Shown here: positions 1-64,000 of the stretch, one piece after another | Layout: the number at the start of each line of letters is the position of its first letter | Position numbering within the stretch: the stretch's first letter is position 1 | DNA from: Verrucomicrobiota bacterium | GTDB taxonomy: Bacteria > Verrucomicrobiota > Verrucomicrobiia > Limisphaerales > SXQI01 | Direction: 5' to 3' | DNA: 64,000 nt | NCBI GenBank assembly: GCA_033762115.1 | Contig: JANRLX010000111.1 | Location: 14,399 to 78,398 of the forward strand | The notes under the pieces: model-generated | The model's input: the letters and a program-made list of their open reading frames with translations, nothing else | What the model was told of the DNA's origin: nothing | The model's database searches: none | Made by a program: the position numbers and the translations under genes

Positions 1-153
1 AATATCTTCCGCAGAGGCGCTTTCCTTGAATTTGAATGCAACCACATGGCGAAGCGTGTCTTTTTTCATCATTTTTTTTGAGTCCGCTGCGTTGACGGAC
101 AGGAGCAGTCCAGTAAACAGGCCGGAGAGCAGCAAGGAAGTAATCAGTTTCAT
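1..153 (-). CDS. Dabb (stress-responsive A/B barrel) family protein, runs off the window edge
   Basis: Hand translation from ATG at 153: MKLITSLLLSGLFTGLLLSVNAADSKKMMKKDTLRHVVAFKFKESASAEDI. Signal peptide followed by the LRHVVxFKFK start typical of Dabb domains. Not in the ORF track. Confidence 0.75.
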   Translation of the reverse strand, partial: MKLITSLLLSGLFTGLLLSVNAADSKKMMKKDTLRHVVAFKFKESASAEDI

Positions 154-256
154 TGAGTGGAGCGTAGGTAAATTTCCTGCTCGCGGCAATCCTGTAAGCA
201 AAGCGACGGAAATGGGAGTGCTTGCAACTCTCCAATCCTGATTCCAGTATGAACTG

Positions 257-820
257 ATGCTACTCTTTGTTCAGTCGGTGTTGATGGCTGTCATGCTCGT
301 TTATGGAGTGGGATGCCAGCAGACTTACAAGGAAGCTGTCACGGGCCCCACCCAGGTTCATGGCCCGCTGACAAGCAAGTCACGCATCTATGTTGCTCTG
401 CCGAGCGATGCGATGGATAAAAAAGCCACGGTCCCTGGTTCCGGCACTTTGACAGCCAAGGCAATGGTCACTGCCCTGACCGCCCGCACCCGTGGAGTAT
501 TTATTGGGAAAGCACCTGAACCGCTGGAGGATTCGTTGGCGGCGGCGCACGGTTTTCAATGTGATTATGCCATCATCACCACCCTCGTAAAATGGGAGGA
601 TCGTCCCACTGAATGGACCGGTGTTCGCGATAAATTGACCCTTCAGATCGATCTCTACGATGTTCGCACAGGTCAAAAAGTGGATTCCCGCCAAATTGAA
701 GGAAAAAGTGCATGGATGAACGATGGAGATGATCGTCCTGAGCATCTTCTCAAAGGTCCCATTGATAATTACGTCGGTTCCCTCTTCCGTGTCCTGCATT
801 CGCCCACGCTGCTGAACTAA
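257..820 (+). CDS. Lipoprotein, DUF4823-like
   Basis: Lipobox-like GVGC; WEDRPTEWTG motif resembles the DUF4823 WEDRATEWSG motif. Confidence 0.7.
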   Translation: MLLFVQSVLMAVMLVYGVGCQQTYKEAVTGPTQVHGPLTSKSRIYVALPSDAMDKKATVPGSGTLTAKAMVTALTARTRGVFIGKAPEPLEDSLAAAHGFQCDYAIITTLVKWEDRPTEWTGVRDKLTLQIDLYDVRTGQKVDSRQIEGKSAWMNDGDDRPEHLLKGPIDNYVGSLFRVLHSPTLLN

Positions 821-921
821 AGCCAATTCTTTACCGCTTTCCCTGAATCAATCTGTAGCGGGGAATCCGATTGTGAAACCGATTTGGCGGGCGGAAGGTT
901 AATTTATTGGAAATGCATTCA

Positions 922-983
922 CTGGGAATGTGGAGGTGGTACGCGTAATCAATCCCACCCACACAGCCACCTTCACATCCCGG
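922..983 (+). other. Intergenic stem-loop (18-bp stem, 25-nt loop)
   Basis: 922-940 pairs with 966-983 with one bulge and three G-U pairs that form only on the + strand. Confidence 0.5.
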
Positions 984-1056
984 ATTTTCTGCCGATAAAA
1001 GGGGCAGGGGTTTGAGTGCCGGGTATGGGGTTGAAGGTTATTAAGAGGTCTGTTAT

Positions 1057-1854
1057 ATGTTGTCTGTGAGTGCTCCTGACCAAAGTATGGTCGCGCTGAT
1101 GTTGATGCTCCTGCTTGGGTCAGTCATCCTCGTTGGAACATTCCTGGCAATACTCACCGCCCATTGGTTGCGCACGCGCAAATCATCTTTTCTTTTGGGC
1201 TCATTCCCTTCCGCTGCCTACCCGCGTGAAACTTCGGAGCGGACCCTTTCAGAACTTTTTGAACGCCCCGTGCGGTGGCTGACCATTCGTCATCAGAATG
1301 TGGCAGCAGTCCAAAGGGCCCTCGGCTTGCATAAGGCCGCCCTTTGCGGCTGGACAGAAGCGATCGCGCATCTTGGTGACCGGCGTCTCTTTATTTCTCC
1401 TCCCATCAAAGGCTGGATCCTAGTGGTGGGGCAGTCGCTGCCTGATCCGGCTGACGATCCGGACCGCTGCTTTCATTTCATCACACGCCTAAGCCGTGAG
1501 CTGGGGCGTGTCCAATACTTCAGCTACAATCGCGCCGTGAATCACCATTGCTGGGTAAAAGCGGACGCAGGGGTGATCCATCGAGCTTACGCCTGGGCGG
1601 GGGAAACAGTCTGGAATCAGGGGGAACTCACTTCTGCTGAACGCAACCTGGGATTGAAATGTTACGATTATGGCGAAAGCCCCCTGGTATTTCCATTCAC
1701 AGCTCGTGAATCACATTTCGCAAATGGAGATAAAGTGGTTCTGCTTGCCAGCCAATGGAGCATCGATCCGATGGGCATGGCGCATCTTCCACTCTTGTCA
1801 CATCCAGGGATTACGGGGGAAATCTCGGCCAAAAGCCGTGGATTTCCAGGGTAA
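1057..1854 (+). CDS. Hypothetical protein with an N-terminal transmembrane helix
   Basis: 265-aa ORF with a hydrophobic N-terminus; 6 bp from the next ORF. Confidence 0.75.
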   Translation: MLSVSAPDQSMVALMLMLLLGSVILVGTFLAILTAHWLRTRKSSFLLGSFPSAAYPRETSERTLSELFERPVRWLTIRHQNVAAVQRALGLHKAALCGWTEAIAHLGDRRLFISPPIKGWILVVGQSLPDPADDPDRCFHFITRLSRELGRVQYFSYNRAVNHHCWVKADAGVIHRAYAWAGETVWNQGELTSAERNLGLKCYDYGESPLVFPFTARESHFANGDKVVLLASQWSIDPMGMAHLPLLSHPGITGEISAKSRGFPG

Positions 1855-1860
1855 AGGTTT

Positions 1861-2109
1861 ATGGTTAAGATATTTAACAAGGCAACGGGGGAAATGTTGG
1901 GGCGCATTACCGAGGAGCAGCTTCAATTTCTGATGAATAATCTCGAAGAGGAGTCGTTGCAGGATAATGATTATTACCTGACTGCGGAAACCATCGATTC
2001 TTTTGCCACCCAAAATGCTCCAGAACAACTGCTTAACATCCTTCGTTCAGCCATTGGCGGGAATGGTGATGGAGAGATCCGTTACGAACGGGATGAAATC
2101 AGTTCGTAG
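1861..2109 (+). CDS. Small conserved acidic hypothetical protein
   Basis: 82 aa; GRITEEQLQFL..NLEEES..DNDYY pattern of a widespread small-protein family. Confidence 0.75.
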   Translation: MVKIFNKATGEMLGRITEEQLQFLMNNLEEESLQDNDYYLTAETIDSFATQNAPEQLLNILRSAIGGNGDGEIRYERDEISS

Positions 2110-2262
2110 GGGCGTTACCTGCTTTTAACATCATTTGTAAGTTGCTCGAAGTAAATACCTTAATAAGGTTGGCTTCAGGGAATTCAGCTATTTTTCACCA
2201 CCAGGGCTTGACCTTTTAATGGAAATCGCCATCTTACGGGGCTCTTTTTGCGAGAGTCATTT

Positions 2263-4101
2263 ATGCAGCATATTCGTAATATCGCAATCATCGCTCACGT
2301 GGATCACGGCAAGACCACGCTGGTTGATTGTTTGCTCAAACAGTCCGGCACATTCCGCAGCAATCAACAAACCGAGGAGCGGATGATGGACTCCATGGAT
2401 TTGGAGCGTGAAAAGGGAATCACGATCCGCGCCAAAAACGCTGCCTTTAAGTACAAAGATTACCACGTTAACATTGTTGACACTCCTGGCCATGCCGATT
2501 TCGGCGGCGAAGTGGAACGGATCATGAACATGATCGACGGGGTGTTGCTCGTGGTGGATGCCGCTGAAGGTCCCCAGGCGCAAACCCGTTTCGTTCTCCG
2601 CAAAGCCCTCGAAGCCGGGGCCAAGCCAATCGTTGTCATTAACAAGATTGATCGGGACAACGCCGCGCCACATAAGGTCCTCGACCAGGTTTTTGAATTG
2701 TTCATGTCGCTCCACGCGACGGATGAGCAGTTGGATTTCCCTGTGGTTTATGCCAGCGCCAAGCAGGGTTATGCCAAGCTGGAATTGAACCAGGAAAGCA
2801 ACACCATGGAGCCGCTGTTTGATGCCGTCATCAAGCACATCCCGCCTCCCCAGGTGAAAGAAGATGCCGAATTCAAACTGCTGGTTTCCAACCTTGATTA
2901 TTCCGATTACCTGGGGCGAATTGCCTTTGGTAAAATCCTTGGGGGAAAAATTCGCCTTGGCGACCCGATCGCCTGTATTCATGGGGATGGAAGGCGTACC
3001 TCTTCCAAAGTCACCGCAATTTTCCATTTCCAGGGAATGGCCCGTATCCAGATTCAGGAAGCCAGTGCTGGGGATATCATCGGAGTGACCGGTTTTGAAG
3101 ATGTGTTCATCGGCGAAACGATTACCGATACGGTGGATCGTCAACCGCTGCCTTTTGTGCCGATTGACCCGCCTACGATCCAGATGGAATTTGCCGTCAA
3201 CGATGGCCCATTGGCTGGCCAGGAAGGGAAACTGGTCACCGCCCGCCATATCCGGGAGCGTTTGCTCAAGGAAACACGGACGAACGTTGCCCTCAGGGTG
3301 GCCGATACCGAAGCGCCCAATATTTTCGCCGTCAGTGGACGAGGCGAAATGCAAATCGCAATTCTCGTCGAGCAAATGCGCCGCGAAGGTTATGAAGTCC
3401 TCGTTTCACGTCCTGAAGTGATCTATCGCAAGGACAAGGAGGGCAGGCTGCTTGAACCGATTGAACGCCTTTATCTAGAAATTCCAAAGGACGCGATGGG
3501 TGACGTGATGCAGAACCTCGCCAACCGCAAGGGTGAAATCCAGAACATGGAGCACCATGGCGATGAGGTGAGCATCGAAGCGTTGATTCCTACCCGCGGC
3601 TTGATTGGTTTTGAAACAGACCTCGTAAACCAAACTCGCGGTCTTGGCGTGATGAGCCATCTGTTCCACGAATATGGAGCGGACCGTGGTGAAATTGCTG
3701 CCCGCAAGAACGGGTCTCTCGTGAGCATGGATTCAGGCGAGGCCACAGCTTACGCCCTGAACATGGTGCAGGAACGGGGACGCCTCATGGTGGAGCCGGG
3801 TGACAGTGTTTATGTGGGCATGATTGTTGGAGAAAACGCCCGTGAAAATGATATTCCGGTCAATCCATGCAAAGCCAAGAAACTGACCAACATGCGTTCC
3901 TCTGGTGATGGGAAGGGCATTCAACTGGATGCTCCCTTGAAGCTTTCACTCGAACGGGCGCTTGAGTACATCGGTCCTGACGAGTACGTCGAGGCCACGC
4001 CAAAAAGCCTGCGGTTACGGAAAAAAATCCTGGATGAAACCCAGCGCAAACGTTCTTCCCAGAACCGGATCATCAAAGTGGAAGAAACCGTGGTCGCATA
4101 A
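2263..4101 (+). CDS. typA: Translational GTPase TypA/BipA
   Basis: [39 protein letters not shown] and C-terminal [10 protein letters not shown] / [11 protein letters not shown] motifs. Confidence 0.97.
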
Positions 4102-4118
4102 GTTCAGATTCAATTTCA

Positions 4119-4149
4119 GCCCGGCATTTTAACGAATGCCGGGTTTTTT
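4119..4149 (+). terminator. Rho-independent terminator of typA
   Basis: GCCCGGCATT-ttaacg-AATGCCGGGT followed by a T run. Confidence 0.85.
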
Positions 4150-4230
4150 ATTGTCCTGAGCCCGGTTGCATCAGTCCAGATCAGGACTCTCAAATATCTT
4201 GCCACCGGTTATGTCTGTATTTATGAGATA

Positions 4231-4833
4231 TTGTTCACTGTGAAAAGACGCTGGATCATTGTTCCCGTTCTGTTCAGCGTGGCGTTGATTCTCCTTTTCG
4301 GGCTAATCACGCGGCGGCATCGACAGGAACAGATGCGGGAACATCGTTTTGACCAGGCAATACTCCAGACAGCTCAGCGGTATAACATTGATCCTGCCCT
4401 GATTAAAGCGGTGATCTGGCAGGAAAGTCGCTTTCGTCCTGAAGCCCGGGGTGCCGCAGGAGAAATCGGCCTCATGCAGGTGCGCGACCTGGCAGCGGAA
4501 GAATGGGCTGAGGCGGAGGGGTTGGAAAATTTTTTTCATGAGCAAATCATGGATCCGGTAAAAAATATCCAGGCTGGCAGTTGGTATCTCGCGAAGGTGA
4601 TGAAACGGTATACAGACACCGATAATCCGATTCCCTACGCCCTGGCGGATTATAATGCCGGTAGGACGCATGTGTTGAAATGGATCAAGGGAGAGGCGAA
4701 AACAAATTCAGAGGCGTTCCTGAACCAGATTGCATTTCCCGGCACACGCAAGTATGCAGAAAATGTCATGAACCGGGTTCCGGAATATCAGCGACAGTTC
4801 ACACTTGCGGCTCAATCCACCCCGGCGCGTTGA
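4231..4833 (+). CDS. Soluble lytic transglycosylase (SLT domain) with membrane anchor
   Basis: QES catalytic motif, GLMQ and ADYNAG motifs; N-terminal TM helix. Confidence 0.9.
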   Translation: MFTVKRRWIIVPVLFSVALILLFGLITRRHRQEQMREHRFDQAILQTAQRYNIDPALIKAVIWQESRFRPEARGAAGEIGLMQVRDLAAEEWAEAEGLENFFHEQIMDPVKNIQAGSWYLAKVMKRYTDTDNPIPYALADYNAGRTHVLKWIKGEAKTNSEAFLNQIAFPGTRKYAENVMNRVPEYQRQFTLAAQSTPAR

Positions 4834-4841
4834 TCCGCTCA

Positions 4842-5777
4842 TTATTGCTGGTAGGCCTTCGGATTTTTCATCGTTTCGAAGAACTCAGCCTGCATCGCTT
4901 TCAGGTTGTTACCATCACGCGGGATTGTGATGGCCATTCCATCATAATCGACCGCTTTGGTTAAACAGTTCGGATTATAGAGCTGGAAAATCCAGGGCGC
5001 ATCACCCCACTGGTTGGCTTTGCCATGACCCTGGAAGGCATATTCCCGAAGAAAATCGCAGAGCGGATTTTTTGGAAGTTGGTTAAATGGCTCCGGGTCC
5101 CATGAGCTGACCTGGTCCCAAAAATAGCCGCGGGCCCAGTTGGCAAAAACAAAATGTTTCATCGTGATGTCCCACGCCCAGCCATCGGAGCCGTTGTAAC
5201 CGCGCCCATCAATTTGAAATACAATGATCCTGTTGGTAATGGATGGGTCGGTCAGGAATGCGCTCGCAACCGTCGTGCAGGAACCACCAACAAAAAGGAG
5301 TAGCGGTTTTTCAAAAGTTGCTTTGCGGGCTTCCGCCAGAATCAACTCGCTGCCGGCGGTTTTTTCGAATTTGGTATCTTCCAGTTTTCCGCTGGCAGGC
5401 TTTTCAATGGCAACTGTCGATCCGATTACCGCGTCCGGAATATTCCGCATCCCGCTGGCACGAGCGAGTTTCAGGAGGCGTTCCACTTCATCGGTCTGCT
5501 GCTTTAATGTGTGCGCATACTTTGTCTCCCAGCCAAAGGTGCAGCGGGTAACAATATTTCCCTTAAGCTTTGCCTCACCGAGGCTTGCCTTTGCCCAGAT
5601 GTAGGCGGCGTCAGGCACATCAGTCCACCAGTCATTATCATAGATAATGGGACAATCTGGAGAGACTCTTGCCAGGCGCACACCGCCATCCTGAATTTTG
5701 TATTCAGGTGGAACTGCCCAAAGTTGCGGGCACTGAACGCACGCTAAAATAAGTAAAATCAAGTGAATCAAACGCAT
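4842..5777 (-). CDS. Secreted protein, nucleoside-hydrolase-like fold
   Basis: Signal peptide MRLIHLILLILAC...; IIYDND motif, GSELILAEA and GGSCTTVA segments resemble IU-nucleoside hydrolases. Confidence 0.6.
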   Translation of the reverse strand: MRLIHLILLILACVQCPQLWAVPPEYKIQDGGVRLARVSPDCPIIYDNDWWTDVPDAAYIWAKASLGEAKLKGNIVTRCTFGWETKYAHTLKQQTDEVERLLKLARASGMRNIPDAVIGSTVAIEKPASGKLEDTKFEKTAGSELILAEARKATFEKPLLLFVGGSCTTVASAFLTDPSITNRIIVFQIDGRGYNGSDGWAWDITMKHFVFANWARGYFWDQVSSWDPEPFNQLPKNPLCDFLREYAFQGHGKANQWGDAPWIFQLYNPNCLTKAVDYDGMAITIPRDGNNLKAMQAEFFETMKNPKAYQQ

Positions 5778-5781
5778 ATTC

Positions 5782-6795
5782 TTAATTTTCAACTGCAACG
5801 GAAGCCGATTGTTCTTCCTGCGCTGCCTTGAAGAGGATGGCAATATCATCCTCCAAACCTTTCTCATCTTTTTGATTGGGACCAACACTGTAAATCAAAT
5901 AAATCCTGCCGGTTCGTTGAAGCAGGAGTGCTTTTCCGGTGTACGGGTCCAGGGGAACACTCTTCATGTAATCGCCGGGCAATTGATCCAGAGATCGTAA
6001 AATTTTCCTCTCTTTTAAATCGTAATGACGAACAGCGGACGCTGCTGCAACTACTTCAAGGCGAGCCGTGGCAAGCTCCCTTTTGGCTTTGGTCTTATCA
6101 ATTATTCTTTTTTGGGAAATGCCCAATAATCTTAAGACACCCTCCAGGAGTTTATTCGGTTTTGATTTCAGCCTGAAGTATTCCTCTCGTTTTATGACCT
6201 CATCGAAATGAATCCTGCTGCTTTTCACAATCTCCAGTCCGGCTGCAAGCTCAGCAGATTCAGATAGTGAAAGTTTCTCCACCAGTTTCATGAGCGGTTC
6301 CAAAGCCATCGATTGAAGCGAGATCCCAACCAGAGCGGCAAGAATTGGGCCTTTTTCAGAAATCTGTCCTGCCTGAATCAATTGCAGGTAGGTTTGGGCG
6401 GCCTGGTTCCATTCCTTGTTCGCTTCCTCAAACTTGCCTTTGATACGATAGGCGTAGGCAATTTTTCTAAATTCAGACAAGCCAGAATTTGTCATTCCTG
6501 TAGGAGAATAAACGGATTCCGGCACTTCCCCTGGCAGGCGAACGGCCTCGGCGATTTGTTGAAATGCGAGCAGGTTATTCGTGACGAACTGCCCAAAATT
6601 ATTCGTCACCGTTGAAGGATTCTCGGTGAAGGAGTTGGCTGCCTTTACCAGCAAATCATAACTGTTCGGATTCGGAGCAGGCGGCAGCAGACTGCCTTCC
6701 GGTTCAGGTGTGGATGAGAGGTAGCCGAGGACCAGAATCAAGGCGATGATGACTCCGAGCGTGATCCATGTCCTCTTTTTTGGCTGCGAAAGCAT
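5782..6795 (-). CDS. Membrane-anchored helical hypothetical protein with a GspG-like C-terminal motif
   Basis: N-terminal TM helix; C-terminal PLDPYTGK..YLIYSVGPNQKDEKG..DDI. Confidence 0.7.
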   Translation of the reverse strand: MLSQPKKRTWITLGVIIALILVLGYLSSTPEPEGSLLPPAPNPNSYDLLVKAANSFTENPSTVTNNFGQFVTNNLLAFQQIAEAVRLPGEVPESVYSPTGMTNSGLSEFRKIAYAYRIKGKFEEANKEWNQAAQTYLQLIQAGQISEKGPILAALVGISLQSMALEPLMKLVEKLSLSESAELAAGLEIVKSSRIHFDEVIKREEYFRLKSKPNKLLEGVLRLLGISQKRIIDKTKAKRELATARLEVVAAASAVRHYDLKERKILRSLDQLPGDYMKSVPLDPYTGKALLLQRTGRIYLIYSVGPNQKDEKGLEDDIAILFKAAQEEQSASVAVEN

Positions 6796-6860
6796 GATTC
6801 ATTTTAAATAAGCATGCCTTCCCTGGCCAAGCTATTATGGGAGATGGTGTCGACTACTTT

Positions 6861-6980
6861 TCAGTTTGCTCTGGATTGGTGAAGACTCGGGATCAGGACA
6901 ATCAAGGTCAGGTAGAGAAGGGTGTAACCCAGGGTAATGCCAAATCCCGGAAGGACGCTGCGTTCCTTAAATCGGAGCAT
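6861..6980 (-). pseudogene. cysT: Truncated sulfate ABC permease CysT (first ~31 residues only)
   Basis: Hand translation MLRFKERSVLPGFGITLGYTLLYLTLIVLIP-SLHQSRAN*. SVLPGFG.TLGYTL.YL.LIVLIP is the CysT N-terminus; it starts 2 bp after the previous operon gene. Confidence 0.8.
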
Positions 6981-6982
6981 AT

Positions 6983-7849
6983 TTAAAGATTGGAAGCGTA
7001 GGCTTTCAATTTCCTGTACTCCGATAAAATCGAAATCAGAGCTGATACCAGAGCCCTTGTCTGCAGGAAAACAGGTGCTGCTTTCGGGGTAATCAGCTCG
7101 ATTTCGAAAGGTTTGGGCCGGATTTTGGGAGGACCACTTAAGGCGCCCTGATATTCAGCGCGAATAATTCCATTGCGGGATTGCAGTCCATCAATCAAAC
7201 CACTCTGCGCCAGCGGCAACAGTTCTCCGGCAGCTTTCAATGCAGGTTCGATCAGGTTCCGGGTCAATGTGGCCCCATGAACAAATCCGTGCATTCCATC
7301 TGACGAATCGCTGGAATGAAGGGAGACCATTCCATGAAAGGCGTGGCTGCAAATTTCCCGTTCAAGGAGTTCCACTTCAGGCTCCACCGAGTTGTTCCAA
7401 AACTCCCGGTTAAGATCTCTTCCCCGCCGTGAGCAACGAGTATTATCTTCATAACCAGTGGGGTTGCAGAGCGGATAAATGAACAGGCAAAAATCCTTCG
7501 CAATGGCGGGCTCTGACTCGATCACCTGGATAAATTGTGCCAGCGCAGACGGTCCTTCCGGTTCATTGCCATGAATCCCTGCAAAAATCCCCAGGCGAAT
7601 CGGATCGTCCCCCCCTTTTGGGCCGATGAAAATGTAACGAGGCAATCGATAGGATTGGCTATCGACCTCAAAACAGGGCAGAGGTTTTGATAAAAGGCTG
7701 TGCGAAGTGGTGGACAGCTTTTCCAGAGGCGCAAGAAAATCCTCTATGGATCGTCGGCTCGCACTCACGCGCGTTGCTCCTGTAGGCTGGTGGATTGAGA
7801 AGCTCATGCAATGTGGCATGATGCGGCCCTGCTGCCAGGGCCGCATCAT
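6983..7849 (-). CDS. M14 family metallopeptidase / succinylglutamate desuccinylase-like protein
   Basis: GIHGNEPEG (HxxE), NPTG..R, DLNREF and SLH motifs; start codon uncertain. Confidence 0.8.
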   Translation of the reverse strand: MMRPWQQGRIMPHCMSFSIHQPTGATRVSASRRSIEDFLAPLEKLSTTSHSLLSKPLPCFEVDSQSYRLPRYIFIGPKGGDDPIRLGIFAGIHGNEPEGPSALAQFIQVIESEPAIAKDFCLFIYPLCNPTGYEDNTRCSRRGRDLNREFWNNSVEPEVELLEREICSHAFHGMVSLHSSDSSDGMHGFVHGATLTRNLIEPALKAAGELLPLAQSGLIDGLQSRNGIIRAEYQGALSGPPKIRPKPFEIELITPKAAPVFLQTRALVSALISILSEYRKLKAYASNL

Positions 7850-7858
7850 GACTCGGAT

Positions 7859-8866
7859 TTAAGGTTTATAGATTTGGTCAAATGTGCCGCCGTCATCGAA
7901 ATGCTCTTTTTGGGCCTTTCTCCAGCCGCCAAAAAGTTCATCGATCGTGAAGAGGTTCACCTTGGGAAACGCATTGGCGTATTTGGCCGCGGCGGATGGA
8001 GCGTTGGGGCGATAATGATGTTTCCCAATGATTTCCTGCCCTTCATCTGAATACAGGTATTGCAGATACGCCTGGGCCACTTCAAGGGTCCCTTTCTTTT
8101 TTGCATTCTTGTCCACAATCGCAACTGGCGGTTCAGCCAGGATACTGACAGAAGGCACAACGATCTCGAATTGTCCTTTGCCCAACTCCTTTTGAGCGAG
8201 GAATGCTTCATTTTCCCAGGAGATGAACACGTCGCCAATGCCGCGTTGCACAAAAGTGGTCGTTGAACCACGCGCCCCGGAATCAAGCACGGGAACGTTT
8301 TTATAAATCTGCGCTACAAAATCCTTGGCTTTGGCCTGGTCATTGCCATGTTTTTTTAGGGCATATCCCCAGGCGGCAAGGTAATTCCACCGCGCCCCGC
8401 CAGATGTTTTCGGGTTTGGTGTCACCACGGAAATCCCGGGCTTGGCAAGGTCATCCCAATCCTTCACCCCCTTTGGATTTCCTTTCCGAACAAGGAAAAC
8501 GATGGTGGAGGTATAGGGCGCACTGTTATTGGGGAAACGTTTCTGCCAGTCTGCTGGAAACAGCCTGGCCTTGTCGGCAATTGCGTCGATATCATATGCC
8601 AGCGCAAGCGTGACCACGTCCGCGGAAAGGCCATCAATGACAGCCCGGGCCTGTTTGCCCGAGCCGCCGTGTGACTGCTGGATCGTTACGGTATCGCCGC
8701 TTTTGGCTTTCCAATGCTGCGCGAAAGCAGCATTCAACTCCTGGTAAAGTTCCCGGGTGGGATCATAGGAAACGTTCAACAGGGTGATATTTTTTGCAGC
8801 GCTGTCTGTGACCAGCGCAGCCGCAACGGCAACAACAGTCAGTAAGGTTTTAATTTTAATGTTCAT
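7859..8866 (-). CDS. sbp: Sulfate ABC transporter substrate-binding protein
   Basis: [42 protein letters not shown] and WENEA motifs. Confidence 0.95.
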
Positions 8867-8885
8867 ATATAGTGTAGTGAATAGG

Positions 8886-10289
8886 TTAAAATGAGATTTG
8901 GCCGCGGGTCAGAAGCACTTGTTCTCCCTCCTGGAGCAGAGAGGAAGTCCCTCCATCGAAATCAGTTTGTTCATAGTTCACCTGGACCTTGAAATTGCGA
9001 TTCAGGTGCCAGTTAAAACCGGCTGTCCATGAGAGTGCCTCATTTGCCGAACTGGCAGGACTCGCAAAAACGGGGAAGGCAGCGTCATCCACTTCCAGCC
9101 CGCTCACGCGCGCCGTCAATTCCCACGCCCCCCAACCTTCTCCGCCAAGGGCAAACGGTTTCCTGGGATTTACTGCCTTAAAGGCATTCTTTTCACCCGT
9201 TAAAAAATAGGAAGCTGAAACCTGCCATGCGCGGTTTTCGATATTGCCAAAAGTGGCGGCCCCATCATCTCGACGGAGTTCCTGGTCGGAAATCGCATAT
9301 TCACCCAGCAGTCCAAATGGCCCGTAATAGTAATAGAATTGAGGGCTAATCCTCCAATTCTCTCCATCGGCAACCACATTGGGCGCGGCTGCTGTTCCTG
9401 CGCCGCTGCGAAATGCAAAGAAGCGCTGTTGTCCCGGAGTGGAATAGGCGCGGGGAGCCCCTTCCCGGTTTCCATAAGTACCGGCAATCCCGATACCGAG
9501 CCCTTGCAGGCCTTCAATGTCCGAACTCTTGAACGGTTCAGCAAAAATGCGGGCTGCAATGTCCTTTTCATCGTCGCTGGATTCAATATCTGCGCTTCCC
9601 CCATCCGCAACACCATTGAACGCACCAAGCTGGTAAGTGAGCGTATTCTCAAAAAGCGTACCATGCACCATGACGCCCACATCCCTATTGGGCAGCAGTT
9701 GCGTTGGATAGGCGCGCTCAACAAAAAGAAGGTTCCCTCCGGATTGCAACCTTTCCAATCCCACCGGCTCTTTGAACTTTCCCGCCTGGATATTCAATGC
9801 GGGCCAAAGTTTGGCATTGAAGTAGGCATCCTGCACATAGGCATCATTCGCAGCGCTGCTGGTGACGCCGGAACCGAAATCGAGCATTAAACGATAATCG
9901 AATTTTTCGAATACAGTTCCTTCGAAAATCGGTCGAACCCTCCGAAGCAGGAAGGTATCATTGGCTGTCCCTGCGGAATGATCATCCAGGAAAAAACGAC
10001 TGTCCGCCTGGATGTAGCCACGCAGCTTGAGAACGAAATTCGTATCCGCGGATTGAAGAGAAAAGCCACCTGCCCCGGCGGTCAGAAGAGGGGTGGTTTT
10101 AGCCTTTTCCGCCGAAGCTTCCTTTTGCAATTCCAGTTGCCGTTTCAAAATTTTAATCTCCTGGTCAAGCTGCTCCACCTTTGTCCGAAGCTCCTCCTGC
10201 TGTTCGGCCTGCACTGGGCCGGAAAAAGGTTCGCTTGAGATGATTCCGAGTGCGATCAAAGCCGCCACCCGCCTGTAATTGTTCTGCAT
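8886..10289 (-). CDS. OprO/OprP family anion-selective porin
   Basis: Signal peptide, N-terminal coiled coil, [28 protein letters not shown] motifs, terminal Phe. Confidence 0.88.
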
Positions 10290-10392
10290 GAGTAATTAAT
10301 TTCATAAGAACCTCCGGTGGTCCGGTCAGTCGCTCGATTTCTTCTGTTTGACCTCCAGTTGTCCTGGTGAGCCAGCCTGGGGGAGGGTGCAG

Positions 10393-10557
10393 TCAGGAAT
10401 TTTTCAAACGCACTTTTTCTTTGCGTTCGATCTGCACGACCTTTCCGTCCTGCACAACGATTTCCACTGAGCCAAAACGAATGCCACGAATGGCATTGAG
10501 AATCTGCTTCTCAGTTTCGCTCAGGCAAACTCCTGAATCCTGTTGACCTCCGTCCAT
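10393..10557 (-). CDS. YezD/DUF2292 (OscA-like) small protein
   Basis: IRFGSVEIVVQDGKVVQIERKEKVR motif; heads the sulfate-uptake operon. Confidence 0.88.
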   Translation of the reverse strand: MDGGQQDSGVCLSETEKQILNAIRGIRFGSVEIVVQDGKVVQIERKEKVRLKNS

Positions 10558-10606
10558 AGCATATTGCGAGCGGTTCAAAAATCCATGAACCCAGCCGCAT
10601 TTAAAT

Positions 10607-10629
10607 ATCTCTAGCAACTTAGTAGAGAT
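10607..10629. promoter_or_regulatory. Palindromic operator candidate upstream of the sulfate operon
   Basis: ATCTCTA-N9-TAGAGAT, 50 bp upstream of the yezD start. Confidence 0.5.
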
Positions 10630-10845
10630 TTAGCAAGGGGAAAAATGGGAATTTTTTATCACGCGTTTTCTGCTTCCAAAAAAAGCGGTTTAAAAATGCC
10701 AGAGTCCGCGACTTTGAAGGGCACTTTCTGCTTAAATTGGCTGGTAGGACTCTCTAGAATTCGAAACTTTCCGGAAGAATGGCATTGGTGATGAGATTTC
10801 CTTTTGACTCCGATCTTTCCTTCGTTATTCTGTCCGGCCTATTTT

Positions 10846-12102
10846 ATGGCGAAATTGACCGTTAACGATCTGGATGTGCGTGGGAAACGTGTGCTGATGC
10901 GCGTGGACTACAACGTTCCCATGGAAGAGAAGAATGGTCAGATGATGATCAATGAATCGGCGCGTATCCGTGAGACCTTGCCAACGTTGCGGTTGCTTGG
11001 GGAAAAGGGTGCCCGGATTATTTTGACTGCTCACCTGGGCCGTCCGGATGGAAAGCGGGAGCCGTCGATGTCACTGCGCCCTGTGGCGGCCAAACTTTCC
11101 GAATTGCTGGGCAAGCCAGTGGCTTTCGTGGATCAATGCGTTGGGCCTGCGGTGGAATCGCATGTTGCCGGGATGAAGGATGGGGAAATTGTTTTGCTGG
11201 AGAATGTCCGTTTCCATCCCGAAGAAGAAAACAATGATCCTGGATTCTCCGAGCAATTGGCCCGGATTGCGGATGTCTATGTCAATGATGCGTTTGGCGC
11301 TGCTCATCGGGCTCATGCCTCCACTGCTGGGGTTGCTGAAGTGATGGCCAAACGTGGCGCACCTCGCGCGGCAGGGTTGTTGATGGAACGTGAGCTGAAG
11401 TTTCTTGGCGAGGAACTCGAGAACCCAGCGCGCCCGTTTGTCGTTATCCTGGGTGGAGCAAAAGTTTCTGACAAAATCAAGGTGATCGACCGCCTTTTGG
11501 AAAAGGCGGACACGATCCTAATCGGTGGAGCGATGGCTTACACTTTTAAATTGGCTCAGGGCGCCAGCGTGGGTAAATCGCTGGTGGAACCGGACCGGGT
11601 TGGTTTGGCGAATTCAGCCCTGGAAAAGGCCCGCCAGAAGAACATCCCATTTCTGATTCCGACCGATAACGTGATCGCCAATCCGGTGGATAGCGGAAAG
11701 AAGAATAAAAAGGGAAAAACAATTTTTGACCTGCAGAATCCTCGGGTGAACTCGGCGCGTGACATTCCAGCCGAAGCTGAAGGAGTTGACATTGGACCGG
11801 CTTCGGCAGCGACTTACAAAACGGAGATTCTTAAGGCGAAGACGATCCTCTGGAATGGGCCGATGGGAATTTTTGAAGATTCGCGGTTTGCCGAGGGGAC
11901 ATTTGCCGTGGCCCGCGCTGTGGTGGAAGCCACTGAAAAGCATGGCGCCAAAAGCATCATTGGGGGAGGGGACAGCGTGAAGGCGATCAACTCCTGCGGA
12001 CTGGGTGACAAAGTGACTTTCATGAGCACTGGGGGGGGGGCGAGCCTTGAGTTTCTCGAAGGAAATATTCTTCCTGGGGTGGCAGCTCTTTCCGACAAAT
12101 AA
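10846..12102 (+). CDS. pgk: Phosphoglycerate kinase
   Basis: RVDYNVP, HLGRP, LLENVRF, VNDAFGAAHRAHAS, GGAKVSDK, WNGPMG and STGGGASLE motifs. Confidence 0.97.
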   Translation: MAKLTVNDLDVRGKRVLMRVDYNVPMEEKNGQMMINESARIRETLPTLRLLGEKGARIILTAHLGRPDGKREPSMSLRPVAAKLSELLGKPVAFVDQCVGPAVESHVAGMKDGEIVLLENVRFHPEEENNDPGFSEQLARIADVYVNDAFGAAHRAHASTAGVAEVMAKRGAPRAAGLLMERELKFLGEELENPARPFVVILGGAKVSDKIKVIDRLLEKADTILIGGAMAYTFKLAQGASVGKSLVEPDRVGLANSALEKARQKNIPFLIPTDNVIANPVDSGKKNKKGKTIFDLQNPRVNSARDIPAEAEGVDIGPASAATYKTEILKAKTILWNGPMGIFEDSRFAEGTFAVARAVVEATEKHGAKSIIGGGDSVKAINSCGLGDKVTFMSTGGGASLEFLEGNILPGVAALSDK

Positions 12103-12118
12103 TTGAGCAGGTTCCCAA

Positions 12119-12883
12119 ATGGACAAAGAACGCAAATTAATCATTGCTGGCAACTGGAAGATGAACAAGACCGTTGCCGAGTCGCTTGACCTGGTTGAGG
12201 ACCTGAAGCGGGAACTGGCAAGCATCAAGGAAGTGGACATCGTGGTATGTCCGCCATTCACAGCGCTTTACAGCGTGGGCAAAGCGATTCTGCACTCGAA
12301 CATCCGCCTTGGCGCTCAAAACATGAGCGAGCATATCAATGGAGCTTACACAGGGGAGATCGCAGCTGGGATGCTCAAGGAATTTTCCGTGCGTTACGTG
12401 ATTCTTGGCCACTCGGAGCGTCGTCAGTACCAGAAGGAAAATGACGAGTTGATCGGCAAAAAGGCACAGGCGGTTCATGCTGCTTCGCTGAAACCGATTG
12501 TGTGCGTTGGTGAATTGCTGGAGGAACGGGAAGCGAGGCAAACGGAAAAAGTGGTGGAGCGTCAATTGAAAGGATGCTTGAGCGGTTTGTCCCCACAGCA
12601 GATGGAAGAAACAGTGATCGCTTACGAACCTGTTTGGGCAATCGGCACCGGAAAGACGGCATCTCCGCAACAGGCCCAGGAAGTTCACGCATTTATCCGC
12701 AGGCAGGTGGCTCAATTGTTTGATGAGACAGTCGCACGAAGGGTGCGCATCCAGTACGGTGGCAGCGTGAAACCGGCAAATGCCCGGGAATTGATGAGCC
12801 AGCCTGATGTTGATGGGGCGCTGGTTGGTGGAGCGTCACTGGAAGTCCGCAGTTTTTCTGATATTATCAAGAACTCGATTTAA
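12119..12883 (+). CDS. tpiA: Triosephosphate isomerase
   Basis: AGNWKMNK, GHSERR, AYEPVWAIGTG, YGGSV and LVGGAS motifs. Confidence 0.98.
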   Translation: MDKERKLIIAGNWKMNKTVAESLDLVEDLKRELASIKEVDIVVCPPFTALYSVGKAILHSNIRLGAQNMSEHINGAYTGEIAAGMLKEFSVRYVILGHSERRQYQKENDELIGKKAQAVHAASLKPIVCVGELLEEREARQTEKVVERQLKGCLSGLSPQQMEETVIAYEPVWAIGTGKTASPQQAQEVHAFIRRQVAQLFDETVARRVRIQYGGSVKPANARELMSQPDVDGALVGGASLEVRSFSDIIKNSI

Positions 12884-12890
12884 ATTTTTT

Positions 12891-13337
12891 ATGAGTTTTC
12901 TAATTGGTTTTTTAACATTCCTCCTCGTGGTGAACTGCTTGTTTTTGATTTTGCTGGTGCTCGTTCAGCTGCCTAAAAAAGAAGCGGGCGCCGGGATCGC
13001 CTTTGGCGCGGGGACTACCGAAGCGATTTTTGGCGCGGGGTCAGGCAATGCGCTGACGAAAATGACAAAGTATGGGAGTGTAAGTTTCCTTGTTCTATCG
13101 CTTGTGATCGGGCTGATGAACATGAACCAAACCCAGGCTAGCCGACGCAACATTGAGGAGGCCTTGAGCAAGCAGGCAAATGCTCCCGCACCGGCAATTC
13201 CTGCCGCAACTCCGGCAAATCGCCCTGCGACAAATCAATTCTTCCCATTGCAAACTGCGCAGAGCAATGTAACCCTGACCTTGCCAGCGGCAACGAATGT
13301 TCCTGCCGGCCAAACCGCCACGAACGCACCAAAATAA
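12891..13337 (+). CDS. secG: Preprotein translocase subunit SecG with an Ala/Pro/Thr-rich tail
   Basis: Two TM helices flanking LVQ..K.AG.G.AFG.G; canonical position after tpiA. Confidence 0.88.
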   Translation: MSFLIGFLTFLLVVNCLFLILLVLVQLPKKEAGAGIAFGAGTTEAIFGAGSGNALTKMTKYGSVSFLVLSLVIGLMNMNQTQASRRNIEEALSKQANAPAPAIPAATPANRPATNQFFPLQTAQSNVTLTLPAATNVPAGQTATNAPK

Positions 13338-13346
13338 ATCGGTTCC

Positions 13347-14957
13347 ATGTTGATTTTGCGCAACACCCTCGAGTCACTCTCGGGGGTGTTTCGCTTTTTG
13401 CTATTCTGCCTCGCGCTCTGCCTGGCGGGATGTTCGAAGATGGAGGAACGCGCCGACCTGGTGATCTGCAATGGCAAGGAACCGGAATCGCTCGACCCTG
13501 CAATCCTCACGGGCATGCCGGATGGGCGGGTCGCCCTGGCGTTGTTTGAAGGGCTCACCCGCTATGACCCAAAGGACTCCAGCCCATTGCCGGGTCTGGC
13601 TGAGCGATGGGAAATTTCGGAAGATGGCAAAACCTACACATTTTTCATCCGCGCGAATGCGGTGTGGTCCACCGGTGAACCGATCACAGCGCATGATTTT
13701 GTCTGGTCATGGCTCCGGGTGCTTCACCCGGACACAGCAGCTGATTATGCCGGGAATCTTTATTATATCAAAAATGCCGAAGCCTTTAACACAGGAAAAT
13801 TGACGAACGCTGCGGAGGTGGGAGTGCAGGCATTGAATGAGCGGACTTTGAAGGTGGACCTGGTAAATCCGACTCCGTTCTTTCTGGAGTTGTGCGCGTT
13901 CTCTCCGCAAACGGTGGTGCCCCGCCAGGTGATCGAAAAGCATGGTGATCGATGGCTGCATGTCCGTCCCCTGCCATCCAGCGGGGCTTACGAACTGGTT
14001 TACTGGCGATTGAACGATCGCATTCGAGTGAAGAAAAACATGCGGTACTGGGATGCGCAGAATACAGCCAGTGAGGTGGTGGATTTTGTCCCGGTGAACA
14101 CCGCGACCACCGCGATCAACCTCTACGAGACAAAGCAGGTTGATATTATCTGGGACAAGGATTCCATTCCCAGCGAACTACTGCCAGTTCTCAGAAAAAG
14201 GCCGGACTTTCATCGCTTCCCGGTCCTCGGCACCTATTTTTATCGCTATAATGTCACCCGAAAACCGTTTGATGACCCGAGGGTGAGAAAAGCGTTATCC
14301 ATGGCGATAGACCGCAAAAAAATCGTGGAAAAAATCACCGCAGGCGGAGAGCTGCCCGCGAATTTCCTGGTCCCGCCAAACTCCGGGAAATATCGGTCGC
14401 CGGAGGGTTTGCCTTATGATCCCGAGGCAGCGAGGAAACTTCTGGCAGAAGCTGGATTTCCTGATGGAAAAGGGTTCCGCCGGTTTAGTTATATTTTCAA
14501 TACTTCGCGTGAACATCAAAGAATCGCGGTGGAATTGCAGGAAATGTGGCGGAAGGAGTTAAACATCCATGTGGACCTGAAATCTGTGGAGTGGAACGTG
14601 TTTTTTCGTTTTCAAACGGAACTGGATTACGATCTGGCCCGGAGCAGTTGGTTTGCGGATTATTCGGATCCGAACACTTTTTTGGACTTGTTCATGAGCA
14701 ATAATCCAAACAACCGCACCGGCTGGCGGAATGAGCGCTACGATACCCTGCTGCGGGAGGCGAATGGCTTGAGCGACGCTGTCGCGCGGGAAAAAGTGCT
14801 GCAACAAGCGGAAGCGTTGATGGTGCGGGATGAATTGCCAATTGGCCCTCTTTTCATTTATCAGGGGTTCAACATCTGGGACCCGGAGCGGATCACTGGC
14901 GCATATACTAACCCCCGTGATGAACATCCCACACGAACTATCAAGCGATTGAAATGA
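13347..14957 (+). CDS. oppA: Peptide ABC transporter substrate-binding lipoprotein (OppA-like)
   Basis: Lipobox LAGC, EPESLDP, LFEGL, PITAHDFVWSW and RVRKALSMAIDR motifs. Confidence 0.88.
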   Translation: MLILRNTLESLSGVFRFLLFCLALCLAGCSKMEERADLVICNGKEPESLDPAILTGMPDGRVALALFEGLTRYDPKDSSPLPGLAERWEISEDGKTYTFFIRANAVWSTGEPITAHDFVWSWLRVLHPDTAADYAGNLYYIKNAEAFNTGKLTNAAEVGVQALNERTLKVDLVNPTPFFLELCAFSPQTVVPRQVIEKHGDRWLHVRPLPSSGAYELVYWRLNDRIRVKKNMRYWDAQNTASEVVDFVPVNTATTAINLYETKQVDIIWDKDSIPSELLPVLRKRPDFHRFPVLGTYFYRYNVTRKPFDDPRVRKALSMAIDRKKIVEKITAGGELPANFLVPPNSGKYRSPEGLPYDPEAARKLLAEAGFPDGKGFRRFSYIFNTSREHQRIAVELQEMWRKELNIHVDLKSVEWNVFFRFQTELDYDLARSSWFADYSDPNTFLDLFMSNNPNNRTGWRNERYDTLLREANGLSDAVAREKVLQQAEALMVRDELPIGPLFIYQGFNIWDPERITGAYTNPRDEHPTRTIKRLK

Positions 14958-15874
14958 TTCGGTATATCATCAGGAGAGTCCTCTTTTTGGTGCCGATGCT
15001 ATTCCTCATTAGCATGCTCGCATTTGCGCTGGTGCGGGTGGCGCCCGGAGGGCCGTTTGATAAAAACCGGCGTCCGGCTTCGCCCGAAGTGGAGAAACGG
15101 TTACTCGCCAAATATCATTTGGACAAACCCTTGTGGCGGCAATACCTCCATTATCTTGGTGGAATTCTGCAAGGAGATTTCGGTCCCTCCTTAAAACAAC
15201 GGCACCATAGCGTGAACGACATTATTGCGGAAGCGCTGCCTGTTTCTCTGGTACTGGGAGGGCTCTCATTTTCTTTGGCCATGGGCATTGGAATCCCGCT
15301 CGGTTTTTATACAGCCATCGGAAAAGGAAAATTGTTTGATTACACCGGCACCTTTATTTCCATCCTGTTCATCTGCGTTCCCGGATTGGTGCTGGGGCCG
15401 TTGCTGGTAATGATTTTTGCCATTCAGCTTCGCTGGTTTCCAGTGGGAATGCTGGGGAGCGCCTGGCATCTGGTGCTGCCGGTGCTGACGTTGGGAATTT
15501 ACTTTTCAGGACGAATCGCGCGGTTGATGCGGGAAGGGATGTTGAATGTCTTGTATTCCGAATTCATCATGACTGCTCGCAGCAAAGGGTTAAGTGAGAC
15601 AAGGCTTTTATGGAAACATGCGTTTCCGTTGGCAATCGCCCCGGTCCTTTCCTATTCCGGGCCGCTCCTGGCTGATTTGCTGACAGGCTCTTTCGTGGTG
15701 GAAACCATTTTTCAAATTCCAGGCCTTGGGATTCATCTGGTGAACAGTTCCCTGAGCCGTGATTACCCGGTGATCGTCGGTTTGGTGATTTTGTACGCGT
15801 TTCTTTTGATGCTGCTGAATCTCCTGGTGGATGTGATCCACGCCTGGATCGATCCTCGCGTGCAACTCGCTTAA
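14954..15874 (+). CDS. oppB: Peptide ABC transporter permease (OppB-like)
   Basis: APGGPF, GDFGPS, TARSKGLSE (EAA loop), C-terminal DPRV; ATGA overlap with oppA. Confidence 0.9.
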   Translation: MIRYIIRRVLFLVPMLFLISMLAFALVRVAPGGPFDKNRRPASPEVEKRLLAKYHLDKPLWRQYLHYLGGILQGDFGPSLKQRHHSVNDIIAEALPVSLVLGGLSFSLAMGIGIPLGFYTAIGKGKLFDYTGTFISILFICVPGLVLGPLLVMIFAIQLRWFPVGMLGSAWHLVLPVLTLGIYFSGRIARLMREGMLNVLYSEFIMTARSKGLSETRLLWKHAFPLAIAPVLSYSGPLLADLLTGSFVVETIFQIPGLGIHLVNSSLSRDYPVIVGLVILYAFLLMLLNLLVDVIHAWIDPRVQLA

Positions 15875-15895
15875 AAAGGTTCCTGTGACAAAAGG

Positions 15896-17830
15896 TCAAA
15901 GCGTGGGACTGATTTGTCCCGTGGCCAGCATGGCGCGAATTTTCTGGATCAATTCGTCTGCGGTATAAGGCTTCTGAAGAAATTCCAGTTTGCTGTCTTC
16001 GATTCCATTCTCTAGGGCCACATTCCGCGTGTAGCCTGAGGTAAACAGAACGGGCAATTCAGGCATCGTGGCCTGGATTTTTTTCGCCAGATCCGGCCCG
16101 CTCATCCGTGGCATGATCACATCGCTGAAGAGCAGACGAATGGGAAATTTTCGGCTTTCAATGATTTGCCAGGCTTCCTCCCCATTTTTCGCGGTGATGA
16201 CCTTGAAACCACTGCGGCGAAGAACCAGTTGCGCAAATTCGCGTAAACTCTCTTCATCCTCCGCGACAAGAATGGTTGGTTCGCTGTCAGTCGTCGGCTG
16301 TCCTGAACGAGCCGGTGGCAATGCGCGCTTTGGCGTTTCAATCCGAGGCAGGTATATCCTGAAAGTGGAGCCTCGACCCATTTCGCTGCTACAGGAGATA
16401 TGGCCCCCATGCTGGCGGACCATTGCGTAAACGGTCGCTAATCCAAGACCCGTGCCGGGTCCAACTTCTGTATGGTCGTAAAAAGGTTCAAAGACATGCA
16501 AACGCGCCTCGTCCGTTAAGCCGTAACCGGAATCAGTCATGCTCAAGGCCACGTAGTCACCCGCGGCAAGGTTTCCGATCATGGCGGCTTTTTCAGGGGG
16601 CAAGGTGACATTGTGGGTTTCCAGAACCAGTTTTCCACCCTCGGGCATGGCGTTGCGTGCCCTGACAGTAAGGTGGATGAGGACATTTTCCATTTGGGAA
16701 GCATCCGCATTGACACTTCCAAGTTCCGGTCCCAGGTAAGTCAGCAACTGCACTTTTTCACCAAGGAGGCGGGCAAGAAGGGAACGGCTCTGGGCGACCA
16801 ATCCATTCAAATCCATCGGTGCGAGGAGAATGGTTTGTTTCCGGCTGAGCGCCATTAATTGTTGGGTCAATGAAAAGGCTCTTTCAGCGCTGGAGGTGAT
16901 CTGTCCAACGTCTGTAACGAGTTTGTCTCCCGGAGGCAGGGCAGATTTGATCAAACCGGCATATCCCACGATGACGGTAAGCAGGTTATTAAAATCGTTG
17001 GCAACACCCCCAGCGAAACGTCCGATGGATTCCATGCGCTGCGTGTGTTGCAGTTGTTCCTCCAATCGCTTGCGCGAGGTCACGTCGCGACAAATAATCT
17101 GGGCGGCATTCTCCCCATGATAAGTAATGGCGCGAGCGATCGCTTCAACAGTCAGGATGGTGCCGTCCAACCTTAGAATCCGTTCCTCAAGTAACGGCCC
17201 ATCCGTGCCACTCATTGTCTGGCGTAAATGTTCAGTAACAAGATCCCGGTAATTGGGATCAATAAATTCCAGGAATGACTTGCCGACCAGGTCCAGGGGA
17301 CTTTGTGCGCCAAAAAGCTGCACGGCGGCTGGGTTCACATACACGAACTTGCCATCGCAACAAATGAACGTGGCTTCGGGAGAAGATTCAACCAGCCTGC
17401 GGTAACGTTCCTCGCTTTCCCGCAGCGCGAGATCAGCCTGTTTTTTTCGACGGCGCAGCGCCGCTTCACGAAGTTCCCGGTCAATTGCCGGTCCCAGCCG
17501 GGTCAAACGATCCTTCAGCAAATAATCGTGTGCTCCCGCCTTCAAGGCTTCGACAGCGGTCTCTTCACCAATTTTGCCGGAAACAATGATAAAGGGAACA
17601 TCATGGCCGGTTTGCTGGGTCATGGCGAGGGCCGCAAGACCGCTAAACTGGGGCAGAACATAATCGGAAATGATCAGGTCCCACTGTTCGGACAAGGCAT
17701 GCTGTAATTGCGCAGCGGATTCGACGCGAGTGTATGCGGCCTTGTAACCGGCGCGCTGAAGGGCGTGGATCAGGAGTTCGGTATCGTCCTTTGAATCCTC
17801 TATAATCAAAAGCTTTAATGGAACACTCAT
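15896..17830 (-). CDS. Hybrid REC-PAS-HisKA-HATPase-REC protein with a degenerate kinase core
   Basis: Both REC domains keep their Asp and Lys. H-box reads GGVANDFNNLL (His to Asn); N-box reads VLIHLTVRARNAM. Confidence 0.88.
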   Translation of the reverse strand: MSVPLKLLIIEDSKDDTELLIHALQRAGYKAAYTRVESAAQLQHALSEQWDLIISDYVLPQFSGLAALAMTQQTGHDVPFIIVSGKIGEETAVEALKAGAHDYLLKDRLTRLGPAIDRELREAALRRRKKQADLALRESEERYRRLVESSPEATFICCDGKFVYVNPAAVQLFGAQSPLDLVGKSFLEFIDPNYRDLVTEHLRQTMSGTDGPLLEERILRLDGTILTVEAIARAITYHGENAAQIICRDVTSRKRLEEQLQHTQRMESIGRFAGGVANDFNNLLTVIVGYAGLIKSALPPGDKLVTDVGQITSSAERAFSLTQQLMALSRKQTILLAPMDLNGLVAQSRSLLARLLGEKVQLLTYLGPELGSVNADASQMENVLIHLTVRARNAMPEGGKLVLETHNVTLPPEKAAMIGNLAAGDYVALSMTDSGYGLTDEARLHVFEPFYDHTEVGPGTGLGLATVYAMVRQHGGHISCSSEMGRGSTFRIYLPRIETPKRALPPARSGQPTTDSEPTILVAEDEESLREFAQLVLRRSGFKVITAKNGEEAWQIIESRKFPIRLLFSDVIMPRMSGPDLAKKIQATMPELPVLFTSGYTRNVALENGIEDSKLEFLQKPYTADELIQKIRAMLATGQISPTL

Positions 17831-17911
17831 ACCTCGCCTTCAAGGTTTTGCTATACGCTGATTTGTCCAAACCGGGCGCAAATTCCTCCAGAAATCCTTA
17901 CGGGTTATACA

Positions 17912-17927
17912 GGCATTTTGAGTGCCA
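17912..17927 (-). promoter_or_regulatory. Sigma-54 (-24/-12) promoter candidate
   Basis: TGGCAC-TCAAA-ATGCC on the minus strand with GG-N10-GC spacing, about 80 bp upstream of the ATG at 17830. Confidence 0.55.
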
Positions 17928-18050
17928 TCTTTGCACTGCAATTTTTGACCTGTTTTACTCCTTTCTCATTCAATCTACCAAAAAACAGGACAAAATTGTC
18001 CAGCTTTTGCACAAGGTCAAATCGCAGGAATGAGACGAATGCTGCTAGCT

Positions 18051-19550
18051 TTAAAGCACCGAATGTTCCCGGCGCCAAACCAGGTTCGTGGGAAGGGTCA
18101 GGAGAAAAGTTGTTCCATTCTTGCCGGTTCCTTCCAATTCGAGGGCTCCACCCATGTGATTTGCCAATTGCTTGCTGATCGCCAGCCCCAGGCCAGTCCC
18201 CCCTTCCTTCGTAGAGCGGCAGGGGGCAAACAGATTGGCTTTGATTTGCTCTGGCAGACCCGGACCGTTGTCAGAAATCCGGAAGTGAATTTGTCCTTCA
18301 ATCTCAGTGATGGAAAGCTCGACCTTTCCGATATTTGCCGGCAATGCCTGGACCGCATTCTGCAACAGGTTGACGAGGACGAGGATGATCAGGTTCGCAT
18401 TTCGATTGCTCAGTTGCCCCTGGGCATCTCCTTTGATGGATAAAGCAATATTTCCTTCCTGTGCAATCGGTTGCACCTTGGACTCGATCATCTGGATAAC
18501 TTCAGACAACGAAAGGTGATACGCGGTCTGCCCCTGTTCCTCCTGAAGGATGCGGACGATCTCGGCAATCATCGATTGCATTCGCTTGGTGGAGCTCAAG
18601 GCAGTTTGCCAGTCGCTTTCCCGAGGCGGGATTTTTTGTTCGAGTCGGCTGGAGGCGAGCAGTTGCAAACCGAAGAGCGGATTTTTCAACCCGTGGATCA
18701 GGTGAGCGGCGACAGCGCCAATGGCGGAAGTTTTCGCGGCGAGGGTTAGTTCATGGTTTGCATGCAACAGATCGGCAGTGCGTGCGCTCAGCTGTTCATT
18801 GGCATGTTGCAACCGTTGAAAGGCCCAGCCGACAGCGACGACAATCACCGTTCCGCCAATCGCAAAAAAAAGCAGGCCGTGCCGAAAGAGGTGCCGGTCC
18901 ATGACCGCAAATTCCCGGGCAACTCGTTCGCCGTTAAGCAGAAACTGAGCGGCGCCCAAAAAATGTTTTCCCGATTCGGCGTGCAGCGGAACGATGGCTT
19001 CAATCAATGGAAAAACCTGCGCTTCCCCGATCGGCTGCCGAACGGTGGGGTTGATGTCGGCTACCCGCGCTTTGGGGTGAAAGTGGCTAACGGATGCGAG
19101 GTTTTTCAATTTGAGGAGATCGTCACTTCCCAATTCTGAACGGGTAACACCACTGGGAAACGCAGTAATGAAACGCCCCTCGGTATCAAAAAGGCGTATG
19201 GCGCTGACTTCACCGCGGAATTCGGATGCTTCGAGAATCGCCCCCAACCTTGTTTGCGCATCAGTAAGGTCCAGGCCTTCCTGCTCAAGGGCCTTTTGGT
19301 TTACCACCGTGGCCGCATGGAGCACTTCACTGTCCTGTTGGAGAATCTGCTCCCTGAGGGTACGGCGCAAATCGGAGATGACCAGAATGATGCTTAACCC
19401 AAGCACTGCCAGGATCAGAGAGATGACCAGCGCGGGGATGATCTGCGGTTTGCCAAAGCGAAACAGGGAGCGGCGGGTTTGCGTTTCAAAGGACATTTTC
19501 CAGATCGCACGAATTTTGGGCAGTTCAATCAATCCGTCGATATTGATCAT
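18051..19550 (-). CDS. Membrane sensor histidine kinase
   Basis: Two TM helices around a periplasmic domain; IHGLKNPL H-box, NLLQNA, DNGPG and GGTGLGL; AGGAGAGG ribosome-binding site before 19550. Confidence 0.9.
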   Translation of the reverse strand: MINIDGLIELPKIRAIWKMSFETQTRRSLFRFGKPQIIPALVISLILAVLGLSIILVISDLRRTLREQILQQDSEVLHAATVVNQKALEQEGLDLTDAQTRLGAILEASEFRGEVSAIRLFDTEGRFITAFPSGVTRSELGSDDLLKLKNLASVSHFHPKARVADINPTVRQPIGEAQVFPLIEAIVPLHAESGKHFLGAAQFLLNGERVAREFAVMDRHLFRHGLLFFAIGGTVIVVAVGWAFQRLQHANEQLSARTADLLHANHELTLAAKTSAIGAVAAHLIHGLKNPLFGLQLLASSRLEQKIPPRESDWQTALSSTKRMQSMIAEIVRILQEEQGQTAYHLSLSEVIQMIESKVQPIAQEGNIALSIKGDAQGQLSNRNANLIILVLVNLLQNAVQALPANIGKVELSITEIEGQIHFRISDNGPGLPEQIKANLFAPCRSTKEGGTGLGLAISKQLANHMGGALELEGTGKNGTTFLLTLPTNLVWRREHSVL

Positions 19551-19603
19551 GGCTTAAATCCTCTCCTTGCACAATTCCCTGATTTGTGGGGCGTAAAAGC
19601 TTT

Positions 19604-19619
19604 AGCAAAGAGTGTGCCT
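19604..19619 (-). promoter_or_regulatory. Sigma-54 (-24/-12) promoter candidate
   Basis: AGGCAC-ACTCT-TTGCT on the minus strand with exact spacing, intergenic and upstream of the kinase gene. Confidence 0.65.
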
Positions 19620-19653
19620 TTGGGAACAGCGGGGAAAAACCTGATTTTCAGGG

Positions 19654-20745
19654 CTAAAATTCGTAATAAAAACCAGTTTCGACAATATGTGCCTGGTATT
19701 CATCTGAAACATGGTTGCCAGAACCCAATTCATAATTGTATTCCCCAAAAGCGGAGAGTTCCTTCCAAATTTTTTGTTCCGCCCTGAAGCCTGCACCAGT
19801 CTCGGAACGGCGACGCAACGGCGGATCAGGGGGTTGAATTGTTTGATTCTGGTAACTGTATTTTACGTATCTCCCTGAGAGAGAGACTTCTCCGGTTTCC
19901 CAGCGCCATGTGAGACCGGCGGTCAGGCGAAAGCGGTCATAATCGAAGTAACCGGGTCCATTGTCCCGGTTGAAAAGATACCCGGCCTTGAACCGGCCTC
20001 GGCATCTTCTGCGGGAATCAAAATTGTGACGGAGTTCCAGTTCTATCTCCTGCTGGGTAAATTCCAGGGAACTATCGGGAATAGCTGAGGAATCCAGTTC
20101 CAATTGTTCACGCTCATCATAAAAGCGTTTTCTCCAGCTAAAAGCCAAACTTGTTTCGGAGCGATGACCATACTTTCTTCCAAAGCGGAGCTTCTCTCCC
20201 CATTCCCAGGTATCATCAAGCGGAGACTCATAATTTTGACGGGCAGCGGGTAACTCGAGTTCCAGAAAATATTGTTGCCAATGCTTTTGTAAAATTGGGG
20301 TCAACCCCAGGGTGTGCGATTTTAACGGGAGGGATTCGAGATTGGTTGTGGTAATGGAAACATCCACAACCTGATCATAATAAAGATAATCCGCTTTGAT
20401 TCCTGCGATCCAGCCATTGGCAAAACCATACTTGTAATCGGCCTGGGCCAGGAGCAGTTGCTCTTTATTCACTGTGTCACTGGAAAGGTAGCGTTTGTCT
20501 TCCAAAGTAAGAAAAAATGTGAATTCATTGCTGTCATACGGCAGGCGGAAAAGGCTGGCATCAAGCATTCCTCGAATAAAAGCGCTTTTCTCATGGTTGA
20601 TCTCGGAATGGAGCACATTATCCGAGTAGCCGACGCTGCCGCCGACCGTTGCAAAATAATCCCATGATGATGGCTCAGCAGCAGCCAGAGCAGAGCCGCT
20701 GAACGGAATCAAGCAGACCAGGAGGAGTATGCGGATGAGATTCAA
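19654..20745 (-). CDS. Outer-membrane beta-barrel protein of unknown function
   Basis: Signal peptide, alternating amphipathic strands rich in aromatics, C-terminal YYEF. Confidence 0.75.
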   Translation of the reverse strand: MNLIRILLLVCLIPFSGSALAAAEPSSWDYFATVGGSVGYSDNVLHSEINHEKSAFIRGMLDASLFRLPYDSNEFTFFLTLEDKRYLSSDTVNKEQLLLAQADYKYGFANGWIAGIKADYLYYDQVVDVSITTTNLESLPLKSHTLGLTPILQKHWQQYFLELELPAARQNYESPLDDTWEWGEKLRFGRKYGHRSETSLAFSWRKRFYDEREQLELDSSAIPDSSLEFTQQEIELELRHNFDSRRRCRGRFKAGYLFNRDNGPGYFDYDRFRLTAGLTWRWETGEVSLSGRYVKYSYQNQTIQPPDPPLRRRSETGAGFRAEQKIWKELSAFGEYNYELGSGNHVSDEYQAHIVETGFYYEF

Positions 20746-20751
20746 TCAAAT

Positions 20752-20781
20752 AAAAAACCAGGCAAAGTTAATTTGCCTGGC
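20752..20781 (-). terminator. Rho-independent terminator after the Glu/Lys-rich gene
   Basis: Minus strand GCCAGGCAAA-ttaac-TTTGCCTGG followed by a T run. Confidence 0.7.
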
Positions 20782-20840
20782 TTTTGTTAAGTAACTTATT
20801 TCGAGTTGTCTAGCTTGGTGTGAACAGTTCCCAAATCATC

Positions 20841-21371
20841 TTAGTCGCGATCGCGTCCCCCGCGGCCCTCCTCGGCTTTCTCACTTTTAAATTTCCGGGT
20901 CTGTTCCTTGACTCTGTCCTTTGCCTCATCCAACTGTGCGGAGAATTGTTCCTTTAGGGCGTCCTTGCTCTCTCGCAATTTTGAAATGGTTTCCTTACGA
21001 TCTTCCCTGGAAGCCCCTTTTTTCTGCCGTTGAGTCTGTTTTTGTTGCTCGATAAATGCACGGCGTTGGTCCTCAAAGCTTTGAACCATTTCCTTGACGG
21101 CGGTGGGGGTTTCCGGGACGTCTGTTTTCTCAGGGCGTTCCGGCTTTTCCTGATTAGGCTTCTCTTCCTTCGGCTTTTCTTCCTTTTCGGGCTTTTCCTG
21201 TTTTTTCTCTTTTTCCGGTTTTTCGGATTTGTCAGGCTGGTCCCCGGCGGCCATCAACTCAACAGCACGAAGGTTGGCTGCCTGTGCATTGGCTGAGGTT
21301 CCAGCCATCAGGCCAAGTGCAAGAAGGGCAGCCAGCGTGCTAACTTTTAATCGATTGGTTTTCAAGTTCAT
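20841..21371 (-). CDS. Secreted highly charged protein with EKP repeats and a helical C-terminus
   Basis: Signal peptide ending ANA; repeated EKPEKE/EKPERPEK; Glu/Lys/Arg-rich helices. Confidence 0.8.
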   Translation of the reverse strand: MNLKTNRLKVSTLAALLALGLMAGTSANAQAANLRAVELMAAGDQPDKSEKPEKEKKQEKPEKEEKPKEEKPNQEKPERPEKTDVPETPTAVKEMVQSFEDQRRAFIEQQKQTQRQKKGASREDRKETISKLRESKDALKEQFSAQLDEAKDRVKEQTRKFKSEKAEEGRGGRDRD

Positions 21372-21438
21372 GGCGAAGGCTGGTCTTGAGCTTCCTGTTC
21401 GTTCATCGCTCCAAGAACAATCTCCACATTTTTGGATA

Positions 21439-21454
21439 TGCAGGCAGTGTGCCA
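21439..21454 (-). promoter_or_regulatory. Sigma-54 (-24/-12) promoter candidate
   Basis: TGGCAC-ACTGC-CTGCA on the minus strand with exact spacing, about 68 bp upstream of the ATG at 21371. Confidence 0.65.
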
Positions 21455-21560
21455 ACTATTTTATCCTATAAATGACCTTTTCGAGGTTCTTTTCTTAAGC
21501 GATTCTCTCGCAAGCCGTTTTTGTTTGGGGGAAAAGACCCAAACAGGTAGTCGTTAATTC

Positions 21561-22637
21561 TCAATCTGGCGCCGTTTCTCGTTTCGTCCCTTGCGCTGCC
21601 TGTCGGGCAAATACCTGGCGAATAATTTCTTCGATTGGGACTTCCTGAATATCGATATCAGAAACCGGCAATTCATCAAGCAAGGCTTTACAAACAGTGA
21701 TTACCCGGTCTCGACTGACCTTGAGTTTAACGCTGGCGCTGTTCTGTTCGACGACGGTCCCATATTTGGCAAGGGAGTCAGCATTGATCCGATCAGCGGC
21801 CTCACTTTGGATGGTGACCAGTTTGAAATCTGCGAAGCGGTCCAGGACTTCCTCCAGCTTGCCATCAAAAAAGATGCGGCCCTCATCAATAATGATGACC
21901 CGTTCACATAATTCCTGAATGTCCGCCATATAATGGCTGGTCAGGAGGATGGTGGTTTTGCGCCTGGTATTATGTGAGCGAAGAAATTCACGAACAGTTT
22001 TTTGTGAAATGACATCGAGCCCGATGGTCGGTTCATCCAGAAAAAGGACCTTGGGATGATGCAAAAGGGCAGCGATCAGTTCCATTTTCATCCGTTCGCC
22101 AAGGGAAAGCTCGCGAACCATGACGTTTAGCTTGTCTTTAACATCGAGCAATTCGGACATTTCATCGACAGTGCGGAGGAGTTCCGAATGGGAAATGCCG
22201 TAAATCCTGGCATTTAGTTCGAGGGATTCACGCGCAGGAAGATCCCACCAAAGCTGGTTTTTTTGGCCGAGGAGCAGGGCAAATTGTCGTCGGTACCCAT
22301 CATCCCGCTGCCATGGGGTGTAACCAAGGACTTTGGCGCTGCCTGAAGAGGGATAGAGAAGGCCAGCCAGCATTTTAAGAGTGGTGGTTTTGCCCGCGCC
22401 ATTCGGGCCGAGAAATCCGACGAATTCTCCCTCGGCGACCCGGAACGTGATATCGCGGGCGGCATGGGTTAACTCATATTCCCGTTTAAAAAGACCGCGC
22501 AATGCGCCTTTGAAACCAGGGTGCTTTTTGTAGGTGCGGTATGTGCGGGTAAGGCCCTCCACCTCGATGACCGGTTGGTGTCTGCTATCCACTTGCAGGA
22601 GCAGATTAGAGGGGCTTTTCCGCGATGCAAGTCGCAA
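21561..22637 (-). CDS. ABC-2 type transporter ATP-binding protein
   Basis: GPNGAGKTT, LSLGERMK signature variant, LFLDEPTIGLD and TSH motifs. Confidence 0.92.
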   Translation of the reverse strand: MRLASRKSPSNLLLQVDSRHQPVIEVEGLTRTYRTYKKHPGFKGALRGLFKREYELTHAARDITFRVAEGEFVGFLGPNGAGKTTTLKMLAGLLYPSSGSAKVLGYTPWQRDDGYRRQFALLLGQKNQLWWDLPARESLELNARIYGISHSELLRTVDEMSELLDVKDKLNVMVRELSLGERMKMELIAALLHHPKVLFLDEPTIGLDVISQKTVREFLRSHNTRRKTTILLTSHYMADIQELCERVIIIDEGRIFFDGKLEEVLDRFADFKLVTIQSEAADRINADSLAKYGTVVEQNSASVKLKVSRDRVITVCKALLDELPVSDIDIQEVPIEEIIRQVFARQAAQGTKRETAPD

Positions 22638-22640
22638 GGA

Positions 22641-24056
22641 TCAACGTTGCAACTGACGCTCCAATGCGCTGACAGTCTGCCGGACTGTAGCATCCACTTC
22701 CATGCGATCCTTCACCAGGCGGCAGGCATGGAGGACGGTCCCATGGTCCCGGCCGCCAAACGCTTCGCCAATGGTGTTCAGAGAGGATTCGGTCAGTTGC
22801 CGGGCAAGATACATCGCGATTTGCCGGGGAAAAGCAATGTTTTCGGGGCGTCGTTTGCTGGTCATATCCGCGACACGGATATCAAAATGTTCAGCGACCT
22901 TTTTCTGGATGACTTCAATGCTGATGGAAAAACGGCCTTCTTCGCTCAAGACATCCCGAAGCAACCCTTCGACCATTTCGACGTTCAGCTTTTTACCCGT
23001 CAAAGAGGCGTAGGAGGCAACCCGGATCAATGCGCCTTCCAGGCGGCGAATATTGGCGCGAATTCGCGTGGCCAGAAAATTGAGGACCTCCTCCGGAAGC
23101 TCGACCCCCATTGACTTCTCTTTCTTGCGGAGGATCGCCACACGGGTTTCGATATCTGGCGGCTGCATGTCAGTAACCAGCCCCCATTCAAAACGGGAGA
23201 CCAGACGATGCTCAAGATTTTGAATTTCCGCAGCGGGACGGTCGCAGGTCAGGACGATCTGTTTATGCGATTCGTGCAGGGCGTTAAAAGTATGGAAGAA
23301 TTCCTCCTGGATACGTTCCTTGCCGGCAAGGAACTGGATATCATCAATCAACAGCACATCAGACTGGCGATATTTTTTGCGGAACCGGACCAGTTGATTA
23401 TTCTGAATGGCATCAATGTATTCGTTGGTAAATTTCTCGGAGGAAACATAGGCCACCCGAGCACCTTTTTTGCTGCTGGCGACGTGTTGACCGATGGCAT
23501 GGAGCAAATGAGTTTTGCCCAGGCCCACCCCACCATAGAGAAAGAGCGGGTTATATGATTTCCCGGGGTTTTGTGCGACAGCGAGGGCTGCGGCGTGGGC
23601 AAAGTTATTATTATTGCCGACGACAAACGTCTCAAAGGTGTTTTTTGGGTTGAAGAGCAGGTCACGTTCTTTCCCGGAATTGGCCGCGGGGTGACGTTCC
23701 TGCGCCTCCTCATGAAGCACCTCCACCACCCGATTATCGGTGCGGGATGAGGAGGCAAGCTGCTGGTGGGAGGATTGGTTCGAGACCTTGAACTTCACAA
23801 GCAGTGAGCGGCCTGCGGAATGGGCAAGAACATCCTGGATCAAACCAAGATAATTGTCCTTGAGCCAGAGTTCACAAAAATCGTTGCTGACTTCGAGAGT
23901 GAAGGCATCCTCTGATACGCTTGCAGCCCTGATCGGGGCGAACCAAAGGTTGTAAATTTCTGCGTTGAGGATCGAGCGGAGTAACTGTTGGGAAGCCGTC
24001 CAGATTTTATCAGCTGGAAGTTCCATTGGGGCAGAGGTTTTCACCGATTTATTCAC
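22641..24056 (-). CDS. dnaA: Chromosomal replication initiator DnaA
   Basis: YNPLFLYGGVGLGKTHL, LLIDDIQF, QEEFFHTFN, RLVSRF and FGGRDHGTVLHA motifs. Confidence 0.97.
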   Translation of the reverse strand: MNKSVKTSAPMELPADKIWTASQQLLRSILNAEIYNLWFAPIRAASVSEDAFTLEVSNDFCELWLKDNYLGLIQDVLAHSAGRSLLVKFKVSNQSSHQQLASSSRTDNRVVEVLHEEAQERHPAANSGKERDLLFNPKNTFETFVVGNNNNFAHAAALAVAQNPGKSYNPLFLYGGVGLGKTHLLHAIGQHVASSKKGARVAYVSSEKFTNEYIDAIQNNQLVRFRKKYRQSDVLLIDDIQFLAGKERIQEEFFHTFNALHESHKQIVLTCDRPAAEIQNLEHRLVSRFEWGLVTDMQPPDIETRVAILRKKEKSMGVELPEEVLNFLATRIRANIRRLEGALIRVASYASLTGKKLNVEMVEGLLRDVLSEEGRFSISIEVIQKKVAEHFDIRVADMTSKRRPENIAFPRQIAMYLARQLTESSLNTIGEAFGGRDHGTVLHACRLVKDRMEVDATVRQTVSALERQLQR

Positions 24057-24345
24057 GTTCTGCTTGTTACCGGCTCGTAACAGAGATTTTTACCGGGGTG
24101 GACAGCCGGTGACAAAGCAAATTCCCAAATAAAATTGTCACAAAGCTCGGCGCTGTCTGTAGTGGAGACGGAAAATCTCTGGTAAACATTTTGTTATTAA
24201 GACCTTATGTTAATTGCAGTAGGTCGGCCCTGATGCTCGGATCGTAACAATTTCTAATTGCTGATGGAGCGATCGTGCGACCTCCAGATGTTTAGGTGAA
24301 TTGAGAAAGCGTGACGAGGACAACATATTAACTCTTATTGCCAAG

Positions 24346-24354
24346 TTATTCACA
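24346..24354 (+). promoter_or_regulatory. DnaA box upstream of dnaA
   Basis: TTATTCACA matches TTWTNCACA, within the dnaA upstream intergenic region. Confidence 0.55.
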
Positions 24355-24439
24355 GTGCGAAAACGTGCACTCAGGGAGATGGTAATCCTTGCCAAATGGA
24401 ACCGAGTACGCCTGGCAAAATGAATTGAAAAGAGGGGAA

Positions 24440-25690
24440 TCATATTTTCAGGAACAACTTTCGGCGATACATCCAGAAAAGAATCAGCCAAAGCAGTAGC
24501 AGTATGGTCATCCCCTGGATCAGGGAGGAAAAGGAGGGACCGAAAAGATTTAAATAACCGTCGCCGAGATGGGTTCTAATAGCGCTGCGAAAAAAGCCGA
24601 TAAAAAGCCATTCCATAACATAAGCGGCAATGGAGTTCATCCCCACGACGACCAGAAAAAAAGACCACTTTTTCCACCTTTTGAAATCGATAATGGCGTA
24701 AAATCCCGCAAGAAAGAGGAAAGCAAAACCGCCGCTAAATAATGTCCAGGCCGGGGTCCAGATTCGTTTGACAATGGGACAAATCCCGCTCAGGTGCAGC
24801 AGGGATCCAAGGAATAACCCAGAAATCCCGGCAATGAGCAGGCGGATCATCTTTTCTTTCGCTGTGGTCTCCCGCTGGAGCCAGAGACCGGCAATTGAAC
24901 CGAGCAGCATGGTTCCAAGGGTGGGAATAAAACTGAGAGTGGAGTAACCGCCGCCATTGTTGAGGAAAGGACGTTCCCTGGGAAAAAGGTTCATGAACCA
25001 GGTATCAAAAGCCCAGGCGAAATTGCTGTTTTTGTTCCAATGCGCGGCAAATCCGCTCAAATGATGCGGCCAATCGACGGGAACTCCGGCCTGTTTCCAG
25101 TCAAAGTCAGGCCCGGGGAGCGGGTATAACGCGAATGCCAGCCAATAACCGACCATCAATACAGCAAACCAGAGCCATTGAATCTTTTCGGTTTTGCGAC
25201 CGATCAGGAAAAGGAAGGTGTAGCCAAGGCCGATTTGGGTAAGGGTATCTTCAAAAGTGTAATTGGTGTGAGGTTTGCCGATGGAACGCAGGAAGATGCC
25301 GAGGAAAATCAAAATCAATGAGCGACCAATGGCATGACGGAGCATCTGGCCAAACGTTTGGCCTTTTGCCACACGGCTTGCGAGGGAAAAAGGGAGAGCC
25401 ACGCCCACGAGAAAAGAAAAGGAGGGCTGGATAAGGTCATGCAACGTGCAGCCGACCCATTCCACATGACTTTGATGGTGGGCTAAAAATTTCCAGAATC
25501 CGCTGTCCGGATGTTGCGAGGCGACCTGCCCCAGCGCGAGAACTTCCCCGAGCATCAGGAGCATGACAAGGCCGCGGTAGGCGTCAATGGATGCCAGACG
25601 CTGTGGCAAAGCGGTCGCACTACTTGCAGGGTTCACAGCGAAAGAGTAATCGATGGCAGTTTTGCCACAAGATTCTTCCGGTCTTGCCAA
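24440..25690 (-). CDS. HGSNAT/NagX-like (DUF5009) multi-pass membrane acyltransferase
   Basis: RLASIDAYRG, H..W.G.T.HDLIQPSF, PIVKRIWT and GMNSI motifs; true start may be slightly downstream. Confidence 0.85.
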   Translation of the reverse strand: MARPEESCGKTAIDYSFAVNPASSATALPQRLASIDAYRGLVMLLMLGEVLALGQVASQHPDSGFWKFLAHHQSHVEWVGCTLHDLIQPSFSFLVGVALPFSLASRVAKGQTFGQMLRHAIGRSLILIFLGIFLRSIGKPHTNYTFEDTLTQIGLGYTFLFLIGRKTEKIQWLWFAVLMVGYWLAFALYPLPGPDFDWKQAGVPVDWPHHLSGFAAHWNKNSNFAWAFDTWFMNLFPRERPFLNNGGGYSTLSFIPTLGTMLLGSIAGLWLQRETTAKEKMIRLLIAGISGLFLGSLLHLSGICPIVKRIWTPAWTLFSGGFAFLFLAGFYAIIDFKRWKKWSFFLVVVGMNSIAAYVMEWLFIGFFRSAIRTHLGDGYLNLFGPSFSSLIQGMTILLLLWLILFWMYRRKLFLKI

Positions 25691-25718
25691 TTTTTAACTA
25701 CGACCCACTCTTTTGGTG

Positions 25719-26804
25719 ATGTCAGAATCGAGTTATTTGGCGACTGCTTTTCAGGGGAAGAAAACGTTGCAGGGAAGTTTGCGTTTCGAAGGGGAGACGC
25801 TGCATTTCGTTTCGAACGACGGAAGCCACGAGATGCCCCTGGGTGGGATGCGAACACGGGTTGGTGGATATAATGATGAACAAATATTCTTCGAGCATCC
25901 ATCGCATCCTGAATTTTCCGTTTATACCCGAGACAAGCGGGTCGTGGAGGATGAATGCCTGGCACGCTTTCCGGATCTGGTGGCGCAATTGAGGGGTGGC
26001 CAAAAACGAAAAGTTTCCTATCGCAAGCCGCTGATTTTGTTGGGGGGGATCGTACTATTTTTCGTTATGCTCCTGCTGCTGCTGGTGATGCAGAAGGACC
26101 GGATTGTCGAAATTATTGTGGACAGGATTCCCCTGGAATGGGAGGTCAAGCTTGGGGAACAGTTGTTTAAGGCTGTGGCAGCTGACGGAGGGCTGGTTTC
26201 TGACCCGGAGCAGCAGACATATCTCGAAAGTGTTACGGGTCCCTTATTAAGGGGGGTGGACACAAAAGGCTTCACGGTCCGGTTTCATATCAAAACCGAT
26301 ACCAACGTGAACGCCTTTGCAATGCCGGGAGGAAATGTCGTGGTTTTTACCGGGTTGCTGGAGCGCGTCTCCCGGAAGGAGGAGCTTGCTGGAGTGCTGG
26401 CGCATGAAATTGCCCATGTGACCCGGCGGCATGGGTTTCGTAAATTAGTGGAATCCGCAGGAATGCTGTTGCTGGTGCAGGCAATCGTCGGAAACCCGGA
26501 AGGGATCATGGCAATCATCACAAGCAATTCGCAACGCCTGTTGAGCCAAAAATTTTCACGCGATTTCGAGCGGGAAGCCGATGATGAGGGGTGGGAATTT
26601 ATGGTGGCGGCGAATATTGACCCACGAGGAATGGTGGATTTTTTCAAAAAGCTTCAGCAACTGGAGGGAAATGGAAGCGGCAGGACTTTCGAACTGCTTC
26701 TGACCCATCCAACGACGGAAGAACGGATTGCGCGGTTGGAGAAACGTTGGGAAAAAATGGAAAATAAAACATTTCCTCCGCTTGGCCCATCCAAACGGGA
26801 GTAG
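25719..26804 (+). CDS. M48 family metallopeptidase
   Basis: NAFAMPGG, HEIAH, SRDFEREAD and THP motifs; single TM helix. Confidence 0.92.
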   Translation: MSESSYLATAFQGKKTLQGSLRFEGETLHFVSNDGSHEMPLGGMRTRVGGYNDEQIFFEHPSHPEFSVYTRDKRVVEDECLARFPDLVAQLRGGQKRKVSYRKPLILLGGIVLFFVMLLLLLVMQKDRIVEIIVDRIPLEWEVKLGEQLFKAVAADGGLVSDPEQQTYLESVTGPLLRGVDTKGFTVRFHIKTDTNVNAFAMPGGNVVVFTGLLERVSRKEELAGVLAHEIAHVTRRHGFRKLVESAGMLLLVQAIVGNPEGIMAIITSNSQRLLSQKFSRDFEREADDEGWEFMVAANIDPRGMVDFFKKLQQLEGNGSGRTFELLLTHPTTEERIARLEKRWEKMENKTFPPLGPSKRE

Positions 26805-26805
26805 C

Positions 26806-27225
26806 TCACCTGGCGGATTTGACCTTCAGGTTGCGAATCTTGCGCTGGATTTTGCTATAGCCTGAATGTTCCCGGATTTTTGCGAGATCCGGATCCTCCG
26901 CGAGCCATTTGAAATCGCGATAGCCGAAATCAATGGCGTAACCCAGAGCGGTCAAGGCTTCATCAAGCCGGTCGGTAAGAGAGTAACTGCAGGCAAGATT
27001 ATATTGGATCAACGCATCACGAGGACGCAGTTTGGCCAATTTTTCATCAATTCGAAGGCCGTGGCTAAATTTGCCCCGTTTGGTGTAATCGTCACCAAGG
27101 ATCTGCAACGCGTCCACGTAAGCTGGATCACGTTTAACCACACCCTCTAAAAACCCAATTTCGATGTCCAAATCCCGGCGTTCCTGCCGGTTCAGCCTTT
27201 TGCGAGGCGCTGGTTTTTTAGGCAT
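26806..27225 (-). CDS. TPR protein
   Basis: YNLACSYSL..A..AL..AI..GY.DF.W..EDPDL pattern. Confidence 0.8.
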   Translation of the reverse strand: MPKKPAPRKRLNRQERRDLDIEIGFLEGVVKRDPAYVDALQILGDDYTKRGKFSHGLRIDEKLAKLRPRDALIQYNLACSYSLTDRLDEALTALGYAIDFGYRDFKWLAEDPDLAKIREHSGYSKIQRKIRNLKVKSAR

Positions 27226-27361
27226 ACAATATTGCGCGCGGAATCATTACATAGCGGATTTTGAAGTCAAGCAACTCACCCGCCGTAATTGTTCCTCCAT
27301 TGTGAAAAGCAAGTTACATTCCACCCTGAGGAAACGATGTGTGTTTACCCTTAAGCTTTTG

Positions 27362-28378
27362 TCAGGCCTGGTCGCGGACCATCTCATAAAGTCGATTCCA
27401 GCGACGTGGAAAATAATGGGCTGAAATGGTTTGAAAAATGATCTGCCGGACGTTTTTACGAGGAATTTTGATTGGGATTCCCGGATCAAGAATTTTGCCG
27501 ATTTTAAGTTTTTGAACCGTTTGAATACCAATCAGGACAGGCCATGCACAGGCAAGGCGGACCCTGACCTGATTCCGCGGCAGCGCATTGGTGTATCGCC
27601 AGCCAGCTTCGAGGAAATTTTCAGCTTTTTTCAGAAGCGGATTGTAAACAGCCCGAAAGGTGGGTTCATTGTTGGGATCGAGCAGGGCGGCAGGAGCCAT
27701 TCCGATCCGGTTGAGTGCTTCTTCCGGGATGTAACAACGGCCATTTGCCAGGTCTCGTGGAATGTCTCGGAGAATATTGACGAGTTGAAGGCCCTGGCCG
27801 AAACGCTTCCCATCTTCGAGAAGCTGCTTCCTGAGATCAGCGGTGGCAGGAAATAACCGAAGCAAACAGATTTCTGTCCAGAACTCACCCACACAACCAG
27901 CCACCCGCCAAGTGTAATCCTCCAGTTCATCCGTGGTCTTGAGCGCGTGGACAACGCCGGGGTGAGGAGTGCCAAAGCGGCGCAAATCCAATTCCTGGCC
28001 ACTGGTAATGGTGTCCAGCACCTGCTGGATTAATCGTCGTTCTGTTTCCTGGGTGGAGCGAAGCAGCTGGAGGACGCTGGGAAGCTCTTGCAAAAGAAAT
28101 TTTTCAGCGGAAGCGGACTGGCAGCTGGCGAGAGAAAAAAAATCAGGCGCGGGACCAGATCCTGAAAGGATGGCGGCGCGGAGCTCTTGCAATTTCTGCA
28201 ACCTCTTTTCAACGGGCACCAGTTCAGTGTCCGCAATGGTATCTGTAGCGCGGGCCAAAAGGTAGGCCAGGCCGATTTGCCCTCTTACAGCCGAAGGCAT
28301 GACCCGGATGGTCAGATAGAATGAGCGTGAAACTGCCTTAAGCAGGGGAAGCAATTCCTGCTGAGGTCGGGATGACAT
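27362..28378 (-). CDS. Squalene/phytoene synthase family protein
   Basis: VSRSFYL, DTIAD, YTWRVAGCVGEFW and LQLVNILRD..RD..GRCYIP motifs. Confidence 0.9.
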   Translation of the reverse strand: MSSRPQQELLPLLKAVSRSFYLTIRVMPSAVRGQIGLAYLLARATDTIADTELVPVEKRLQKLQELRAAILSGSGPAPDFFSLASCQSASAEKFLLQELPSVLQLLRSTQETERRLIQQVLDTITSGQELDLRRFGTPHPGVVHALKTTDELEDYTWRVAGCVGEFWTEICLLRLFPATADLRKQLLEDGKRFGQGLQLVNILRDIPRDLANGRCYIPEEALNRIGMAPAALLDPNNEPTFRAVYNPLLKKAENFLEAGWRYTNALPRNQVRVRLACAWPVLIGIQTVQKLKIGKILDPGIPIKIPRKNVRQIIFQTISAHYFPRRWNRLYEMVRDQA

Positions 28379-28383
28379 TGGGA

Positions 28384-29790
28384 TCAAGGGGCAAGCTGTT
28401 TTCGCCAGCGGGTAATTTGCTTCTTCACCTGTGCAGGAGCTGGTGCGCCAGTGATGTCGCGGAAGCTCATGGCTTTTTTCAGATCGAAAAGTCCGTGGAC
28501 CTCCTTGTCAAAAAGTTCATGGACTGTCTTGTACTCGGCAAGGGTCAGTTCGTTGAGGGGGCGCCCGCTTTTTTCAGCAAGCGCCACCAAAGCGCCAACT
28601 GCATGGTGTGCCTGGCGAAAGGGCAAACCTTTACGCACCAGGTAATCAGCCAGATCGGTCGCCAGCAGGCCGACATCCGCGGATGCCTGGGCGCAATTTT
28701 CAGTGAGGACGGTGGTATGACGAAGCATGGCCGCGTTCAAGCGGACTGTTGCGCGCACTGTATCCACCGTGTCGAAGAGATGTTCCTTATCCTCCTGCAG
28801 GTCGCGATTATAGGTCATGGGCAACCCCTTCAGGAGGGTGAGCAACGCCATGAGATTCCCAACCACTCGACCGGATTTACCGCGAGTGAGTTCAGCAATG
28901 TCCGGGTTCTTTTTCTGGGGCATCAGGGAGGAACCGGTGGTATAGGAATCAGAGATGCGGATAAAAGCGAATTCGCTGCTGGACCAGAGGACCATATCCT
29001 CCGCAAGACGTGACAGGTGCACTGCAATCAACGCGGCGAGACTGCAAAATTCCACGGCAAAATCCCGATCGCAAACGGCATCCATGGAGTTTTGGGAAAC
29101 AGCGGGGTTTTCCTTGAAATCAACGAATCCGAGCAGTTCGGCAACCATTTCACGATCCAGGGGCAGGGTTGACCCGGCAATCGCGCCGCTCCCGAGAGGA
29201 CAAATATTCAAACGTCCAAAGCAATCGGTCAGGCGCCCGGCATCACGTTCCAGCATTTCCACATAAGCGAGCAAATGATGCGCAAAGGAAACAGGCTGGG
29301 CTCTTTGAAGGTGGGTGTAACCGGGGATGATTACCTGCTCATTCTTCTCAGCCAGTTCGACCAATGCGCGTTGCAGGTCTCGAAGTTCTTCCAGAAGTGC
29401 GATCATTTCATCCCGGAGCCACATGCGGACATCAAGGGCAACCTGGTCATTCCGGCTTCTGCCGGTGTGAAGCTTGGCCCCGGCAGGGACACGGGCAGTC
29501 AACGCAGCCTCGATATTCATGTGGACATCTTCCAGTTCAGGCTTCCAGGTGAACTGGCCAGCCTCGATCTCTTCACCGATCTTTTCCAGGCCGCGACGAA
29601 TTTCCAGAAGTTCGCTTTTAGTCAGCACCCCGATCTTTTGAAGCATGGTGGCATGGGCAATGGAACCAAGGATGTCATGCTTCCAAAGTCGCCAGTCAAA
29701 CGAGATCGATTCCGTGAAAGCGGCGACATCAGCGCCAGGGCCAGATTCAAATCGTCCGCTGCGGGAAACCGGTGTGCTCTTTTTCTTCAT
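28384..29790 (-). CDS. argH: Argininosuccinate lyase
   Basis: EDVHMNIE, GRSRNDQV, PGYTHLQRAQP, GSSLMPQKKNPD and YNRDLQEDK motifs. Confidence 0.97.
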   Translation of the reverse strand: MKKKSTPVSRSGRFESGPGADVAAFTESISFDWRLWKHDILGSIAHATMLQKIGVLTKSELLEIRRGLEKIGEEIEAGQFTWKPELEDVHMNIEAALTARVPAGAKLHTGRSRNDQVALDVRMWLRDEMIALLEELRDLQRALVELAEKNEQVIIPGYTHLQRAQPVSFAHHLLAYVEMLERDAGRLTDCFGRLNICPLGSGAIAGSTLPLDREMVAELLGFVDFKENPAVSQNSMDAVCDRDFAVEFCSLAALIAVHLSRLAEDMVLWSSSEFAFIRISDSYTTGSSLMPQKKNPDIAELTRGKSGRVVGNLMALLTLLKGLPMTYNRDLQEDKEHLFDTVDTVRATVRLNAAMLRHTTVLTENCAQASADVGLLATDLADYLVRKGLPFRQAHHAVGALVALAEKSGRPLNELTLAEYKTVHELFDKEVHGLFDLKKAMSFRDITGAPAPAQVKKQITRWRKQLAP

Positions 29791-29929
29791 CTGCGTGGGT
29801 CATGGTAGAGCGATGGGCGCAGGTTGCAATGCTGGGCTGAATGGTCGATGACGATTTCCGGGGCGGGTGAATGAGATAAATAACAAAGAACACTTGAACA
29901 AAAAGCGGTTCGGGCTTATATCTGTTTTT

Positions 29930-30985
29930 GTGAACAGTATCAAGGGCCGTGGCGCCGCGGAAAATCCTGCCAATCGTTTCGAGGAGATTCATCTCCAGAG
30001 GGACATCGACTGGAACCCGGAGGACGATGGCCCGCTGCATACCCGCATTTTTCACGACACCACGCAAAAGATCATCAATTACAATGACAGCCCTGACGTG
30101 GGATTTGATGCGAGCGTGAATCCGTATCGCGGTTGTGAGCATGGCTGCATTTATTGCTTCGCGCGTCCCACCCATGAATATCTGGGGTTCTCATCCGGGC
30201 TGGATTTCGAAAGCAAAATCATGGTCAAGCTGGATGCGCCAACTCTGCTGCGCAAAGAGCTTTCCTCACGCTCATGGAAACCGCAGGTGATCGTGATGAG
30301 CGGGGTTACGGATTGCTATCAGCCACTGGAACGTAAATTGCGCCTGACACGCGGCTGCCTGGAAGTCCTGGCGGAGTTTCGCAACCCGGTCTGCATCATC
30401 ACCAAAAACCATCTTGTGACTCGTGATGTGGAACTTTATGCGGAACTGGCGCAATACCAGGCCGCTGCGGTGAATATTTCCATCACGACGTTGGACCCGG
30501 AATTGACCCCGATCCTTGAGCCGCGCGCATCGCTGCCAAGAATGCGCCTGGCGGCAATCAGGGAACTGAGTGCTGCCGGGGTGCCGGTCGGCGTCATGGT
30601 CGCGCCGGTGGTCCCGGGAATCACGGATTTCGAGATGCCGCAGATCGTTGCGGCGGCGGTTGAAGCCGGGGCAAAGTTTGCCGGATATGTGCCGGTGCGT
30701 TTGCCTTACGCGGTAAAGGATTTGTTTGATACCTGGTTGCAACGGCATTTTCCTGACCGCAGGGAAAAAGTGTTGAATGGCATTCGCGCCTTACGTGACG
30801 GAAAATTGAACGATCCCAACTTTGGATCGCGCCTGGAAGGGAGCGGACCTGCTGCGGAACGGCTTTCAAAATTATTTGAAGTGTCCTGCCGAAAGGCCGG
30901 GTTGCCCAATGAACGATCAAGCCTTTCGACGGCGGCATTTCGGGTGCCTTCCGGCCCGCAGATGCTTTTACAATTGCAAGGTTAA
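29930..30985 (+). CDS. PA0069/Rv2578c family radical SAM protein (SplB-like)
   Basis: NPYRGCEHGCIYCFAR (CxxxCxxC) and TDCYQP motifs; GTG start inferred. Confidence 0.9.
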   Translation: MNSIKGRGAAENPANRFEEIHLQRDIDWNPEDDGPLHTRIFHDTTQKIINYNDSPDVGFDASVNPYRGCEHGCIYCFARPTHEYLGFSSGLDFESKIMVKLDAPTLLRKELSSRSWKPQVIVMSGVTDCYQPLERKLRLTRGCLEVLAEFRNPVCIITKNHLVTRDVELYAELAQYQAAAVNISITTLDPELTPILEPRASLPRMRLAAIRELSAAGVPVGVMVAPVVPGITDFEMPQIVAAAVEAGAKFAGYVPVRLPYAVKDLFDTWLQRHFPDRREKVLNGIRALRDGKLNDPNFGSRLEGSGPAAERLSKLFEVSCRKAGLPNERSSLSTAAFRVPSGPQMLLQLQG

Positions 30986-30999
30986 TTCAAAACCCGCTA

Positions 31000-31365
31000 T
31001 CAGCGCGGCTGTCCGATTCGGATGAGATTGCCGTCAATATCAACGACGGCGAACTCACGCATTCCCCACGGCTTATCCTCAATGGCGTCCTGGCGCGGGA
31101 TTCCCTTTTTTGGTAACTGCGCGGAAGCAAAAGTGCAGTGGATGCTGTCCACGTCCAACACCCTGATGTAACAGCCTGCGCTCGATTCGGCAGGAACCAG
31201 TTCCTTATGGGTAAAAAAGTGAATCTCAATCGTGCCGCGCGTCAGGATCAGATAATCACCAAAACCATGAATCTCTCCCTTGAAACCGAGTCGTCGATAA
31301 AATGCCAGCGTGTTCTCCAGCGAGCGACTGGGCAGAATGGGAATCGCAATGTCCTGCTGTTGCAT
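31000..31365 (-). CDS. VOC/glyoxalase (bleomycin-resistance-like) protein
   Basis: AFYRRLGF and KPWGMREFAVVDIDGNLIRIGQ motifs. Confidence 0.9.
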   Translation of the reverse strand: MQQQDIAIPILPSRSLENTLAFYRRLGFKGEIHGFGDYLILTRGTIEIHFFTHKELVPAESSAGCYIRVLDVDSIHCTFASAQLPKKGIPRQDAIEDKPWGMREFAVVDIDGNLIRIGQPR

Positions 31366-31453
31366 GGTGGTGGTGCAGTCCTGTTTCGAAATCTATTTTG
31401 CGAAAACATCCAGAAAGTGCAAATTTTTTGCCAGTGACTGAAATAGAGGAAAC

Positions 31454-32926
31454 CTATTCCCTGGGAAAACCGCCTGTATGGCAGTTATTGCAGGAGAAGT
31501 CTTCGTTGACCGCGTCGATGTGGAAGAAGGCGTGCCCTTTGGCCTCGAGTTTCTGTAGATCGGTTTCTGCGCTGCCTTGAGCCAGAATTGTGTGGCAGGA
31601 ATTACAGCTGCTCGCGGCGATCATGCGCCCATCGGTGCTCTTGTGTTGGCCATCGTGACAGCGGAAACATCCAAGCCATTCCTTGTGGCCTATGTTATCA
31701 GGATAAGCACGCCAATCCGCTTTCATCTCAGGGAAGAAATTTTGTTTGAAAATGGACTGCGCCGCAGCGATTGCCGATTCCATGCGTGGTTCTGCTGGAT
31801 ACAATGTTTTCAGATGTGCTGAGATCCGCGCAACGGCTTCCTCCTCGGTTGAATACTGAGCAGTCAGCACCGCGACCACGTTTGATTTAACCCACGGGAT
31901 TGTTCGGTCAATTTTCCCTGCCATGATCGCTTCATCCACTGCGTCATTTGGCGTGGAAAATTGATGTGCCGGACGGTTGTGACAATCCATGCAATCCATG
32001 GTTCGCACCTTATGCTTTTCCGGTGCATCCACAAAACCGGGGAGGCGATACTCCCTTTGCTGTCCTTTGCTGTCGGTCACGCGCACCCAGGGAATTGTCT
32101 GACGCTGGTCATCTGTCGCAAGGTATTCCACCTTGTTCGCCAGGTTCATGTGCCAATGAATTCCTCCCACATGCTCGTTACCGCCTCCAACATTCAAGGA
32201 CAAACGTACCGCGAACGCAGTGTTCGTTTCATCCGCTAAAAAATGATAGTAGGTTCGGTCCAACTGCCCGGAATTTCTTTCAGGCCAGTGACATTGCTCA
32301 CATGTCTCCTGGGCCGGACGCATGTTCGGCACAGGGGTTTTGATCGGCCGGTTGTAATCGCCTGTTAGGACACCCACCAACTGGTGTACTCCATTCAATT
32401 TGGCTTTCACATATGCGCTGGCGCCGTGCCCCACGTGACACTCAACGCAATCCACTCTTGCGTGCGGCGAATTTTGATATGCCGTATACTCCGGCTTCAT
32501 CGGTGTGTGGCAGGCCTTGCCACAAAATTGATTTGATTCCGTGTAACGATACGTTTCATAGCTACCCACCGCCGTCATCATGGCAAAGATCGCCGTGCCA
32601 AATGCAGCGCCAGCCAGAATCCTGCGATCACGCGGTCGCCGAAGATCGATCATGATGGCTGAAGGGGCTTCTGTCCCGGCCTTTTGTCGATGACGCCGAT
32701 GAATCCAGATGCCCAGGACCGCGAGCAGGAAACCGAGTAGCATGAACCCTGGTGCCACGACATACGCCAGCAATCCTATGTAGGGGTTTCCGCCGTGTGC
32801 GGTCATATCGATCGCAAACAGCAGCAGGAAAGCCAGTAAACCTCCCGCTGCAAGGATCGTTCCTGCCAGCGTCAGCCAGTTTCGGGACAGGCCAGGAGAA
32901 TGCCTGGGCTGGTTTGATTGGGACAC
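31454..32926 (-). CDS. NapC/NirT-domain heptaheme inner-membrane cytochrome c (ImcH-like)
   Basis: Three N-terminal TM helices, NPYIG and TESNQFC motifs; six CxxCH plus one CxxxCH. Confidence 0.88.
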   Translation of the reverse strand: MSQSNQPRHSPGLSRNWLTLAGTILAAGGLLAFLLLFAIDMTAHGGNPYIGLLAYVVAPGFMLLGFLLAVLGIWIHRRHRQKAGTEAPSAIMIDLRRPRDRRILAGAAFGTAIFAMMTAVGSYETYRYTESNQFCGKACHTPMKPEYTAYQNSPHARVDCVECHVGHGASAYVKAKLNGVHQLVGVLTGDYNRPIKTPVPNMRPAQETCEQCHWPERNSGQLDRTYYHFLADETNTAFAVRLSLNVGGGNEHVGGIHWHMNLANKVEYLATDDQRQTIPWVRVTDSKGQQREYRLPGFVDAPEKHKVRTMDCMDCHNRPAHQFSTPNDAVDEAIMAGKIDRTIPWVKSNVVAVLTAQYSTEEEAVARISAHLKTLYPAEPRMESAIAAAQSIFKQNFFPEMKADWRAYPDNIGHKEWLGCFRCHDGQHKSTDGRMIAASSCNSCHTILAQGSAETDLQKLEAKGHAFFHIDAVNEDFSCNNCHTGGFPRE

Positions 32927-32935
32927 GCGCAGTTC

Positions 32936-33268
32936 CTACTTTTTGAAAGCGCGCATTAACGTTACCAACTCCTTAATCTCGTCGTCAGAAAGTTTGTCTC
33001 CGAATGGTTTCATCGCTTCCTTTCCCTTGATTGTCTGACCTTCCTTGATCGATTTGAAAGCCCTTGCGTCGTCCAGTTCGGCCTGCACTTTTTCATCTGT
33101 GTAGTCCCTCGCGCCAGCCTGTTTTCCCATGCGTGTCTGCCCTTTTCCATCAGGTCCATGGCATTTTGCACAGTTTTTATCGTAGTTTGTTTTTGCGTCA
33201 GCCGCGCTGCTCGAAGCAGTTAGCAACACCATTGTGCAGATTACGGTTAGTAAGGTTTTGCTTTTCAT
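32936..33268 (-). CDS. Periplasmic monoheme class I cytochrome c
   Basis: Signal peptide, CAKCHG.DG.G and a distal Met in AMKPF..KLSDDEI. Confidence 0.92.
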   Translation of the reverse strand: MKSKTLLTVICTMVLLTASSSAADAKTNYDKNCAKCHGPDGKGQTRMGKQAGARDYTDEKVQAELDDARAFKSIKEGQTIKGKEAMKPFGDKLSDDEIKELVTLMRAFKK

Positions 33269-33275
33269 AAAATTC

Positions 33276-35420
33276 TCAGAAGCGGAAACGAAAAGCCGAA
33301 GACAAAATGTGCGCTTCGTAATCATTGCGACCTCCGAAGGTCTTATCAGACAAGGTGACCCACCCGTATTTGAGGGTCCATTGCATCGCACTGCTGAATC
33401 GATGTATCAGCGTCCCGGTGATCCCATGTTCCTCCGCCGACACCAAAAAGGGCACACTGACTGCCGAATTGTCAGAGAAGTTATCCGCATAGTACGTGAA
33501 GTATTGCGCCAGCAGATCAGTCTTTTCCGTCAATGCGTACCCCGCAGTTGCGGAGGCATCGATATAATCCTGGATCGATTTTTGTACCGCATTGGCTTGT
33601 CCGGCACTCGTGCTGAATGGAGTCTGGGTACGGTCCAGAACGTAATTCACCGCAGCCTGGAGGAGCAACCGTGGCAAAGGCGTCCAGGTAATGCTCTCTC
33701 CAATGATGTGTGAAGTCATCTCTGCGCTTTCCACTTCGCTCAATCGATCCATCCGGCTGTTGATCGTTGAAATCTGGAAATCATATCGAGTCACCAGCGA
33801 CAGCGATTGGATTGGTCGAAGGCTTATCCGGAAATTAATATCATCCGTGGTGAAATCCTGGTCACGAATGTAAGCGGGGTAACGATCACCACCTGTATTT
33901 AAAGTGCCGTCATTAGTGTGATCATAATCATTCCGGCGTTCCTTGTGATAGTATTGCGCGGCAAGATTCAATCCCGCTTTTGGATACCAGTTTGCGCCTG
34001 CAACATACTTTTGAGTAAAGCGTGTTGAATCGCTATCTCGAGAGATGGAAACCACCGGAGGCACTCCGTCCTCCAGCACCATTTCCCGTTCTCGCAGATC
34101 GCCATCACCCTGCAGCCATTCACCGCGGACATACAACACCCAGTTGGTGAGCCCCGTATAACGCGCTTCCAATCCTTCACTCACATCCACAAAGCTGCGT
34201 TCACGCGTGTTCTCGATGGCTTCAATGATCGCTGGCAAAGCCGGTGGTCCACCTACATTCGTTTCTTCAAAATCCGAAATTCCATCCTGCTCCTGTTTCT
34301 CGGCCCGGATGGACGGCACAATGGTGAGGTTCTCCCACGGCTCAAGCATTAAGTTCAAGTTCAGCACATGCTGATCGATTTTGGACCCTCCGGAGAGATC
34401 GAAAAATCCTTCATCACGCTGCTGCCGTCGTGCAAAGAGAGGGTCATATAACGCGTCATAATCAGCACCGTAAATGCGACTGCCGCCGATATCGGTGTCC
34501 AGCTTTGTGAGAGAGTAACCAGTCGTGAACAGGATTTTTTCGGAGAACCGTGTTTCCTGAAAAGCCCGCACGTTGAACAGATCTGTCTCTACGATTTCCC
34601 GTTGGGTCAAAAAGCGGTCTTGCGCCTCGCCCGGACGTCGTCGCATGTTACGCGAGTTGTCCTGGTCGGAATGTTCATAGCGTAATCCGACTCCAAATCT
34701 GGTATCCGCGATCGTATGTTCGCCATCCAGCCTGAGAATATCCCGATCTTCGTCGAGATTATAAAAACTCGGCACTATCCCACGCGTTTGCCCGGCAGGT
34801 AAGCCAAGTCCGGTATCTCCCCAAATTGTTGAGTCCTTTTGGCCGTCTCGGGTTTGGCGCGAGTAACCAAAGCGAATAATCGGCGCGTCCGGTAAGGTCA
34901 ACCCGCCTTCAAAGAACAGTTCGCTCCGGTCAACGAATAGTTCGTCATCGTACAGATCAAAAACCCGATCGTTGATCGGCAGATATCCTCCGGTACCATC
35001 ATACCAGGTACGAAACTCCCGGTAACCAGCCCGTAGGTAACCATAATCCGGATGTTTATATCCCAACGTTAAGGAATAATCGTCATTGTCGAAGATTCCC
35101 CGGCCATCCACTTCCAGGAGCCCTTTAGGCCCGACATCCTGTTCGTAATGGAAATCGGTAACCCCTCCATAGACATCTTTCGGGATCTGATGTCTCTCCA
35201 TGAACTGGGCTTCGTTTCCCTTGATAAAATTCCCACCAATGGAAACTTCAAGCCAGTTCCTGTAATCTGTTTCTTTTTTGGTTTCTAATTTAGGCGCTTC
35301 TGGCTCGGCTTTGACTGTCTGCTTCTCTTCACCAGCTGCCAGTGCAGCGCTGCACAGGCATGCCGCGGCGCATGCTCTCCTGAGACTGGCTTTTATCCAC
35401 CGTGTTGAACTTGTTTTCAT
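33276..35420 (-). CDS. MtrB/PioB-like outer-membrane beta-barrel
   Basis: 714 aa, signal peptide, amphipathic strands, terminal FRFRF; lies directly behind an MtrA-like gene. Confidence 0.82.
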   Translation of the reverse strand: MKTSSTRWIKASLRRACAAACLCSAALAAGEEKQTVKAEPEAPKLETKKETDYRNWLEVSIGGNFIKGNEAQFMERHQIPKDVYGGVTDFHYEQDVGPKGLLEVDGRGIFDNDDYSLTLGYKHPDYGYLRAGYREFRTWYDGTGGYLPINDRVFDLYDDELFVDRSELFFEGGLTLPDAPIIRFGYSRQTRDGQKDSTIWGDTGLGLPAGQTRGIVPSFYNLDEDRDILRLDGEHTIADTRFGVGLRYEHSDQDNSRNMRRRPGEAQDRFLTQREIVETDLFNVRAFQETRFSEKILFTTGYSLTKLDTDIGGSRIYGADYDALYDPLFARRQQRDEGFFDLSGGSKIDQHVLNLNLMLEPWENLTIVPSIRAEKQEQDGISDFEETNVGGPPALPAIIEAIENTRERSFVDVSEGLEARYTGLTNWVLYVRGEWLQGDGDLREREMVLEDGVPPVVSISRDSDSTRFTQKYVAGANWYPKAGLNLAAQYYHKERRNDYDHTNDGTLNTGGDRYPAYIRDQDFTTDDINFRISLRPIQSLSLVTRYDFQISTINSRMDRLSEVESAEMTSHIIGESITWTPLPRLLLQAAVNYVLDRTQTPFSTSAGQANAVQKSIQDYIDASATAGYALTEKTDLLAQYFTYYADNFSDNSAVSVPFLVSAEEHGITGTLIHRFSSAMQWTLKYGWVTLSDKTFGGRNDYEAHILSSAFRFRF

Positions 35421-35441
35421 AGTAGTTCTCCAGCTGTGGTT

Positions 35442-36251
35442 TTAGAACCGAAGTGATGAACTGATGTGCGAACCATGCACGGCCTCATGACAACCTGCCG
35501 TCCAGCAAGTGCCCCGTGAGAGGAACTGGCTGTGATCCCGTCCTCCAATGAAAATCGTTGCGGGCGGAACCTGCTGTTGAAAATGGCATTTCAAGCAGAG
35601 GTTCTGGTTGCGTTGGGTCAATAATTTGTCATTGGTGGTCCCGTGCGGATCGTGGCAAGTGGTGCAACCCTCCCGAACCGCTTCATGCTCGAACACAAAC
35701 GGTCCGCGTTGCGCAATGTGGCACTTGGCGCAGGTGTCTGAATCAGACGCCATTGTAAAAGGCCCGCCCGGTGTCGCCTGACCTTTATGCGGATCGTGAC
35801 ACTCGCTGCAACTCATCTTTCCATCGCCAATCGGATGGTGGTGTGGCAGTTGAAACCGGCCTTTCATCTCCAGGTGACACGAGAAACACACTTCCGGATC
35901 ACGGTTCGGATTAATGATGGTGTTCCGTGCTCCTCCAGATTCGTTATGCAAGCTGCCGGGGCCGTGGCAACTCTCGCACCCCACATTCCTGGCGTGATCT
36001 CCCTTTGCCATCAGCCGCGCATGTGTAGCCGACCCGAAATGCGCACTCACCCCGCCATGGCACTCCGCGCATGTTTCCGAGCCCACGAATGTGGATCCCG
36101 GAATATCCGGTGGTACAAACAAAGTTCGCTGAACGTTTACGCAGGATATCAATGTCGCCAGAGACAAAAGCAAAAGCGCAATGGCTCCTGCTCGACGTAC
36201 TGTTTTCTTCCTGCCTGAGCACAAACCGCGGGTTGGGGCTTGGTCTTTCAT
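35442..36251 (-). CDS. DmsE/MtrA/MtoA-like multiheme cytochrome c (8 hemes, probable lipoprotein)
   Basis: Seven CxxCH plus CWTAGCH; RGPFVFEH.AV, CHDPHG and VHGS motifs of the MtrA family; lipobox-like LISC. Confidence 0.88.
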   Translation of the reverse strand: MKDQAPTRGLCSGRKKTVRRAGAIALLLLSLATLISCVNVQRTLFVPPDIPGSTFVGSETCAECHGGVSAHFGSATHARLMAKGDHARNVGCESCHGPGSLHNESGGARNTIINPNRDPEVCFSCHLEMKGRFQLPHHHPIGDGKMSCSECHDPHKGQATPGGPFTMASDSDTCAKCHIAQRGPFVFEHEAVREGCTTCHDPHGTTNDKLLTQRNQNLCLKCHFQQQVPPATIFIGGRDHSQFLSRGTCWTAGCHEAVHGSHISSSLRF

Positions 36252-36610
36252 ATCTCCACCAGGAGCAATTCCTGATCAGTTGAATCGCAAAAACAATCGC
36301 CTGGGTAACTCTTTTCGCGCTTAAGCCTAGGAAGGTGAAAAACTTTCCGCTAACCGTTTCTTGGCTTTTTATTCTAATGATGAAAAATTTTAAGTTTGGC
36401 CCCCAGGAACGGTACAACCCTTTACGCAGGCCTCAGCCACAAGTTTGGAACGGCGGCAAATCCCTGCCTTTTTTTGCCTAAACAGAACCTGCGATTCGTG
36501 AAGAACACCGCGTGCGCAGTAAGAACGCTGCCAGAAAAACAATCGCTTGGATCAGTCTTGTCATTATTCACGAACGTTGAAATGACTCCATCAGCCTTAA
36601 ATCTCCCCAT

Positions 36611-38473
36611 TTATTCCACGGTGACACTTTTTGCGAGGTTGCGCGGTTTATCCACGTCGCAGCCGCGGCAGACTGCGATATGATAGGAGAGCAGTTGGAG
36701 GGGGATCACCCCGAGTAACGGAAAAATCGATTCAATCGTCGGGGGGACATAAATCACATCCTCAACCAGCGAGGTGATGGACTCATTCCCTTCCGTGGCG
36801 ATGGCAATGACCGGGCCTTTCCTGGCTTTGATTTCCATGAGGTTGCTCAAGGTTTTGTCATAGAGACCATCACTGGGAGCGAGGATGACCGTAGGGGTTT
36901 TCTCATCGATCATGGCAATCGGCCCATGCTTCATCTCTGCGGCGGGATACCCTTCCGCATGGATGTAGGAAATTTCCTTCAGCTTCAACGCTCCTTCCAA
37001 TGCGACAGGAAAAGTGTATTGCCTGCCGAGAAAGAAAAAATCCTCCGCTGCCGCATACTTTTGGGCGAGGGTTTTAATCCTGTCGTTTTGCGCTAGAATT
37101 TTTTCGATTTGGGACGGGACTTGCTCAAGGGCCTGGAGCACCTGTGAACCGCGCCGGGAGGACAAGGTGCGGATACGGCCCATCAGCAGCGCGAAGAGGG
37201 TGAGAACAGTGACCTGGGAGGTGAATGCCTTGGTGGAAGCGACCCCGATTTCCGGTCCCGCATGCAGGTAAATCCCGCCATGCGCTTCCCGGGCGATGGT
37301 GCTTCCGACCACATTACAGATGGAGAGGACCGGATGCCCGCGCCGTTTTGACTCCCGCAAGCCAGCCAGGGTATCGGCGGTTTCCCCGGATTGGGTGATG
37401 GCCAGGATCAAGGTGTTTTTTTCGATTGGAGCATTGCGGTACCGAAATTCACTCGCGTATTCAACTTCAACAGGGATGCAGGCGAGGTCTTCGAAAAGAT
37501 ACTCGCCCACCAGGGCGGCGTGCCAACTGGTGCCGCAGGCCACGATCACGATTTGATCCACCGCGCGAAGCTCAGCGAGCGAGACGTTCAAGCCGCCGAA
37601 TTTGGCAGTCACTTCTTCGCGATCAATCCGCCCGCGCATGGCATTCTGGACAGTGCGCGGTTGCTCAAAAATTTCCTTGAGCATGTAATGCGGAAATTCC
37701 CCCTTTTCACTTGCCTCAGCGTTGAATTCAATCTGGCTGATCTGGACTTTGGCGGTGTCCGAACCCAGGTTGTTGACGGAAAAATTATCTCGGGTCAACG
37801 TCGCCACATCATAATCATTCAGGTAGACGACCTGGCGGGTATGAGCAACGATTGCGGTGGCATCGCTCGCGAGGAAATTCTCACCTTCACCCACCCCGAT
37901 AATCAAGGGAGAGCCGCGCCGCGCGCCAACAATAAGTTCCGGGTGATCGGCGGAAATAACGGCAATACCGTAAGCGCCGATGACCTCCTTTAAGGCGTTC
38001 ATCACCGCCTGTGTCAGGATGTGGGTACCGTTTTGGGATGGTTTCGCTTTGAGTTTGTCGTAATGGCTGCCGATCAGGTGTGCAAGCACTTCAGTGTCGG
38101 TGGCGGATTTAAATGTATGCCCTTCCTGAATGAATCGTTCCTTGAGTCGGTCGTAGTTCTCGATAACGCCATTGTGGACAACGGCGATGCGCCCGCTTTC
38201 ATCCGTATGGGGATGGGAATTTTCGTCATTTGGGGGGCCGTGGGTGGCCCAGCGCGTGTGGCCAAGGCCGGTGTCACCGCTCAAGGGTGAGGAGGAGAGA
38301 AGGCGGGCGAGCCCTTCATCGATTTTCCCCTTCTTTTTGCATGTGTGGAGGGTTTGATCGCGGAGAACTGCTATTCCAGCGCTGTCATAACCCCTGTATT
38401 CCAGGCGTCGAAGCCCTTCCAGAATAATGGGGGCTGCCTGTTTTTTTCCCACATAACCGATAATTCCACACAT
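36611..38473 (-). CDS. glmS: Glutamine-fructose-6-phosphate aminotransferase
   Basis: MCGIIG start, LEYRGYDSAG, GHTRWATHG, QSGETADT and PRNLAKSVTVE motifs. Confidence 0.98.
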   Translation of the reverse strand: MCGIIGYVGKKQAAPIILEGLRRLEYRGYDSAGIAVLRDQTLHTCKKKGKIDEGLARLLSSSPLSGDTGLGHTRWATHGPPNDENSHPHTDESGRIAVVHNGVIENYDRLKERFIQEGHTFKSATDTEVLAHLIGSHYDKLKAKPSQNGTHILTQAVMNALKEVIGAYGIAVISADHPELIVGARRGSPLIIGVGEGENFLASDATAIVAHTRQVVYLNDYDVATLTRDNFSVNNLGSDTAKVQISQIEFNAEASEKGEFPHYMLKEIFEQPRTVQNAMRGRIDREEVTAKFGGLNVSLAELRAVDQIVIVACGTSWHAALVGEYLFEDLACIPVEVEYASEFRYRNAPIEKNTLILAITQSGETADTLAGLRESKRRGHPVLSICNVVGSTIAREAHGGIYLHAGPEIGVASTKAFTSQVTVLTLFALLMGRIRTLSSRRGSQVLQALEQVPSQIEKILAQNDRIKTLAQKYAAAEDFFFLGRQYTFPVALEGALKLKEISYIHAEGYPAAEMKHGPIAMIDEKTPTVILAPSDGLYDKTLSNLMEIKARKGPVIAIATEGNESITSLVEDVIYVPPTIESIFPLLGVIPLQLLSYHIAVCRGCDVDKPRNLAKSVTVE

Positions 38474-38619
38474 AAAAACTCTCGCGCGAAAATGCGCCTC
38501 ATCAAAACGCAATACGTTCCTGGTCGCGCCGGGTGAGAAAAATCTCCTGTTGCCCCTTGCACTACCCCTGATCGGAAGGGTATATCAGCAGCAACAGTTC
38601 GCAAGCAAAGGATGAGGTT

Positions 38620-39927
38620 ATGCCGTCTCCGAAAGTCCAAGCGGTCAATATGGGTTCAGTTCTCTCCGTCATCATGGGGGGCGGACAGGGAACACGACTT
38701 TTCCCCCTAACCAGGGAGCGTTCCAAACCGGCGGTGCCATTGGCGGGGAAGTATCGCCTCGTGGACATCCCGATTTCCAACTGCATCAACTCCGGGTTGA
38801 AAAAAGTTTACCTGCTCACCCAATTCAACTCCGCCTCGCTCCACCGGCATATTTCGCAATCGTACAAGTTCGATCATTTCACCGGGGGGTTCGTCGAAAT
38901 CCTGGCAGCCGAGCAAACGTTCACGGATACTTCATGGTATCAGGGTACCGCGGATGCCGTCCGAAAAAACCTCGTCCATTTTCTCAACCATAGTTTTGAG
39001 TACGCATTGATCCTGAGCGGCGATCAATTATACCGGATGGATTTTTCCAAAATTCTTTACCAACATGTGGCGACCGGAGCGGAACTGACCATTGCCACCA
39101 TTCCCATGCCCCGTGACCAGGCGCCCTCCCTCGGGATCATGCAAGTGGATGAGGATCGTCGCATCACGCGATTTGTGGAGAAACCAAAAGAACCGGAAGT
39201 GATCGATTCCCTGCAGATTCCCCGCGAATGGTACCGCCAGTTCGATATCCAGGGTGACCAGGACTTCTTCCTCGCCTCGATGGGAATCTATATCTTCAAC
39301 CGGGACATCCTGTTGAAGCTGCTCGACAACAACTTTACCGATTTTGGCAAGCACATCATTCCCGGCGCCATCGGCAAGCACCGCGTTTATTCCTATATTT
39401 TTCAGGGCTACTGGGAAGACATCGGGACAATCCGGAATTTCTTCGAGGCGAACCTGAACCTTGCGAGCGAATTGCCCGCCTTCAATTTTTTCGACATGGC
39501 TTCCCCCATTTTCACCCGGCCACGGTTCCTGCCCGGATCAAAAATCAACGGCGCGGAGATTGATCACGCCGTGATTTCGGATGGCTGCATCATCAATCAC
39601 GCAAAAATTTCCAACAGCATCGTGGGGATTCGAAGTCTGGTGGACTCCGGTTCCTCGATCAACCGTTCGGTGGTGTTGGGAAATGATTATTTTGAATCTC
39701 TCGATTCAATTCAGGAGAACGAATCCGCGGGACGTCCCAAAATGGGGATCGGGAAAAACACCCGGATCGAAAATGCGATTATCGATAAGAACGCCCGGAT
39801 CGGGGACCATTGCGTGATCACCCCTGCCGGGAAACCGGAGAATGTGGATCATCCCCTCTACTACATTCGCGATGGCATTGTCATCGTGCCGAAAAATGGC
39901 TCGATCCCCCACGGGACTGTGATCTGA
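38620..39927 (+). CDS. glgC: Glucose-1-phosphate adenylyltransferase
   Basis: GGGQGTRLFPLT..RSKPAVP, WYQGTADAVR, LSGDQLYRMD, ASMGIY and YWEDIGT motifs. Confidence 0.96.
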   Translation: MPSPKVQAVNMGSVLSVIMGGGQGTRLFPLTRERSKPAVPLAGKYRLVDIPISNCINSGLKKVYLLTQFNSASLHRHISQSYKFDHFTGGFVEILAAEQTFTDTSWYQGTADAVRKNLVHFLNHSFEYALILSGDQLYRMDFSKILYQHVATGAELTIATIPMPRDQAPSLGIMQVDEDRRITRFVEKPKEPEVIDSLQIPREWYRQFDIQGDQDFFLASMGIYIFNRDILLKLLDNNFTDFGKHIIPGAIGKHRVYSYIFQGYWEDIGTIRNFFEANLNLASELPAFNFFDMASPIFTRPRFLPGSKINGAEIDHAVISDGCIINHAKISNSIVGIRSLVDSGSSINRSVVLGNDYFESLDSIQENESAGRPKMGIGKNTRIENAIIDKNARIGDHCVITPAGKPENVDHPLYYIRDGIVIVPKNGSIPHGTVI

Positions 39928-39931
39928 TGGT

Positions 39932-41311
39932 TTAATGGGCAAAGCCGCGTTCCTCCTCCGGAAGCGGTTGTCCACGGGTTTCCGGCATAAACGGAATCAC
40001 CAGCAGCCCCAGCACGAAAATGGAACACATCGCAAGCCCCGCGTAACGAAGCGGTTCCTCAGTATTGTGAAAAACCTTGCTGCTCAGCAACCCCAGCGTC
40101 CAGGGGCCTGAAGCGGCGATAAAACGCCCGACGTTATAACAGAAAGAAGTCCCCGTGCTGCGCAATGACGTGGGGAACAGTTCAGGAAAGTAGATCGCAT
40201 ACCCCCCGAAAATTCCCAGCATGAAAAAGCCCATGATTGGGACCAGCAAATAAATATGCCACGGTTCGCGAACGATCCAGAAAACCAGTGAGGTGGAAAC
40301 CATCGCCCCGACAAAGGCGACAGCAAAAGCGAGTCGGCGGCTGGTCCGCTGGGTGAACTTGGTAAACGCCAGCATTCCCAGAAATGCCCCAGCGTTGAGC
40401 ATCAGCGAAGTTTTTCCTTTCCAACTACCCACCGCGCCTTTCAGTTCCGCTCCGGCAAGCCCCTGTGCTGCCAGAGATTTTTCCATCACTGAACCCACCA
40501 GGTCCATGCTGTAAAAAACAATTCCCCAGAGGGCGATGACACCAGCGCAAGCCAGGACCATTCCGATCAACGCATTTTTTCTCCAGCGAGGGTTGCTGAA
40601 AAGGGCGGCATACGATCCCGCTTTGCGGGATTCTTCCCTGGACATTTTCACCTTCTGCCATTTTTCAGGCTCTTTCAAACGCCAGCGAACAACCAACGCG
40701 AGCAATGCGGGAAACGCGCCGATTACAAACATGATTCGCCACTTGGCCCATGCGGAAGGCATGCCGCCGGAGCCTTCCCAGTGGCTGAGGCCCATTTCAA
40801 TCAGCGCAGCGCTGACGTTGCCGACTGCTGAAAGCGCCTGCAAAAGGCCTAGGGCATGAGGACGGGCCCGGTCAGGCATCACTTCCGCAATCAGCGCCAC
40901 ACCCACGGCAAATTCTCCCCCAACGCCGAGACCGGTGATAAAACGATAAAACGCAAAATCCCAGAACCCTGTCGATAAAGCGCTTAAACCCGTGCAGAGG
41001 GAGTAAACAAGGATGGTGATCATCATTGTTTTTGCGCGGCCAATGCGATCCCCAAGCACGCCAAAAATCAAACCGCCAGTCGCCCAGCCAAGCACAAAAA
41101 TGGCGGTGGCGTAGCCGCTGTACTCGTTGATGTTTGCACCCGGTGGCAGAAGATCGCGCATCGCAGGTGCGCGCGCGAGGAGAAACAGTTGCTGGTCCAG
41201 GCAATCGAAGAGCCACCCAAGCGCGGCGACGACCAGGACGAACCAATGATATCGATTGAGTTCACGCCACCACGGTTGCGAATGATTCATTGTTGGTTCA
41301 TTTCCGGCCAT
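39932..41311 (-). CDS. MFS transporter
   Basis: GVLGDRIGR motif A, GLGVGGE and ELFPTSLRSTG; about 12 TM helices. Confidence 0.92.
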   Translation of the reverse strand: MAGNEPTMNHSQPWWRELNRYHWFVLVVAALGWLFDCLDQQLFLLARAPAMRDLLPPGANINEYSGYATAIFVLGWATGGLIFGVLGDRIGRAKTMMITILVYSLCTGLSALSTGFWDFAFYRFITGLGVGGEFAVGVALIAEVMPDRARPHALGLLQALSAVGNVSAALIEMGLSHWEGSGGMPSAWAKWRIMFVIGAFPALLALVVRWRLKEPEKWQKVKMSREESRKAGSYAALFSNPRWRKNALIGMVLACAGVIALWGIVFYSMDLVGSVMEKSLAAQGLAGAELKGAVGSWKGKTSLMLNAGAFLGMLAFTKFTQRTSRRLAFAVAFVGAMVSTSLVFWIVREPWHIYLLVPIMGFFMLGIFGGYAIYFPELFPTSLRSTGTSFCYNVGRFIAASGPWTLGLLSSKVFHNTEEPLRYAGLAMCSIFVLGLLVIPFMPETRGQPLPEEERGFAH

Positions 41312-41415
41312 GCTACTCCTCTTGCGTTTTTTTCAGGGACGCTGTTTGGGTAGCATAGAAGTTGTGAGTGAGCCAAGAGCAATCAGTAAAACAAACCGCA
41401 AGAGATTGCCAGGCA

Positions 41416-43092
41416 TCAGGTCACATCGTTCCTCCATTTTAGAAAGCGTTTCCAAAAAGATTCAGGTTCGATCTGGAAAAACTGGAGGCTCGCTTTCATT
41501 CGGGCTTCCGCAAGGAATTTTCGTTGCGCTGACCTCAGGAAATACAGCGCGACAAAAACATTCAAAATAACCCAGCTCACGTAAGCTTCATAAAAATCCA
41601 TTCCTTGAGGAACCGAATCAAACAGGTTGAGCAAAAGCGTCGCTGAGGCAAAAATACCCCACGGGACGAACAACACGCGGGAAACGGCAATTCCAGCAGC
41701 CTGTTGCGGCTTTTTTGAAATCAACGGCGTCCAGAGCCCCAGATAAGTAATGGCAAGGACATCGAGAGTCATGCAAATCCAGGTGCCGACAAAAAAGAAG
41801 ATCTGAATGTCATCTCCATCATCACTATATAAAGTCCACAAGGCAGCGATGCTGAACAAACAGGTGAGAAAATAGAGAATCCACATCTGCCGCAAAACAT
41901 TAAGAAACTGTCCTTTAATGATCTCCTGCAATTTGAGCGGCGTGGAAAGCAGCATTTCCAATGCTCCATTCGCGTGCGCTTCGGTCAATGGCTTGCATGC
42001 CACCGCCGCAGTCATTATCCGCATCATCAAATGAAAAATCCCCGCCACGATCAGGAAAGCGTACCCAAGTTGAAGCGATTTGTTCATCGCATAAACTGAA
42101 AAGGTGATTCCGATCACGAGGATGATGATGACATATCGGTAAATCGCATCGGTCCGGACACGGCTTCCGAGCCAGATCCAGGGGTTGATTTCCAGAAAGC
42201 GCTTCCGGTATGCGGTTCTCTTTTCGGCTGATCCCAATTGCCACGTCCGCCACCGTTCCCGCCAGGAGTGGCTCTTCAAAGTTGGCTCCTCCTGCCATTT
42301 GTGCGGCAGCAACAGGCAGGCGGACCAAAGAAAAATATGTCCCATGACATGGCAGACAAGAATCGAGATCCAGAAATCAGAAAAAAGCCGGGCCATTCCA
42401 AGCGTCCCGATCCCGCTCATCTGCATTGCGGGGCTGAACCATTCAATCACCCGCGCGAGATCCGGCATTCCGTTATACCTCGAGAGGTTGGCCAGCCCCG
42501 GTAATCCAAGCCAGAAAACCAGGAGCGTGACATTAAACTGACCAACCATTTTCTGATATTCCCGCCCATTGGTGGATATCAACAGGCCCAGGCTCATGGA
42601 AAAAAAGATGGTGTTCAGCAGGGCGATGCAGACGACCAGCACATCCATCCATCCCACTCCACCCAGCAAAATAGCAATGGAGAGAAATGGGACAATTCCC
42701 AACAGGCCGACCACCGAAGCGAAAGAATGGGCAACCAGCTTTCCCAAAACAATATGGTGGGTTCGCATGTCTGTCAGGAATAACAGCCCAAGGGTCCCCT
42801 CCCGTTTTTCGCTGCTTAACGCGTCAGCAGTGGTCATTCCCGAGAACAGCGCCATTAGAAAAAGAATTCCCGTCAGTGAATTGAAAATCTGTTGACCGAT
42901 CATACCGCCTATCGGTGCGCGAGAGAACCCCCATAGCATACTCGCTGCTACCAGCAGAAAAACGAGGCCAATGATCCAGCGGGAGCGGAAAGTGGCGGGC
43001 TTTTTTGACGCAACCAGCAATTCTCGCCAGGCAATTGGGAACGCACTGCTCGTCCGGTTCCAGAGAGGGCTTGATCCAGGTATGGTTGCCAT
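41416..43092 (-). CDS. ABC-2 type membrane permease with duplicated halves
   Basis: RELLVAS, SEKREGTLGLLFLT..VLGKL and a second GALEMLLSTPL motif. Confidence 0.8.
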   Translation of the reverse strand: MATIPGSSPLWNRTSSAFPIAWRELLVASKKPATFRSRWIIGLVFLLVAASMLWGFSRAPIGGMIGQQIFNSLTGILFLMALFSGMTTADALSSEKREGTLGLLFLTDMRTHHIVLGKLVAHSFASVVGLLGIVPFLSIAILLGGVGWMDVLVVCIALLNTIFFSMSLGLLISTNGREYQKMVGQFNVTLLVFWLGLPGLANLSRYNGMPDLARVIEWFSPAMQMSGIGTLGMARLFSDFWISILVCHVMGHIFLWSACLLLPHKWQEEPTLKSHSWRERWRTWQLGSAEKRTAYRKRFLEINPWIWLGSRVRTDAIYRYVIIILVIGITFSVYAMNKSLQLGYAFLIVAGIFHLMMRIMTAAVACKPLTEAHANGALEMLLSTPLKLQEIIKGQFLNVLRQMWILYFLTCLFSIAALWTLYSDDGDDIQIFFFVGTWICMTLDVLAITYLGLWTPLISKKPQQAAGIAVSRVLFVPWGIFASATLLLNLFDSVPQGMDFYEAYVSWVILNVFVALYFLRSAQRKFLAEARMKASLQFFQIEPESFWKRFLKWRNDVT

Positions 43093-43245
43093 TCGACTGC
43101 TGCCCAATCTGAATTGTCACATCCACTCTGACAATCGGAAAAGATCATCCACGCGCCCTGATCCCGGTTTCAGGCAGTCATGTGAAGTAAAATCAGCGCT
43201 GTTCACCATTTCAGAAATTCACGCCCCGGCGACAGTTGGGGTAAT

Positions 43246-43503
43246 ATGAAAAAATTGTTATTGGCAGGTGTGGCATCAATCCTTCTCGCTGGCTGCGCCA
43301 GTCAGAGCGGAGGCATGGGAAGCAGCAGTGGCAGCACGACCGAATCAGGCAGCGGAAGTTCCTGGATGGACAATTCGGAAACCGGCTCGGCAGGGGACAC
43401 CACTTCGGCAGAATCGGGCGCTGCAAGGGGCAGCACTGGAACTGGCGGCACAACTTCGGGCGGGACAGGGAGCAGCACCTCCGGTGGTTCCGGAAATCGA
43501 TAA
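43246..43503 (+). CDS. Small Gly/Ser/Thr-rich lipoprotein
   Basis: MKK + hydrophobic stretch + LAGC lipobox, then low-complexity sequence. Confidence 0.8.
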   Translation: MKKLLLAGVASILLAGCASQSGGMGSSSGSTTESGSGSSWMDNSETGSAGDTTSAESGAARGSTGTGGTTSGGTGSSTSGGSGNR

Positions 43504-43630
43504 TCCTCTTTCGACAGCAAACTTGTTCAGGCGGGGTGATGGCACCTCGCTTTTTTGCTGTACAATGCTCAAAAAAGCATGACGTTTGTCCCGTTCCTCT
43601 TCTACAATGGCAGCATAACCAATCAAAATT

Positions 43631-44524
43631 ATGGCTGAAAGAATCGGTTTTGTCGGGGTGGGGCGGATGGGGGCAAACATGGCTCGTCGCCTTAATGATC
43701 AGGGCTTCAAAATTACAGCCGTTTACGATTCGCGATTGTCCGTTGCACAGGAAATCGCCAAGGAGTTGGGAGCCGAAGCCTGTCGTACATTACCGCAGGT
43801 GACGGAACTTTCAGATATTGTCATCACGGTGGTCACGGATGATAAGGCCATGAACCGCATTTTCAGCCGCCTTGGCAAAAGCCTTTTTACAGGTGCCAGG
43901 GGAAGGCTGTTTATCAATTGCGCGACCCTCTCTCCCAAGGTTCATGTGGACCTGGAAAGAAGGGCGCAACGCGTGGGGGCCCAGACTCTTGAAGCCTGCA
44001 TGGCTTCAAGCATTACCCAGGCGCGGGAAGGCACGCTGTATTTGATGCTGGGCGGAACCCCAAAAGCTTATGAACGCGCCCGTCCGGTATTGGAAAAGCT
44101 AAGCAATTCCATGCGCTATATCGGCAAAGCCGGTGAAGCAGCCAAGGTCAAGGCGCTCGTCAACATGGTCATGAATATCAACACCGCCGGTCTCGCCGAA
44201 GGGCTCGGCCTGGGGCAGGCGCTGGGACTTGATCTCTCGATGCTCCGGGAAGTGTTTTCCCAAACGGGTGCCAATTCCCGAGTACTTCAGACCGATGGGG
44301 AGGATATGCAAAATCGGGAGCATTCCTGTTTTTTCTCCGCCGCGCACGCAGCCAAGGATTCAGGAATTGCGGTGAAGCTCGCCAAATCCGCTCGACTCCA
44401 GTTGCCACTTGCCCTCGCCACCAAAAAGCAATTTGACCGGATGATCAAGGAAGGTCTCGGTGATCTGGACAAAAGCGGGGTGGCTGAGCTTACGTTCAAG
44501 GGGCGGCTGAAAAAGAAACGATAG
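43631..44524 (+). CDS. NAD(P)-dependent oxidoreductase, beta-hydroxyacid dehydrogenase family
   Basis: IGFVGVGRMG Rossmann motif, catalytic K..xN (KVKALVN) and AAKD motifs. Confidence 0.9.
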   Translation: MAERIGFVGVGRMGANMARRLNDQGFKITAVYDSRLSVAQEIAKELGAEACRTLPQVTELSDIVITVVTDDKAMNRIFSRLGKSLFTGARGRLFINCATLSPKVHVDLERRAQRVGAQTLEACMASSITQAREGTLYLMLGGTPKAYERARPVLEKLSNSMRYIGKAGEAAKVKALVNMVMNINTAGLAEGLGLGQALGLDLSMLREVFSQTGANSRVLQTDGEDMQNREHSCFFSAAHAAKDSGIAVKLAKSARLQLPLALATKKQFDRMIKEGLGDLDKSGVAELTFKGRLKKKR

Positions 44525-44532
44525 TTAACGCA

Positions 44533-46755
44533 ATGTCTCACGCGCTCAAACGGGACCCTGCCTCACGCTTGAGCCGCTCAATCCCGTTCGGTCTGGGAGA
44601 GGTCAAGCCGCGTCATTTTCGCGACATGGCGAAAATCTTGTGGGAAAATCGAGACAATCTTCCTTACGCCTACAAAGTCCTTACCCGTGGAGTCTGTGAC
44701 GGTTGCGCCCTCGGCGTGGCGGGGTTGCATGATTGGACGATCAACGGGGTCCATCTTTGCATGACCCGCTTGAATCTGTTGCGATTGAACACCATGCCGG
44801 AATTCAATCCGGAAATTCTGCAGGACGTTTCGCAATTCAACAGCTTTGATAATCAACAATTGCGCCAGCTTGGGCGCCTTGCCTGCCCAATGGTCCGCAA
44901 AAAGGGAGAGCGCGGTTTTCAGCGGGTCACCTGGCCAGAGGCCCAGGCCCGTCTTGGCGCGCGCTTGCGAAAAACCGATCCACAACGAATGGCATTTTTT
45001 GTCACTGCCCGGGGCGTGACCAATGAGGTTTATTACGTGGCGCAAAAAGTGGCCCGGTTTCTCGGCACGAACAACATCGATAATGCCGCCCGCCTCTGCC
45101 ATGCTCCCTCCACTGCCGCGATGAAATTCGCGATTGGTGTTTCCGCCAGCACCTGTAGTTACAAAGACTGGTATGGGACGGACCTGGTCCTTTTCTTCGG
45201 TTCCAATCCCGCCAATGACCAGCCTGTGGCCACCAAATACCTGCACGAAGCCAAGCAGCTTGGAACGAAAGTCATTCTGATCAATCCTTACCTTGAACCC
45301 GGGATGCAACGCTACTGGGTGCCTTCCTCAGCTTCGAGCGCCCTCTTCGGAACTGATATTGCGGATTACTGGTTTCCAGTCGCGCAAGGGGGTGACATCG
45401 CATTCATTTCAGGCGTCCTCAAGGTCATGATCGAACGCGGCTGGTGCGATGAACAATTTATCCAGCAACACACACTTGGATTTGATGCGTTGGTCCGGCA
45501 GCTCCAGCAACTGGACTGGCCGCAGATCGAGAAGCAATCCGGGCTTCCCCGGGCGAGCATGATTGAATTTGCCGGACTGATTCATCATGCCCGGACTGCT
45601 GTCCTGGTCTGGAGCATGGGAATTACACAGCATGCCTATGGTGCGGATGCAGTTCAGATGGTCCTGAATCTCGGTTTAAGCAAAGGATTCGTCGGACGCG
45701 AAAAATGTGGCCTCATGCCGATCCGCGGCCATTCTTCAGTCCAGGGAGGCGCTGAAATGGGGGCCTACTCAACGGCATTTCCCGGTGGCAGGGCGATTAC
45801 CTCCGAAAATGTCGAAGAGCTTTCCAGGGCATACGGTTTTCCGGTCCCTGATTGGGCCGGTCTGACCACCCCTGAAATGATCGAAGCCGCCGGGCAGGGG
45901 CAATTGGATCTGCTGTATTCACTTGGTGGCAATTTCTTGCGAACCCTTCCTGAACCGCAATCTGTCCGTGCAGCCCTTTCGAAAGTCCCCGTTCGCATTC
46001 ACCAGGACATCATCCTGACCGACCAGATGTTCATCGAACCGGGTGAGGAAGTGTGGCTGCTTCCTGCGAAAACCCGCTATGAACAGGAGGGAGGCGGGAT
46101 CGAAACCACCACCGAAAGACGAATTGCGTTCAGCCCGGAGATTCCTCGTCAGCTTGGGGAATGCAAGGCAGAGTGGCGCATTTTGCTGGATCTTGCCTCC
46201 GCTGCCTGGCCCGAAAAAGCGCATTTGCTTGGCTGCGCCTCAGCCCAGGCAATTCGCAATGAGATCGCCCGCATTGTTCCCTTTTATGATGGCATTCAGA
46301 ATTTGCAAACCACCGGTGATGCCATTCAGTACGGTGGCCCGCATCTTTGTGCCAACGGCCAGTTTCCCACGCCTGATGGCAAGGCCCACTTCCGACCTGT
46401 TCCATTGCCCAACCTGCATCGAGAGAGCAATGAATTTGAGCTGAGCACGCGCCGTGGAAAGCAATTCAATACACTCATCTATGCCGAGGTCGATCCACTC
46501 AATGGCGCATCGCGGGATGCTGTCCTTATCAGCGCCGAGGATGCGCAACGGCTGGATCTTTCCTCCAACCAGCGCGTGCGCCTGAAAAACGACCTTGGTG
46601 AGTACATCGCGCGGGTGATGATCGCACCGATTGCGCCGGGAAATGTGCAGGTCCATTGGCCGGAGGGAAATCATTTGATTCGAAAAGGGGTGACCGATCA
46701 GGCCGGTGGTGTGCCGGATTACAATGCCCGCGTGCAAATCGAAAAAGTCCCATGA
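44533..46755 (+). CDS. FdhF/YdeP family molybdopterin oxidoreductase
   Basis: CDGC, NN.DNAARLCH, SMGITQH and PIRGHSSVQG motifs; C-terminal molydopterin-binding domain. Confidence 0.92.
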   Translation: MSHALKRDPASRLSRSIPFGLGEVKPRHFRDMAKILWENRDNLPYAYKVLTRGVCDGCALGVAGLHDWTINGVHLCMTRLNLLRLNTMPEFNPEILQDVSQFNSFDNQQLRQLGRLACPMVRKKGERGFQRVTWPEAQARLGARLRKTDPQRMAFFVTARGVTNEVYYVAQKVARFLGTNNIDNAARLCHAPSTAAMKFAIGVSASTCSYKDWYGTDLVLFFGSNPANDQPVATKYLHEAKQLGTKVILINPYLEPGMQRYWVPSSASSALFGTDIADYWFPVAQGGDIAFISGVLKVMIERGWCDEQFIQQHTLGFDALVRQLQQLDWPQIEKQSGLPRASMIEFAGLIHHARTAVLVWSMGITQHAYGADAVQMVLNLGLSKGFVGREKCGLMPIRGHSSVQGGAEMGAYSTAFPGGRAITSENVEELSRAYGFPVPDWAGLTTPEMIEAAGQGQLDLLYSLGGNFLRTLPEPQSVRAALSKVPVRIHQDIILTDQMFIEPGEEVWLLPAKTRYEQEGGGIETTTERRIAFSPEIPRQLGECKAEWRILLDLASAAWPEKAHLLGCASAQAIRNEIARIVPFYDGIQNLQTTGDAIQYGGPHLCANGQFPTPDGKAHFRPVPLPNLHRESNEFELSTRRGKQFNTLIYAEVDPLNGASRDAVLISAEDAQRLDLSSNQRVRLKNDLGEYIARVMIAPIAPGNVQVHWPEGNHLIRKGVTDQAGGVPDYNARVQIEKVP

Positions 46756-47564
46756 ACCCCGGCGTTCGCGAGTTGCCCATTCTTCGTTGTGCAGCCAACA
46801 GCAGCGCAGTTTCACAGGTGGACGCCGTTTCAGTCGAGGAGCCGATTGAATTCCGTATTGGCGGTGAGGCTATTTCAATCACCATGCGCACCCCCGGGCA
46901 CGACGATGAGCTTGCTGCCGGGTTTCTGCTCACGGAGGGCATGATCCAATCGCGTTCCCAAATCCTGGAAATTGCCCCCTGCCCGCAACCAGCCGCAGGT
47001 TCTGTCCTGAATCTTTTTTTGACCCCGGAAGTGGTGGTTTCATCCGCTGCCTTCAGCCGTCAACTGCTTTCCAATTCAAGTTGTGGAATTTGCGGAAAAT
47101 CCTCCATGGAATCGATTTACAATCGCTTTCCGCCGGTCCAATCCGCGATCAAACTGGCTGCCGCAATCCTGTCGGATCTCCCCAACAAACTCGCTGCTGC
47201 TCAACAGCAGTTTTCGCAAACAGGCGGTTTGCATGCCGCTGCTCTTTTCAATCCCGAAGGATCGCTCCTGGTATTGCGGGAAGATATCGGGCGGCATAAC
47301 GCGGTCGATAAAGTGATCGGATGGGCCCTCTTTAATCTGCCGCTGCCTCTTTCGAGTTCCATCCTGATGGTGAGCGGGCGTGTCTCATTTGAGATCGTTG
47401 CCAAAGCCGTGGCCGCAGGAGTTCCTGTAGTGGCTTCCATCTCAGCTCCTTCCACCCTGGCAATCGAGCTGGCAATCGGCAATGAAGTAACCCTGGCAGG
47501 GTTTGTCCGGGGGCAAAGTTTTAATCTCTATTCCAGGCCTGATCGGCTCACCGGGATCACTTGA
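46752..47564 (+). CDS. fdhD: Formate dehydrogenase accessory sulfurtransferase FdhD
   Basis: TMRTPG, SSCGICG, TGGLHAA and REDIGRHNAVDK motifs; ATGA overlap with the upstream gene. Confidence 0.95.
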   Translation: MNPGVRELPILRCAANSSAVSQVDAVSVEEPIEFRIGGEAISITMRTPGHDDELAAGFLLTEGMIQSRSQILEIAPCPQPAAGSVLNLFLTPEVVVSSAAFSRQLLSNSSCGICGKSSMESIYNRFPPVQSAIKLAAAILSDLPNKLAAAQQQFSQTGGLHAAALFNPEGSLLVLREDIGRHNAVDKVIGWALFNLPLPLSSSILMVSGRVSFEIVAKAVAAGVPVVASISAPSTLAIELAIGNEVTLAGFVRGQSFNLYSRPDRLTGIT

Positions 47565-47594
47565 CAGTTTGGACTTCGGAGGGAACTTACCGGA

Positions 47595-48251
47595 ATGAAA
47601 CCACAGGGAAGGGGATTTAGGGGTCTGGGTTTGCTGCTGCTGGCCTGCCTGTTGGTGACCGGCTGCCAGACAGTTTACTACCAGGCCTGGGAAAAATTCG
47701 GCAAAGAGAAACGTGACCTCCTCAAGGACAACGTCAAGGATGCTCGCAATGAACAGGAGCAGGCCGCCGAGCAATTCAAGGATGCCCTGACACGGTTAAA
47801 GGAAATGTACGGTTTTCAGGGAGGTAATCTCGAAAAAGCATACGACAAGCTAAAGGCAGATTATGACCGCTCCGCCTCACGGGCCAAAGCTGTCTCCTCC
47901 CGCGTTGAAAAAGTGGAGCAAATCGCCACGGACCTGTTTGCAGAATGGGAAGCTGAAATCAAAAACATGAGCAATGACCGCCTGAGCGCAAACAGCCGCG
48001 CGCAACTCCGGCAGACTCGTGAAAAATATGAGTCCCTGCATGCTTCCATGAAAAAGGCTGAATCAAGCATGCAACCTGTATTAAAGCAGTTTCAGGATCA
48101 GGTGCTCTACTTAAAGCATAATTTGAACGCGCAGGCGATCGGTTCCTTAAAAGGGGAAGCGGTTGATATTGAAAAGGAAATCCAGCGTTTAATTAAGGAC
48201 GTCAATGCTTCGATTGCTGAAGCAGACGCTTTTATTCAAGGGATGGAGTAA
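47595..48251 (+). CDS. DUF2959 family lipoprotein
   Basis: VTGC lipobox, YY.AWEKFG.EKRD and VLYLKHNLNAQAI motifs. Confidence 0.88.
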   Translation: MKPQGRGFRGLGLLLLACLLVTGCQTVYYQAWEKFGKEKRDLLKDNVKDARNEQEQAAEQFKDALTRLKEMYGFQGGNLEKAYDKLKADYDRSASRAKAVSSRVEKVEQIATDLFAEWEAEIKNMSNDRLSANSRAQLRQTREKYESLHASMKKAESSMQPVLKQFQDQVLYLKHNLNAQAIGSLKGEAVDIEKEIQRLIKDVNASIAEADAFIQGME

Positions 48252-48368
48252 TTCAGCCGATTTTCTCTTGACCCTGAATAAGCAAGGGTTTAGCAAAAGT
48301 TCACGCACTCGCCTGCGTTATCCCAGGCGTTTACACTAAAACCTCAACCCTAAGTTCGAATCAGTGCC

Positions 48369-48473
48369 ATGTATTGCAAACGGTGTTTGACTGAGCTCAA
48401 GCTTCAGAACAATCGCTACGTGTGTCCTCGCTGCAAACCGAAAAAGCAGCAGCATCAGAAGAAACGTCGATAA
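48369..48473 (+). CDS. 34-aa zinc-ribbon microprotein
   Basis: Hand translation MYCKRCLTELKLQNNRYVCPRCKPKKQQHQKKRR*; CxxC-x12-CxxC. Too short for the ORF track. Confidence 0.65.
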   Translation: MYCKRCLTELKLQNNRYVCPRCKPKKQQHQKKRR

Positions 48474-48615
48474 GGCGTCGAGTCGCTCAGGCATTCACTT
48501 TTCACGAATCGGTTTTTGATGAACCGAAGCGGGCGCTTTTCTCTTGGCCTAATAAAACCGGCAGCCTCAATTGCCTCCGCCTCCTCCCCGTGCCATCTTT
48601 CCTAAGGAGGATTTT

Positions 48616-48885
48616 ATGGATGAAACAAATGTGGCAGGGATGGATGAGGAACTGCTTTGGGCGACTAAATCATTTGCCATTGAGGGAATGACCTGTGACC
48701 GCTGTGTCGAAAAAGTCACTCGTACTTTGCAGCAATTGAACGGGGTTAAAGCGACCGAAGTGAACTTGCAGGACGCAAAGGTCACCGTCACCTTCGACAC
48801 CACAAAAACTGATGTACCGACATTGCACGAAGCACTGTTGCGAACCGGTTACCGCCCCGCCTTGCGAGTCAACGGCAATAATTAA
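48616..48885 (+). CDS. Heavy-metal-associated (HMA/CopZ-like) chaperone
   Basis: GMTCDRC motif; AAGGAGG ribosome-binding site 5 nt before the ATG. Confidence 0.9.
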   Translation: MDETNVAGMDEELLWATKSFAIEGMTCDRCVEKVTRTLQQLNGVKATEVNLQDAKVTVTFDTTKTDVPTLHEALLRTGYRPALRVNGNN

Positions 48886-48954
48886 ATACAGAGGGTCAAA
48901 GGGGCAGGGAAGGCCTGATTTCATTCATTTTAGGAAGCCCCAAAAATTTCCTCC

Positions 48955-49017
48955 TAATTACTAAAAAATTAGTTGACGAAAATTCGCACTTTGATTTTAA
49001 TTACTAAATCCTTAGTT
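48955..49017 (+). promoter_or_regulatory. Twin operators overlapping the sigma-70 promoter of the blaI-like gene
   Basis: TAATTACTAAA-N3-TTAGTT at 48955 and 48998 (core palindrome ACTAA-N4-TTAGT); TTGACG(48973)-17-TTTAAT(48996). Confidence 0.8.
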
Positions 49018-49029
49018 TAAACATCCTGT

Positions 49030-49422
49030 ATGCCTCGTAAAAAATCAAAAACATTGACCGACGCAGAGCATCGCATCATGGAGGTTCTCTGGAAAAAAGG
49101 TTCCGCTACTGTCGCCGAAGTCGCTGAGGAACTCGCCGGAAAGGATGGGTCAGCCTATACCACCATTCTTACCTTGATGAGGATTCTCAAGGACAAAGGG
49201 TACCTCACAACCAGGAAAGAGGGACGTGCCCTTGTGTTTACCACCCAGGTGGACCGGGAAACTGCCGCTCGAAAAGCGGTCCGTCAGCTTCTCACCAAAT
49301 TTTTTGCCGGATCGCCCGGAGAACTGGTCCTTGCATTTCTGCGCGAGGATGAAATCAGTGCCGAAGAATTGGATGAGTTGAAGAAAAAAATCAAGGAAAC
49401 CGGAGGAGTTAATGAAAAATGA
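49030..49422 (+). CDS. BlaI/MecI/CopY family transcriptional repressor
   Basis: LTDAEHRIMEVLW, AYTTILTLM.IL.DKGY and GRA motifs; no C-terminal Cys motif. Confidence 0.92.
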   Translation: MPRKKSKTLTDAEHRIMEVLWKKGSATVAEVAEELAGKDGSAYTTILTLMRILKDKGYLTTRKEGRALVFTTQVDRETAARKAVRQLLTKFFAGSPGELVLAFLREDEISAEELDELKKKIKETGGVNEK

Positions 49423-51499
49423 ACTTCAAAACTGGACCGACTTGCTCCTGGTCGCCCTCGCGAATGGGATTTTGCAGGGAATGGTTCTCACCTTCGTCGT
49501 TGGGCTTGGGTTGAAACTGGTCCCGCGCCTGAACGCGACAACCCGCCATGCCGTTCTCTTTTGCACGTTAATCATTGTCACGGCATTGCCATTTGCGAAC
49601 TTTCTGAATCGCTCTCAATCCGTTCCTGCTGAGCCAAAGGTTCAAACTCCATTGGCGATGGAAACGTTTCATTCCTCTGAAAACCAGCTCCCATTCAATC
49701 AGGAAACCGAAAGTTACGTTGCCGCTGAGATGACTATTAATACAGCCGAGGGTTCTCAACCGGACATTGTTCAGGATGGGGAAGTCATCGCTGAAACTGC
49801 GGAAATAGAAAATTCCGACCCCGCTCCAACCGCTTTGGAATCGGCTGCGCCTGCGCTACCGCCCCATCAGATTGAACCGGTTTCGGTGGAAGTTCCACAC
49901 CTTTGGGAGAATTTGCTGTCCAGTTTTCCCGCCATTTCTCGCGAGTGGAGCGTTGCAGTTCCAAATTGGTTTGGAGTCAGCCTGTTAAGTGGGCTGGCGC
50001 TGATCGCATTGATCCGGCTGGGCCGATTGATCATGCAATTGGAACAATTGCGAAAGCTCAAGCAAACCGCTTCTTCGCCGAACGAACAGCTTACCGCCCT
50101 TTTCCTCAAGCTGACGGGGGAAAAACAATTTAAACGAGCGCCGGTCCTGGCGATCTCGCAACAGGCCCAGGCCCCCATGTTGGTCGGGTTTCGGCACCCC
50201 GCCGTAATTCTTCCCACTGCGCTTGCGCAGGACACCGTAGGAATTGAGCAGATCCTGCGACATGAACTGGCCCATCTGGATCGGGATGATGATTGGAGCA
50301 ACCTGGCTCAGCAACTGGTCAAAAGCCTTTTCTTTGTTCAACCAGCCGTGCACTGGCTTTCGCGCCGCCTGACTATCGAGAGGGAGATTGCCTGTGACGA
50401 TCATGTTCTCGCCGCCATCCAGGCGCCCCATGCTTATGCACTCCTCCTCGCCGAATTTGCCGCTCAGCACCGGAATCAAGTCACGCTTTCAGCAGCGCCC
50501 GCTGCCTGGAGCAAAACAAGTCAACTCAAGGAAAGAATCAATATGATATTAAACTCTCAAAGAAACTCCTCGCCTCGCCTTTCCCGCGTGGGGGTGGGGT
50601 TGCTCAGCGTCGCCGCAATAATTGTCGCGGCTTTGGTCATGGCTGGGCCGCGTCTGATTATTGCCGACGAGGCACAGCCTGAACAGGTGGATGAAACATC
50701 CATTAAAGAGGAGTCCGCCAGTGAAGTGAGTGCCCCTGTGGAAACGACCATTTCCGCCAATGGGCAGGATCTGGTCGTCACGGCGCCCAATGTGGAAACC
50801 ACCATTCATTTTTCGCATGGTGATCTTGCGCAGGCTTCCGCGCCACGCCACAAACCACATCCTTACCCAATGCCCACCCCTGCCCACCCTGGTGCAGCAA
50901 ATCCCCACCCTGCCCCGGAACCTCCTGAAGCTCCTGACATCCCCTCTGCGGACATTTCAAAACCTGGAGGTTCAAAAGGCTATTTCGGGCACGATGCAGA
51001 CACCCATGAACGATTGGGCCGATTGGAACGGCAGGTGCAGGAGCTGCTCAGGCAGCGCGGTTCTGCCGGAGGCTCTGCATTCAGTTACCACGGATCCGAA
51101 AAGGGACCCTACTTCGATCCTGCAAGGGATATCATCAGTAAAGAGCAGATCGCCGAGATTGAAAAACAGGCCCGGAAAGCGGCTGAGCAGGCTGATCGTG
51201 AAGTGAAAGAGGCAATGAAGCATTTTGATCATTCCAAAAATTCTGCCAAAGCTCAGGCCCACGCTTGGGATTCTCAGGAGCGTGCCCGGAAGCGGATTGC
51301 AGCGGAGCGGCAATTGCTTCAGCAGCGCCAGAAAGCCCTGGAAATGGAGGCCAACCATCTGGAGCGGCAGATCGAACAACTCGAGCAGGAGGAAGAAAAG
51401 CTGGAGGAGCAACGCAACGAACAGTTTCAGCAGGGAGAAGAGAAGCGTCGGGAAGAGGAAAGTAAAAAGAACAAATCCAGCGTAACAGCGCCTTTCTGA
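49412..51499 (+). CDS. M56 (BlaR1-like) membrane metallopeptidase with a Pro-rich and coiled-coil C-terminus
   Basis: HELAH, REIACDD and LKERI motifs; overlaps blaI; no penicillin-binding domain. Confidence 0.9.
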   Translation: MKNELQNWTDLLLVALANGILQGMVLTFVVGLGLKLVPRLNATTRHAVLFCTLIIVTALPFANFLNRSQSVPAEPKVQTPLAMETFHSSENQLPFNQETESYVAAEMTINTAEGSQPDIVQDGEVIAETAEIENSDPAPTALESAAPALPPHQIEPVSVEVPHLWENLLSSFPAISREWSVAVPNWFGVSLLSGLALIALIRLGRLIMQLEQLRKLKQTASSPNEQLTALFLKLTGEKQFKRAPVLAISQQAQAPMLVGFRHPAVILPTALAQDTVGIEQILRHELAHLDRDDDWSNLAQQLVKSLFFVQPAVHWLSRRLTIEREIACDDHVLAAIQAPHAYALLLAEFAAQHRNQVTLSAAPAAWSKTSQLKERINMILNSQRNSSPRLSRVGVGLLSVAAIIVAALVMAGPRLIIADEAQPEQVDETSIKEESASEVSAPVETTISANGQDLVVTAPNVETTIHFSHGDLAQASAPRHKPHPYPMPTPAHPGAANPHPAPEPPEAPDIPSADISKPGGSKGYFGHDADTHERLGRLERQVQELLRQRGSAGGSAFSYHGSEKGPYFDPARDIISKEQIAEIEKQARKAAEQADREVKEAMKHFDHSKNSAKAQAHAWDSQERARKRIAAERQLLQQRQKALEMEANHLERQIEQLEQEEEKLEEQRNEQFQQGEEKRREEESKKNKSSVTAPF

Positions 51500-51524
51500 G
51501 ATAACCTCCAGCCTTCTGATTCAC

Positions 51525-51561
51525 TTTGGAGGCAGGTACATATTCCATACCTGCTTCCAAA
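51525..51561 (+). other. Intercistronic 14-bp hairpin
   Basis: TTTGGAGGCAGGTA-9 nt-TACCTGCTTCCAAA; no U tract follows. Confidence 0.55.
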
Positions 51562-51584
51562 AACGGAAAATCCCTTCCACCCTT

Positions 51585-52724
51585 ATGAAACTGCTTCCTC
51601 CGCCTCAGGCGCAACAAATCACCCCGGCTGTCCACCTCGAATTTATCCAGAACCAGGCTCATGTGGCTGATGGCAAAGGTCTGGAAGAAATCGAAAATTA
51701 CCATCGGTCTCTCTTTTTACATGAGCACGCGGCTGAGATCGAACGGGCTCATCAGGAAGTGCGCATTCATCAGGATCGCCTGACACATTTGCAGCAGCGG
51801 CTGGATCAGACCCAGGCCCGCCTTGTCACTTTGGACCCACATATTCCTGCCATGCAGGATGGTGAAGCCGACGTTAAACCGACCGCTCCCTGGAATTTCT
51901 GGGACCGCACAATGTTTGCCTCAGCTTTTTTGGCGATCCTCGTTCTGATGGTATTTGGTGTGTTGAACATTTCCTTCAACCTCCTGGAATCCGGGCTTGT
52001 CACCTTCATTGAAAGCCCTGTCCGCGCCTACTTTTGGGCGGCGCTGCTGCCCATCGGGGCATTGGGAGTGAAAGTGGGTTGGGATTGCCTGCGGAACGCG
52101 CGGCTTCGCGATATTTACCTCTGGTCCAGTTTGGCTGTCGGCGTCCTGGCAGTGCTCGTCTGGGTGGCGGCTTATTCTGCGATCTACCCCACTCTTTCCA
52201 GGAGCACAGCCGAACAGATCGAATCACTCAGTGTCTTCGATGAAAAACAACCGAAGGAGTCCGGCTTGCTGGGAATGAATTCCGCCGGAACGAAATGGGT
52301 TGATATCATCGCCGTCGCTTCCCAGGCCATCGCCGAAATTTTTCTCTCCGCTGTCCTCGGGATGTACATGACCACTCTTTATAATCGGCATCGACCGGTC
52401 CAACTGGCTTCCAACCCATTGTTCACGCAGGTGGAGAAAGAGCGGTTGTCATTGCAGCAAAGCGTCGCCACTGAACGTACCGCGCTGGCCCAGGCTCTTG
52501 GCGTAAAAAGCCGGTTGGAAAATCAACTGTCTGCGCTGGTCGCCTACGCAAAATCAATTTACCAAAAGGAAACAGCATTGATTCGCGATCAGGTGCATCA
52601 AAAAAATGTGCTTCTCGAACAAATCTCAACGCAGTTGCGCACCCAACTTGAAACATTCGAGCAGGGGCGAAATGGAAATGGACACGGCAAATCTTCATTG
52701 ATCTCAGGAAGGAGCGCAGAATGA
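51585..52724 (+). CDS. Hypothetical 4-TM membrane protein with N- and C-terminal coiled coils
   Basis: Four hydrophobic segments flanked by heptad-like Gln/Glu/Leu-rich regions. Confidence 0.8.
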   Translation: MKLLPPPQAQQITPAVHLEFIQNQAHVADGKGLEEIENYHRSLFLHEHAAEIERAHQEVRIHQDRLTHLQQRLDQTQARLVTLDPHIPAMQDGEADVKPTAPWNFWDRTMFASAFLAILVLMVFGVLNISFNLLESGLVTFIESPVRAYFWAALLPIGALGVKVGWDCLRNARLRDIYLWSSLAVGVLAVLVWVAAYSAIYPTLSRSTAEQIESLSVFDEKQPKESGLLGMNSAGTKWVDIIAVASQAIAEIFLSAVLGMYMTTLYNRHRPVQLASNPLFTQVEKERLSLQQSVATERTALAQALGVKSRLENQLSALVAYAKSIYQKETALIRDQVHQKNVLLEQISTQLRTQLETFEQGRNGNGHGKSSLISGRSAE

Positions 52725-54031
52725 ATTTTCGAAATCTAATCGTTGCGACACTGCTGGTTTTCTTCACGGCGATCTCGCACGCAATCGAAAACGCCAGGGC
52801 CAAAACGCGTTACGTTGTGGGGCTTTCACCCTTTTTGGAAAAATCCTCCAAGGATGAGGTTTATCGGCGAGTCGCAACCTTGTTGGTCGAAGATCTTCCC
52901 ATTCATTCTTCTCTGACACTTTATGATGCCTACCATCTCCGCACGATTACCACCTTCGAAATTCCCGATGTCTTGGCTTTTAAAACAGGCAGAACACGGG
53001 CGGCGCAATTCAAGGGGGAATTTCGCAAATTAAAGGAATTCCTTGCCAGCGAATCCGCCCGGCCCAAAACAGAACTTGATTTGAACGGCGCGGTTCGGCT
53101 TCCACAGTTCCTTGACTTTGTCGCGGAGCATCAGGTCAGGGAAGCTTCCCCACTCACGATGATTATCCTCGGTTCTCCACTTTACCTGGACCAGAAGGAA
53201 CCCGGCTTTTCTATGGTCAACGGCTTTTTCCCTTCTGATGGACATCTGCTTGCCACTCGTGAGCAATCCATCTACGGAGCCAAAAATCGTTCAGGACTCC
53301 TCAACAACCTCTCCCTTCATTTCGGTTATTTTGGCGATCCCTGGTTGAGCGAATTGCATCAGGAAAAGATTGGCCGGTTCTGGTCTCTTTATCTCAAGGA
53401 ACAAGGCGCGGTTCTCTCCACCTTCACCTCGGATCTCGCTACCGTATTCAAAGCAGCGGCTTCGGAGAGAGGCGAAATCCGCCGAAATTACGCAGAGTTG
53501 GACCGGACTGCCTCCAAGCTCGAAATGTTGCGAATCACTCGGGACATCGGAGTCACCGATTGGATTACCCGCGAGTTGCCCGCCAACCTGCCTCAACCAC
53601 CTCCCGGCAAAACTGTTGGGCCGATGAAGATCGGGATTCGCTGGCAGGGCAATCTCGACCTCGATTTGTATGCGAGCGCAACCCCCGATTCCGAAACCCT
53701 TTTTTTCGAGCACACCCGTGCCCCCGAGGGATACTATTTTAAAGACCACCGCTCCTCCCCGGAGCGTGAGTATGAGTTTATTGAATTCGAAACGCCCGTT
53801 GATCTTTTCAAGCTGCAGGCGAGTATCAACTTTTACCACGGCGATGCCCCGAACGGGGCGACTGGCGAAGTGCGGATCGAATTTGACGGGCGGATTTACA
53901 CCGGTTCATTTACCATTCCTGCTCGGCATGGAAATGAAGGAAGAACAGGCCGTCACCAGCAGGATTTCTGGACGAAAATTGATCTTCTTAAAATCCTGAA
54001 ACTCACCCCGGCCACAGCTGCGGGGTTGTGA
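52721..54031 (+). CDS. Secreted hypothetical protein with a vWA-like domain and a YfaP/DUF2135-like C-terminus
   Basis: Signal peptide ending SHA; alternating beta/alpha pattern ending FWSLYLKEQGA; IRWQGNLDLDLY motif; ATGA overlap with the upstream gene. Confidence 0.7.
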   Translation: MNFRNLIVATLLVFFTAISHAIENARAKTRYVVGLSPFLEKSSKDEVYRRVATLLVEDLPIHSSLTLYDAYHLRTITTFEIPDVLAFKTGRTRAAQFKGEFRKLKEFLASESARPKTELDLNGAVRLPQFLDFVAEHQVREASPLTMIILGSPLYLDQKEPGFSMVNGFFPSDGHLLATREQSIYGAKNRSGLLNNLSLHFGYFGDPWLSELHQEKIGRFWSLYLKEQGAVLSTFTSDLATVFKAAASERGEIRRNYAELDRTASKLEMLRITRDIGVTDWITRELPANLPQPPPGKTVGPMKIGIRWQGNLDLDLYASATPDSETLFFEHTRAPEGYYFKDHRSSPEREYEFIEFETPVDLFKLQASINFYHGDAPNGATGEVRIEFDGRIYTGSFTIPARHGNEGRTGRHQQDFWTKIDLLKILKLTPATAAGL

Positions 54032-54034
54032 TGC

Positions 54035-54943
54035 TTACTTTTTGATAAACTGGCTTTCGATAAGCCATTTTTCAACCAGCATAGGCCATTCGGAAACATT
54101 CTTGCCGATCTTGCGAAGACCATACCCATGGCCACCGCTCGGATATATATGTAGTTCGGCGGGAACACCCGCCTTCTTCAACGCAAGATAATAAAAGAGG
54201 CTGTTCTCCACCCGCACCGAGTCATCTCCAGTCTGCACAATAAAGGTAGGAGGAGTGGCTGCGGAGACTTTCATTTCAGGACTCAATTCCTCCGGTTTCT
54301 CTTTGTTGGTCAGGTAGGCTGAATAAATCAACACGGTGAAATCAGGCCGGGCGCTGAGTTTATCCGCTGCATCAATCAGCTGATAGGAACGTTCCTGGAA
54401 ATTGTTGCTCGTTACCGCGGAAAGGTGGCCCCCTGCCGAAAACCCAAGGATACCCACGCGCTTTTCATCAATCCCCCAATTCTTAGCCTGCTGACGAATC
54501 AGGCCGAGCGCCCGTTGAGCATCCTGCATCGGCGCAAGATGCCGTTCCTGCCCTTTCCTCGCTGGAACACGATATTTCAAGAGAACCGCATTGACCCCAA
54601 TCGAGTTCAGCCATTCGCAGATCTCCGTTCCTTCAAGGTCCATCGCCAGGATGTGATATCCACCACCGGGGCAGACCAGCACCGTCGCGCCACTGTTCTT
54701 TTCCTTCGCTGCGGGATAGAACGTTATCGTGGGCACAGAGACATTCCCCAATCGCACCACTCTCTGGCCAGCCACCAATCCTCCCTTTTCATCAGTGGTG
54801 TCTTTTTCCTCTCCGATCGTTCCTTGCTCGCCAGGTGGCGTCCCTGGCCAAAGTGCGATGGGCTCCAATGGTACTGCTATCAGGCTGGTCATAACGGAAA
54901 TCAGGGAAAACGCCGTGACGAGAAGGAAAATTCGAACGTGCAT
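54035..54943 (-). CDS. Secreted alpha/beta hydrolase (BD-FAE-like carbohydrate esterase)
   Basis: CPGGGY, LKYR, GFSAGGHL, PPTF..DD and GGHGYG motifs. Confidence 0.9.
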   Translation of the reverse strand: MHVRIFLLVTAFSLISVMTSLIAVPLEPIALWPGTPPGEQGTIGEEKDTTDEKGGLVAGQRVVRLGNVSVPTITFYPAAKEKNSGATVLVCPGGGYHILAMDLEGTEICEWLNSIGVNAVLLKYRVPARKGQERHLAPMQDAQRALGLIRQQAKNWGIDEKRVGILGFSAGGHLSAVTSNNFQERSYQLIDAADKLSARPDFTVLIYSAYLTNKEKPEELSPEMKVSAATPPTFIVQTGDDSVRVENSLFYYLALKKAGVPAELHIYPSGGHGYGLRKIGKNVSEWPMLVEKWLIESQFIKK

Positions 54944-55065
54944 TCCGCCATGAAATTGGATTTGAGGGAACGAGCAAGAAAAATAGCTGCCCTCCCTTAA
55001 TCATGGGAGCAGCAGCTTCTTTCAAACCGCTTCCGAGGCGGAAGCGACCATATGATCAAATGAAC

Positions 55066-55455
55066 TTACTTGCGACGCGCGCAACGGGATGCCTGGATGC
55101 TTTTGACCGCAAACATCGCCAGTGGCAGCAGGCTGTGGATAAACTCAAACTTCACAGCAGTTTTCAGCGGGTCGCGTCCATCCACAGGCCGTTCCTCAGG
55201 CTGGTGTGAGGCAGGTGTGTGCCGTCCCCGAGGCACCATCATTCCCAAAATAAATGCGACTCCTGCTGCAATCCCTATTGAAGTCCATGCATTTGCATGC
55301 ACGTACTCATCCGTGCGCAACGCTGCATATTTTCCCTTCTCTCTGGCGGCCATCTGTAATTCATTCAGCGTGAACTTGCCGCTCCTGATTCCGTCTCGCA
55401 CCTTCTCGCTCACAGAATGCAGGTGAGCAGCACTTTTCTCCATGATTTTAGGCAT
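55066..55455 (-). CDS. DUF883/YqjD/ElaB-like protein with a C-terminal extension
   Basis: TDEYVHANAWTSIGIAAGVAFILG motif. Confidence 0.78.
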   Translation of the reverse strand: MPKIMEKSAAHLHSVSEKVRDGIRSGKFTLNELQMAAREKGKYAALRTDEYVHANAWTSIGIAAGVAFILGMMVPRGRHTPASHQPEERPVDGRDPLKTAVKFEFIHSLLPLAMFAVKSIQASRCARRK

Positions 55456-55536
55456 AAACCTTCCTTTCCATGGAATCAAGATAACGTGTCCCCGCAGGAT
55501 GAAAATCAGGGGAAAACCGGATCAATCGTTCCGATA

Positions 55537-56475
55537 TCACCTGTGAACTGAAACCTGTTTGTGCGCTTCACCGGCTTCACGTGCCAGCAGCAAGGCTCCG
55601 CGCGGCACCACATCCTCGCCAAGCTTCGCCAGCGCAATTCGCGGACCGGGATAAAAAGCTTCCATCAAATAGTTTGCCAGGAATCGCTCCACCGTCGAAA
55701 CCAGCAACTCACCCATGAGTGACAATCCTCCACCCAAAACCACACTTTGCGGATGACATAAATGAATCACGTGTGACAAGCCAAACGCCAGGTCATCGCA
55801 GGTCTCTTGCAGGATTCGCATGGCCACTGGATCAGCCCGTTGAACTGCGGTTGCCAGATGGCGTGCCTCACCCCCTTCTGCTGTGACCAGGGTTTTGAGC
55901 AAACTGTTCTCTCTGCTTGCGAGTGCCTCACGAATTTTCCGGTCCACCGCCCATCCACTGCAACTCTCCTCCAGAATGCGCCCATCCTTTCCAAGACGCA
56001 AATGCCCGATCTCCGCTTCCCCAGGCACAGCGCCATGATAGATTCGATTCTCCACCACCAATCCACCTCCGACACCGCTGCCCATTGTAATGTAGAAAAC
56101 GGGATTAAATCCAATTCCTGAACCAAGCAACGCTTCAGCCAATGCAGCCGTGTTCGCGTCATTATCCACCCTTACCGGTGCTTTGGTTAATTCGAAAAGC
56201 CACTCTGAAATCGGAAACTCCGACCAACCCTCGATTTGGTGTGAACAGGCTATCTTCCCTGTTTGCCAGTTCACCGGCCCGCCAAAACCGACTCCCACTC
56301 CTTTTAACAATTTCCCTTCCAGCAACCCGGGCAACGCGCTGCTAATCTGGTAACGAATCCCTTCCCCACCTTTGCTTCGCTCCACGTTAAGGCGGACCCT
56401 CTGAATAATCTCCGCTGACTCATTCCCCAAAACCAACTGCAACTTGGTCCCGCCAATTTCAATTCCTAAATACAT
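55537..56475 (-). CDS. ROK family sugar kinase
   Basis: LGIEIGGTK, GVGFGGP, DNDANTAALAE, GSGVGGG and EIGH motifs. Confidence 0.92.
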   Translation of the reverse strand: MYLGIEIGGTKLQLVLGNESAEIIQRVRLNVERSKGGEGIRYQISSALPGLLEGKLLKGVGVGFGGPVNWQTGKIACSHQIEGWSEFPISEWLFELTKAPVRVDNDANTAALAEALLGSGIGFNPVFYITMGSGVGGGLVVENRIYHGAVPGEAEIGHLRLGKDGRILEESCSGWAVDRKIREALASRENSLLKTLVTAEGGEARHLATAVQRADPVAMRILQETCDDLAFGLSHVIHLCHPQSVVLGGGLSLMGELLVSTVERFLANYLMEAFYPGPRIALAKLGEDVVPRGALLLAREAGEAHKQVSVHR

Positions 56476-56491
56476 CGAAGAAAATTCCACA

Positions 56492-59400
56492 TTAACCATA
56501 CGGATTTTGCGGGCGAAACTGCTCGATCAACGCTGTCAGCTCATTGGCCTGGATCGGTGTGCTGAGATATCCATCCATCGCGACAGAGAGACGGCGCTCC
56601 TTGTTCGCATCCATCATGTCCGTTGTCATGGCAATGACTTTGACCGGCTTTTGTGTGGATTGTTCCTTTTGGCGAATGGCTGCCAACGTTTCCAAACCTT
56701 CCAGGTGAGGCAAATCCATATCCAGAAGCACCATGTCATAATGCTGCCGCTCAAAAATCGCCATCGCTTCCCGAGCGTTTCTCGCAATCGTTACTCGGTG
56801 CCCCTGCCGCGCCAAAGTCCCCATCGCAATTTCCTGGTTCAACTGGCTGTCATCCACCACCATGATCGTCAATGGCAATTGACGTTCCGAACGCTGCCGT
56901 GGCGCCGGTTCCCGTTTTGCTGGTGATGCCGGAACAGCCGCGCTCTCAGGCGCAATGATTTCCTTGAGCACTGAGGCCAGCTCGGATGGATTGATCGGCT
57001 TGCGCACCGTGCGGGAAACTCCAAATTTTTTATAATCCTCAATCGGGTCATCAGGTTGCAGCAGCAGGACCAGTGGCGTCGAACGGTGCCGGTCATTCTC
57101 CAGCAATGTTTCAACAATTTGAAACCCATGCCGATCTCCAGCATGGGTATCGATCAGCACAGCGGCAAAACGCCTTCCTGCTTCATGGGCAATTTCAAGC
57201 ACATCCATCACTGAGGCTGGCTTTTCAATCACCGTGACCTTGAATCCCCAATGTTGCAGCAGATCATTCAGGAAACGGCGGGTCGTCAGATGCCCTTCCA
57301 CAATCAGCAGCGGCTTGTCCCGGAACGATTCGTTGATTTCAACGCTCGCATTCTCCTGGGATTGTGCGCTTCCAAAACCGGACGTGAAATGGAATGTCGT
57401 TCCACCGCCCACTTCACTTTCCACCCACAACCGTCCATGCATCATCTTGATCAGGCGATTGGAAATGAGCAGCCCAAAGCCCTGTGTTCCGGCAGTGAAC
57501 AGCGGCATTTCAGGCCCCGTGCTGTAAGCTTCAAGAATCTTCCGGATTTTATCCGGTTGCATCCCGATCCCGGTGTCCCGCACGGAAAAATGCAAATCCA
57601 CAGCCGGGCGCGGGCCTGCTTCCAGGATTGCCTGACTGTTCAACTCTACCTTCAGCACCACCTCCCCTTTTTCCGTGAACTTGATCCCGTTATCCAGAAG
57701 GCTGTTCAAAACCTGGAGCAGCCGTCCCTCATCTCCGAGGATAACCGTCGGCACTCCAGGAACCAAATGATACAGCAGTTCCAATCCCTTCCGTCGGGCC
57801 GCTCCCGCATGCGCCCGCACCGCTTTATCCAGGCACTCTGCAAGGTTGAACGGCAGGTACTCCAGCTCATTGGAAGAGCTGTCGATTCGGGAAAATTCCA
57901 GGACATCATTCACCAATCGCAACATCGATTGCGTCGATCCCTTGATCAGGTCCAGGTACTCTTTTTGATGAGACGTCACCGGTGTGCCGAGAAGCAGGTC
58001 AGTCAACCCGCTCACCCCATTCAGCGGGGTGCGCATTTCCTGGCAGATACTGGCGAGAAATTCACTTTTGGAACGATTTGCCCGTTCCGCCAATTCGCGG
58101 CCCCGTTCCAGTTCCATTCGTTTAGCACGTTCTGTGCTGATGGTTTGAAGGAACAGGATTGCCCCGCGAATCTGCTCTGCTTCATCCTGCCACGGTTGCA
58201 TTTTCCAGCGCACATAATCGTACGTCCCATCCCGCCGCAGCAATCGGTCCTCCTCCCGTTCTTCACTTAATCCCTGGAAACATTTTGCCGATGCGCGATG
58301 CCACCGTTCCTCCCCTTCACGAAACAAGGTCGGCAACGATTTTCCCATCACATCCCCACGGTCCAGGCCCATCTCAATGAGAAACCGATTGCTTACCAGC
58401 ACCACCCGCATTTCTCTGTCAATCACGAGCAGGTTGGCCGGCGCTTGCATCACCGTTTGCGCAAGGGCCCGCTCCTGTTCCATGTGCGCTTCACGCGCCG
58501 CATGCTCCCCGGTGATATCCTCTACCAGCCAAAGCGTGCGCCCTTTCCCCTGCGGCAGGGCGTGCAGCGCCACCATGACCGATTTCAACCCCGTTTCCAG
58601 CCGAAGCTCCCGTTTGCCTGACAAACCATTTTCAACCCCCAGCAGCAATCCGTTCAAGAGATGCTCTTGATTAGAAAAAAGGTTTAACCACCGTTTCTCT
58701 GCCAGGTCAGGCCAGCTCCGTTGCGTCAATTCCTGGAATCTCCCGTTCGCGCTGATGCATTGATGGGTCGAGTCTGTGATCAGCATTCCAAAAACTGAAT
58801 GCTCCAGCACATTGCCCTGTTCGCTTCTGCTTTCGGCTTTCTTTTCGCAAACCAGCAGCACGAAATACTCAGGACGCCCCTTTTCCAACCGGATTGGCAC
58901 CATCCGCAGGTTGAATTCAGCCGAAGCGCTTCGGTTTCGGCAGGTAATCTCCAATTCCCCGGACAGTTCGCACTCCGGCGTCCGCAACGATTTTCCATCA
59001 CTTTCCAACCCCAGTTCAAACAATGAAACCCCCACCAGTTTGTCTGCGGAAATTCCAATTAAATCAGCGGCGGCCGCGTTCAAACTTTCGATCTCATACC
59101 GCGAATTCAATCGCAGCAAACCAATCTCATCCAGGGTTTCCGCGAGCAGGTGCGATTCCACATGCCGCAGCTTTTTCGCTTCCAGCGCTTCCTCCTCCGC
59201 CGTCAGATCCATCACTTCCAGCAGCCATTCATCCCCGCTTTTCAGGAATGACAACCGAACCACAGCCGCGCGTTCACCCACCAGCCAACGATCTTCAAAA
59301 TGATGCGCCGCCTGCTTTTCCTCAATGATCTGACGCCACTGCTCACGCCCGGACGGACTTAGCAATTCCATCAACTCGACTTTGCTTCCCCCGATAAACG

Positions 59401-60064
59401 ACAGAAAACTGCGATTCAATTTTGCAATCGCTCCACCCGCATCCAGCCGCGCCAACGGCCTGCTCGATTCCTCGAACTCCCGCTCCAGCTTTTGTTCCAG
59501 GCGGATGCTCTCCTCTTCCAATCGGTGCGCTCGCCTCTGCTCCGCGTGCAGTCGCTGCTGGATTTCCACCTGTCGCGCCAACGATTGCAAACCCTGCTTT
59601 TGCGCCAGATCCAGCGTCCGCGCCTTGACATCCAGCACGCAAATCGCTCCCGCCAGTTGATTGTCTGTGGACACCAGCGGCGTGCCGGCAAAATAACGGA
59701 TATTCGGCTTCTCCTTCACTGCGGGATGACTCGCCAGCGTCTCATCATTGGCCGTGTCAAAAAGCTCGAAAAAATAACGCTGCGTCGCCGCAATCGAACA
59801 AAAAGTGGAATCTTCGAAGACTAAATCCCAGGCCGCGTCAGCAGGATAAACGACTTGCCATCCGTCACTGTTTCTCCAGCAAATAAACGCCAGCGGAACC
59901 TCGCAAAGCGTCTGCGCCAGCAGCAGCAAATCCCGAAAGGCCTCCTCCGCCTGCCCCTTGGTTTGTCGGTCAACAGGCCTGCGAACACATTGAAAAAGAG
60001 GTTCCTCCCTCCGGGGCTTTTCAGACCCGACGGTGCCTGGAGTTTGGGACTCTTTTTTGGACAT
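56492..60064 (-). CDS. Cytoplasmic GAF-PAS-HisKA-HATPase-REC-REC hybrid kinase with a degenerate H-box
   Basis: GAF (IRYFAGTPL..GAICVLD) and PAS repeats; KSEFLASICQEMRTPLNG (His to Gln), NGIKFT and DTGIG motifs. Confidence 0.88.
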   Translation of the reverse strand: MSKKESQTPGTVGSEKPRREEPLFQCVRRPVDRQTKGQAEEAFRDLLLLAQTLCEVPLAFICWRNSDGWQVVYPADAAWDLVFEDSTFCSIAATQRYFFELFDTANDETLASHPAVKEKPNIRYFAGTPLVSTDNQLAGAICVLDVKARTLDLAQKQGLQSLARQVEIQQRLHAEQRRAHRLEEESIRLEQKLEREFEESSRPLARLDAGGAIAKLNRSFLSFIGGSKVELMELLSPSGREQWRQIIEEKQAAHHFEDRWLVGERAAVVRLSFLKSGDEWLLEVMDLTAEEEALEAKKLRHVESHLLAETLDEIGLLRLNSRYEIESLNAAAADLIGISADKLVGVSLFELGLESDGKSLRTPECELSGELEITCRNRSASAEFNLRMVPIRLEKGRPEYFVLLVCEKKAESRSEQGNVLEHSVFGMLITDSTHQCISANGRFQELTQRSWPDLAEKRWLNLFSNQEHLLNGLLLGVENGLSGKRELRLETGLKSVMVALHALPQGKGRTLWLVEDITGEHAAREAHMEQERALAQTVMQAPANLLVIDREMRVVLVSNRFLIEMGLDRGDVMGKSLPTLFREGEERWHRASAKCFQGLSEEREEDRLLRRDGTYDYVRWKMQPWQDEAEQIRGAILFLQTISTERAKRMELERGRELAERANRSKSEFLASICQEMRTPLNGVSGLTDLLLGTPVTSHQKEYLDLIKGSTQSMLRLVNDVLEFSRIDSSSNELEYLPFNLAECLDKAVRAHAGAARRKGLELLYHLVPGVPTVILGDEGRLLQVLNSLLDNGIKFTEKGEVVLKVELNSQAILEAGPRPAVDLHFSVRDTGIGMQPDKIRKILEAYSTGPEMPLFTAGTQGFGLLISNRLIKMMHGRLWVESEVGGGTTFHFTSGFGSAQSQENASVEINESFRDKPLLIVEGHLTTRRFLNDLLQHWGFKVTVIEKPASVMDVLEIAHEAGRRFAAVLIDTHAGDRHGFQIVETLLENDRHRSTPLVLLLQPDDPIEDYKKFGVSRTVRKPINPSELASVLKEIIAPESAAVPASPAKREPAPRQRSERQLPLTIMVVDDSQLNQEIAMGTLARQGHRVTIARNAREAMAIFERQHYDMVLLDMDLPHLEGLETLAAIRQKEQSTQKPVKVIAMTTDMMDANKERRLSVAMDGYLSTPIQANELTALIEQFRPQNPYG

Positions 60065-60278
60065 GGTCTCTCAGGCCAATAAATTGACCTAGACTAAAGC
60101 AACTCAGGTTCTCCCAGGCAAGGCAATAGAACGTCAAAAACCTGACCGCTGTTTATCTAACTATTCTTTCATCATGATGATAAAATAGCAACCATAAAAT
60201 GGGGAAATTGCCTGATGTAGATCATTGTCCATAATAATCTCAACCCGAACAACTTGCAAATAAACAAAGGCCCTGCCC

Positions 60279-60307
60279 TTGACGGATCGCTCCTGCTCAT
60301 CGAAAAT
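60279..60307 (+). promoter_or_regulatory. Probable sigma-70 promoter of ssrA
   Basis: TTGACG-17-GAAAAT, ending 13 bp before the mature tmRNA 5' end. Confidence 0.5.
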
Positions 60308-60320
60308 AGTTGCCTGTCTT

Positions 60321-60673
60321 GGGGGCGTACTGGTTTCGACTTGAAAGATACGCCAGAGGCGGCATGCCGAGGATGATTCGTTGGCCTCGTAAAAAATCGG
60401 ATCAAAAAATAAAAGCTAACAATGAATTAGCCCTCGCGGCCTAAGTTGCCGTGACGTTCACTGGTGGACACCTGCTACATCGGATGAACGCAATTGCAGG
60501 TTAGGTGATTGCGGAGACCGCGCGTTCCTCACCGAAATAATTTCATGCGGACTATGCAGTGCGACTCGGGCCGGGGCGTTATCGCACAGCAGACAAATTC
60601 ACCTCGGATAAGCATGTAGTCGCGGCTGGTTTACCGGTCAAGGACGCGGGTTCAACTCCCGCCGCCTCCACCA
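60321..60673 (+). ncRNA. ssrA: tmRNA
   Basis: 5' GGGGGCG..GGTTTCGAC; 3' T-arm GGTTCAACTCC and CGCCTCCACCA (Ala acceptor stem with G-U); tag ORF 60415-60444 encodes ANNELALAA*. Confidence 0.97.
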
Positions 60674-60686
60674 TTTTCTAGGGTGT

Positions 60687-60720
60687 TCGAACCGGCCTTT
60701 AAATGGGGTTCGATTTCATT
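60687..60720 (+). terminator. Weak hairpin or terminator after ssrA
   Basis: TCGAACC-13 nt-GGTTCGA followed by TTTCATT. Confidence 0.35.
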
Positions 60721-60723
60721 GCT

Positions 60724-61233
60724 TTAAAGGCTGTTCAACGCCGCAATCAGAAAACAGGCGAGGGAACCGGACAGTGACCAGATAAAGGCACTCGTTCCGA
60801 ATTTGTAAGACTGAAAGGTTCCGAAAATGTGGCCACATCCAGAAAATGCCATCAGACCGCAAAGTATGACGAGCTCGGGATTTCGAATGGCAATCATTGC
60901 AGCAATAGCTCCTCCATAGCTTTCGCCCATAAAATCCGCCTTCGATATTTTCAGGTATTTAACCAAAGCGACCACGTCTTTTGAATGCTGCTCGATACTT
61001 AATGGCCGATCAGCTATATCAGCGGTTCGGCCATGTCCCTGAAGATCCAAGGTGATGATCGTATGATCCATGTAGACGAGAGGTTTTCCCTCTCCCTCGA
61101 TCTGATAATACATTTTTAAGCCGTTTATCTCGGCGTACTTTCCGGACGGTGGGCGGTTGGCGTGAGCCAATGGTCGGGAGCAGGCGAGTACAAGCAACAA
61201 CGTAGTGACGACTTTGAACGGGGTAAGCTTCAT
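60724..61233 (-). pseudogene. Alpha/beta hydrolase pseudogene (internal deletion, C-terminus replaced)
   Basis: Keeps DLQGHGRT and GESYGG but lacks the oxyanion-hole segment after KPLVY; after RNPELV it continues into unrelated hydrophobic sequence. Confidence 0.7.
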
Positions 61234-61712
61234 TTTCGGACGCTCCTCTTTTTTGACTTCTTGGGAGGATGAGCGTCTTCCCAGCGATATTTTTTTCGAG
61301 ATCCGGTGCCAAATTGATCAAAAAAGATATCGAGAAAGTAGTTCCAGCCCCTTTTATGACCTTTCGCATTTCGTGTATTCGGAAGATCAGAATGCACCAA
61401 CGTCATCAACGTTTCTTTCCCTTTCTTTTCAAAGGTGATGGTGACCGTCGTTTCTTTTCCACTGGTGCTAGGAGACATCCAGGTGTGAACGAGTTTGCGT
61501 CCCCGTTGAAATTCGGTGAAGCGTCCATAATGAGCGGTTCCTTGAAGCGTCCAGTAGAAGAGGCCGCGAATTTTCGGTTGGTAGATATACTCATCAGCAG
61601 CGTTCCAAATGGTGCCTGATACCTTTGGGCTCAACCAACCATCAAAAATCTCGATGGGCGATCCCTGTATTGTTCGCTGAAATTTAAATTCAAGAGTTTT
61701 TTCGGAGTTCAT
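61230..61712 (-). CDS. SRPBCC/AHSA1-like domain protein
   Basis: RTI..SP.EIFDGW, KLVHTW, TTVTITF, TLMTLVH and GHKRGWNYFLD motifs. Confidence 0.88.
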   Translation of the reverse strand: MNSEKTLEFKFQRTIQGSPIEIFDGWLSPKVSGTIWNAADEYIYQPKIRGLFYWTLQGTAHYGRFTEFQRGRKLVHTWMSPSTSGKETTVTITFEKKGKETLMTLVHSDLPNTRNAKGHKRGWNYFLDIFFDQFGTGSRKKYRWEDAHPPKKSKKRSVRK

Positions 61713-61715
61713 AGT

Positions 61716-62036
61716 TCACCTTTTCTTTTTGTTTTTGAAATGCTGTTCAAACTTATCGAGGCGCTCGTTCCAGAACCGCTCATATTCATGCACCCATTCG
61801 GCGACAGCCTCCAGAGGCTCCGCCTTAAGGGAAATGAGCACCTCTCGGCCCTGCCTTTCGCGCTCGATAAGGCCCGCTCGTTCCAGCAGTTTTAAGTGCT
61901 TTGTGACTGCATTCAGGGCCAGATCAAACGGTTTTGCGACGTCAAGGAAGCGCGCCGGTGCAGAAGCGAGCTTTCCAATAATCGCTCTCCGAGTCGGATG
62001 CGAAATCGCGGTCAGAACATCTGAAAGTTGATCCAT
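61716..62036 (-). CDS. ArsR/SmtB family regulator
   Basis: AISHPTRRAII and VTKHLKLLERAGLI.R.RQGRE motifs; W..Y..FW...LD tail typical of SRPBCC-linked ArsRs. Confidence 0.92.
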   Translation of the reverse strand: MDQLSDVLTAISHPTRRAIIGKLASAPARFLDVAKPFDLALNAVTKHLKLLERAGLIERERQGREVLISLKAEPLEAVAEWVHEYERFWNERLDKFEQHFKNKKKR

Positions 62037-62037
62037 A

Positions 62038-62067
62038 AATTCATTACACCATAAGGTGTAATGAATT
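62038..62067. promoter_or_regulatory. Perfect 13-bp inverted repeat, likely the ArsR operator
   Basis: AATTCATTACACC-ATAA-GGTGTAATGAATT, 1 bp from the arsR start codon. Confidence 0.8.
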
Positions 62068-62147
62068 GCAATAGAAATTAAACCAGCAATAATTGGCACA
62101 GATTGATCCTCCACCATTCCTCAACGGGAACGATGCGTGGTATGGAG

Positions 62148-64000
62148 CTAAAGTGGGTATAACGCTTCGATCCAGACTTTCATCTCTCCTTCGCCCCGGT
62201 TGGACCAGAGGTAGTATGGGATAGCGGTGGCGTGGACGCGCTCGTTACCGCGCATGAGCATGCCTTCCAGGACAGTTGTCCCGCCCAGGAGGTCGGGGCG
62301 GTGACGGGTTTCAAACTTCGCGTTCTCGGGAAGAGTGAGGTCCAATACGCGTCCGCCATTATCCGCTCCCTCGAGGCAGTAGAGAATGGGACCGCGTTGG
62401 AAGGCAACTTTTCCCGCGCAGTCTTTGACTCGCTCGTTCGCTATAATGCGCCGCGTTCCCATCGGGAACTCCAGGTCGATTACGTCACCGGATTTCCACT
62501 CCCTCTCCAGGGAGGCATAACCGTTGGTGAGCACGCTGCCTAAGGGGGTCAGGCTGCTGTTTACGCTGAGCTTTGCGCGTTCTTGCTGTGCGTCAGCGAA
62601 GCGGTACAAGTCACTGGGCACAACCTCATTTCGGGCCCAGCCGGGAATACGGACATGCAGGCGGGTGAGGGTGGCACTCTGGTCGGCGGCTTGCAGCCGA
62701 ATCCGCACTTGGCCGTTCCATGCGTAGTCCCCTTCCTGCATAATTTTCCAGCGAGTGCCAGCGGCCTCCACTTCGGCAGTGCCCATGATGAACAGGTTCA
62801 CAAACAACTCGTCGGCGCGCGTGGCGTATGCGAAGCCGGGCAATTGCGGGAGGTAACGGGCGAGAGTGGGCGGACAACAGGCGCAGGGGAACCATTCCTT
62901 GCGCGTGGCTGAACTTTCGGCGTGCGGGAGATTCTTTCCATCGGCGGGGAGCCAGCCGAGGTTGAAGCGATACTTGCCGTCTGAGGCGAGCGGGCAGGCG
63001 TAGAAGTAGCGGTCGCCGGAAACGGAAACACCGGCGGCAAGGTTGTTGTAAAAGGTGCGCTCGATGACATCGAAATAGCGGGAATCGGGTTCGTTGCGAA
63101 ACATTCTGGTGGCCCACATGGGAAAGGAAACGGCGGCGCAAATTTCAGTGTAGGCAGTCAAGCTCGGGAGATCGTAGGCGGTGCCGAAGCCTTCGTTATC
63201 GTGACGTGAACCGATGCCGCCGTTGATGTAAAACTTGCGGCTGGTGACATCGTGCCAGAGCACCTGGAGCGCGCGGTGATAACGCTCATCTCCGGAAAGC
63301 CGCCCTACATCGGCCGCTCCGGAATAGAAGTAAGTGGCGCGCGGCGCTTGACCGACCGCTTCCCGCTGTTCAAAGAGCGGCGCATGGTCCTGCGAGAATT
63401 CACCACGTTTGTCCCGCCCGCCAGCTTCAGTGCCACGGAGATCAACGAAAAACTTTGCCAACTTCCACCAACGATCATCACCGGTGACATCGGACAAAGT
63501 GACGAGGGCGGGCTCGATTTCTTCATGACCGCAGACGTCCAAACGTTTCCCCGGGCCGAAGAGTCGATCAATCAGGCGGGCCTTATTTAGCGCGACATCC
63601 AGGAACGTGCGTTTTCCCGTCGCTTTGTAATGGGCGGCGCCAGCTTCGAAGAGATGGCCTGCAGAGTAGAGCTCGAGGTCGTCACCAAGATTGCTCCAGC
63701 GCTTCATTCGCTTTGGCCCTTTGCCGCGCTCGCTGAGTTGAATGACAGTACGAAGGTAGCCATCGGCGTCCTGCGCCTTTGCGATGATGCTGATGATTGC
63801 GTCCACCTCGCGTTCCAGTTCCGGATTGGGCTTCTGACTCAACGCATACGCCGCAGCCTCAATCGCCTTGTAAAGAAACTCATCGGAGTTCGGCAGGCCG
63901 AAGTAATTGCCATTTCGCAAACCGGCGACTTTCTCAAAATTCGCGATAATCCCCATGTCGCGGCACATCTGCAAATTGTGCGGCACGGTTACGCTCCTGT
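62148..64000 (-). CDS. Glycoside hydrolase family 127 (beta-L-arabinofuranosidase-like), 5' end outside the window
   Basis: DEFLYKAIEA, ELYSAGHLFEA, GHEEIE, YTEICA, CACCPP, RGPILYC and IPYYLWSNRG motifs. Confidence 0.9.
   Translation of the reverse strand, partial: RSVTVPHNLQMCRDMGIIANFEKVAGLRNGNYFGLPNSDEFLYKAIEAAAYALSQKPNPELEREVDAIISIIAKAQDADGYLRTVIQLSERGKGPKRMKRWSNLGDDLELYSAGHLFEAGAAHYKATGKRTFLDVALNKARLIDRLFGPGKRLDVCGHEEIEPALVTLSDVTGDDRWWKLAKFFVDLRGTEAGGRDKRGEFSQDHAPLFEQREAVGQAPRATYFYSGAADVGRLSGDERYHRALQVLWHDVTSRKFYINGGIGSRHDNEGFGTAYDLPSLTAYTEICAAVSFPMWATRMFRNEPDSRYFDVIERTFYNNLAAGVSVSGDRYFYACPLASDGKYRFNLGWLPADGKNLPHAESSATRKEWFPCACCPPTLARYLPQLPGFAYATRADELFVNLFIMGTAEVEAAGTRWKIMQEGDYAWNGQVRIRLQAADQSATLTRLHVRIPGWARNEVVPSDLYRFADAQQERAKLSVNSSLTPLGSVLTNGYASLEREWKSGDVIDLEFPMGTRRIIANERVKDCAGKVAFQRGPILYCLEGADNGGRVLDLTLPENAKFETRHRPDLLGGTTVLEGMLMRGNERVHATAIPYYLWSNRGEGEMKVWIEALYPL

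Follow-up and report, generated by a model that had tools for sequence, protein, structure and literature searches.

Genes A, B and C of the window, the whole 64-kb stretch of DNA that was analysed, probably form the heart of an envelope two-component module conserved in Verrucomicrobiota, EBP-A-B-C-P (an NtrC-type enhancer-binding protein or EBP, the products of A, B and C, and a periplasmic propeller P), in which the secreted protein A would feed back on the sensor kinase C. Comparison with related loci indicates that the three genes are a remnant of this five-gene, sigma-54-controlled signalling module and that the fourth gene of the row, D, is unrelated to it and adjoins them under its own putative promoter. 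All four genes, called as open reading frames between positions 15896 and 21454, lie on the minus strand, and a preliminary description had treated them as a single unit, a trans-envelope signalling module with feedback through a dead hybrid kinase. The sequence features that it described are all present and far exceed chance expectation. The four-gene unit is not borne out: the conserved unit is EBP-A-B-C-propeller, and D adjoins it in none of 80 related loci. A, B and C do co-occur in relatives.

The gene order EBP-A-B-C-P is found in 30 of the 80 related loci. C directly follows B in 59 of the 71 loci with enough flanking sequence and in another 8 is found at a different place in the locus; 49 of 65 loci encode the EBP upstream, and P stands downstream in 41 of 59 loci, with 5 further cases upstream. 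In a first set of relatives, C adjoins B in 16 of 19 loci and an EBP of REC-AAA-HTH_8 architecture precedes the module in 12 of 19. The preliminary description had placed the activator outside the window, and the contig indeed carries no sigma-54 activator gene, since all PF00158 matches fall on other contigs; the genome holds nine true EBPs (PF00158 matches above 200 bits). The orthologue on contig C52 is 60–74% identical to all 12 module-linked EBPs, whereas its next paralogue reaches at most 41%, and it is intact in what we take to be the receiver Asp, the Walker A motif and the GAFTDA loop. The activator is unlinked in the focal genome only. P likewise has an orthologue in the focal genome, on contig C11, which is 34–44% identical to all 13 queries. 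P is a predicted periplasmic propeller of ∼700 residues in which Pfam weakly detects DUF6242 repeats; solved structures yielded no phmmer match, and a profile search against them returned designed 'Cake' propellers only. B was detected in 12 of 300 other sampled genomes as against 20 of 40 relatives of the same order or family, so the module is lineage-restricted rather than phylum-wide. One of its carriers, Pontiella sulfatireligans F21 (locus L110), is in culture.

Sigma-54 promoters follow the consensus TGGCAC-N5-TTGCW, in which the GG and GC doublets are exactly 10 nt apart. The pattern GGCAC-N6-TGC occurs five times in the window against 2.63 expected, a count reached by 10 of 100 shuffles. 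Three of the five occurrences (17913–17926, 19605–19618 and 21440–21453) are the elements reported previously, termed here P_A, P_C and P_D, all of them on the minus strand, intergenic and upstream of a gene; P_A and P_C match the consensus at 10 of 11 positions and P_D at 9 of 11. Genome-wide, 93 sites score at least 10 on 7.84 million strand-nt (∼0.0012 per 100 nt) and 898 score at least 9 (∼0.025 per 220 nt). At these rates, three such sites in three consecutive short gaps, each on the correct strand, are not a product of chance. The three oriented elements with exact GG-N10-GC spacing are accordingly confirmed as sigma-54-type sequence elements, and rpoN, which their interpretation presupposes, is present in the genome (one PF04552 match, 207.6 bits). 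In relatives a single sigma-54 promoter appears to serve the whole module.

This promoter corresponds to P_A (TGGCAC-N5-CTGCA, TGGCACACTGCCTGCA; 21439–21454, minus strand), situated 67 nt before the ATG of A. P_A alone among the three elements is accompanied by an upstream activator site, a putative enhancer (UAS) palindrome TGGG-N8-CCCA at 21524–21543 (core 21526–21541), whose position relative to the 5′ end of P_A is −87. A weight matrix trained solely on 59 sites from relatives (training median 17.8 bits) assigns 16.3 bits to the focal palindrome, which ranks ninth of 164 genome matches of at least 11 bits; the second-best score within 15800–21700 is 6.9 bits, about 335 nt upstream of P_C. 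Many relatives carry two palindromes, and the matrix found no second one at P_A. Of 62 related loci, 53 have an element scoring at least 9 in the 600 nt that precede A, including loci in which A follows C, and 46 of these 53 have a GGG-N8-CCC palindrome 40–170 nt further upstream. The palindrome offsets of relatives cluster near −145 and −102, and the focal one is at −87. In 39 of 50 loci, the gap separating the EBP gene from the gene after it has a best sigma-54 score of at least 9 of 11. At its other end, A is closed by an intrinsic terminator (20753–20785, minus strand), which had been noticed earlier and is real: a 14-pair stem is followed by a T-run, with the TTG start of B directly behind. 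Of 11 loci inspected, 7, the focal one among them, have a comparable GC-rich hairpin with T-run behind A.

Gene A (20841–21371, minus strand) encodes a secreted protein of 176 residues, delineated from its translation and an alignment with 11 relatives. It consists of a signal peptide, a K/E/P-rich linker that is disordered and, at the C terminus, a helical hairpin (residues 90–169), modelled with a pLDDT of ∼90; helix 1 (residues 88–114) is the best conserved stretch of the family in the alignment. A belongs to no Pfam or NCBIfam family. Membership in the ZraP/CpxP/Spy group by sequence was considered and rejected: when 12 members of the A family were compared with Pfam, none of these families was among the 25 listed at E ≤ 1. 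A profile search of solved structures yielded no ZraP, CpxP or Spy at E ≤ 10, its matches being coiled-coil noise, for instance RecA linkers and Rop. A fold search with the hairpin model produced generic helical matches, with Foldseek E-values of at least 3.5 and a best VIA Z of 8.9, below the bar set for helical folds.

Gene B (19654–20745, minus strand) encodes a 363-residue outer-membrane β-barrel of 16 strands according to its structure model (pLDDT 88.2, pTM 0.81). It has no Pfam family at E ≤ 0.01 and no NCBIfam family. Assignment to a named porin family was rejected, as Foldseek and VIA retrieved generic barrels of 14 to 18 strands with nearly tied scores. BBP2_2 (PF10082) was discarded as well: Pfam gives no match at E ≤ 0.01, and the likeness is structural, Atlas clusters of PF10082 reaching a TM of 0.74. 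No ribosome-binding site is visible for B at the locus and its TTG start stands directly after the terminator, which makes its expression level uncertain. A weak hairpin of 5 pairs with a T-run (19640–19652, minus strand) follows the stop codon.

Gene C (18051–19550, minus strand) encodes, as assigned by Pfam, a sensor histidine kinase of 499 residues with two membrane spans, a periplasmic domain (residues ∼60–226), HisKA and HATPase domains. The phospho-acceptor His286 in HisKA is invariant across 13 aligned sequences and HATPase_c scores 78.7 bits, the two attributes of a classical HisKA kinase. The sensor domain is probably Cache-like, with sCache_3_2 as the lead from the Atlas. P_C (AGGCAC-N5-TTGCT, AGGCACACTCTTTGCT; 19604–19619, minus strand) lies 54 nt before the ATG of C. 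Beyond the stop codon, inspection of the sequence reveals a palindrome, GGACAATTTTGTCC, and then a T-run (17988–18001, minus strand), perhaps a hairpin resembling a terminator, perhaps a site for protein binding.

The connection between A and C is drawn from one complex model, built from self-made alignments. The A-C pair attains an ipSAE of 0.74 against 0.12 for the best control, the ipSAE mark applied being reached by 116 of 157 solved complexes and by 2 of 215 mismatched pairs; at least 66% of contacts are shared between model runs, and the partner pLDDT is at least 63. Helix 1 of A (residues 88–114) is placed on the periplasmic sensor domain of C. The model supports binding of the conserved helix of A to this domain and suggests a feedback loop of A on C akin to those of CpxP and ZraP. 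As the sequence and fold searches with A gave no specific match to CpxP, Spy or ZraP, it is the logic of the gene arrangement, together with the complex model, that speaks for a feedback role.

The proposed sequence of events is as follows. C would sense its cue through the periplasmic, probably Cache-like domain and then phosphorylate its cognate EBP, the one on contig C52 in the focal genome, a step that we infer because the orthologues of the two proteins are encoded side by side. The EBP would bind the TGGG-N8-CCCA palindrome upstream of P_A, as suggested by a motif grammar derived from comparison, and activate RpoN polymerase. The main transcript would stop at the terminator after A, with B reached by read-through; because it would end there, the secreted hairpin protein A is proposed to be the chief output. 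C would have gained a sigma-54-type promoter of its own in the focal genome. Helix 1 of A would then bind the sensor domain of C and feed back as CpxP does on CpxA and ZraP on ZraSR, and we infer the sign of this feedback by analogy. It is our guess that B and P, as conserved partners, admit or present an envelope signal. D, a conserved gene for a hybrid kinase-like protein that lacks the His, would stand apart from the module, with a sigma-54-type promoter to itself and a neighbour by happenstance. A bolder version, which we offer tentatively and regard as somewhat doubtful, is that the five genes form one previously undescribed trans-envelope device of the PVC bacteria, in which B and P, the latter a double propeller, convey to C a cue from the envelope or from outside the cell and A clamps the sensor of C as an anti-kinase, and whose parts work even when scattered over three loci. 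If this were true, tandem TGGG-N8-CCCA enhancers, a −24/−12 promoter, gene A and a terminator would make up a fixed grammar.

Gene D (15896–17830, minus strand) encodes a cytoplasmic protein of 644 residues with the Pfam architecture REC-PAS-HisKA-HATPase-REC. Its H-box reads GGVANDFNNLL against GGVAHDFNNIL in a paralogue: Asn replaces the phospho-acceptor His of a classical HisKA kinase. The same replacement is observed in 8 of 10 orthologous D loci, the focal one included; of the other two, one has Thr and one falls outside the search pattern. What we take to be the ATP-lid motifs appear intact in the sequence. The best NCBIfam match is CckA, with a score of 404 against a cut-off of 1000. 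P_D (TGGCAC-N5-ATGCC, TGGCACTCAAAATGCC; 17912–17927, minus strand) lies 82 nt before the ATG. A GG-N10-GC element scoring at least 8 of 11 is present within 120 nt upstream in 8 of the 9 D orthologues with enough upstream sequence, the chance rate being 0.068 per 120 nt. The orthologues, 45–62% identical, are solitary genes in sister genera and have a sigma-54-like element of their own.

That A, B, C and D constitute one functional cassette in which the His-less D feeds back on the envelope module is very improbable. In its favour, all four are neighbours on one strand, sigma-54-type elements precede three of them, and the two receiver domains of D could accept phosphate. However, D is beside the module in 0 of 80 loci; within a genome, its orthologues and the module are on different contigs (for example C24 and C13, respectively, in genome G002), and the orthologues lie among unrelated metabolic genes in all five places examined, so that feedback through D, the claim made initially, is left without comparative support. 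The sigma-54-like element moreover travels with D, and the weight matrix finds no family-type palindrome near P_D. Another alternative concerns the promoters: P_A would be the sole working one, P_C and perhaps P_D would be non-functional look-alikes, and B and C would be expressed by terminator read-through as in relatives. We consider this unlikely. P_C, by comparison, is peculiar to the focal genome, a site scoring at least 9 being found in the B-C interval of 1 of 60 related loci; neither P_C (best 6.9 bits) nor P_D has a family palindrome nearby; and matches scoring at least 10 also arise inside genes, 71 in coding sequence versus 22 intergenic. On the other hand, a score-10 match is expected only ∼0.0012 times in the 103-nt B-C gap, P_C sits 54 nt before the ATG behind the small hairpin and T-run that close B, and the position and type of P_D are common to 8 of 9 orthologues. 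It is possible that P_C is silent or depends on a different EBP.

The module might also be chiefly an export device, with B as a secretion or export channel comparable to two-partner secretion barrels or exopolysaccharide porins, A or a polymer as cargo, and the kinase and EBP merely as regulators, a reading to which we attach very little probability. It draws on the solved barrels nearest to B in VIA, which include the two-partner secretion protein CdiB (Z 20.4, rmsd 4.8, 288 aligned residues), PelB (Z 16.7) and BcsC (Z 15.5), on an Atlas structure search that retrieved TPR-barrel fusions (TM 0.79–0.81) and BBP2_2-like clusters (TM 0.74), and on the notion that A is a strongly expressed secreted product. 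General porins nevertheless score alike (Z 19.0–19.3, within 1.4 of CdiB), and neither Pfam nor the structure model discloses a POTRA or TPR part in B. The loci scanned contain no glycosyltransferase or polymerase genes beside the module, and the complex model sets A on the kinase, not in the channel. We retain the signalling module EBP-A-B-C-P as the preferred reading.

The closest parallel is offered by ZraPSR of Escherichia coli and Salmonella, a sigma-54-dependent envelope stress system in which, as outlined in PMC4987338, a sensor kinase and an NtrC-type EBP drive the sigma-54 promoter of a small accessory protein of the periplasm, which in turn influences the system. The module described here also combines a kinase with an NtrC-type EBP, and the analogy, put forward in the preliminary description, is sound as far as the logic goes, since A is the sigma-54 target that stays constant and the complex model supports A-C binding. 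In other respects the two diverge: searches by sequence and fold gave no ZraP/CpxP/Spy family match for A; C scores 83.7 against the ZraS cut-off of 479 and the EBP 263.3 against the ZraR cut-off of 760 (NCBIfam NF007688 and NF007689); the gene order is co-directional rather than divergent and the enhancer motif differs; and the module adds a dedicated outer-membrane barrel and the ∼700-residue propeller. CpxP is described in PMC6737893 as a highly induced periplasmic helical protein that inhibits CpxA, probably by direct contact with its periplasmic sensing domain, a disposition resembling the one modelled here, with helix 1 of A against the sensor domain of C. In contrast, the Cpx system relies on an OmpR-type regulator and sigma-70 promoters, and A is no CpxP homologue by the tests run. 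The PEP-CTERM-associated pair PrsK/PrsR is, like C and its EBP, a sigma-54 two-component pair of environmental Gram-negative bacteria: PrsK is the best NCBIfam match of C and PrsR the fourth-best of the EBP (TIGR02916 and TIGR02915). Both matches are below the cut-offs (101 versus 300 for C, 290.3 versus 502.6 for the EBP), and that of PrsK covers the kinase core of C only (residues 248–487). For D, the relevant precedent is the DivL-type pseudo-histidine kinases, which, as summarized in PMC4211667 and PMC9430884, have lost the phospho-acceptor His yet are conserved, which points to a signalling role other than autophosphorylation. D too is conserved without this residue; it differs from DivL in having Asn rather than Tyr at the site, in being cytoplasmic and in bearing receivers at both ends.

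A literature search combining sigma-54 with Verrucomicrobia or Verrucomicrobiota found no paper describing a module of this kind. Signal transduction in the phylum has hardly been explored, and the module offers a defined regulon grammar together with a testable kinase-accessory pair; A and B represent two protein families devoid of any annotation, and the cultured carrier makes the predictions amenable to the bench. The locus also carries a caution for genome annotation, as adjacency in a single genome can mislead: here it pointed to four genes as one unit, which the comparison fails to bear out. The conserved family of His-less hybrid kinases to which D belongs is a second, separate lead. 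Upstream of P_D lies the inverted repeat TTTGACCT / AGGTCAAA (17944–18021, with arms at 17944–17951 and 18014–18021), which had been reported previously, was considered as a possible conserved enhancer of D and is present with exact 8-nt arms 62 nt apart; its octamer occurs seven times in the window against 2.2 expected. TTTGACC is found upstream of 2 of 5 aligned D orthologues at other distances, in an alignment of six upstream regions that is poor. Elsewhere in the genome, palindrome and sigma-54 element coincide at two further places, C18:6640 and C118:38519, where the downstream genes are familyless or match DUF7354 only.

The description that fits this locus best is that of an envelope signalling module, sigma-54-dependent, restricted to one lineage and so far undescribed, which is present here in rearranged form beside an orphan hybrid kinase that lacks the phospho-acceptor histidine. 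The preliminary description had treated four minus-strand genes as a single cassette: A (20841–21371, a secreted helical-hairpin protein), B (19654–20745, an outer-membrane barrel), C (18051–19550, a sensor kinase) and D (15896–17830, the His-less kinase). The features it listed are real and its analogy with ZraP-ZraSR is apt, but the unit was drawn wrongly. No description of such a module in Verrucomicrobia was found in the open-access full-text literature.

Relatives of the barrel occur in 20 of 40 related genomes, where they are surrounded by a recurrent set of genes: an NtrC-type enhancer-binding protein (EBP) with REC, sigma-54 AAA+ and HTH_8 domains, a small A-like protein, the barrel itself, a C-like kinase and P, a periplasmic protein of ~700 amino acids with weak DUF6242 propeller repeats. 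Among 80 loci drawn from a public genome collection, the order EBP-A-B-C-P is preserved in 30, the rest being truncated or permuted (E-B-C-A-P, A-C-P-B). C directly follows B in 59 of the 71 loci with enough flanking sequence and is found elsewhere in the locus in eight more; P lies downstream in 41 of 59 loci and upstream in a further five. The linked NtrC-type regulator for which a search had been proposed is present upstream in 49 of 65 loci. The expected co-occurrence thus held for A, B and C and failed for D, which is absent from all 80 loci. In an even sample of the phylum, no more than 12 of the 300 other genomes had B; the module is therefore largely a feature of this order, and Pontiella is among the outliers. 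One genus of relatives has an extra small ORF of 84–93 amino acids, sharing the motif LVNLTLDWEL...ERESLRDSA..YRKC, downstream of the sigma-54 promoter and ahead of gene A (L027:11345-11626, L029:8049-8303, L032:10792-11046); it is absent from the window.

Orthologues of gene D (45–62% identity) occur in sister genera, where they and the module lie on different contigs; in five of five places examined their flanking genes are unrelated. In keeping with the proposal that D is a dead kinase, it reads GGVANDFNNLL where kinases of this type carry histidine. Asparagine replaces the phospho-acceptor in eight of ten orthologous loci, one having threonine and one being unmatched by the search pattern, and a paralogue retains the histidine. 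The His-less state is thus conserved in the family and is no sign of gene decay. In eight of the nine orthologues whose upstream sequence is long enough, a GG-N10-GC element with a score of at least 8 is located no more than 120 nt from the start, where 0.068 would be expected; this count overstates independence as the orthologues are kin. Since the orthologues reside away from the module and the element is kept, D appears to bring its own sigma-54-type promoter and is a neighbour only.

The sigma-54 promoter consensus is TGGCAC-N5-TTGCW. The window contains five copies of the shorter pattern GGCAC-N6-TGC, where 2.63 are expected, and 10 of 100 shuffles contain at least as many. Three of these matches are the elements originally reported, which are indeed present on the coding strand in the gaps before A, C and D. 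Of the 11 consensus positions, these elements, P_A, P_C and P_D, match 10, 10 and 9, and their distances upstream of the respective start codons are 67, 54 and 82 nt. Genome-wide, sites scoring at least 10 arise at ~0.0012 per 100 strand-nt and those scoring at least 9 at ~0.025 per 220 nt. Matches scoring at least 10 are enriched outside genes (22 intergenic versus 71 coding, with an intergenic share of ~10% according to a crude ORF map), and those of score 11 number four intergenic versus one coding. The remaining two matches in the window are probably due to chance: 33451–33464 (plus strand) has GGCACACTG in common with P_A, yet falls within a long minus-strand ORF, and the other is at 30935–30948 (minus strand). 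The inverted repeat noted earlier, TTTGACCT/AGGTCAAA, is exact.

A sigma-54 element scoring at least 9 is present between the EBP gene and the one that follows it in 39 of 50 loci of relatives. When A is taken as the reference, such an element is encountered within 600 nt upstream in 53 of 62 loci (~0.07 expected), and in 46 of these 53 a GGG-N8-CCC palindrome is found 40–170 nt further upstream. As these counts include loci in which A comes after C, the promoter is that of A. Palindrome positions group around -145 and -102, and the consensus is GTTGGGGAATATTCCCCAAC. An enhancer matrix built exclusively from relatives identifies one site in the region, 21524–21543, which scores 16.3 bits, ranks ninth in the genome and is positioned 87 nt upstream of P_A; no further site in 15800–21700 exceeds 6.9 bits. 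A perfect palindrome within B, ACCGGG-N8-CCCGGT (19951–19970, ~335 nt upstream of P_C), is a weak match of 6.9 bits and could be a chance occurrence. The terminator placed between A and B by the preliminary description was recovered as a 14-pair hairpin followed by a T-run (20785–20753), and a GC-rich hairpin with T-run follows A in seven of eleven loci examined, including this one. The design conserved across loci is enhancer, -24/-12 promoter, gene A and terminator, followed by B, C and P. The TTG start codon of B comes immediately after the T-run, so that B would rely on read-through in this genome.

The position of P_C departs from this arrangement. B and C are closely packed in relatives, and only one of 60 B-C intervals contains an element scoring at least 9. 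The corresponding gap in the window spans 103 nt and accommodates a small hairpin with T-run and then the 10/11 match. P_C could be inactive; the probable reading is that it is a lineage-specific promoter releasing C from the terminator.

A carries a signal peptide, a linker that is charged and disordered, and a helical hairpin modelled with confidence; Pfam, NCBIfam, PDB profile and fold searches assigned it to no family. B is modelled as a confident 16-strand barrel (pLDDT 88) about equally similar to two-partner-secretion barrels, general porins and polysaccharide porins; the Atlas likens it to unnamed Verrucomicrobiota clusters and, by structure, to BBP2_2-type barrels. In C, His286 is invariant, and the resemblance of its periplasmic domain to a single Cache domain is a lead only. 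The kinase falls under the cut-offs for ZraS, AtoS and PrsK, as does the module EBP for ZraR, AtoC and PrsR, and P is a multi-blade propeller of no named family. When the A hairpin (residues 85–176) and the C sensor domain (residues 62–226) were modelled together, each with its own alignment, the complex scored 0.74 versus 0.12 for the best control. Among solved complexes 116 of 157 score this high, as do 2 of 215 mismatched pairs; these counts apply only roughly here, as the model used author-made alignments. Across runs at least 66% of contacts agree, with a partner pLDDT of at least 63, and on the A side they involve residues 88–114, the best-conserved stretch of the family. The model supports binding of A to the sensor domain, in which case A would act in the periplasm as a partner of its cognate kinase. 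CpxP inhibits CpxA, probably through contact with the sensing domain (PMC6737893), and ZraP is part of the sigma-54-driven ZraSR circuit (PMC4987338).

At 3.92 Mb in 134 contigs, the genome is 95% complete and contains one copy of rpoN, whose absence would have spoken against the proposed promoters. Nine proteins have full-strength sigma-54 interaction domains and none is encoded on the window's contig, in line with the suggestion that the activator lies outside the window. Module-linked EBPs from 12 relatives converge without exception on one gene on contig C52 (60–74% identity, the next paralogue reaching at most 41%), which looks intact, and the propellers of 13 relatives all match one gene on contig C11 (34–44%). 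Both genes are in the interior of their contigs among unrelated neighbours, and an ABC ATPase gene and dnaA precede A; the separation of EBP and P from A-B-C is therefore genuine and does not stem from a break in the assembly. The DrrA-like ABC-type ATPase and dnaA (21561–22637 and 22641–24056, both minus strand) put dnaA two genes upstream of the cassette, and the module remnant is thus close to what is probably the replication origin region. The C52 EBP gene overlaps, at the stop codon, a NarL-type response regulator (REC + GerE; L142:2321-2953, minus strand), which suggests a new operon partner acquired after rearrangement. Two more pairs of family-type palindrome and sigma-54 element, 108–155 nt apart, are present in the genome: one on contig C18 near 6640–7553 (L140; 15.5 bits, score 11), ahead of the gene for a 219-aa protein that belongs to no family, and one on contig C118 near 37648–38540 (L141; 14.5 bits, score 10), ahead of that for a 240-aa DUF7354 protein. 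Both may belong to the regulon of the C52 EBP as additional members.

Follow-up and report, generated by a model that had tools for sequence, protein, structure and literature searches.

Four adjoining genes in the 64,000-nucleotide stretch that was analyzed (the window) encode an octaheme cytochrome related to MtrA (gene A), a barrel protein with the predicted fold of MtrB (gene B), a monoheme cytochrome (gene C), and a heptaheme cytochrome with the ImcH architecture (gene D). Judged by its relatives, the host is a verrucomicrobium, which the first-pass annotation had thought probable. We read these genes as a single operon encoding a trans-envelope electron conduit in which outward flow is the more likely direction, and we put the probability of this reading, with the complex, shuttle, quinol coupling, direction, and substrates that it presumes, at roughly one half. 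In such a conduit, D, anchored in the inner membrane by three helices, would exchange electrons on the periplasmic side of that membrane with the menaquinone pool; C would ferry the electrons through the periplasm; and lipid-anchored A would thread the lumen of B and so bring a heme chain to the cell surface. Because neither the operon nor a search of the genome yielded an MtrC-like decaheme, the external partners would most likely be soluble or colloidal and able to reach the mouth of the barrel, namely, humic quinones, chelated Fe(III) or Mn, and Fe(II). Outward flow would mean that an organoheterotrophic host oxidizes quinol and respires high-potential acceptors outside the cell, and the same hardware could also run inward. 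The more specific proposal, that in Verrucomicrobiota an ImcH-type quinol dehydrogenase and a dedicated periplasmic His/Met monoheme partner, whose gene lies immediately upstream, feed a lipid-anchored A inside an MtrB-fold B, so that four genes make up the whole of a conduit that lacks a surface cytochrome, is held more tentatively, at somewhat less than even odds.

The genes run along the minus strand in the order A, B, C, and D, with intergenic gaps of 21, 7, and 9 bp, respectively. The first-pass annotation had described this co-oriented arrangement correctly, and it had also noted the lack of an MtrC-like surface cytochrome; indeed, no large surface-type multiheme gene was found within or adjoining the four-gene cluster. 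Its count of 8, 0, 1, and 7 heme motifs for A to D stands if the atypical CX4CH of A and the CX3CH of D are counted, whereas by CXXCH alone the figures are 7, 0, 1, and 6. The entire 3.92-Mb assembly contains 8 stop-to-stop frames with at least three CXXCH motifs, and since 2 of these fall at the locus, the clustering of heme genes here is not a chance occurrence. On the 5' side of A lies a 359-bp noncoding stretch (positions 36252 to 36610, minus strand) that is probably the start of the operon and presumably holds its promoter; a consensus scan found no sigma-70-like site in it. Scanning positions 30900 to 36700 yielded 1 promoter-like site, located within B, where 4.3 were expected, and 12 terminator-like sites where 6.3 were expected; none of the latter was informatively placed. 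The genome carries the System II cytochrome c maturation genes CcsA and ResB, so that the c-type maturation presupposed by the first-pass annotation is encoded. No sequencing runs carrying the operon were listed, and no RNA holders were listed. The flanks contain a glyoxalase-family gene (by Pfam) and open frames whose translations, on reading, resemble housekeeping genes. Elsewhere in the genome, a second A-like gene has a cupredoxin and a barrel fused to a monoheme domain as its neighbors.

Gene D (positions 31454 to 32926, minus strand, GTG start) encodes a predicted inner-membrane cytochrome of 490 amino acids. Three hydrophobic segments (about residues 17 to 45, 48 to 77, and 102 to 121) are followed by a CX3CH motif (CGKACH) at residue 135 and by six CXXCH motifs at residues 160, 209, 312, 420, 441, and 479. 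This motif set was invariant in 15 aligned sequences, and the CX3CH was kept in all 13 D orthologues of related loci; the whole pattern of three transmembrane segments, CX3CH, and six CXXCH motifs recurred in 69 of 75 complete homologues from several phyla. Residues 105 to 194 scored well above the cutoff for NapC/NirT (PF03264; 51.9 versus 24.1 bits), and the sole match of the D family profile was NrfH (2j7a_C; E = 1.1e-4; residues 110 to 213). Among the best 80 D-centered loci listed in a scan of the genome collection, proteins in Acidobacteriaceae and Terriglobales records were 42 to 46% identical to D over the full length, and none of these 80 loci was from Geobacter. One survey counts 19 ImcH homologues in Acidobacteria (Zhong and Shi 2018). 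ImcH is described as having three N-terminal transmembrane helices, CX3CH as the first motif, seven hemes, and NapC/NirT homology (Levar 2014; Zhong and Shi 2018), which in the Geobacter sulfurreducens protein (GSU3259) lies around helix 3 and the first hemes. Matched by this description, D has the full published ImcH architecture, and it would couple to the quinol pool.

Gene C (positions 32936 to 33268, minus strand) was taken to start at the ATG at position 33268; the mechanical list of open reading frames instead gives a GTG at position 33391, which overlaps B. The 110-amino-acid product is a predicted secreted class I monoheme cytochrome c that exceeded the cutoffs of both PF13442 (47.3 bits) and PF00034 (40.1 bits). 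Residues C33, C36, H37, and M86 were invariant across 20 C sequences, and the invariance of Met86 implies His/Met ligation of the heme. The closest solved relative was the Kuenenia cytochrome c-552 Ks_3358 (E = 9.5e-13), and the 18 solved relatives of C at E values of 0.01 or lower did not include an MtoD chain. It may serve as a periplasmic electron shuttle between D and A.

The direction of electron flow is not readable from sequence. Outward flow fits the sole tested function of the ImcH family as well as the anoxic, humic habitat of verrucomicrobial porin-cytochrome clusters, and the failure to find RuBisCO in the 95%-complete assembly fits a heterotroph. Counting against outward flow are the three heme-copper oxidase catalytic subunits encoded in the genome, the lack of a surface cytochrome, as in the Fe(II)-oxidizing MtoAB and PioAB systems, and the His/Met ligation of C, which suits delivery to an oxidase better than it suits a reducing bis-His chain of the MtrA type. 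Class I cytochromes with His/Met ligation usually have a high midpoint potential. These same features speak for the strongest alternative, which we nevertheless consider unlikely, namely, that Fe(II) or reduced humics are oxidized at the mouth of A-B and that the electrons pass through C to a terminal oxidase, with D branching off as a quinone reductase, the role that CymA has been proposed to play in the Mto pathway of Sideroxydans. Inward flow would also be consistent with the finding that a search of the genome yielded no orthologue of the large multiheme proteins that adjoin the cluster in relatives (six queries gave matches at the level of heme motifs only; best E = 1e-5), and the second A-like gene, with its barrel-monoheme fusion and cupredoxin, recalls the Cyc2 and rusticyanin parts of iron oxidation. 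On the other hand, uphill quinone reduction would be unfavorable, since no energy-coupled NapC/NirT-type enzyme is known. Moreover, Calvin-cycle lithoautotrophy on Fe(II) is not supported where RuBisCO is not found, the ImcH homologues treated in the available text of Zhong and Shi (2018) are so far implicated in quinol oxidation only, and the published verrucomicrobial clusters came from an anoxic hypolimnion (He et al. 2017).

The linkage of the four genes was followed in 20 B-centered loci, each from a different genome elsewhere in the phylum. Gene A adjoined B in all 20, C was present in 16, and D was present in 13, with the genes in the order ABCD or CDAB. A linkage of D that survives this rearrangement argues for selection on the linkage itself. 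In the remaining 7 loci, D was not in the fetched stretch, and 2 of these (L045 and L046) have A-B-C without D. In locus L052, the gene after A and B instead encodes a 13-heme protein that contains a cytochrome b561 domain; this protein appears to have a CbcL-like architecture that would make it another quinol-pool module. When the 80 best-listed D-centered loci were considered, C was directly upstream of D in 36, and A and B lay inside the fetched flanks in 13; where A-B is missing from a D locus, the genes after D code for 11-heme proteins, in one of which cytochrome b561 matches weakly, and genes of the NrfD type are found in the vicinity. The frequent occurrence of C-D without A-B indicates that C-D has a role independent of A-B. 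It could thus be that two modules are mere neighbors here, with C-D acting as a general quinol:cytochrome c oxidoreductase for oxidases or periplasmic reductases and A-B acting as a conduit with some other periplasmic partner, and the loci that lack D or keep A-B-C would agree with such a division. We regard it as improbable, though less improbable than a barrel without any part in electron transfer, given that D is found within a few kilobases of A-B in 13 of 20 loci and in two gene orders, that C accompanies A-B in 16 of 20, and that the gaps at the locus are only 7 to 21 bp.

The large multiheme proteins of relatives were also considered as MtrC-like surface cytochromes, a role that was rejected for those scanned. 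Among these three, a C-terminal cytochrome b561 domain scored over the cutoff in two and below it in one, and these proteins resemble inner-membrane proteins of the CbcL type. The scan left out the 13-heme and 9-heme proteins of loci L041, L043, L049, and L050.

The conduit that we favor depends at the outer membrane on A and B. Gene A (positions 35442 to 36251, minus strand) encodes an octaheme c-type cytochrome of 269 amino acids that is MtrA/DmsE-like and a predicted lipoprotein (lipobox L-I-S-C37). It was matched by phmmer to 6r2q_A, the MtrA chain of the solved Mtr complex, with an E value of 5.3e-30 in two stretches spanning residues 57 to 264, and judged by this match A is a homologue of MtrA. 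Its scores were below the cutoffs of both the DmsE/MtrA decaheme family TIGR03508 (159.7 versus 192.2 bits) and NF041028 (174.2 versus 325 bits). In place of the ten CXXCH motifs of the TIGR03508 decahemes, A has seven CXXCH motifs and one CX4CH (CWTAGCH at residue 249), the latter kept in 20 of 20 A orthologues from related loci. Across 20 A sequences, the 8 motifs, another 8 histidines, and Cys37 did not vary, and the 8 motif histidines together with the 8 others are enough for bis-His ligation of 8 hemes. In our own reading of the alignment, motifs 3 and 4 of A align with either of two alternative motif pairs of MtrA, which suggests that one two-heme unit is missing in A. MtrA is a soluble protein, whereas the invariant lipobox cysteine of A predicts a lipid-anchored one. 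When A was modeled alone, the result (pLDDT, 45.4; pTM, 0.25) was too poor for a fold search.

Gene B (positions 33276 to 35420, minus strand) encodes a heme-less protein of 714 amino acids, predicted to form a barrel in the outer membrane, for which no Pfam or NCBIfam family scored over its cutoff. The sole Pfam hint was phosphate porin O/P (16.8 bits versus a cutoff of 20.9), and the GSU2204 family matched faintly (20 bits versus a cutoff of 350). The AF2 model (pLDDT, 83.1) has 26 strands from residue 56 to residue 713 and no plug, and ahead of the barrel there is just a signal peptide with a short linker. With this model, MtrB (6r2q_B) ranked first in Foldseek (E = 3.5e-15; TM, 0.56/0.61; next entry, E = 1.9e-10) and first in VIA-align (Z = 21.6; rmsd, 3.8; 577 of 649 residues aligned; next row, Z = 17.2). 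Identity to MtrB in the structural alignments was 11 to 13%, and when a B profile built from 31 family members was run against PDB sequences, no MtrB chain came up at E values up to 10, the best match being an unrelated chain at an E value of 0.47; the likeness of B to MtrB is therefore one of predicted fold. The lack of detectable sequence similarity to MtrB, together with the scores of A below both family cutoffs and its 8 hemes rather than 10, counts against the conduit reading. Gene B was also considered as a TonB-dependent receptor and rejected as such, since no Pfam plug family was found at E values up to 0.1 and the barrel, which starts at residue 56, has 26 strands instead of 22; TonB receptors matched the model in part only (Z values of 16.0 or lower in VIA-align).

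To place A relative to B, residues 38 to 269 of A and 46 to 714 of B were modeled together in three runs with three controls. The complex scored 0.89 (runs of 0.90, 0.88, and 0.89) and the best control scored 0.00. Of 80 solved complexes, 58 attained that mark, as did 2 of 110 mismatched pairs; these counts apply only approximately here because our own alignments were used. The runs shared at least 82% of contacts, with a partner pLDDT of at least 78. Contacts on B involved every second residue along most strands between residues 196 and 664, an alternation that indicates the lumen face of the barrel, and A is predicted to sit in the lumen of B. Since the MtrAB complex has already been solved, the A-B model may pass by likeness instead of proving that A and B bind. 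[quoted passage not shown] The identities that the first-pass annotation had proposed, an MtrA-like octaheme, an MtrB-like porin, a monoheme cytochrome, and an ImcH-like heptaheme, agree with the similarity of A to 6r2q_A, with the plug-less barrel predicted to house A, with the class I assignment of C, and with the published features found in D; the shuttle role of C, and the conduit that it had called complete, are what we infer from them.

Compared with Shewanella MtrCAB (6R2Q), the locus has in common the homology of A to MtrA, the 26-strand, plug-less MtrB fold predicted for B, the predicted position of A in the lumen, and the A-then-B gene order. It differs in that A has 8 hemes rather than the 10 of MtrA and ends in a CX4CH motif, in that MtrC is lacking, in that the inner-membrane partner is ImcH-like and not CymA, and in that no sequence similarity between B and MtrB is detectable. 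Like the Sideroxydans MtoA-MtoB-MtoD-CymA and Rhodopseudomonas PioAB systems, it combines an MtrA-like cytochrome, a barrel, a class I monoheme cytochrome, and a NapC/NirT quinone-pool cytochrome without a surface cytochrome. Both MtoD and C are class I monoheme cytochromes of an Mto-like cluster, with gene C lying between B and D, but MtoD is bis-His ligated, in contrast to the His/Met ligation implied for C by its invariant Met86. Similarly, CymA is a tetraheme with one transmembrane segment, whereas D is a heptaheme of the ImcH type with three. Unlike the Mto and Pio systems, A has 8 hemes and the host is a probable heterotroph in which RuBisCO was not found. The literature describes MtoAB and PioAB as lacking an extracellular component.

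The first-pass annotation had stated that porin-cytochrome genes were already predicted in this phylum, and a core of porin and octaheme cytochrome had indeed been predicted for Verrucomicrobia by He et al. (2017, mSphere), who name Opitutus terrae PB90-1 among the cultured carriers. The clusters of freshwater Verrucomicrobia described in the available text of that paper pair a novel porin, having 20 strands or more, with a neighboring periplasmic cytochrome in which eight heme sites are conserved and, matched by description, are very probably of the same family as A-B. The text states that these genes are nonhomologous to Shewanella and Geobacter systems, whereas here A is clearly homologous to MtrA and B is MtrB-like by predicted fold; it also names no inner-membrane component (the legend reads "ET in IM"). 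In Geobacter, imcH is monocistronic (Levar 2014), whereas D shares its probable operon with MtrAB-like genes and a monoheme cytochrome gene. No mtrAB or mtoAB beside imcH is reported in the available text of the 2018 survey (Zhong and Shi 2018), and the verrucomicrobial A-B-C-D family, conserved in two gene orders, is a counterexample to it. We found no paper that places imcH beside mtrAB-like genes in Verrucomicrobia, and a link of ImcH and a monoheme cytochrome to the porin-octaheme core was not found in the printed text that was searched; figures and supplements were outside the search, and some, such as Fig. 7 of He et al. (2017), may show these genes.

Verrucomicrobia are among the most abundant soil and lake bacteria and are treated as polysaccharide-degrading aerobes or fermenters. 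If the conduit is real, abundant and nominally aerobic heterotrophs of soil and freshwater could respire (or oxidize) humics and iron. Extracellular electron transfer to humic substances has been hypothesized for verrucomicrobial porin-cytochrome clusters, and a working conduit would give the phylum a part in the redox cycling of iron and humics and thereby link it to the diversion of carbon flow from methanogenesis, as argued by He et al. (2017). It would also name the long-sought electron acceptor of the ImcH family, the recipient having been described as the missing piece (Levar et al. 2014). The identity of that acceptor is made testable by the monoheme gene directly upstream of D, both here and in 36 of the 80 best-listed related loci. 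Equally testable is the crossing of the outer membrane by an eight-heme, lipid-anchored relative of MtrA in a sequence-divergent 26-strand barrel without a surface cytochrome.

The Geobacter Pcc system (OmaB-OmbB-OmcB) and the pair GSU2203/GSU2204 offer a further parallel. The Pcc system differs from this locus in having the surface cytochrome OmcB, for which there is no similar gene here. An octaheme periplasmic cytochrome beside a barrel is common to both, OmaB being described as an octaheme in the literature, and the two GSU families were those touched by the NCBIfam searches, GSU2203 as the best match of A (174.2 bits; cutoff, 325) and GSU2204 as the faint match of B.

Four co-oriented genes span positions 31454 to 36251 on the minus strand: gene A (35442-36251, 269 amino acids), gene B (33276-35420, 714 amino acids), gene C (32936-33268, 110 amino acids counted from the ATG at 33268), and gene D (31454-32926, 490 amino acids, GTG start). 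These coordinates bore out the co-orientation and the intergenic gaps of 21, 7, and 9 bp described in the first-pass annotation, and Shine-Dalgarno-like purine runs were present ahead of the starts of A, B, and D. The heme counts of 8, 0, 1, and 7 proposed there also held, with two of the motifs being atypical: A carries seven CXXCH motifs and one CX4CH motif (CWTAGCH), B none, C one CXXCH motif, and D one CX3CH motif (CGKACH) and six CXXCH motifs. Both atypical motifs were kept in the orthologues (A, 20 of 20; D, 13 of 13). The window corresponds to C111:14399-78398 of a 3.92-Mb assembly (134 contigs; 95.26% complete) in which eight frames have at least three CXXCH motifs, two of them in this region. 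Relatives of B and D were labelled Verrucomicrobiae or Verrucomicrobiota wherever a label existed, the orthologues having been found by searching this same phylum. Cytochrome c maturation, set down for checking in the first-pass annotation, is represented in the genome by System II genes of the CcsA type (two matches; 91.1 and 90.7 bits) and the ResB type (34.3 bits), with one CcsA/ResB pair adjacent on contig C19.

Gene A was similar in sequence to MtrA as present in the solved Mtr complex (chain 6r2q_A; E, 5.3e-30). Since its scores were under the cut-offs of both the DmsE/MtrA family model (159.7 bits; cut-off, 192.2) and the GSU2203 decaheme family (174.2 bits; cut-off, 325), A was considered a relative of both families and a member of neither. 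When A was aligned with MtrA, motifs 1 to 4 of A paired with four MtrA motifs and motifs 3 to 8 with six later ones, a pairing that, in our reading, leaves A one two-heme unit short of the MtrA decaheme chain. In an alignment of 20 A sequences (the window and 19 of 20 loci of relatives; L044 was left out), all eight heme motifs were invariant, as were eight further histidines (H77, H102, H139, H155, H189, H203, H240, and H259), a sequence pattern that fits eight bis-His hemes. Cys37, which closes a lipobox-like L-I-S-C, was also invariant in the 20 sequences, which predicts a lipid anchor for the A family. MtrA is not known to have one. A and its orthologues share a conserved L-R-F or L-R-Y ending (window 35442-35459), and residues 268-269 of A contact B in the complex model described below. 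Terminal aromatic residues of this kind are a more familiar feature of outer-membrane barrels than of periplasmic cytochromes.

No Pfam or NCBIfam model matched B at its cut-off. A word-indexed search yielded 640 proteins at an E value of ≤0.001 among 8000 scored candidates; nearly all of the 640 were unnamed, and the named ones were Verrucomicrobia and one labelled Haliangiales. An AF2 model built from 31 family members (mean pLDDT, 83.1) has 26 strands over residues 56-713. It contains no plug, since the part ahead of the barrel is made up of just the signal peptide plus a short linker that is disordered. Foldseek ranked MtrB first (6r2q_B; E, 3.5e-15; TM, 0.56/0.61), followed by a TonB receptor (E, 1.9e-10). 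With VIA-align, MtrB was matched over model residues 52-714 (Z, 21.6; rmsd, 3.8 Å; 577 residues), the next row had a Z of 17.2, and TonB receptors reached at most 16.0 over part of the model. Thus, the barrel did not turn out to be a plugged TonB-type receptor, a possibility raised in the first-pass annotation. The B family profile found no MtrB among PDB sequences, indicating that this likeness is structural only; the relationship to MtrAB is one of homology through A and of fold through B. The complex was modelled in one job from alignments of B (residues 46-714) and A (residues 38-269), and A was predicted to lie inside the B lumen with a score of 0.89 (runs of 0.90, 0.88, and 0.89); the best-scoring of three controls reached 0.00. 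Contact agreement among runs was at least 82%, and the partner pLDDT was at least 78. Among reference cases, 58 of 80 solved complexes and 2 of 110 mismatched pairs scored this high; because the alignments were our own, these counts apply only roughly here. Since a like complex, MtrAB, has already been solved, the result shows likeness at least. In the model, the contacts of B with A fall at alternate positions in most strands between residues 196 and 664, as expected of side chains that face the lumen, and those of A extend over residues 46-269.

Gene C encodes a class I cytochrome c (PF13442, 47.3 bits; PF00034, 40.1 bits) with a signal peptide. Residues C33, C36, H37, G41, T45, G48, and M86 were invariant in 20 aligned sequences, and H37 and M86 indicate His/Met ligation of its heme. 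The closest solved relative was Kuenenia cytochrome c-552 (E, 9.5e-13), and no MtoD chain was among the solved relatives at an E value of ≤0.01. In D, three hydrophobic segments are followed by the CX3CH motif and the six CXXCH motifs. The NapC/NirT N-terminal region (PF03264) matched residues 105-194 with 51.9 bits, and the sole match of the D family profile was the quinol dehydrogenase NrfH (2j7a_C; E, 1.1e-4; residues 110-213). D has the same architecture as ImcH, judged by published description: passages of Levar et al. (2014) and of Zhong and Shi (2018) give ImcH three helices, CXXXCH as the first motif, seven hemes, and NapC/NirT homology near helix 3. D belongs to a large family: of 8000 candidates that were scored, 7976 had an E value of ≤0.001. 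Relatives 42-46% identical to D over the full length come from records that bear the titles Acidobacteriaceae, Terriglobales, Pyrinomonadaceae, KSB1, Calditrichota, and Desulfobaccales. The exact combination of three hydrophobic segments with one CX3CH motif and six CXXCH motifs occurred in 69 of the 75 complete matches within the best 80 D-centred loci. At one locus (L073), the frame with the D match (8001-9485) runs on without a stop to 1221 amino acids and 17 CXXCH motifs; this may reflect fusion of the ImcH-like protein to the multiheme protein encoded downstream, or a frameshift introduced by sequencing.

The operon contains no MtrC-like gene, as the first-pass annotation had stated. When six large multiheme proteins of relatives were compared to the source genome, matches were at the heme-motif level at most. 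The sole candidate surface cytochrome seen in the genome, going by its sequence, is a lipoprotein-like protein of 626 amino acids with eight CXXCH motifs, unlinked to the operon (C11:43690-45570; L139:3694-5571); its match to MtrC/MtrF domain II/IV was sub-threshold (25 bits; cut-off, 30). A paralogue of A (49.6% identity; seven CXXCH motifs and one CX4CH) was found at C56:179-1024, after which a frame runs off the contig end. At C124:37277-40372, the contig end begins with the remainder of a PSCyt1 monoheme domain (E, 2e-13) that forms the N-terminal part of a paralogue of the B barrel (26.8% identity), and a protein with cupredoxin and Big_7 domains comes next (PF00127, 37.6 bits). The two contig ends probably join into one second conduit-like locus whose barrel gene is split by the contig break. 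Its fused cytochrome-porin and cupredoxin recall the Cyc2/rusticyanin parts of iron oxidation. In two relatives from the taxonomic order of the source genome, barrels of 806 and 855 amino acids with one CXXCH (L051:3783-6203 and L053:6971-9538) lie next to an A orthologue; these barrels are of the fused type seen at the second locus.

In the best-supported reading, electrons would pass from the quinone pool through D and C to A within B and then to the outside; as there is no surface cytochrome, soluble or colloidal partners are to be expected outside the cell. We assign outward flow a probability of roughly one-half. Counted in its favor were the sole tested function of ImcH, the oxidation of quinols when the acceptor lies above about -0.1 V (Levar et al., 2014); the anoxic humic habitat given by He et al. 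(2017) for the published verrucomicrobial clusters; the finding of no RuBisCO large subunit in the 95%-complete assembly; and the alternation of A-B with CbcL-like modules. In loci without A-B, 11-heme proteins come after D, and at L052 the gene next after A-B encodes a 13-heme protein. Three such multiheme proteins were scanned for cytochrome b561 (cut-off, 30.1 bits): the domain was C-terminal in those at L052:4551-7118 (55 bits) and L039:10987-13269 (33.1 bits), and that at L085:9544-11694 was under the cut-off (21.6 bits). Like genes of the 11- to 13-heme type occur at L058, L064, L069, and L074. The multiheme-b561 proteins match the CbcL/MtrH/MtoC-type architecture described in part of Zhong and Shi (2018), so ImcH-like and CbcL-like genes are neighbors in these loci. 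Inward flow appears doubtful: the His/Met ligation of C, three heme-copper oxidase catalytic subunits in the genome, a surface cytochrome being absent as in MtoAB/PioAB, and the iron-oxidation likeness of the second locus would accord with it, but quinol oxidation by ImcH and the RuBisCO result argue against it.

Whichever the direction, A-B and C-D might instead be independent modules, and the gene arrangement in relatives bears on this. A search with B of 401 genomes of the phylum gave matches in 31, including the source genome; one family, represented by 35 genomes, contributed 20 of these. For the B-centred loci, a stretch of about 16 kb spanning the best match was taken from each of the 20 other genomes with the highest scores; the 10 remaining genomes with a match, whose matches were weaker and mostly split, are outside this set. 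A adjoined B in all 20 loci, C was present in 16, and D was present in 13; among these 13, the order was contiguous A-B-C-D in eight, C-D-A-B in four, and A-B, a 4-kb gap, and C-C-D in one. At L062, ResB and CcsA genes lie between B and C-C-D (3816-7000) and Rieske and cytochrome b genes lie after D (9627-11481), as assigned with Pfam; L072 has open frames of similar size and start in these places (4079-7107 and 9592-11445). In a scan of the genome collection, where 5 kb on both sides of D was available in only 45 of the best 80 D-centred loci, C was directly upstream of D in 36 of the 80, and A and B were both present in 13; in three more, a contig end truncates A or B. Neither C directly upstream nor A-B was found at any of the 24 of these loci in which D identity was below 45%. 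The counts indicate that each pair is tightly conserved and that the pairs are joined often, not always. Independent modules are improbable, and the predicted conduit is widespread in the phylum. That the genes have no role in extracellular electron transfer (EET) is very hard to credit; the homology of A to MtrA, the MtrB fold of B, and the ImcH architecture of D support the hybrid conduit interpretation.

The conduit is partly anticipated in print, and its function is a prediction. He et al. (2017) predicted, for six MAGs of Verrucomicrobia as well as several isolates, a cluster that pairs a novel porin of at least 20 strands with a periplasmic octaheme cytochrome. They regarded the cluster as having no homology to those of Shewanella and Geobacter and proposed EET to humics; Peterson et al. 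(2020) treat it as still unverified. Zhong and Shi (2018) placed one ImcH homologue in Verrucomicrobia and found no mtrAB or mtoAB adjoining any imcH. No description of the four-gene arrangement was found in a literature search at the level of text. Compared to MtrAB, the novelty is in the eight hemes, the predicted lipid-anchored cytochrome, and the putative coupling to ImcH-type and His/Met monoheme cytochromes; we regard the feature as real. Five loci with D homologues at 46-56% identity (L054, L063, L066, L075, and L086) are titled uncultured Bifidobacteriaceae or Bifidobacterium, which looks like mislabelled taxonomy; L054 holds the entire A-B-C-D cluster.
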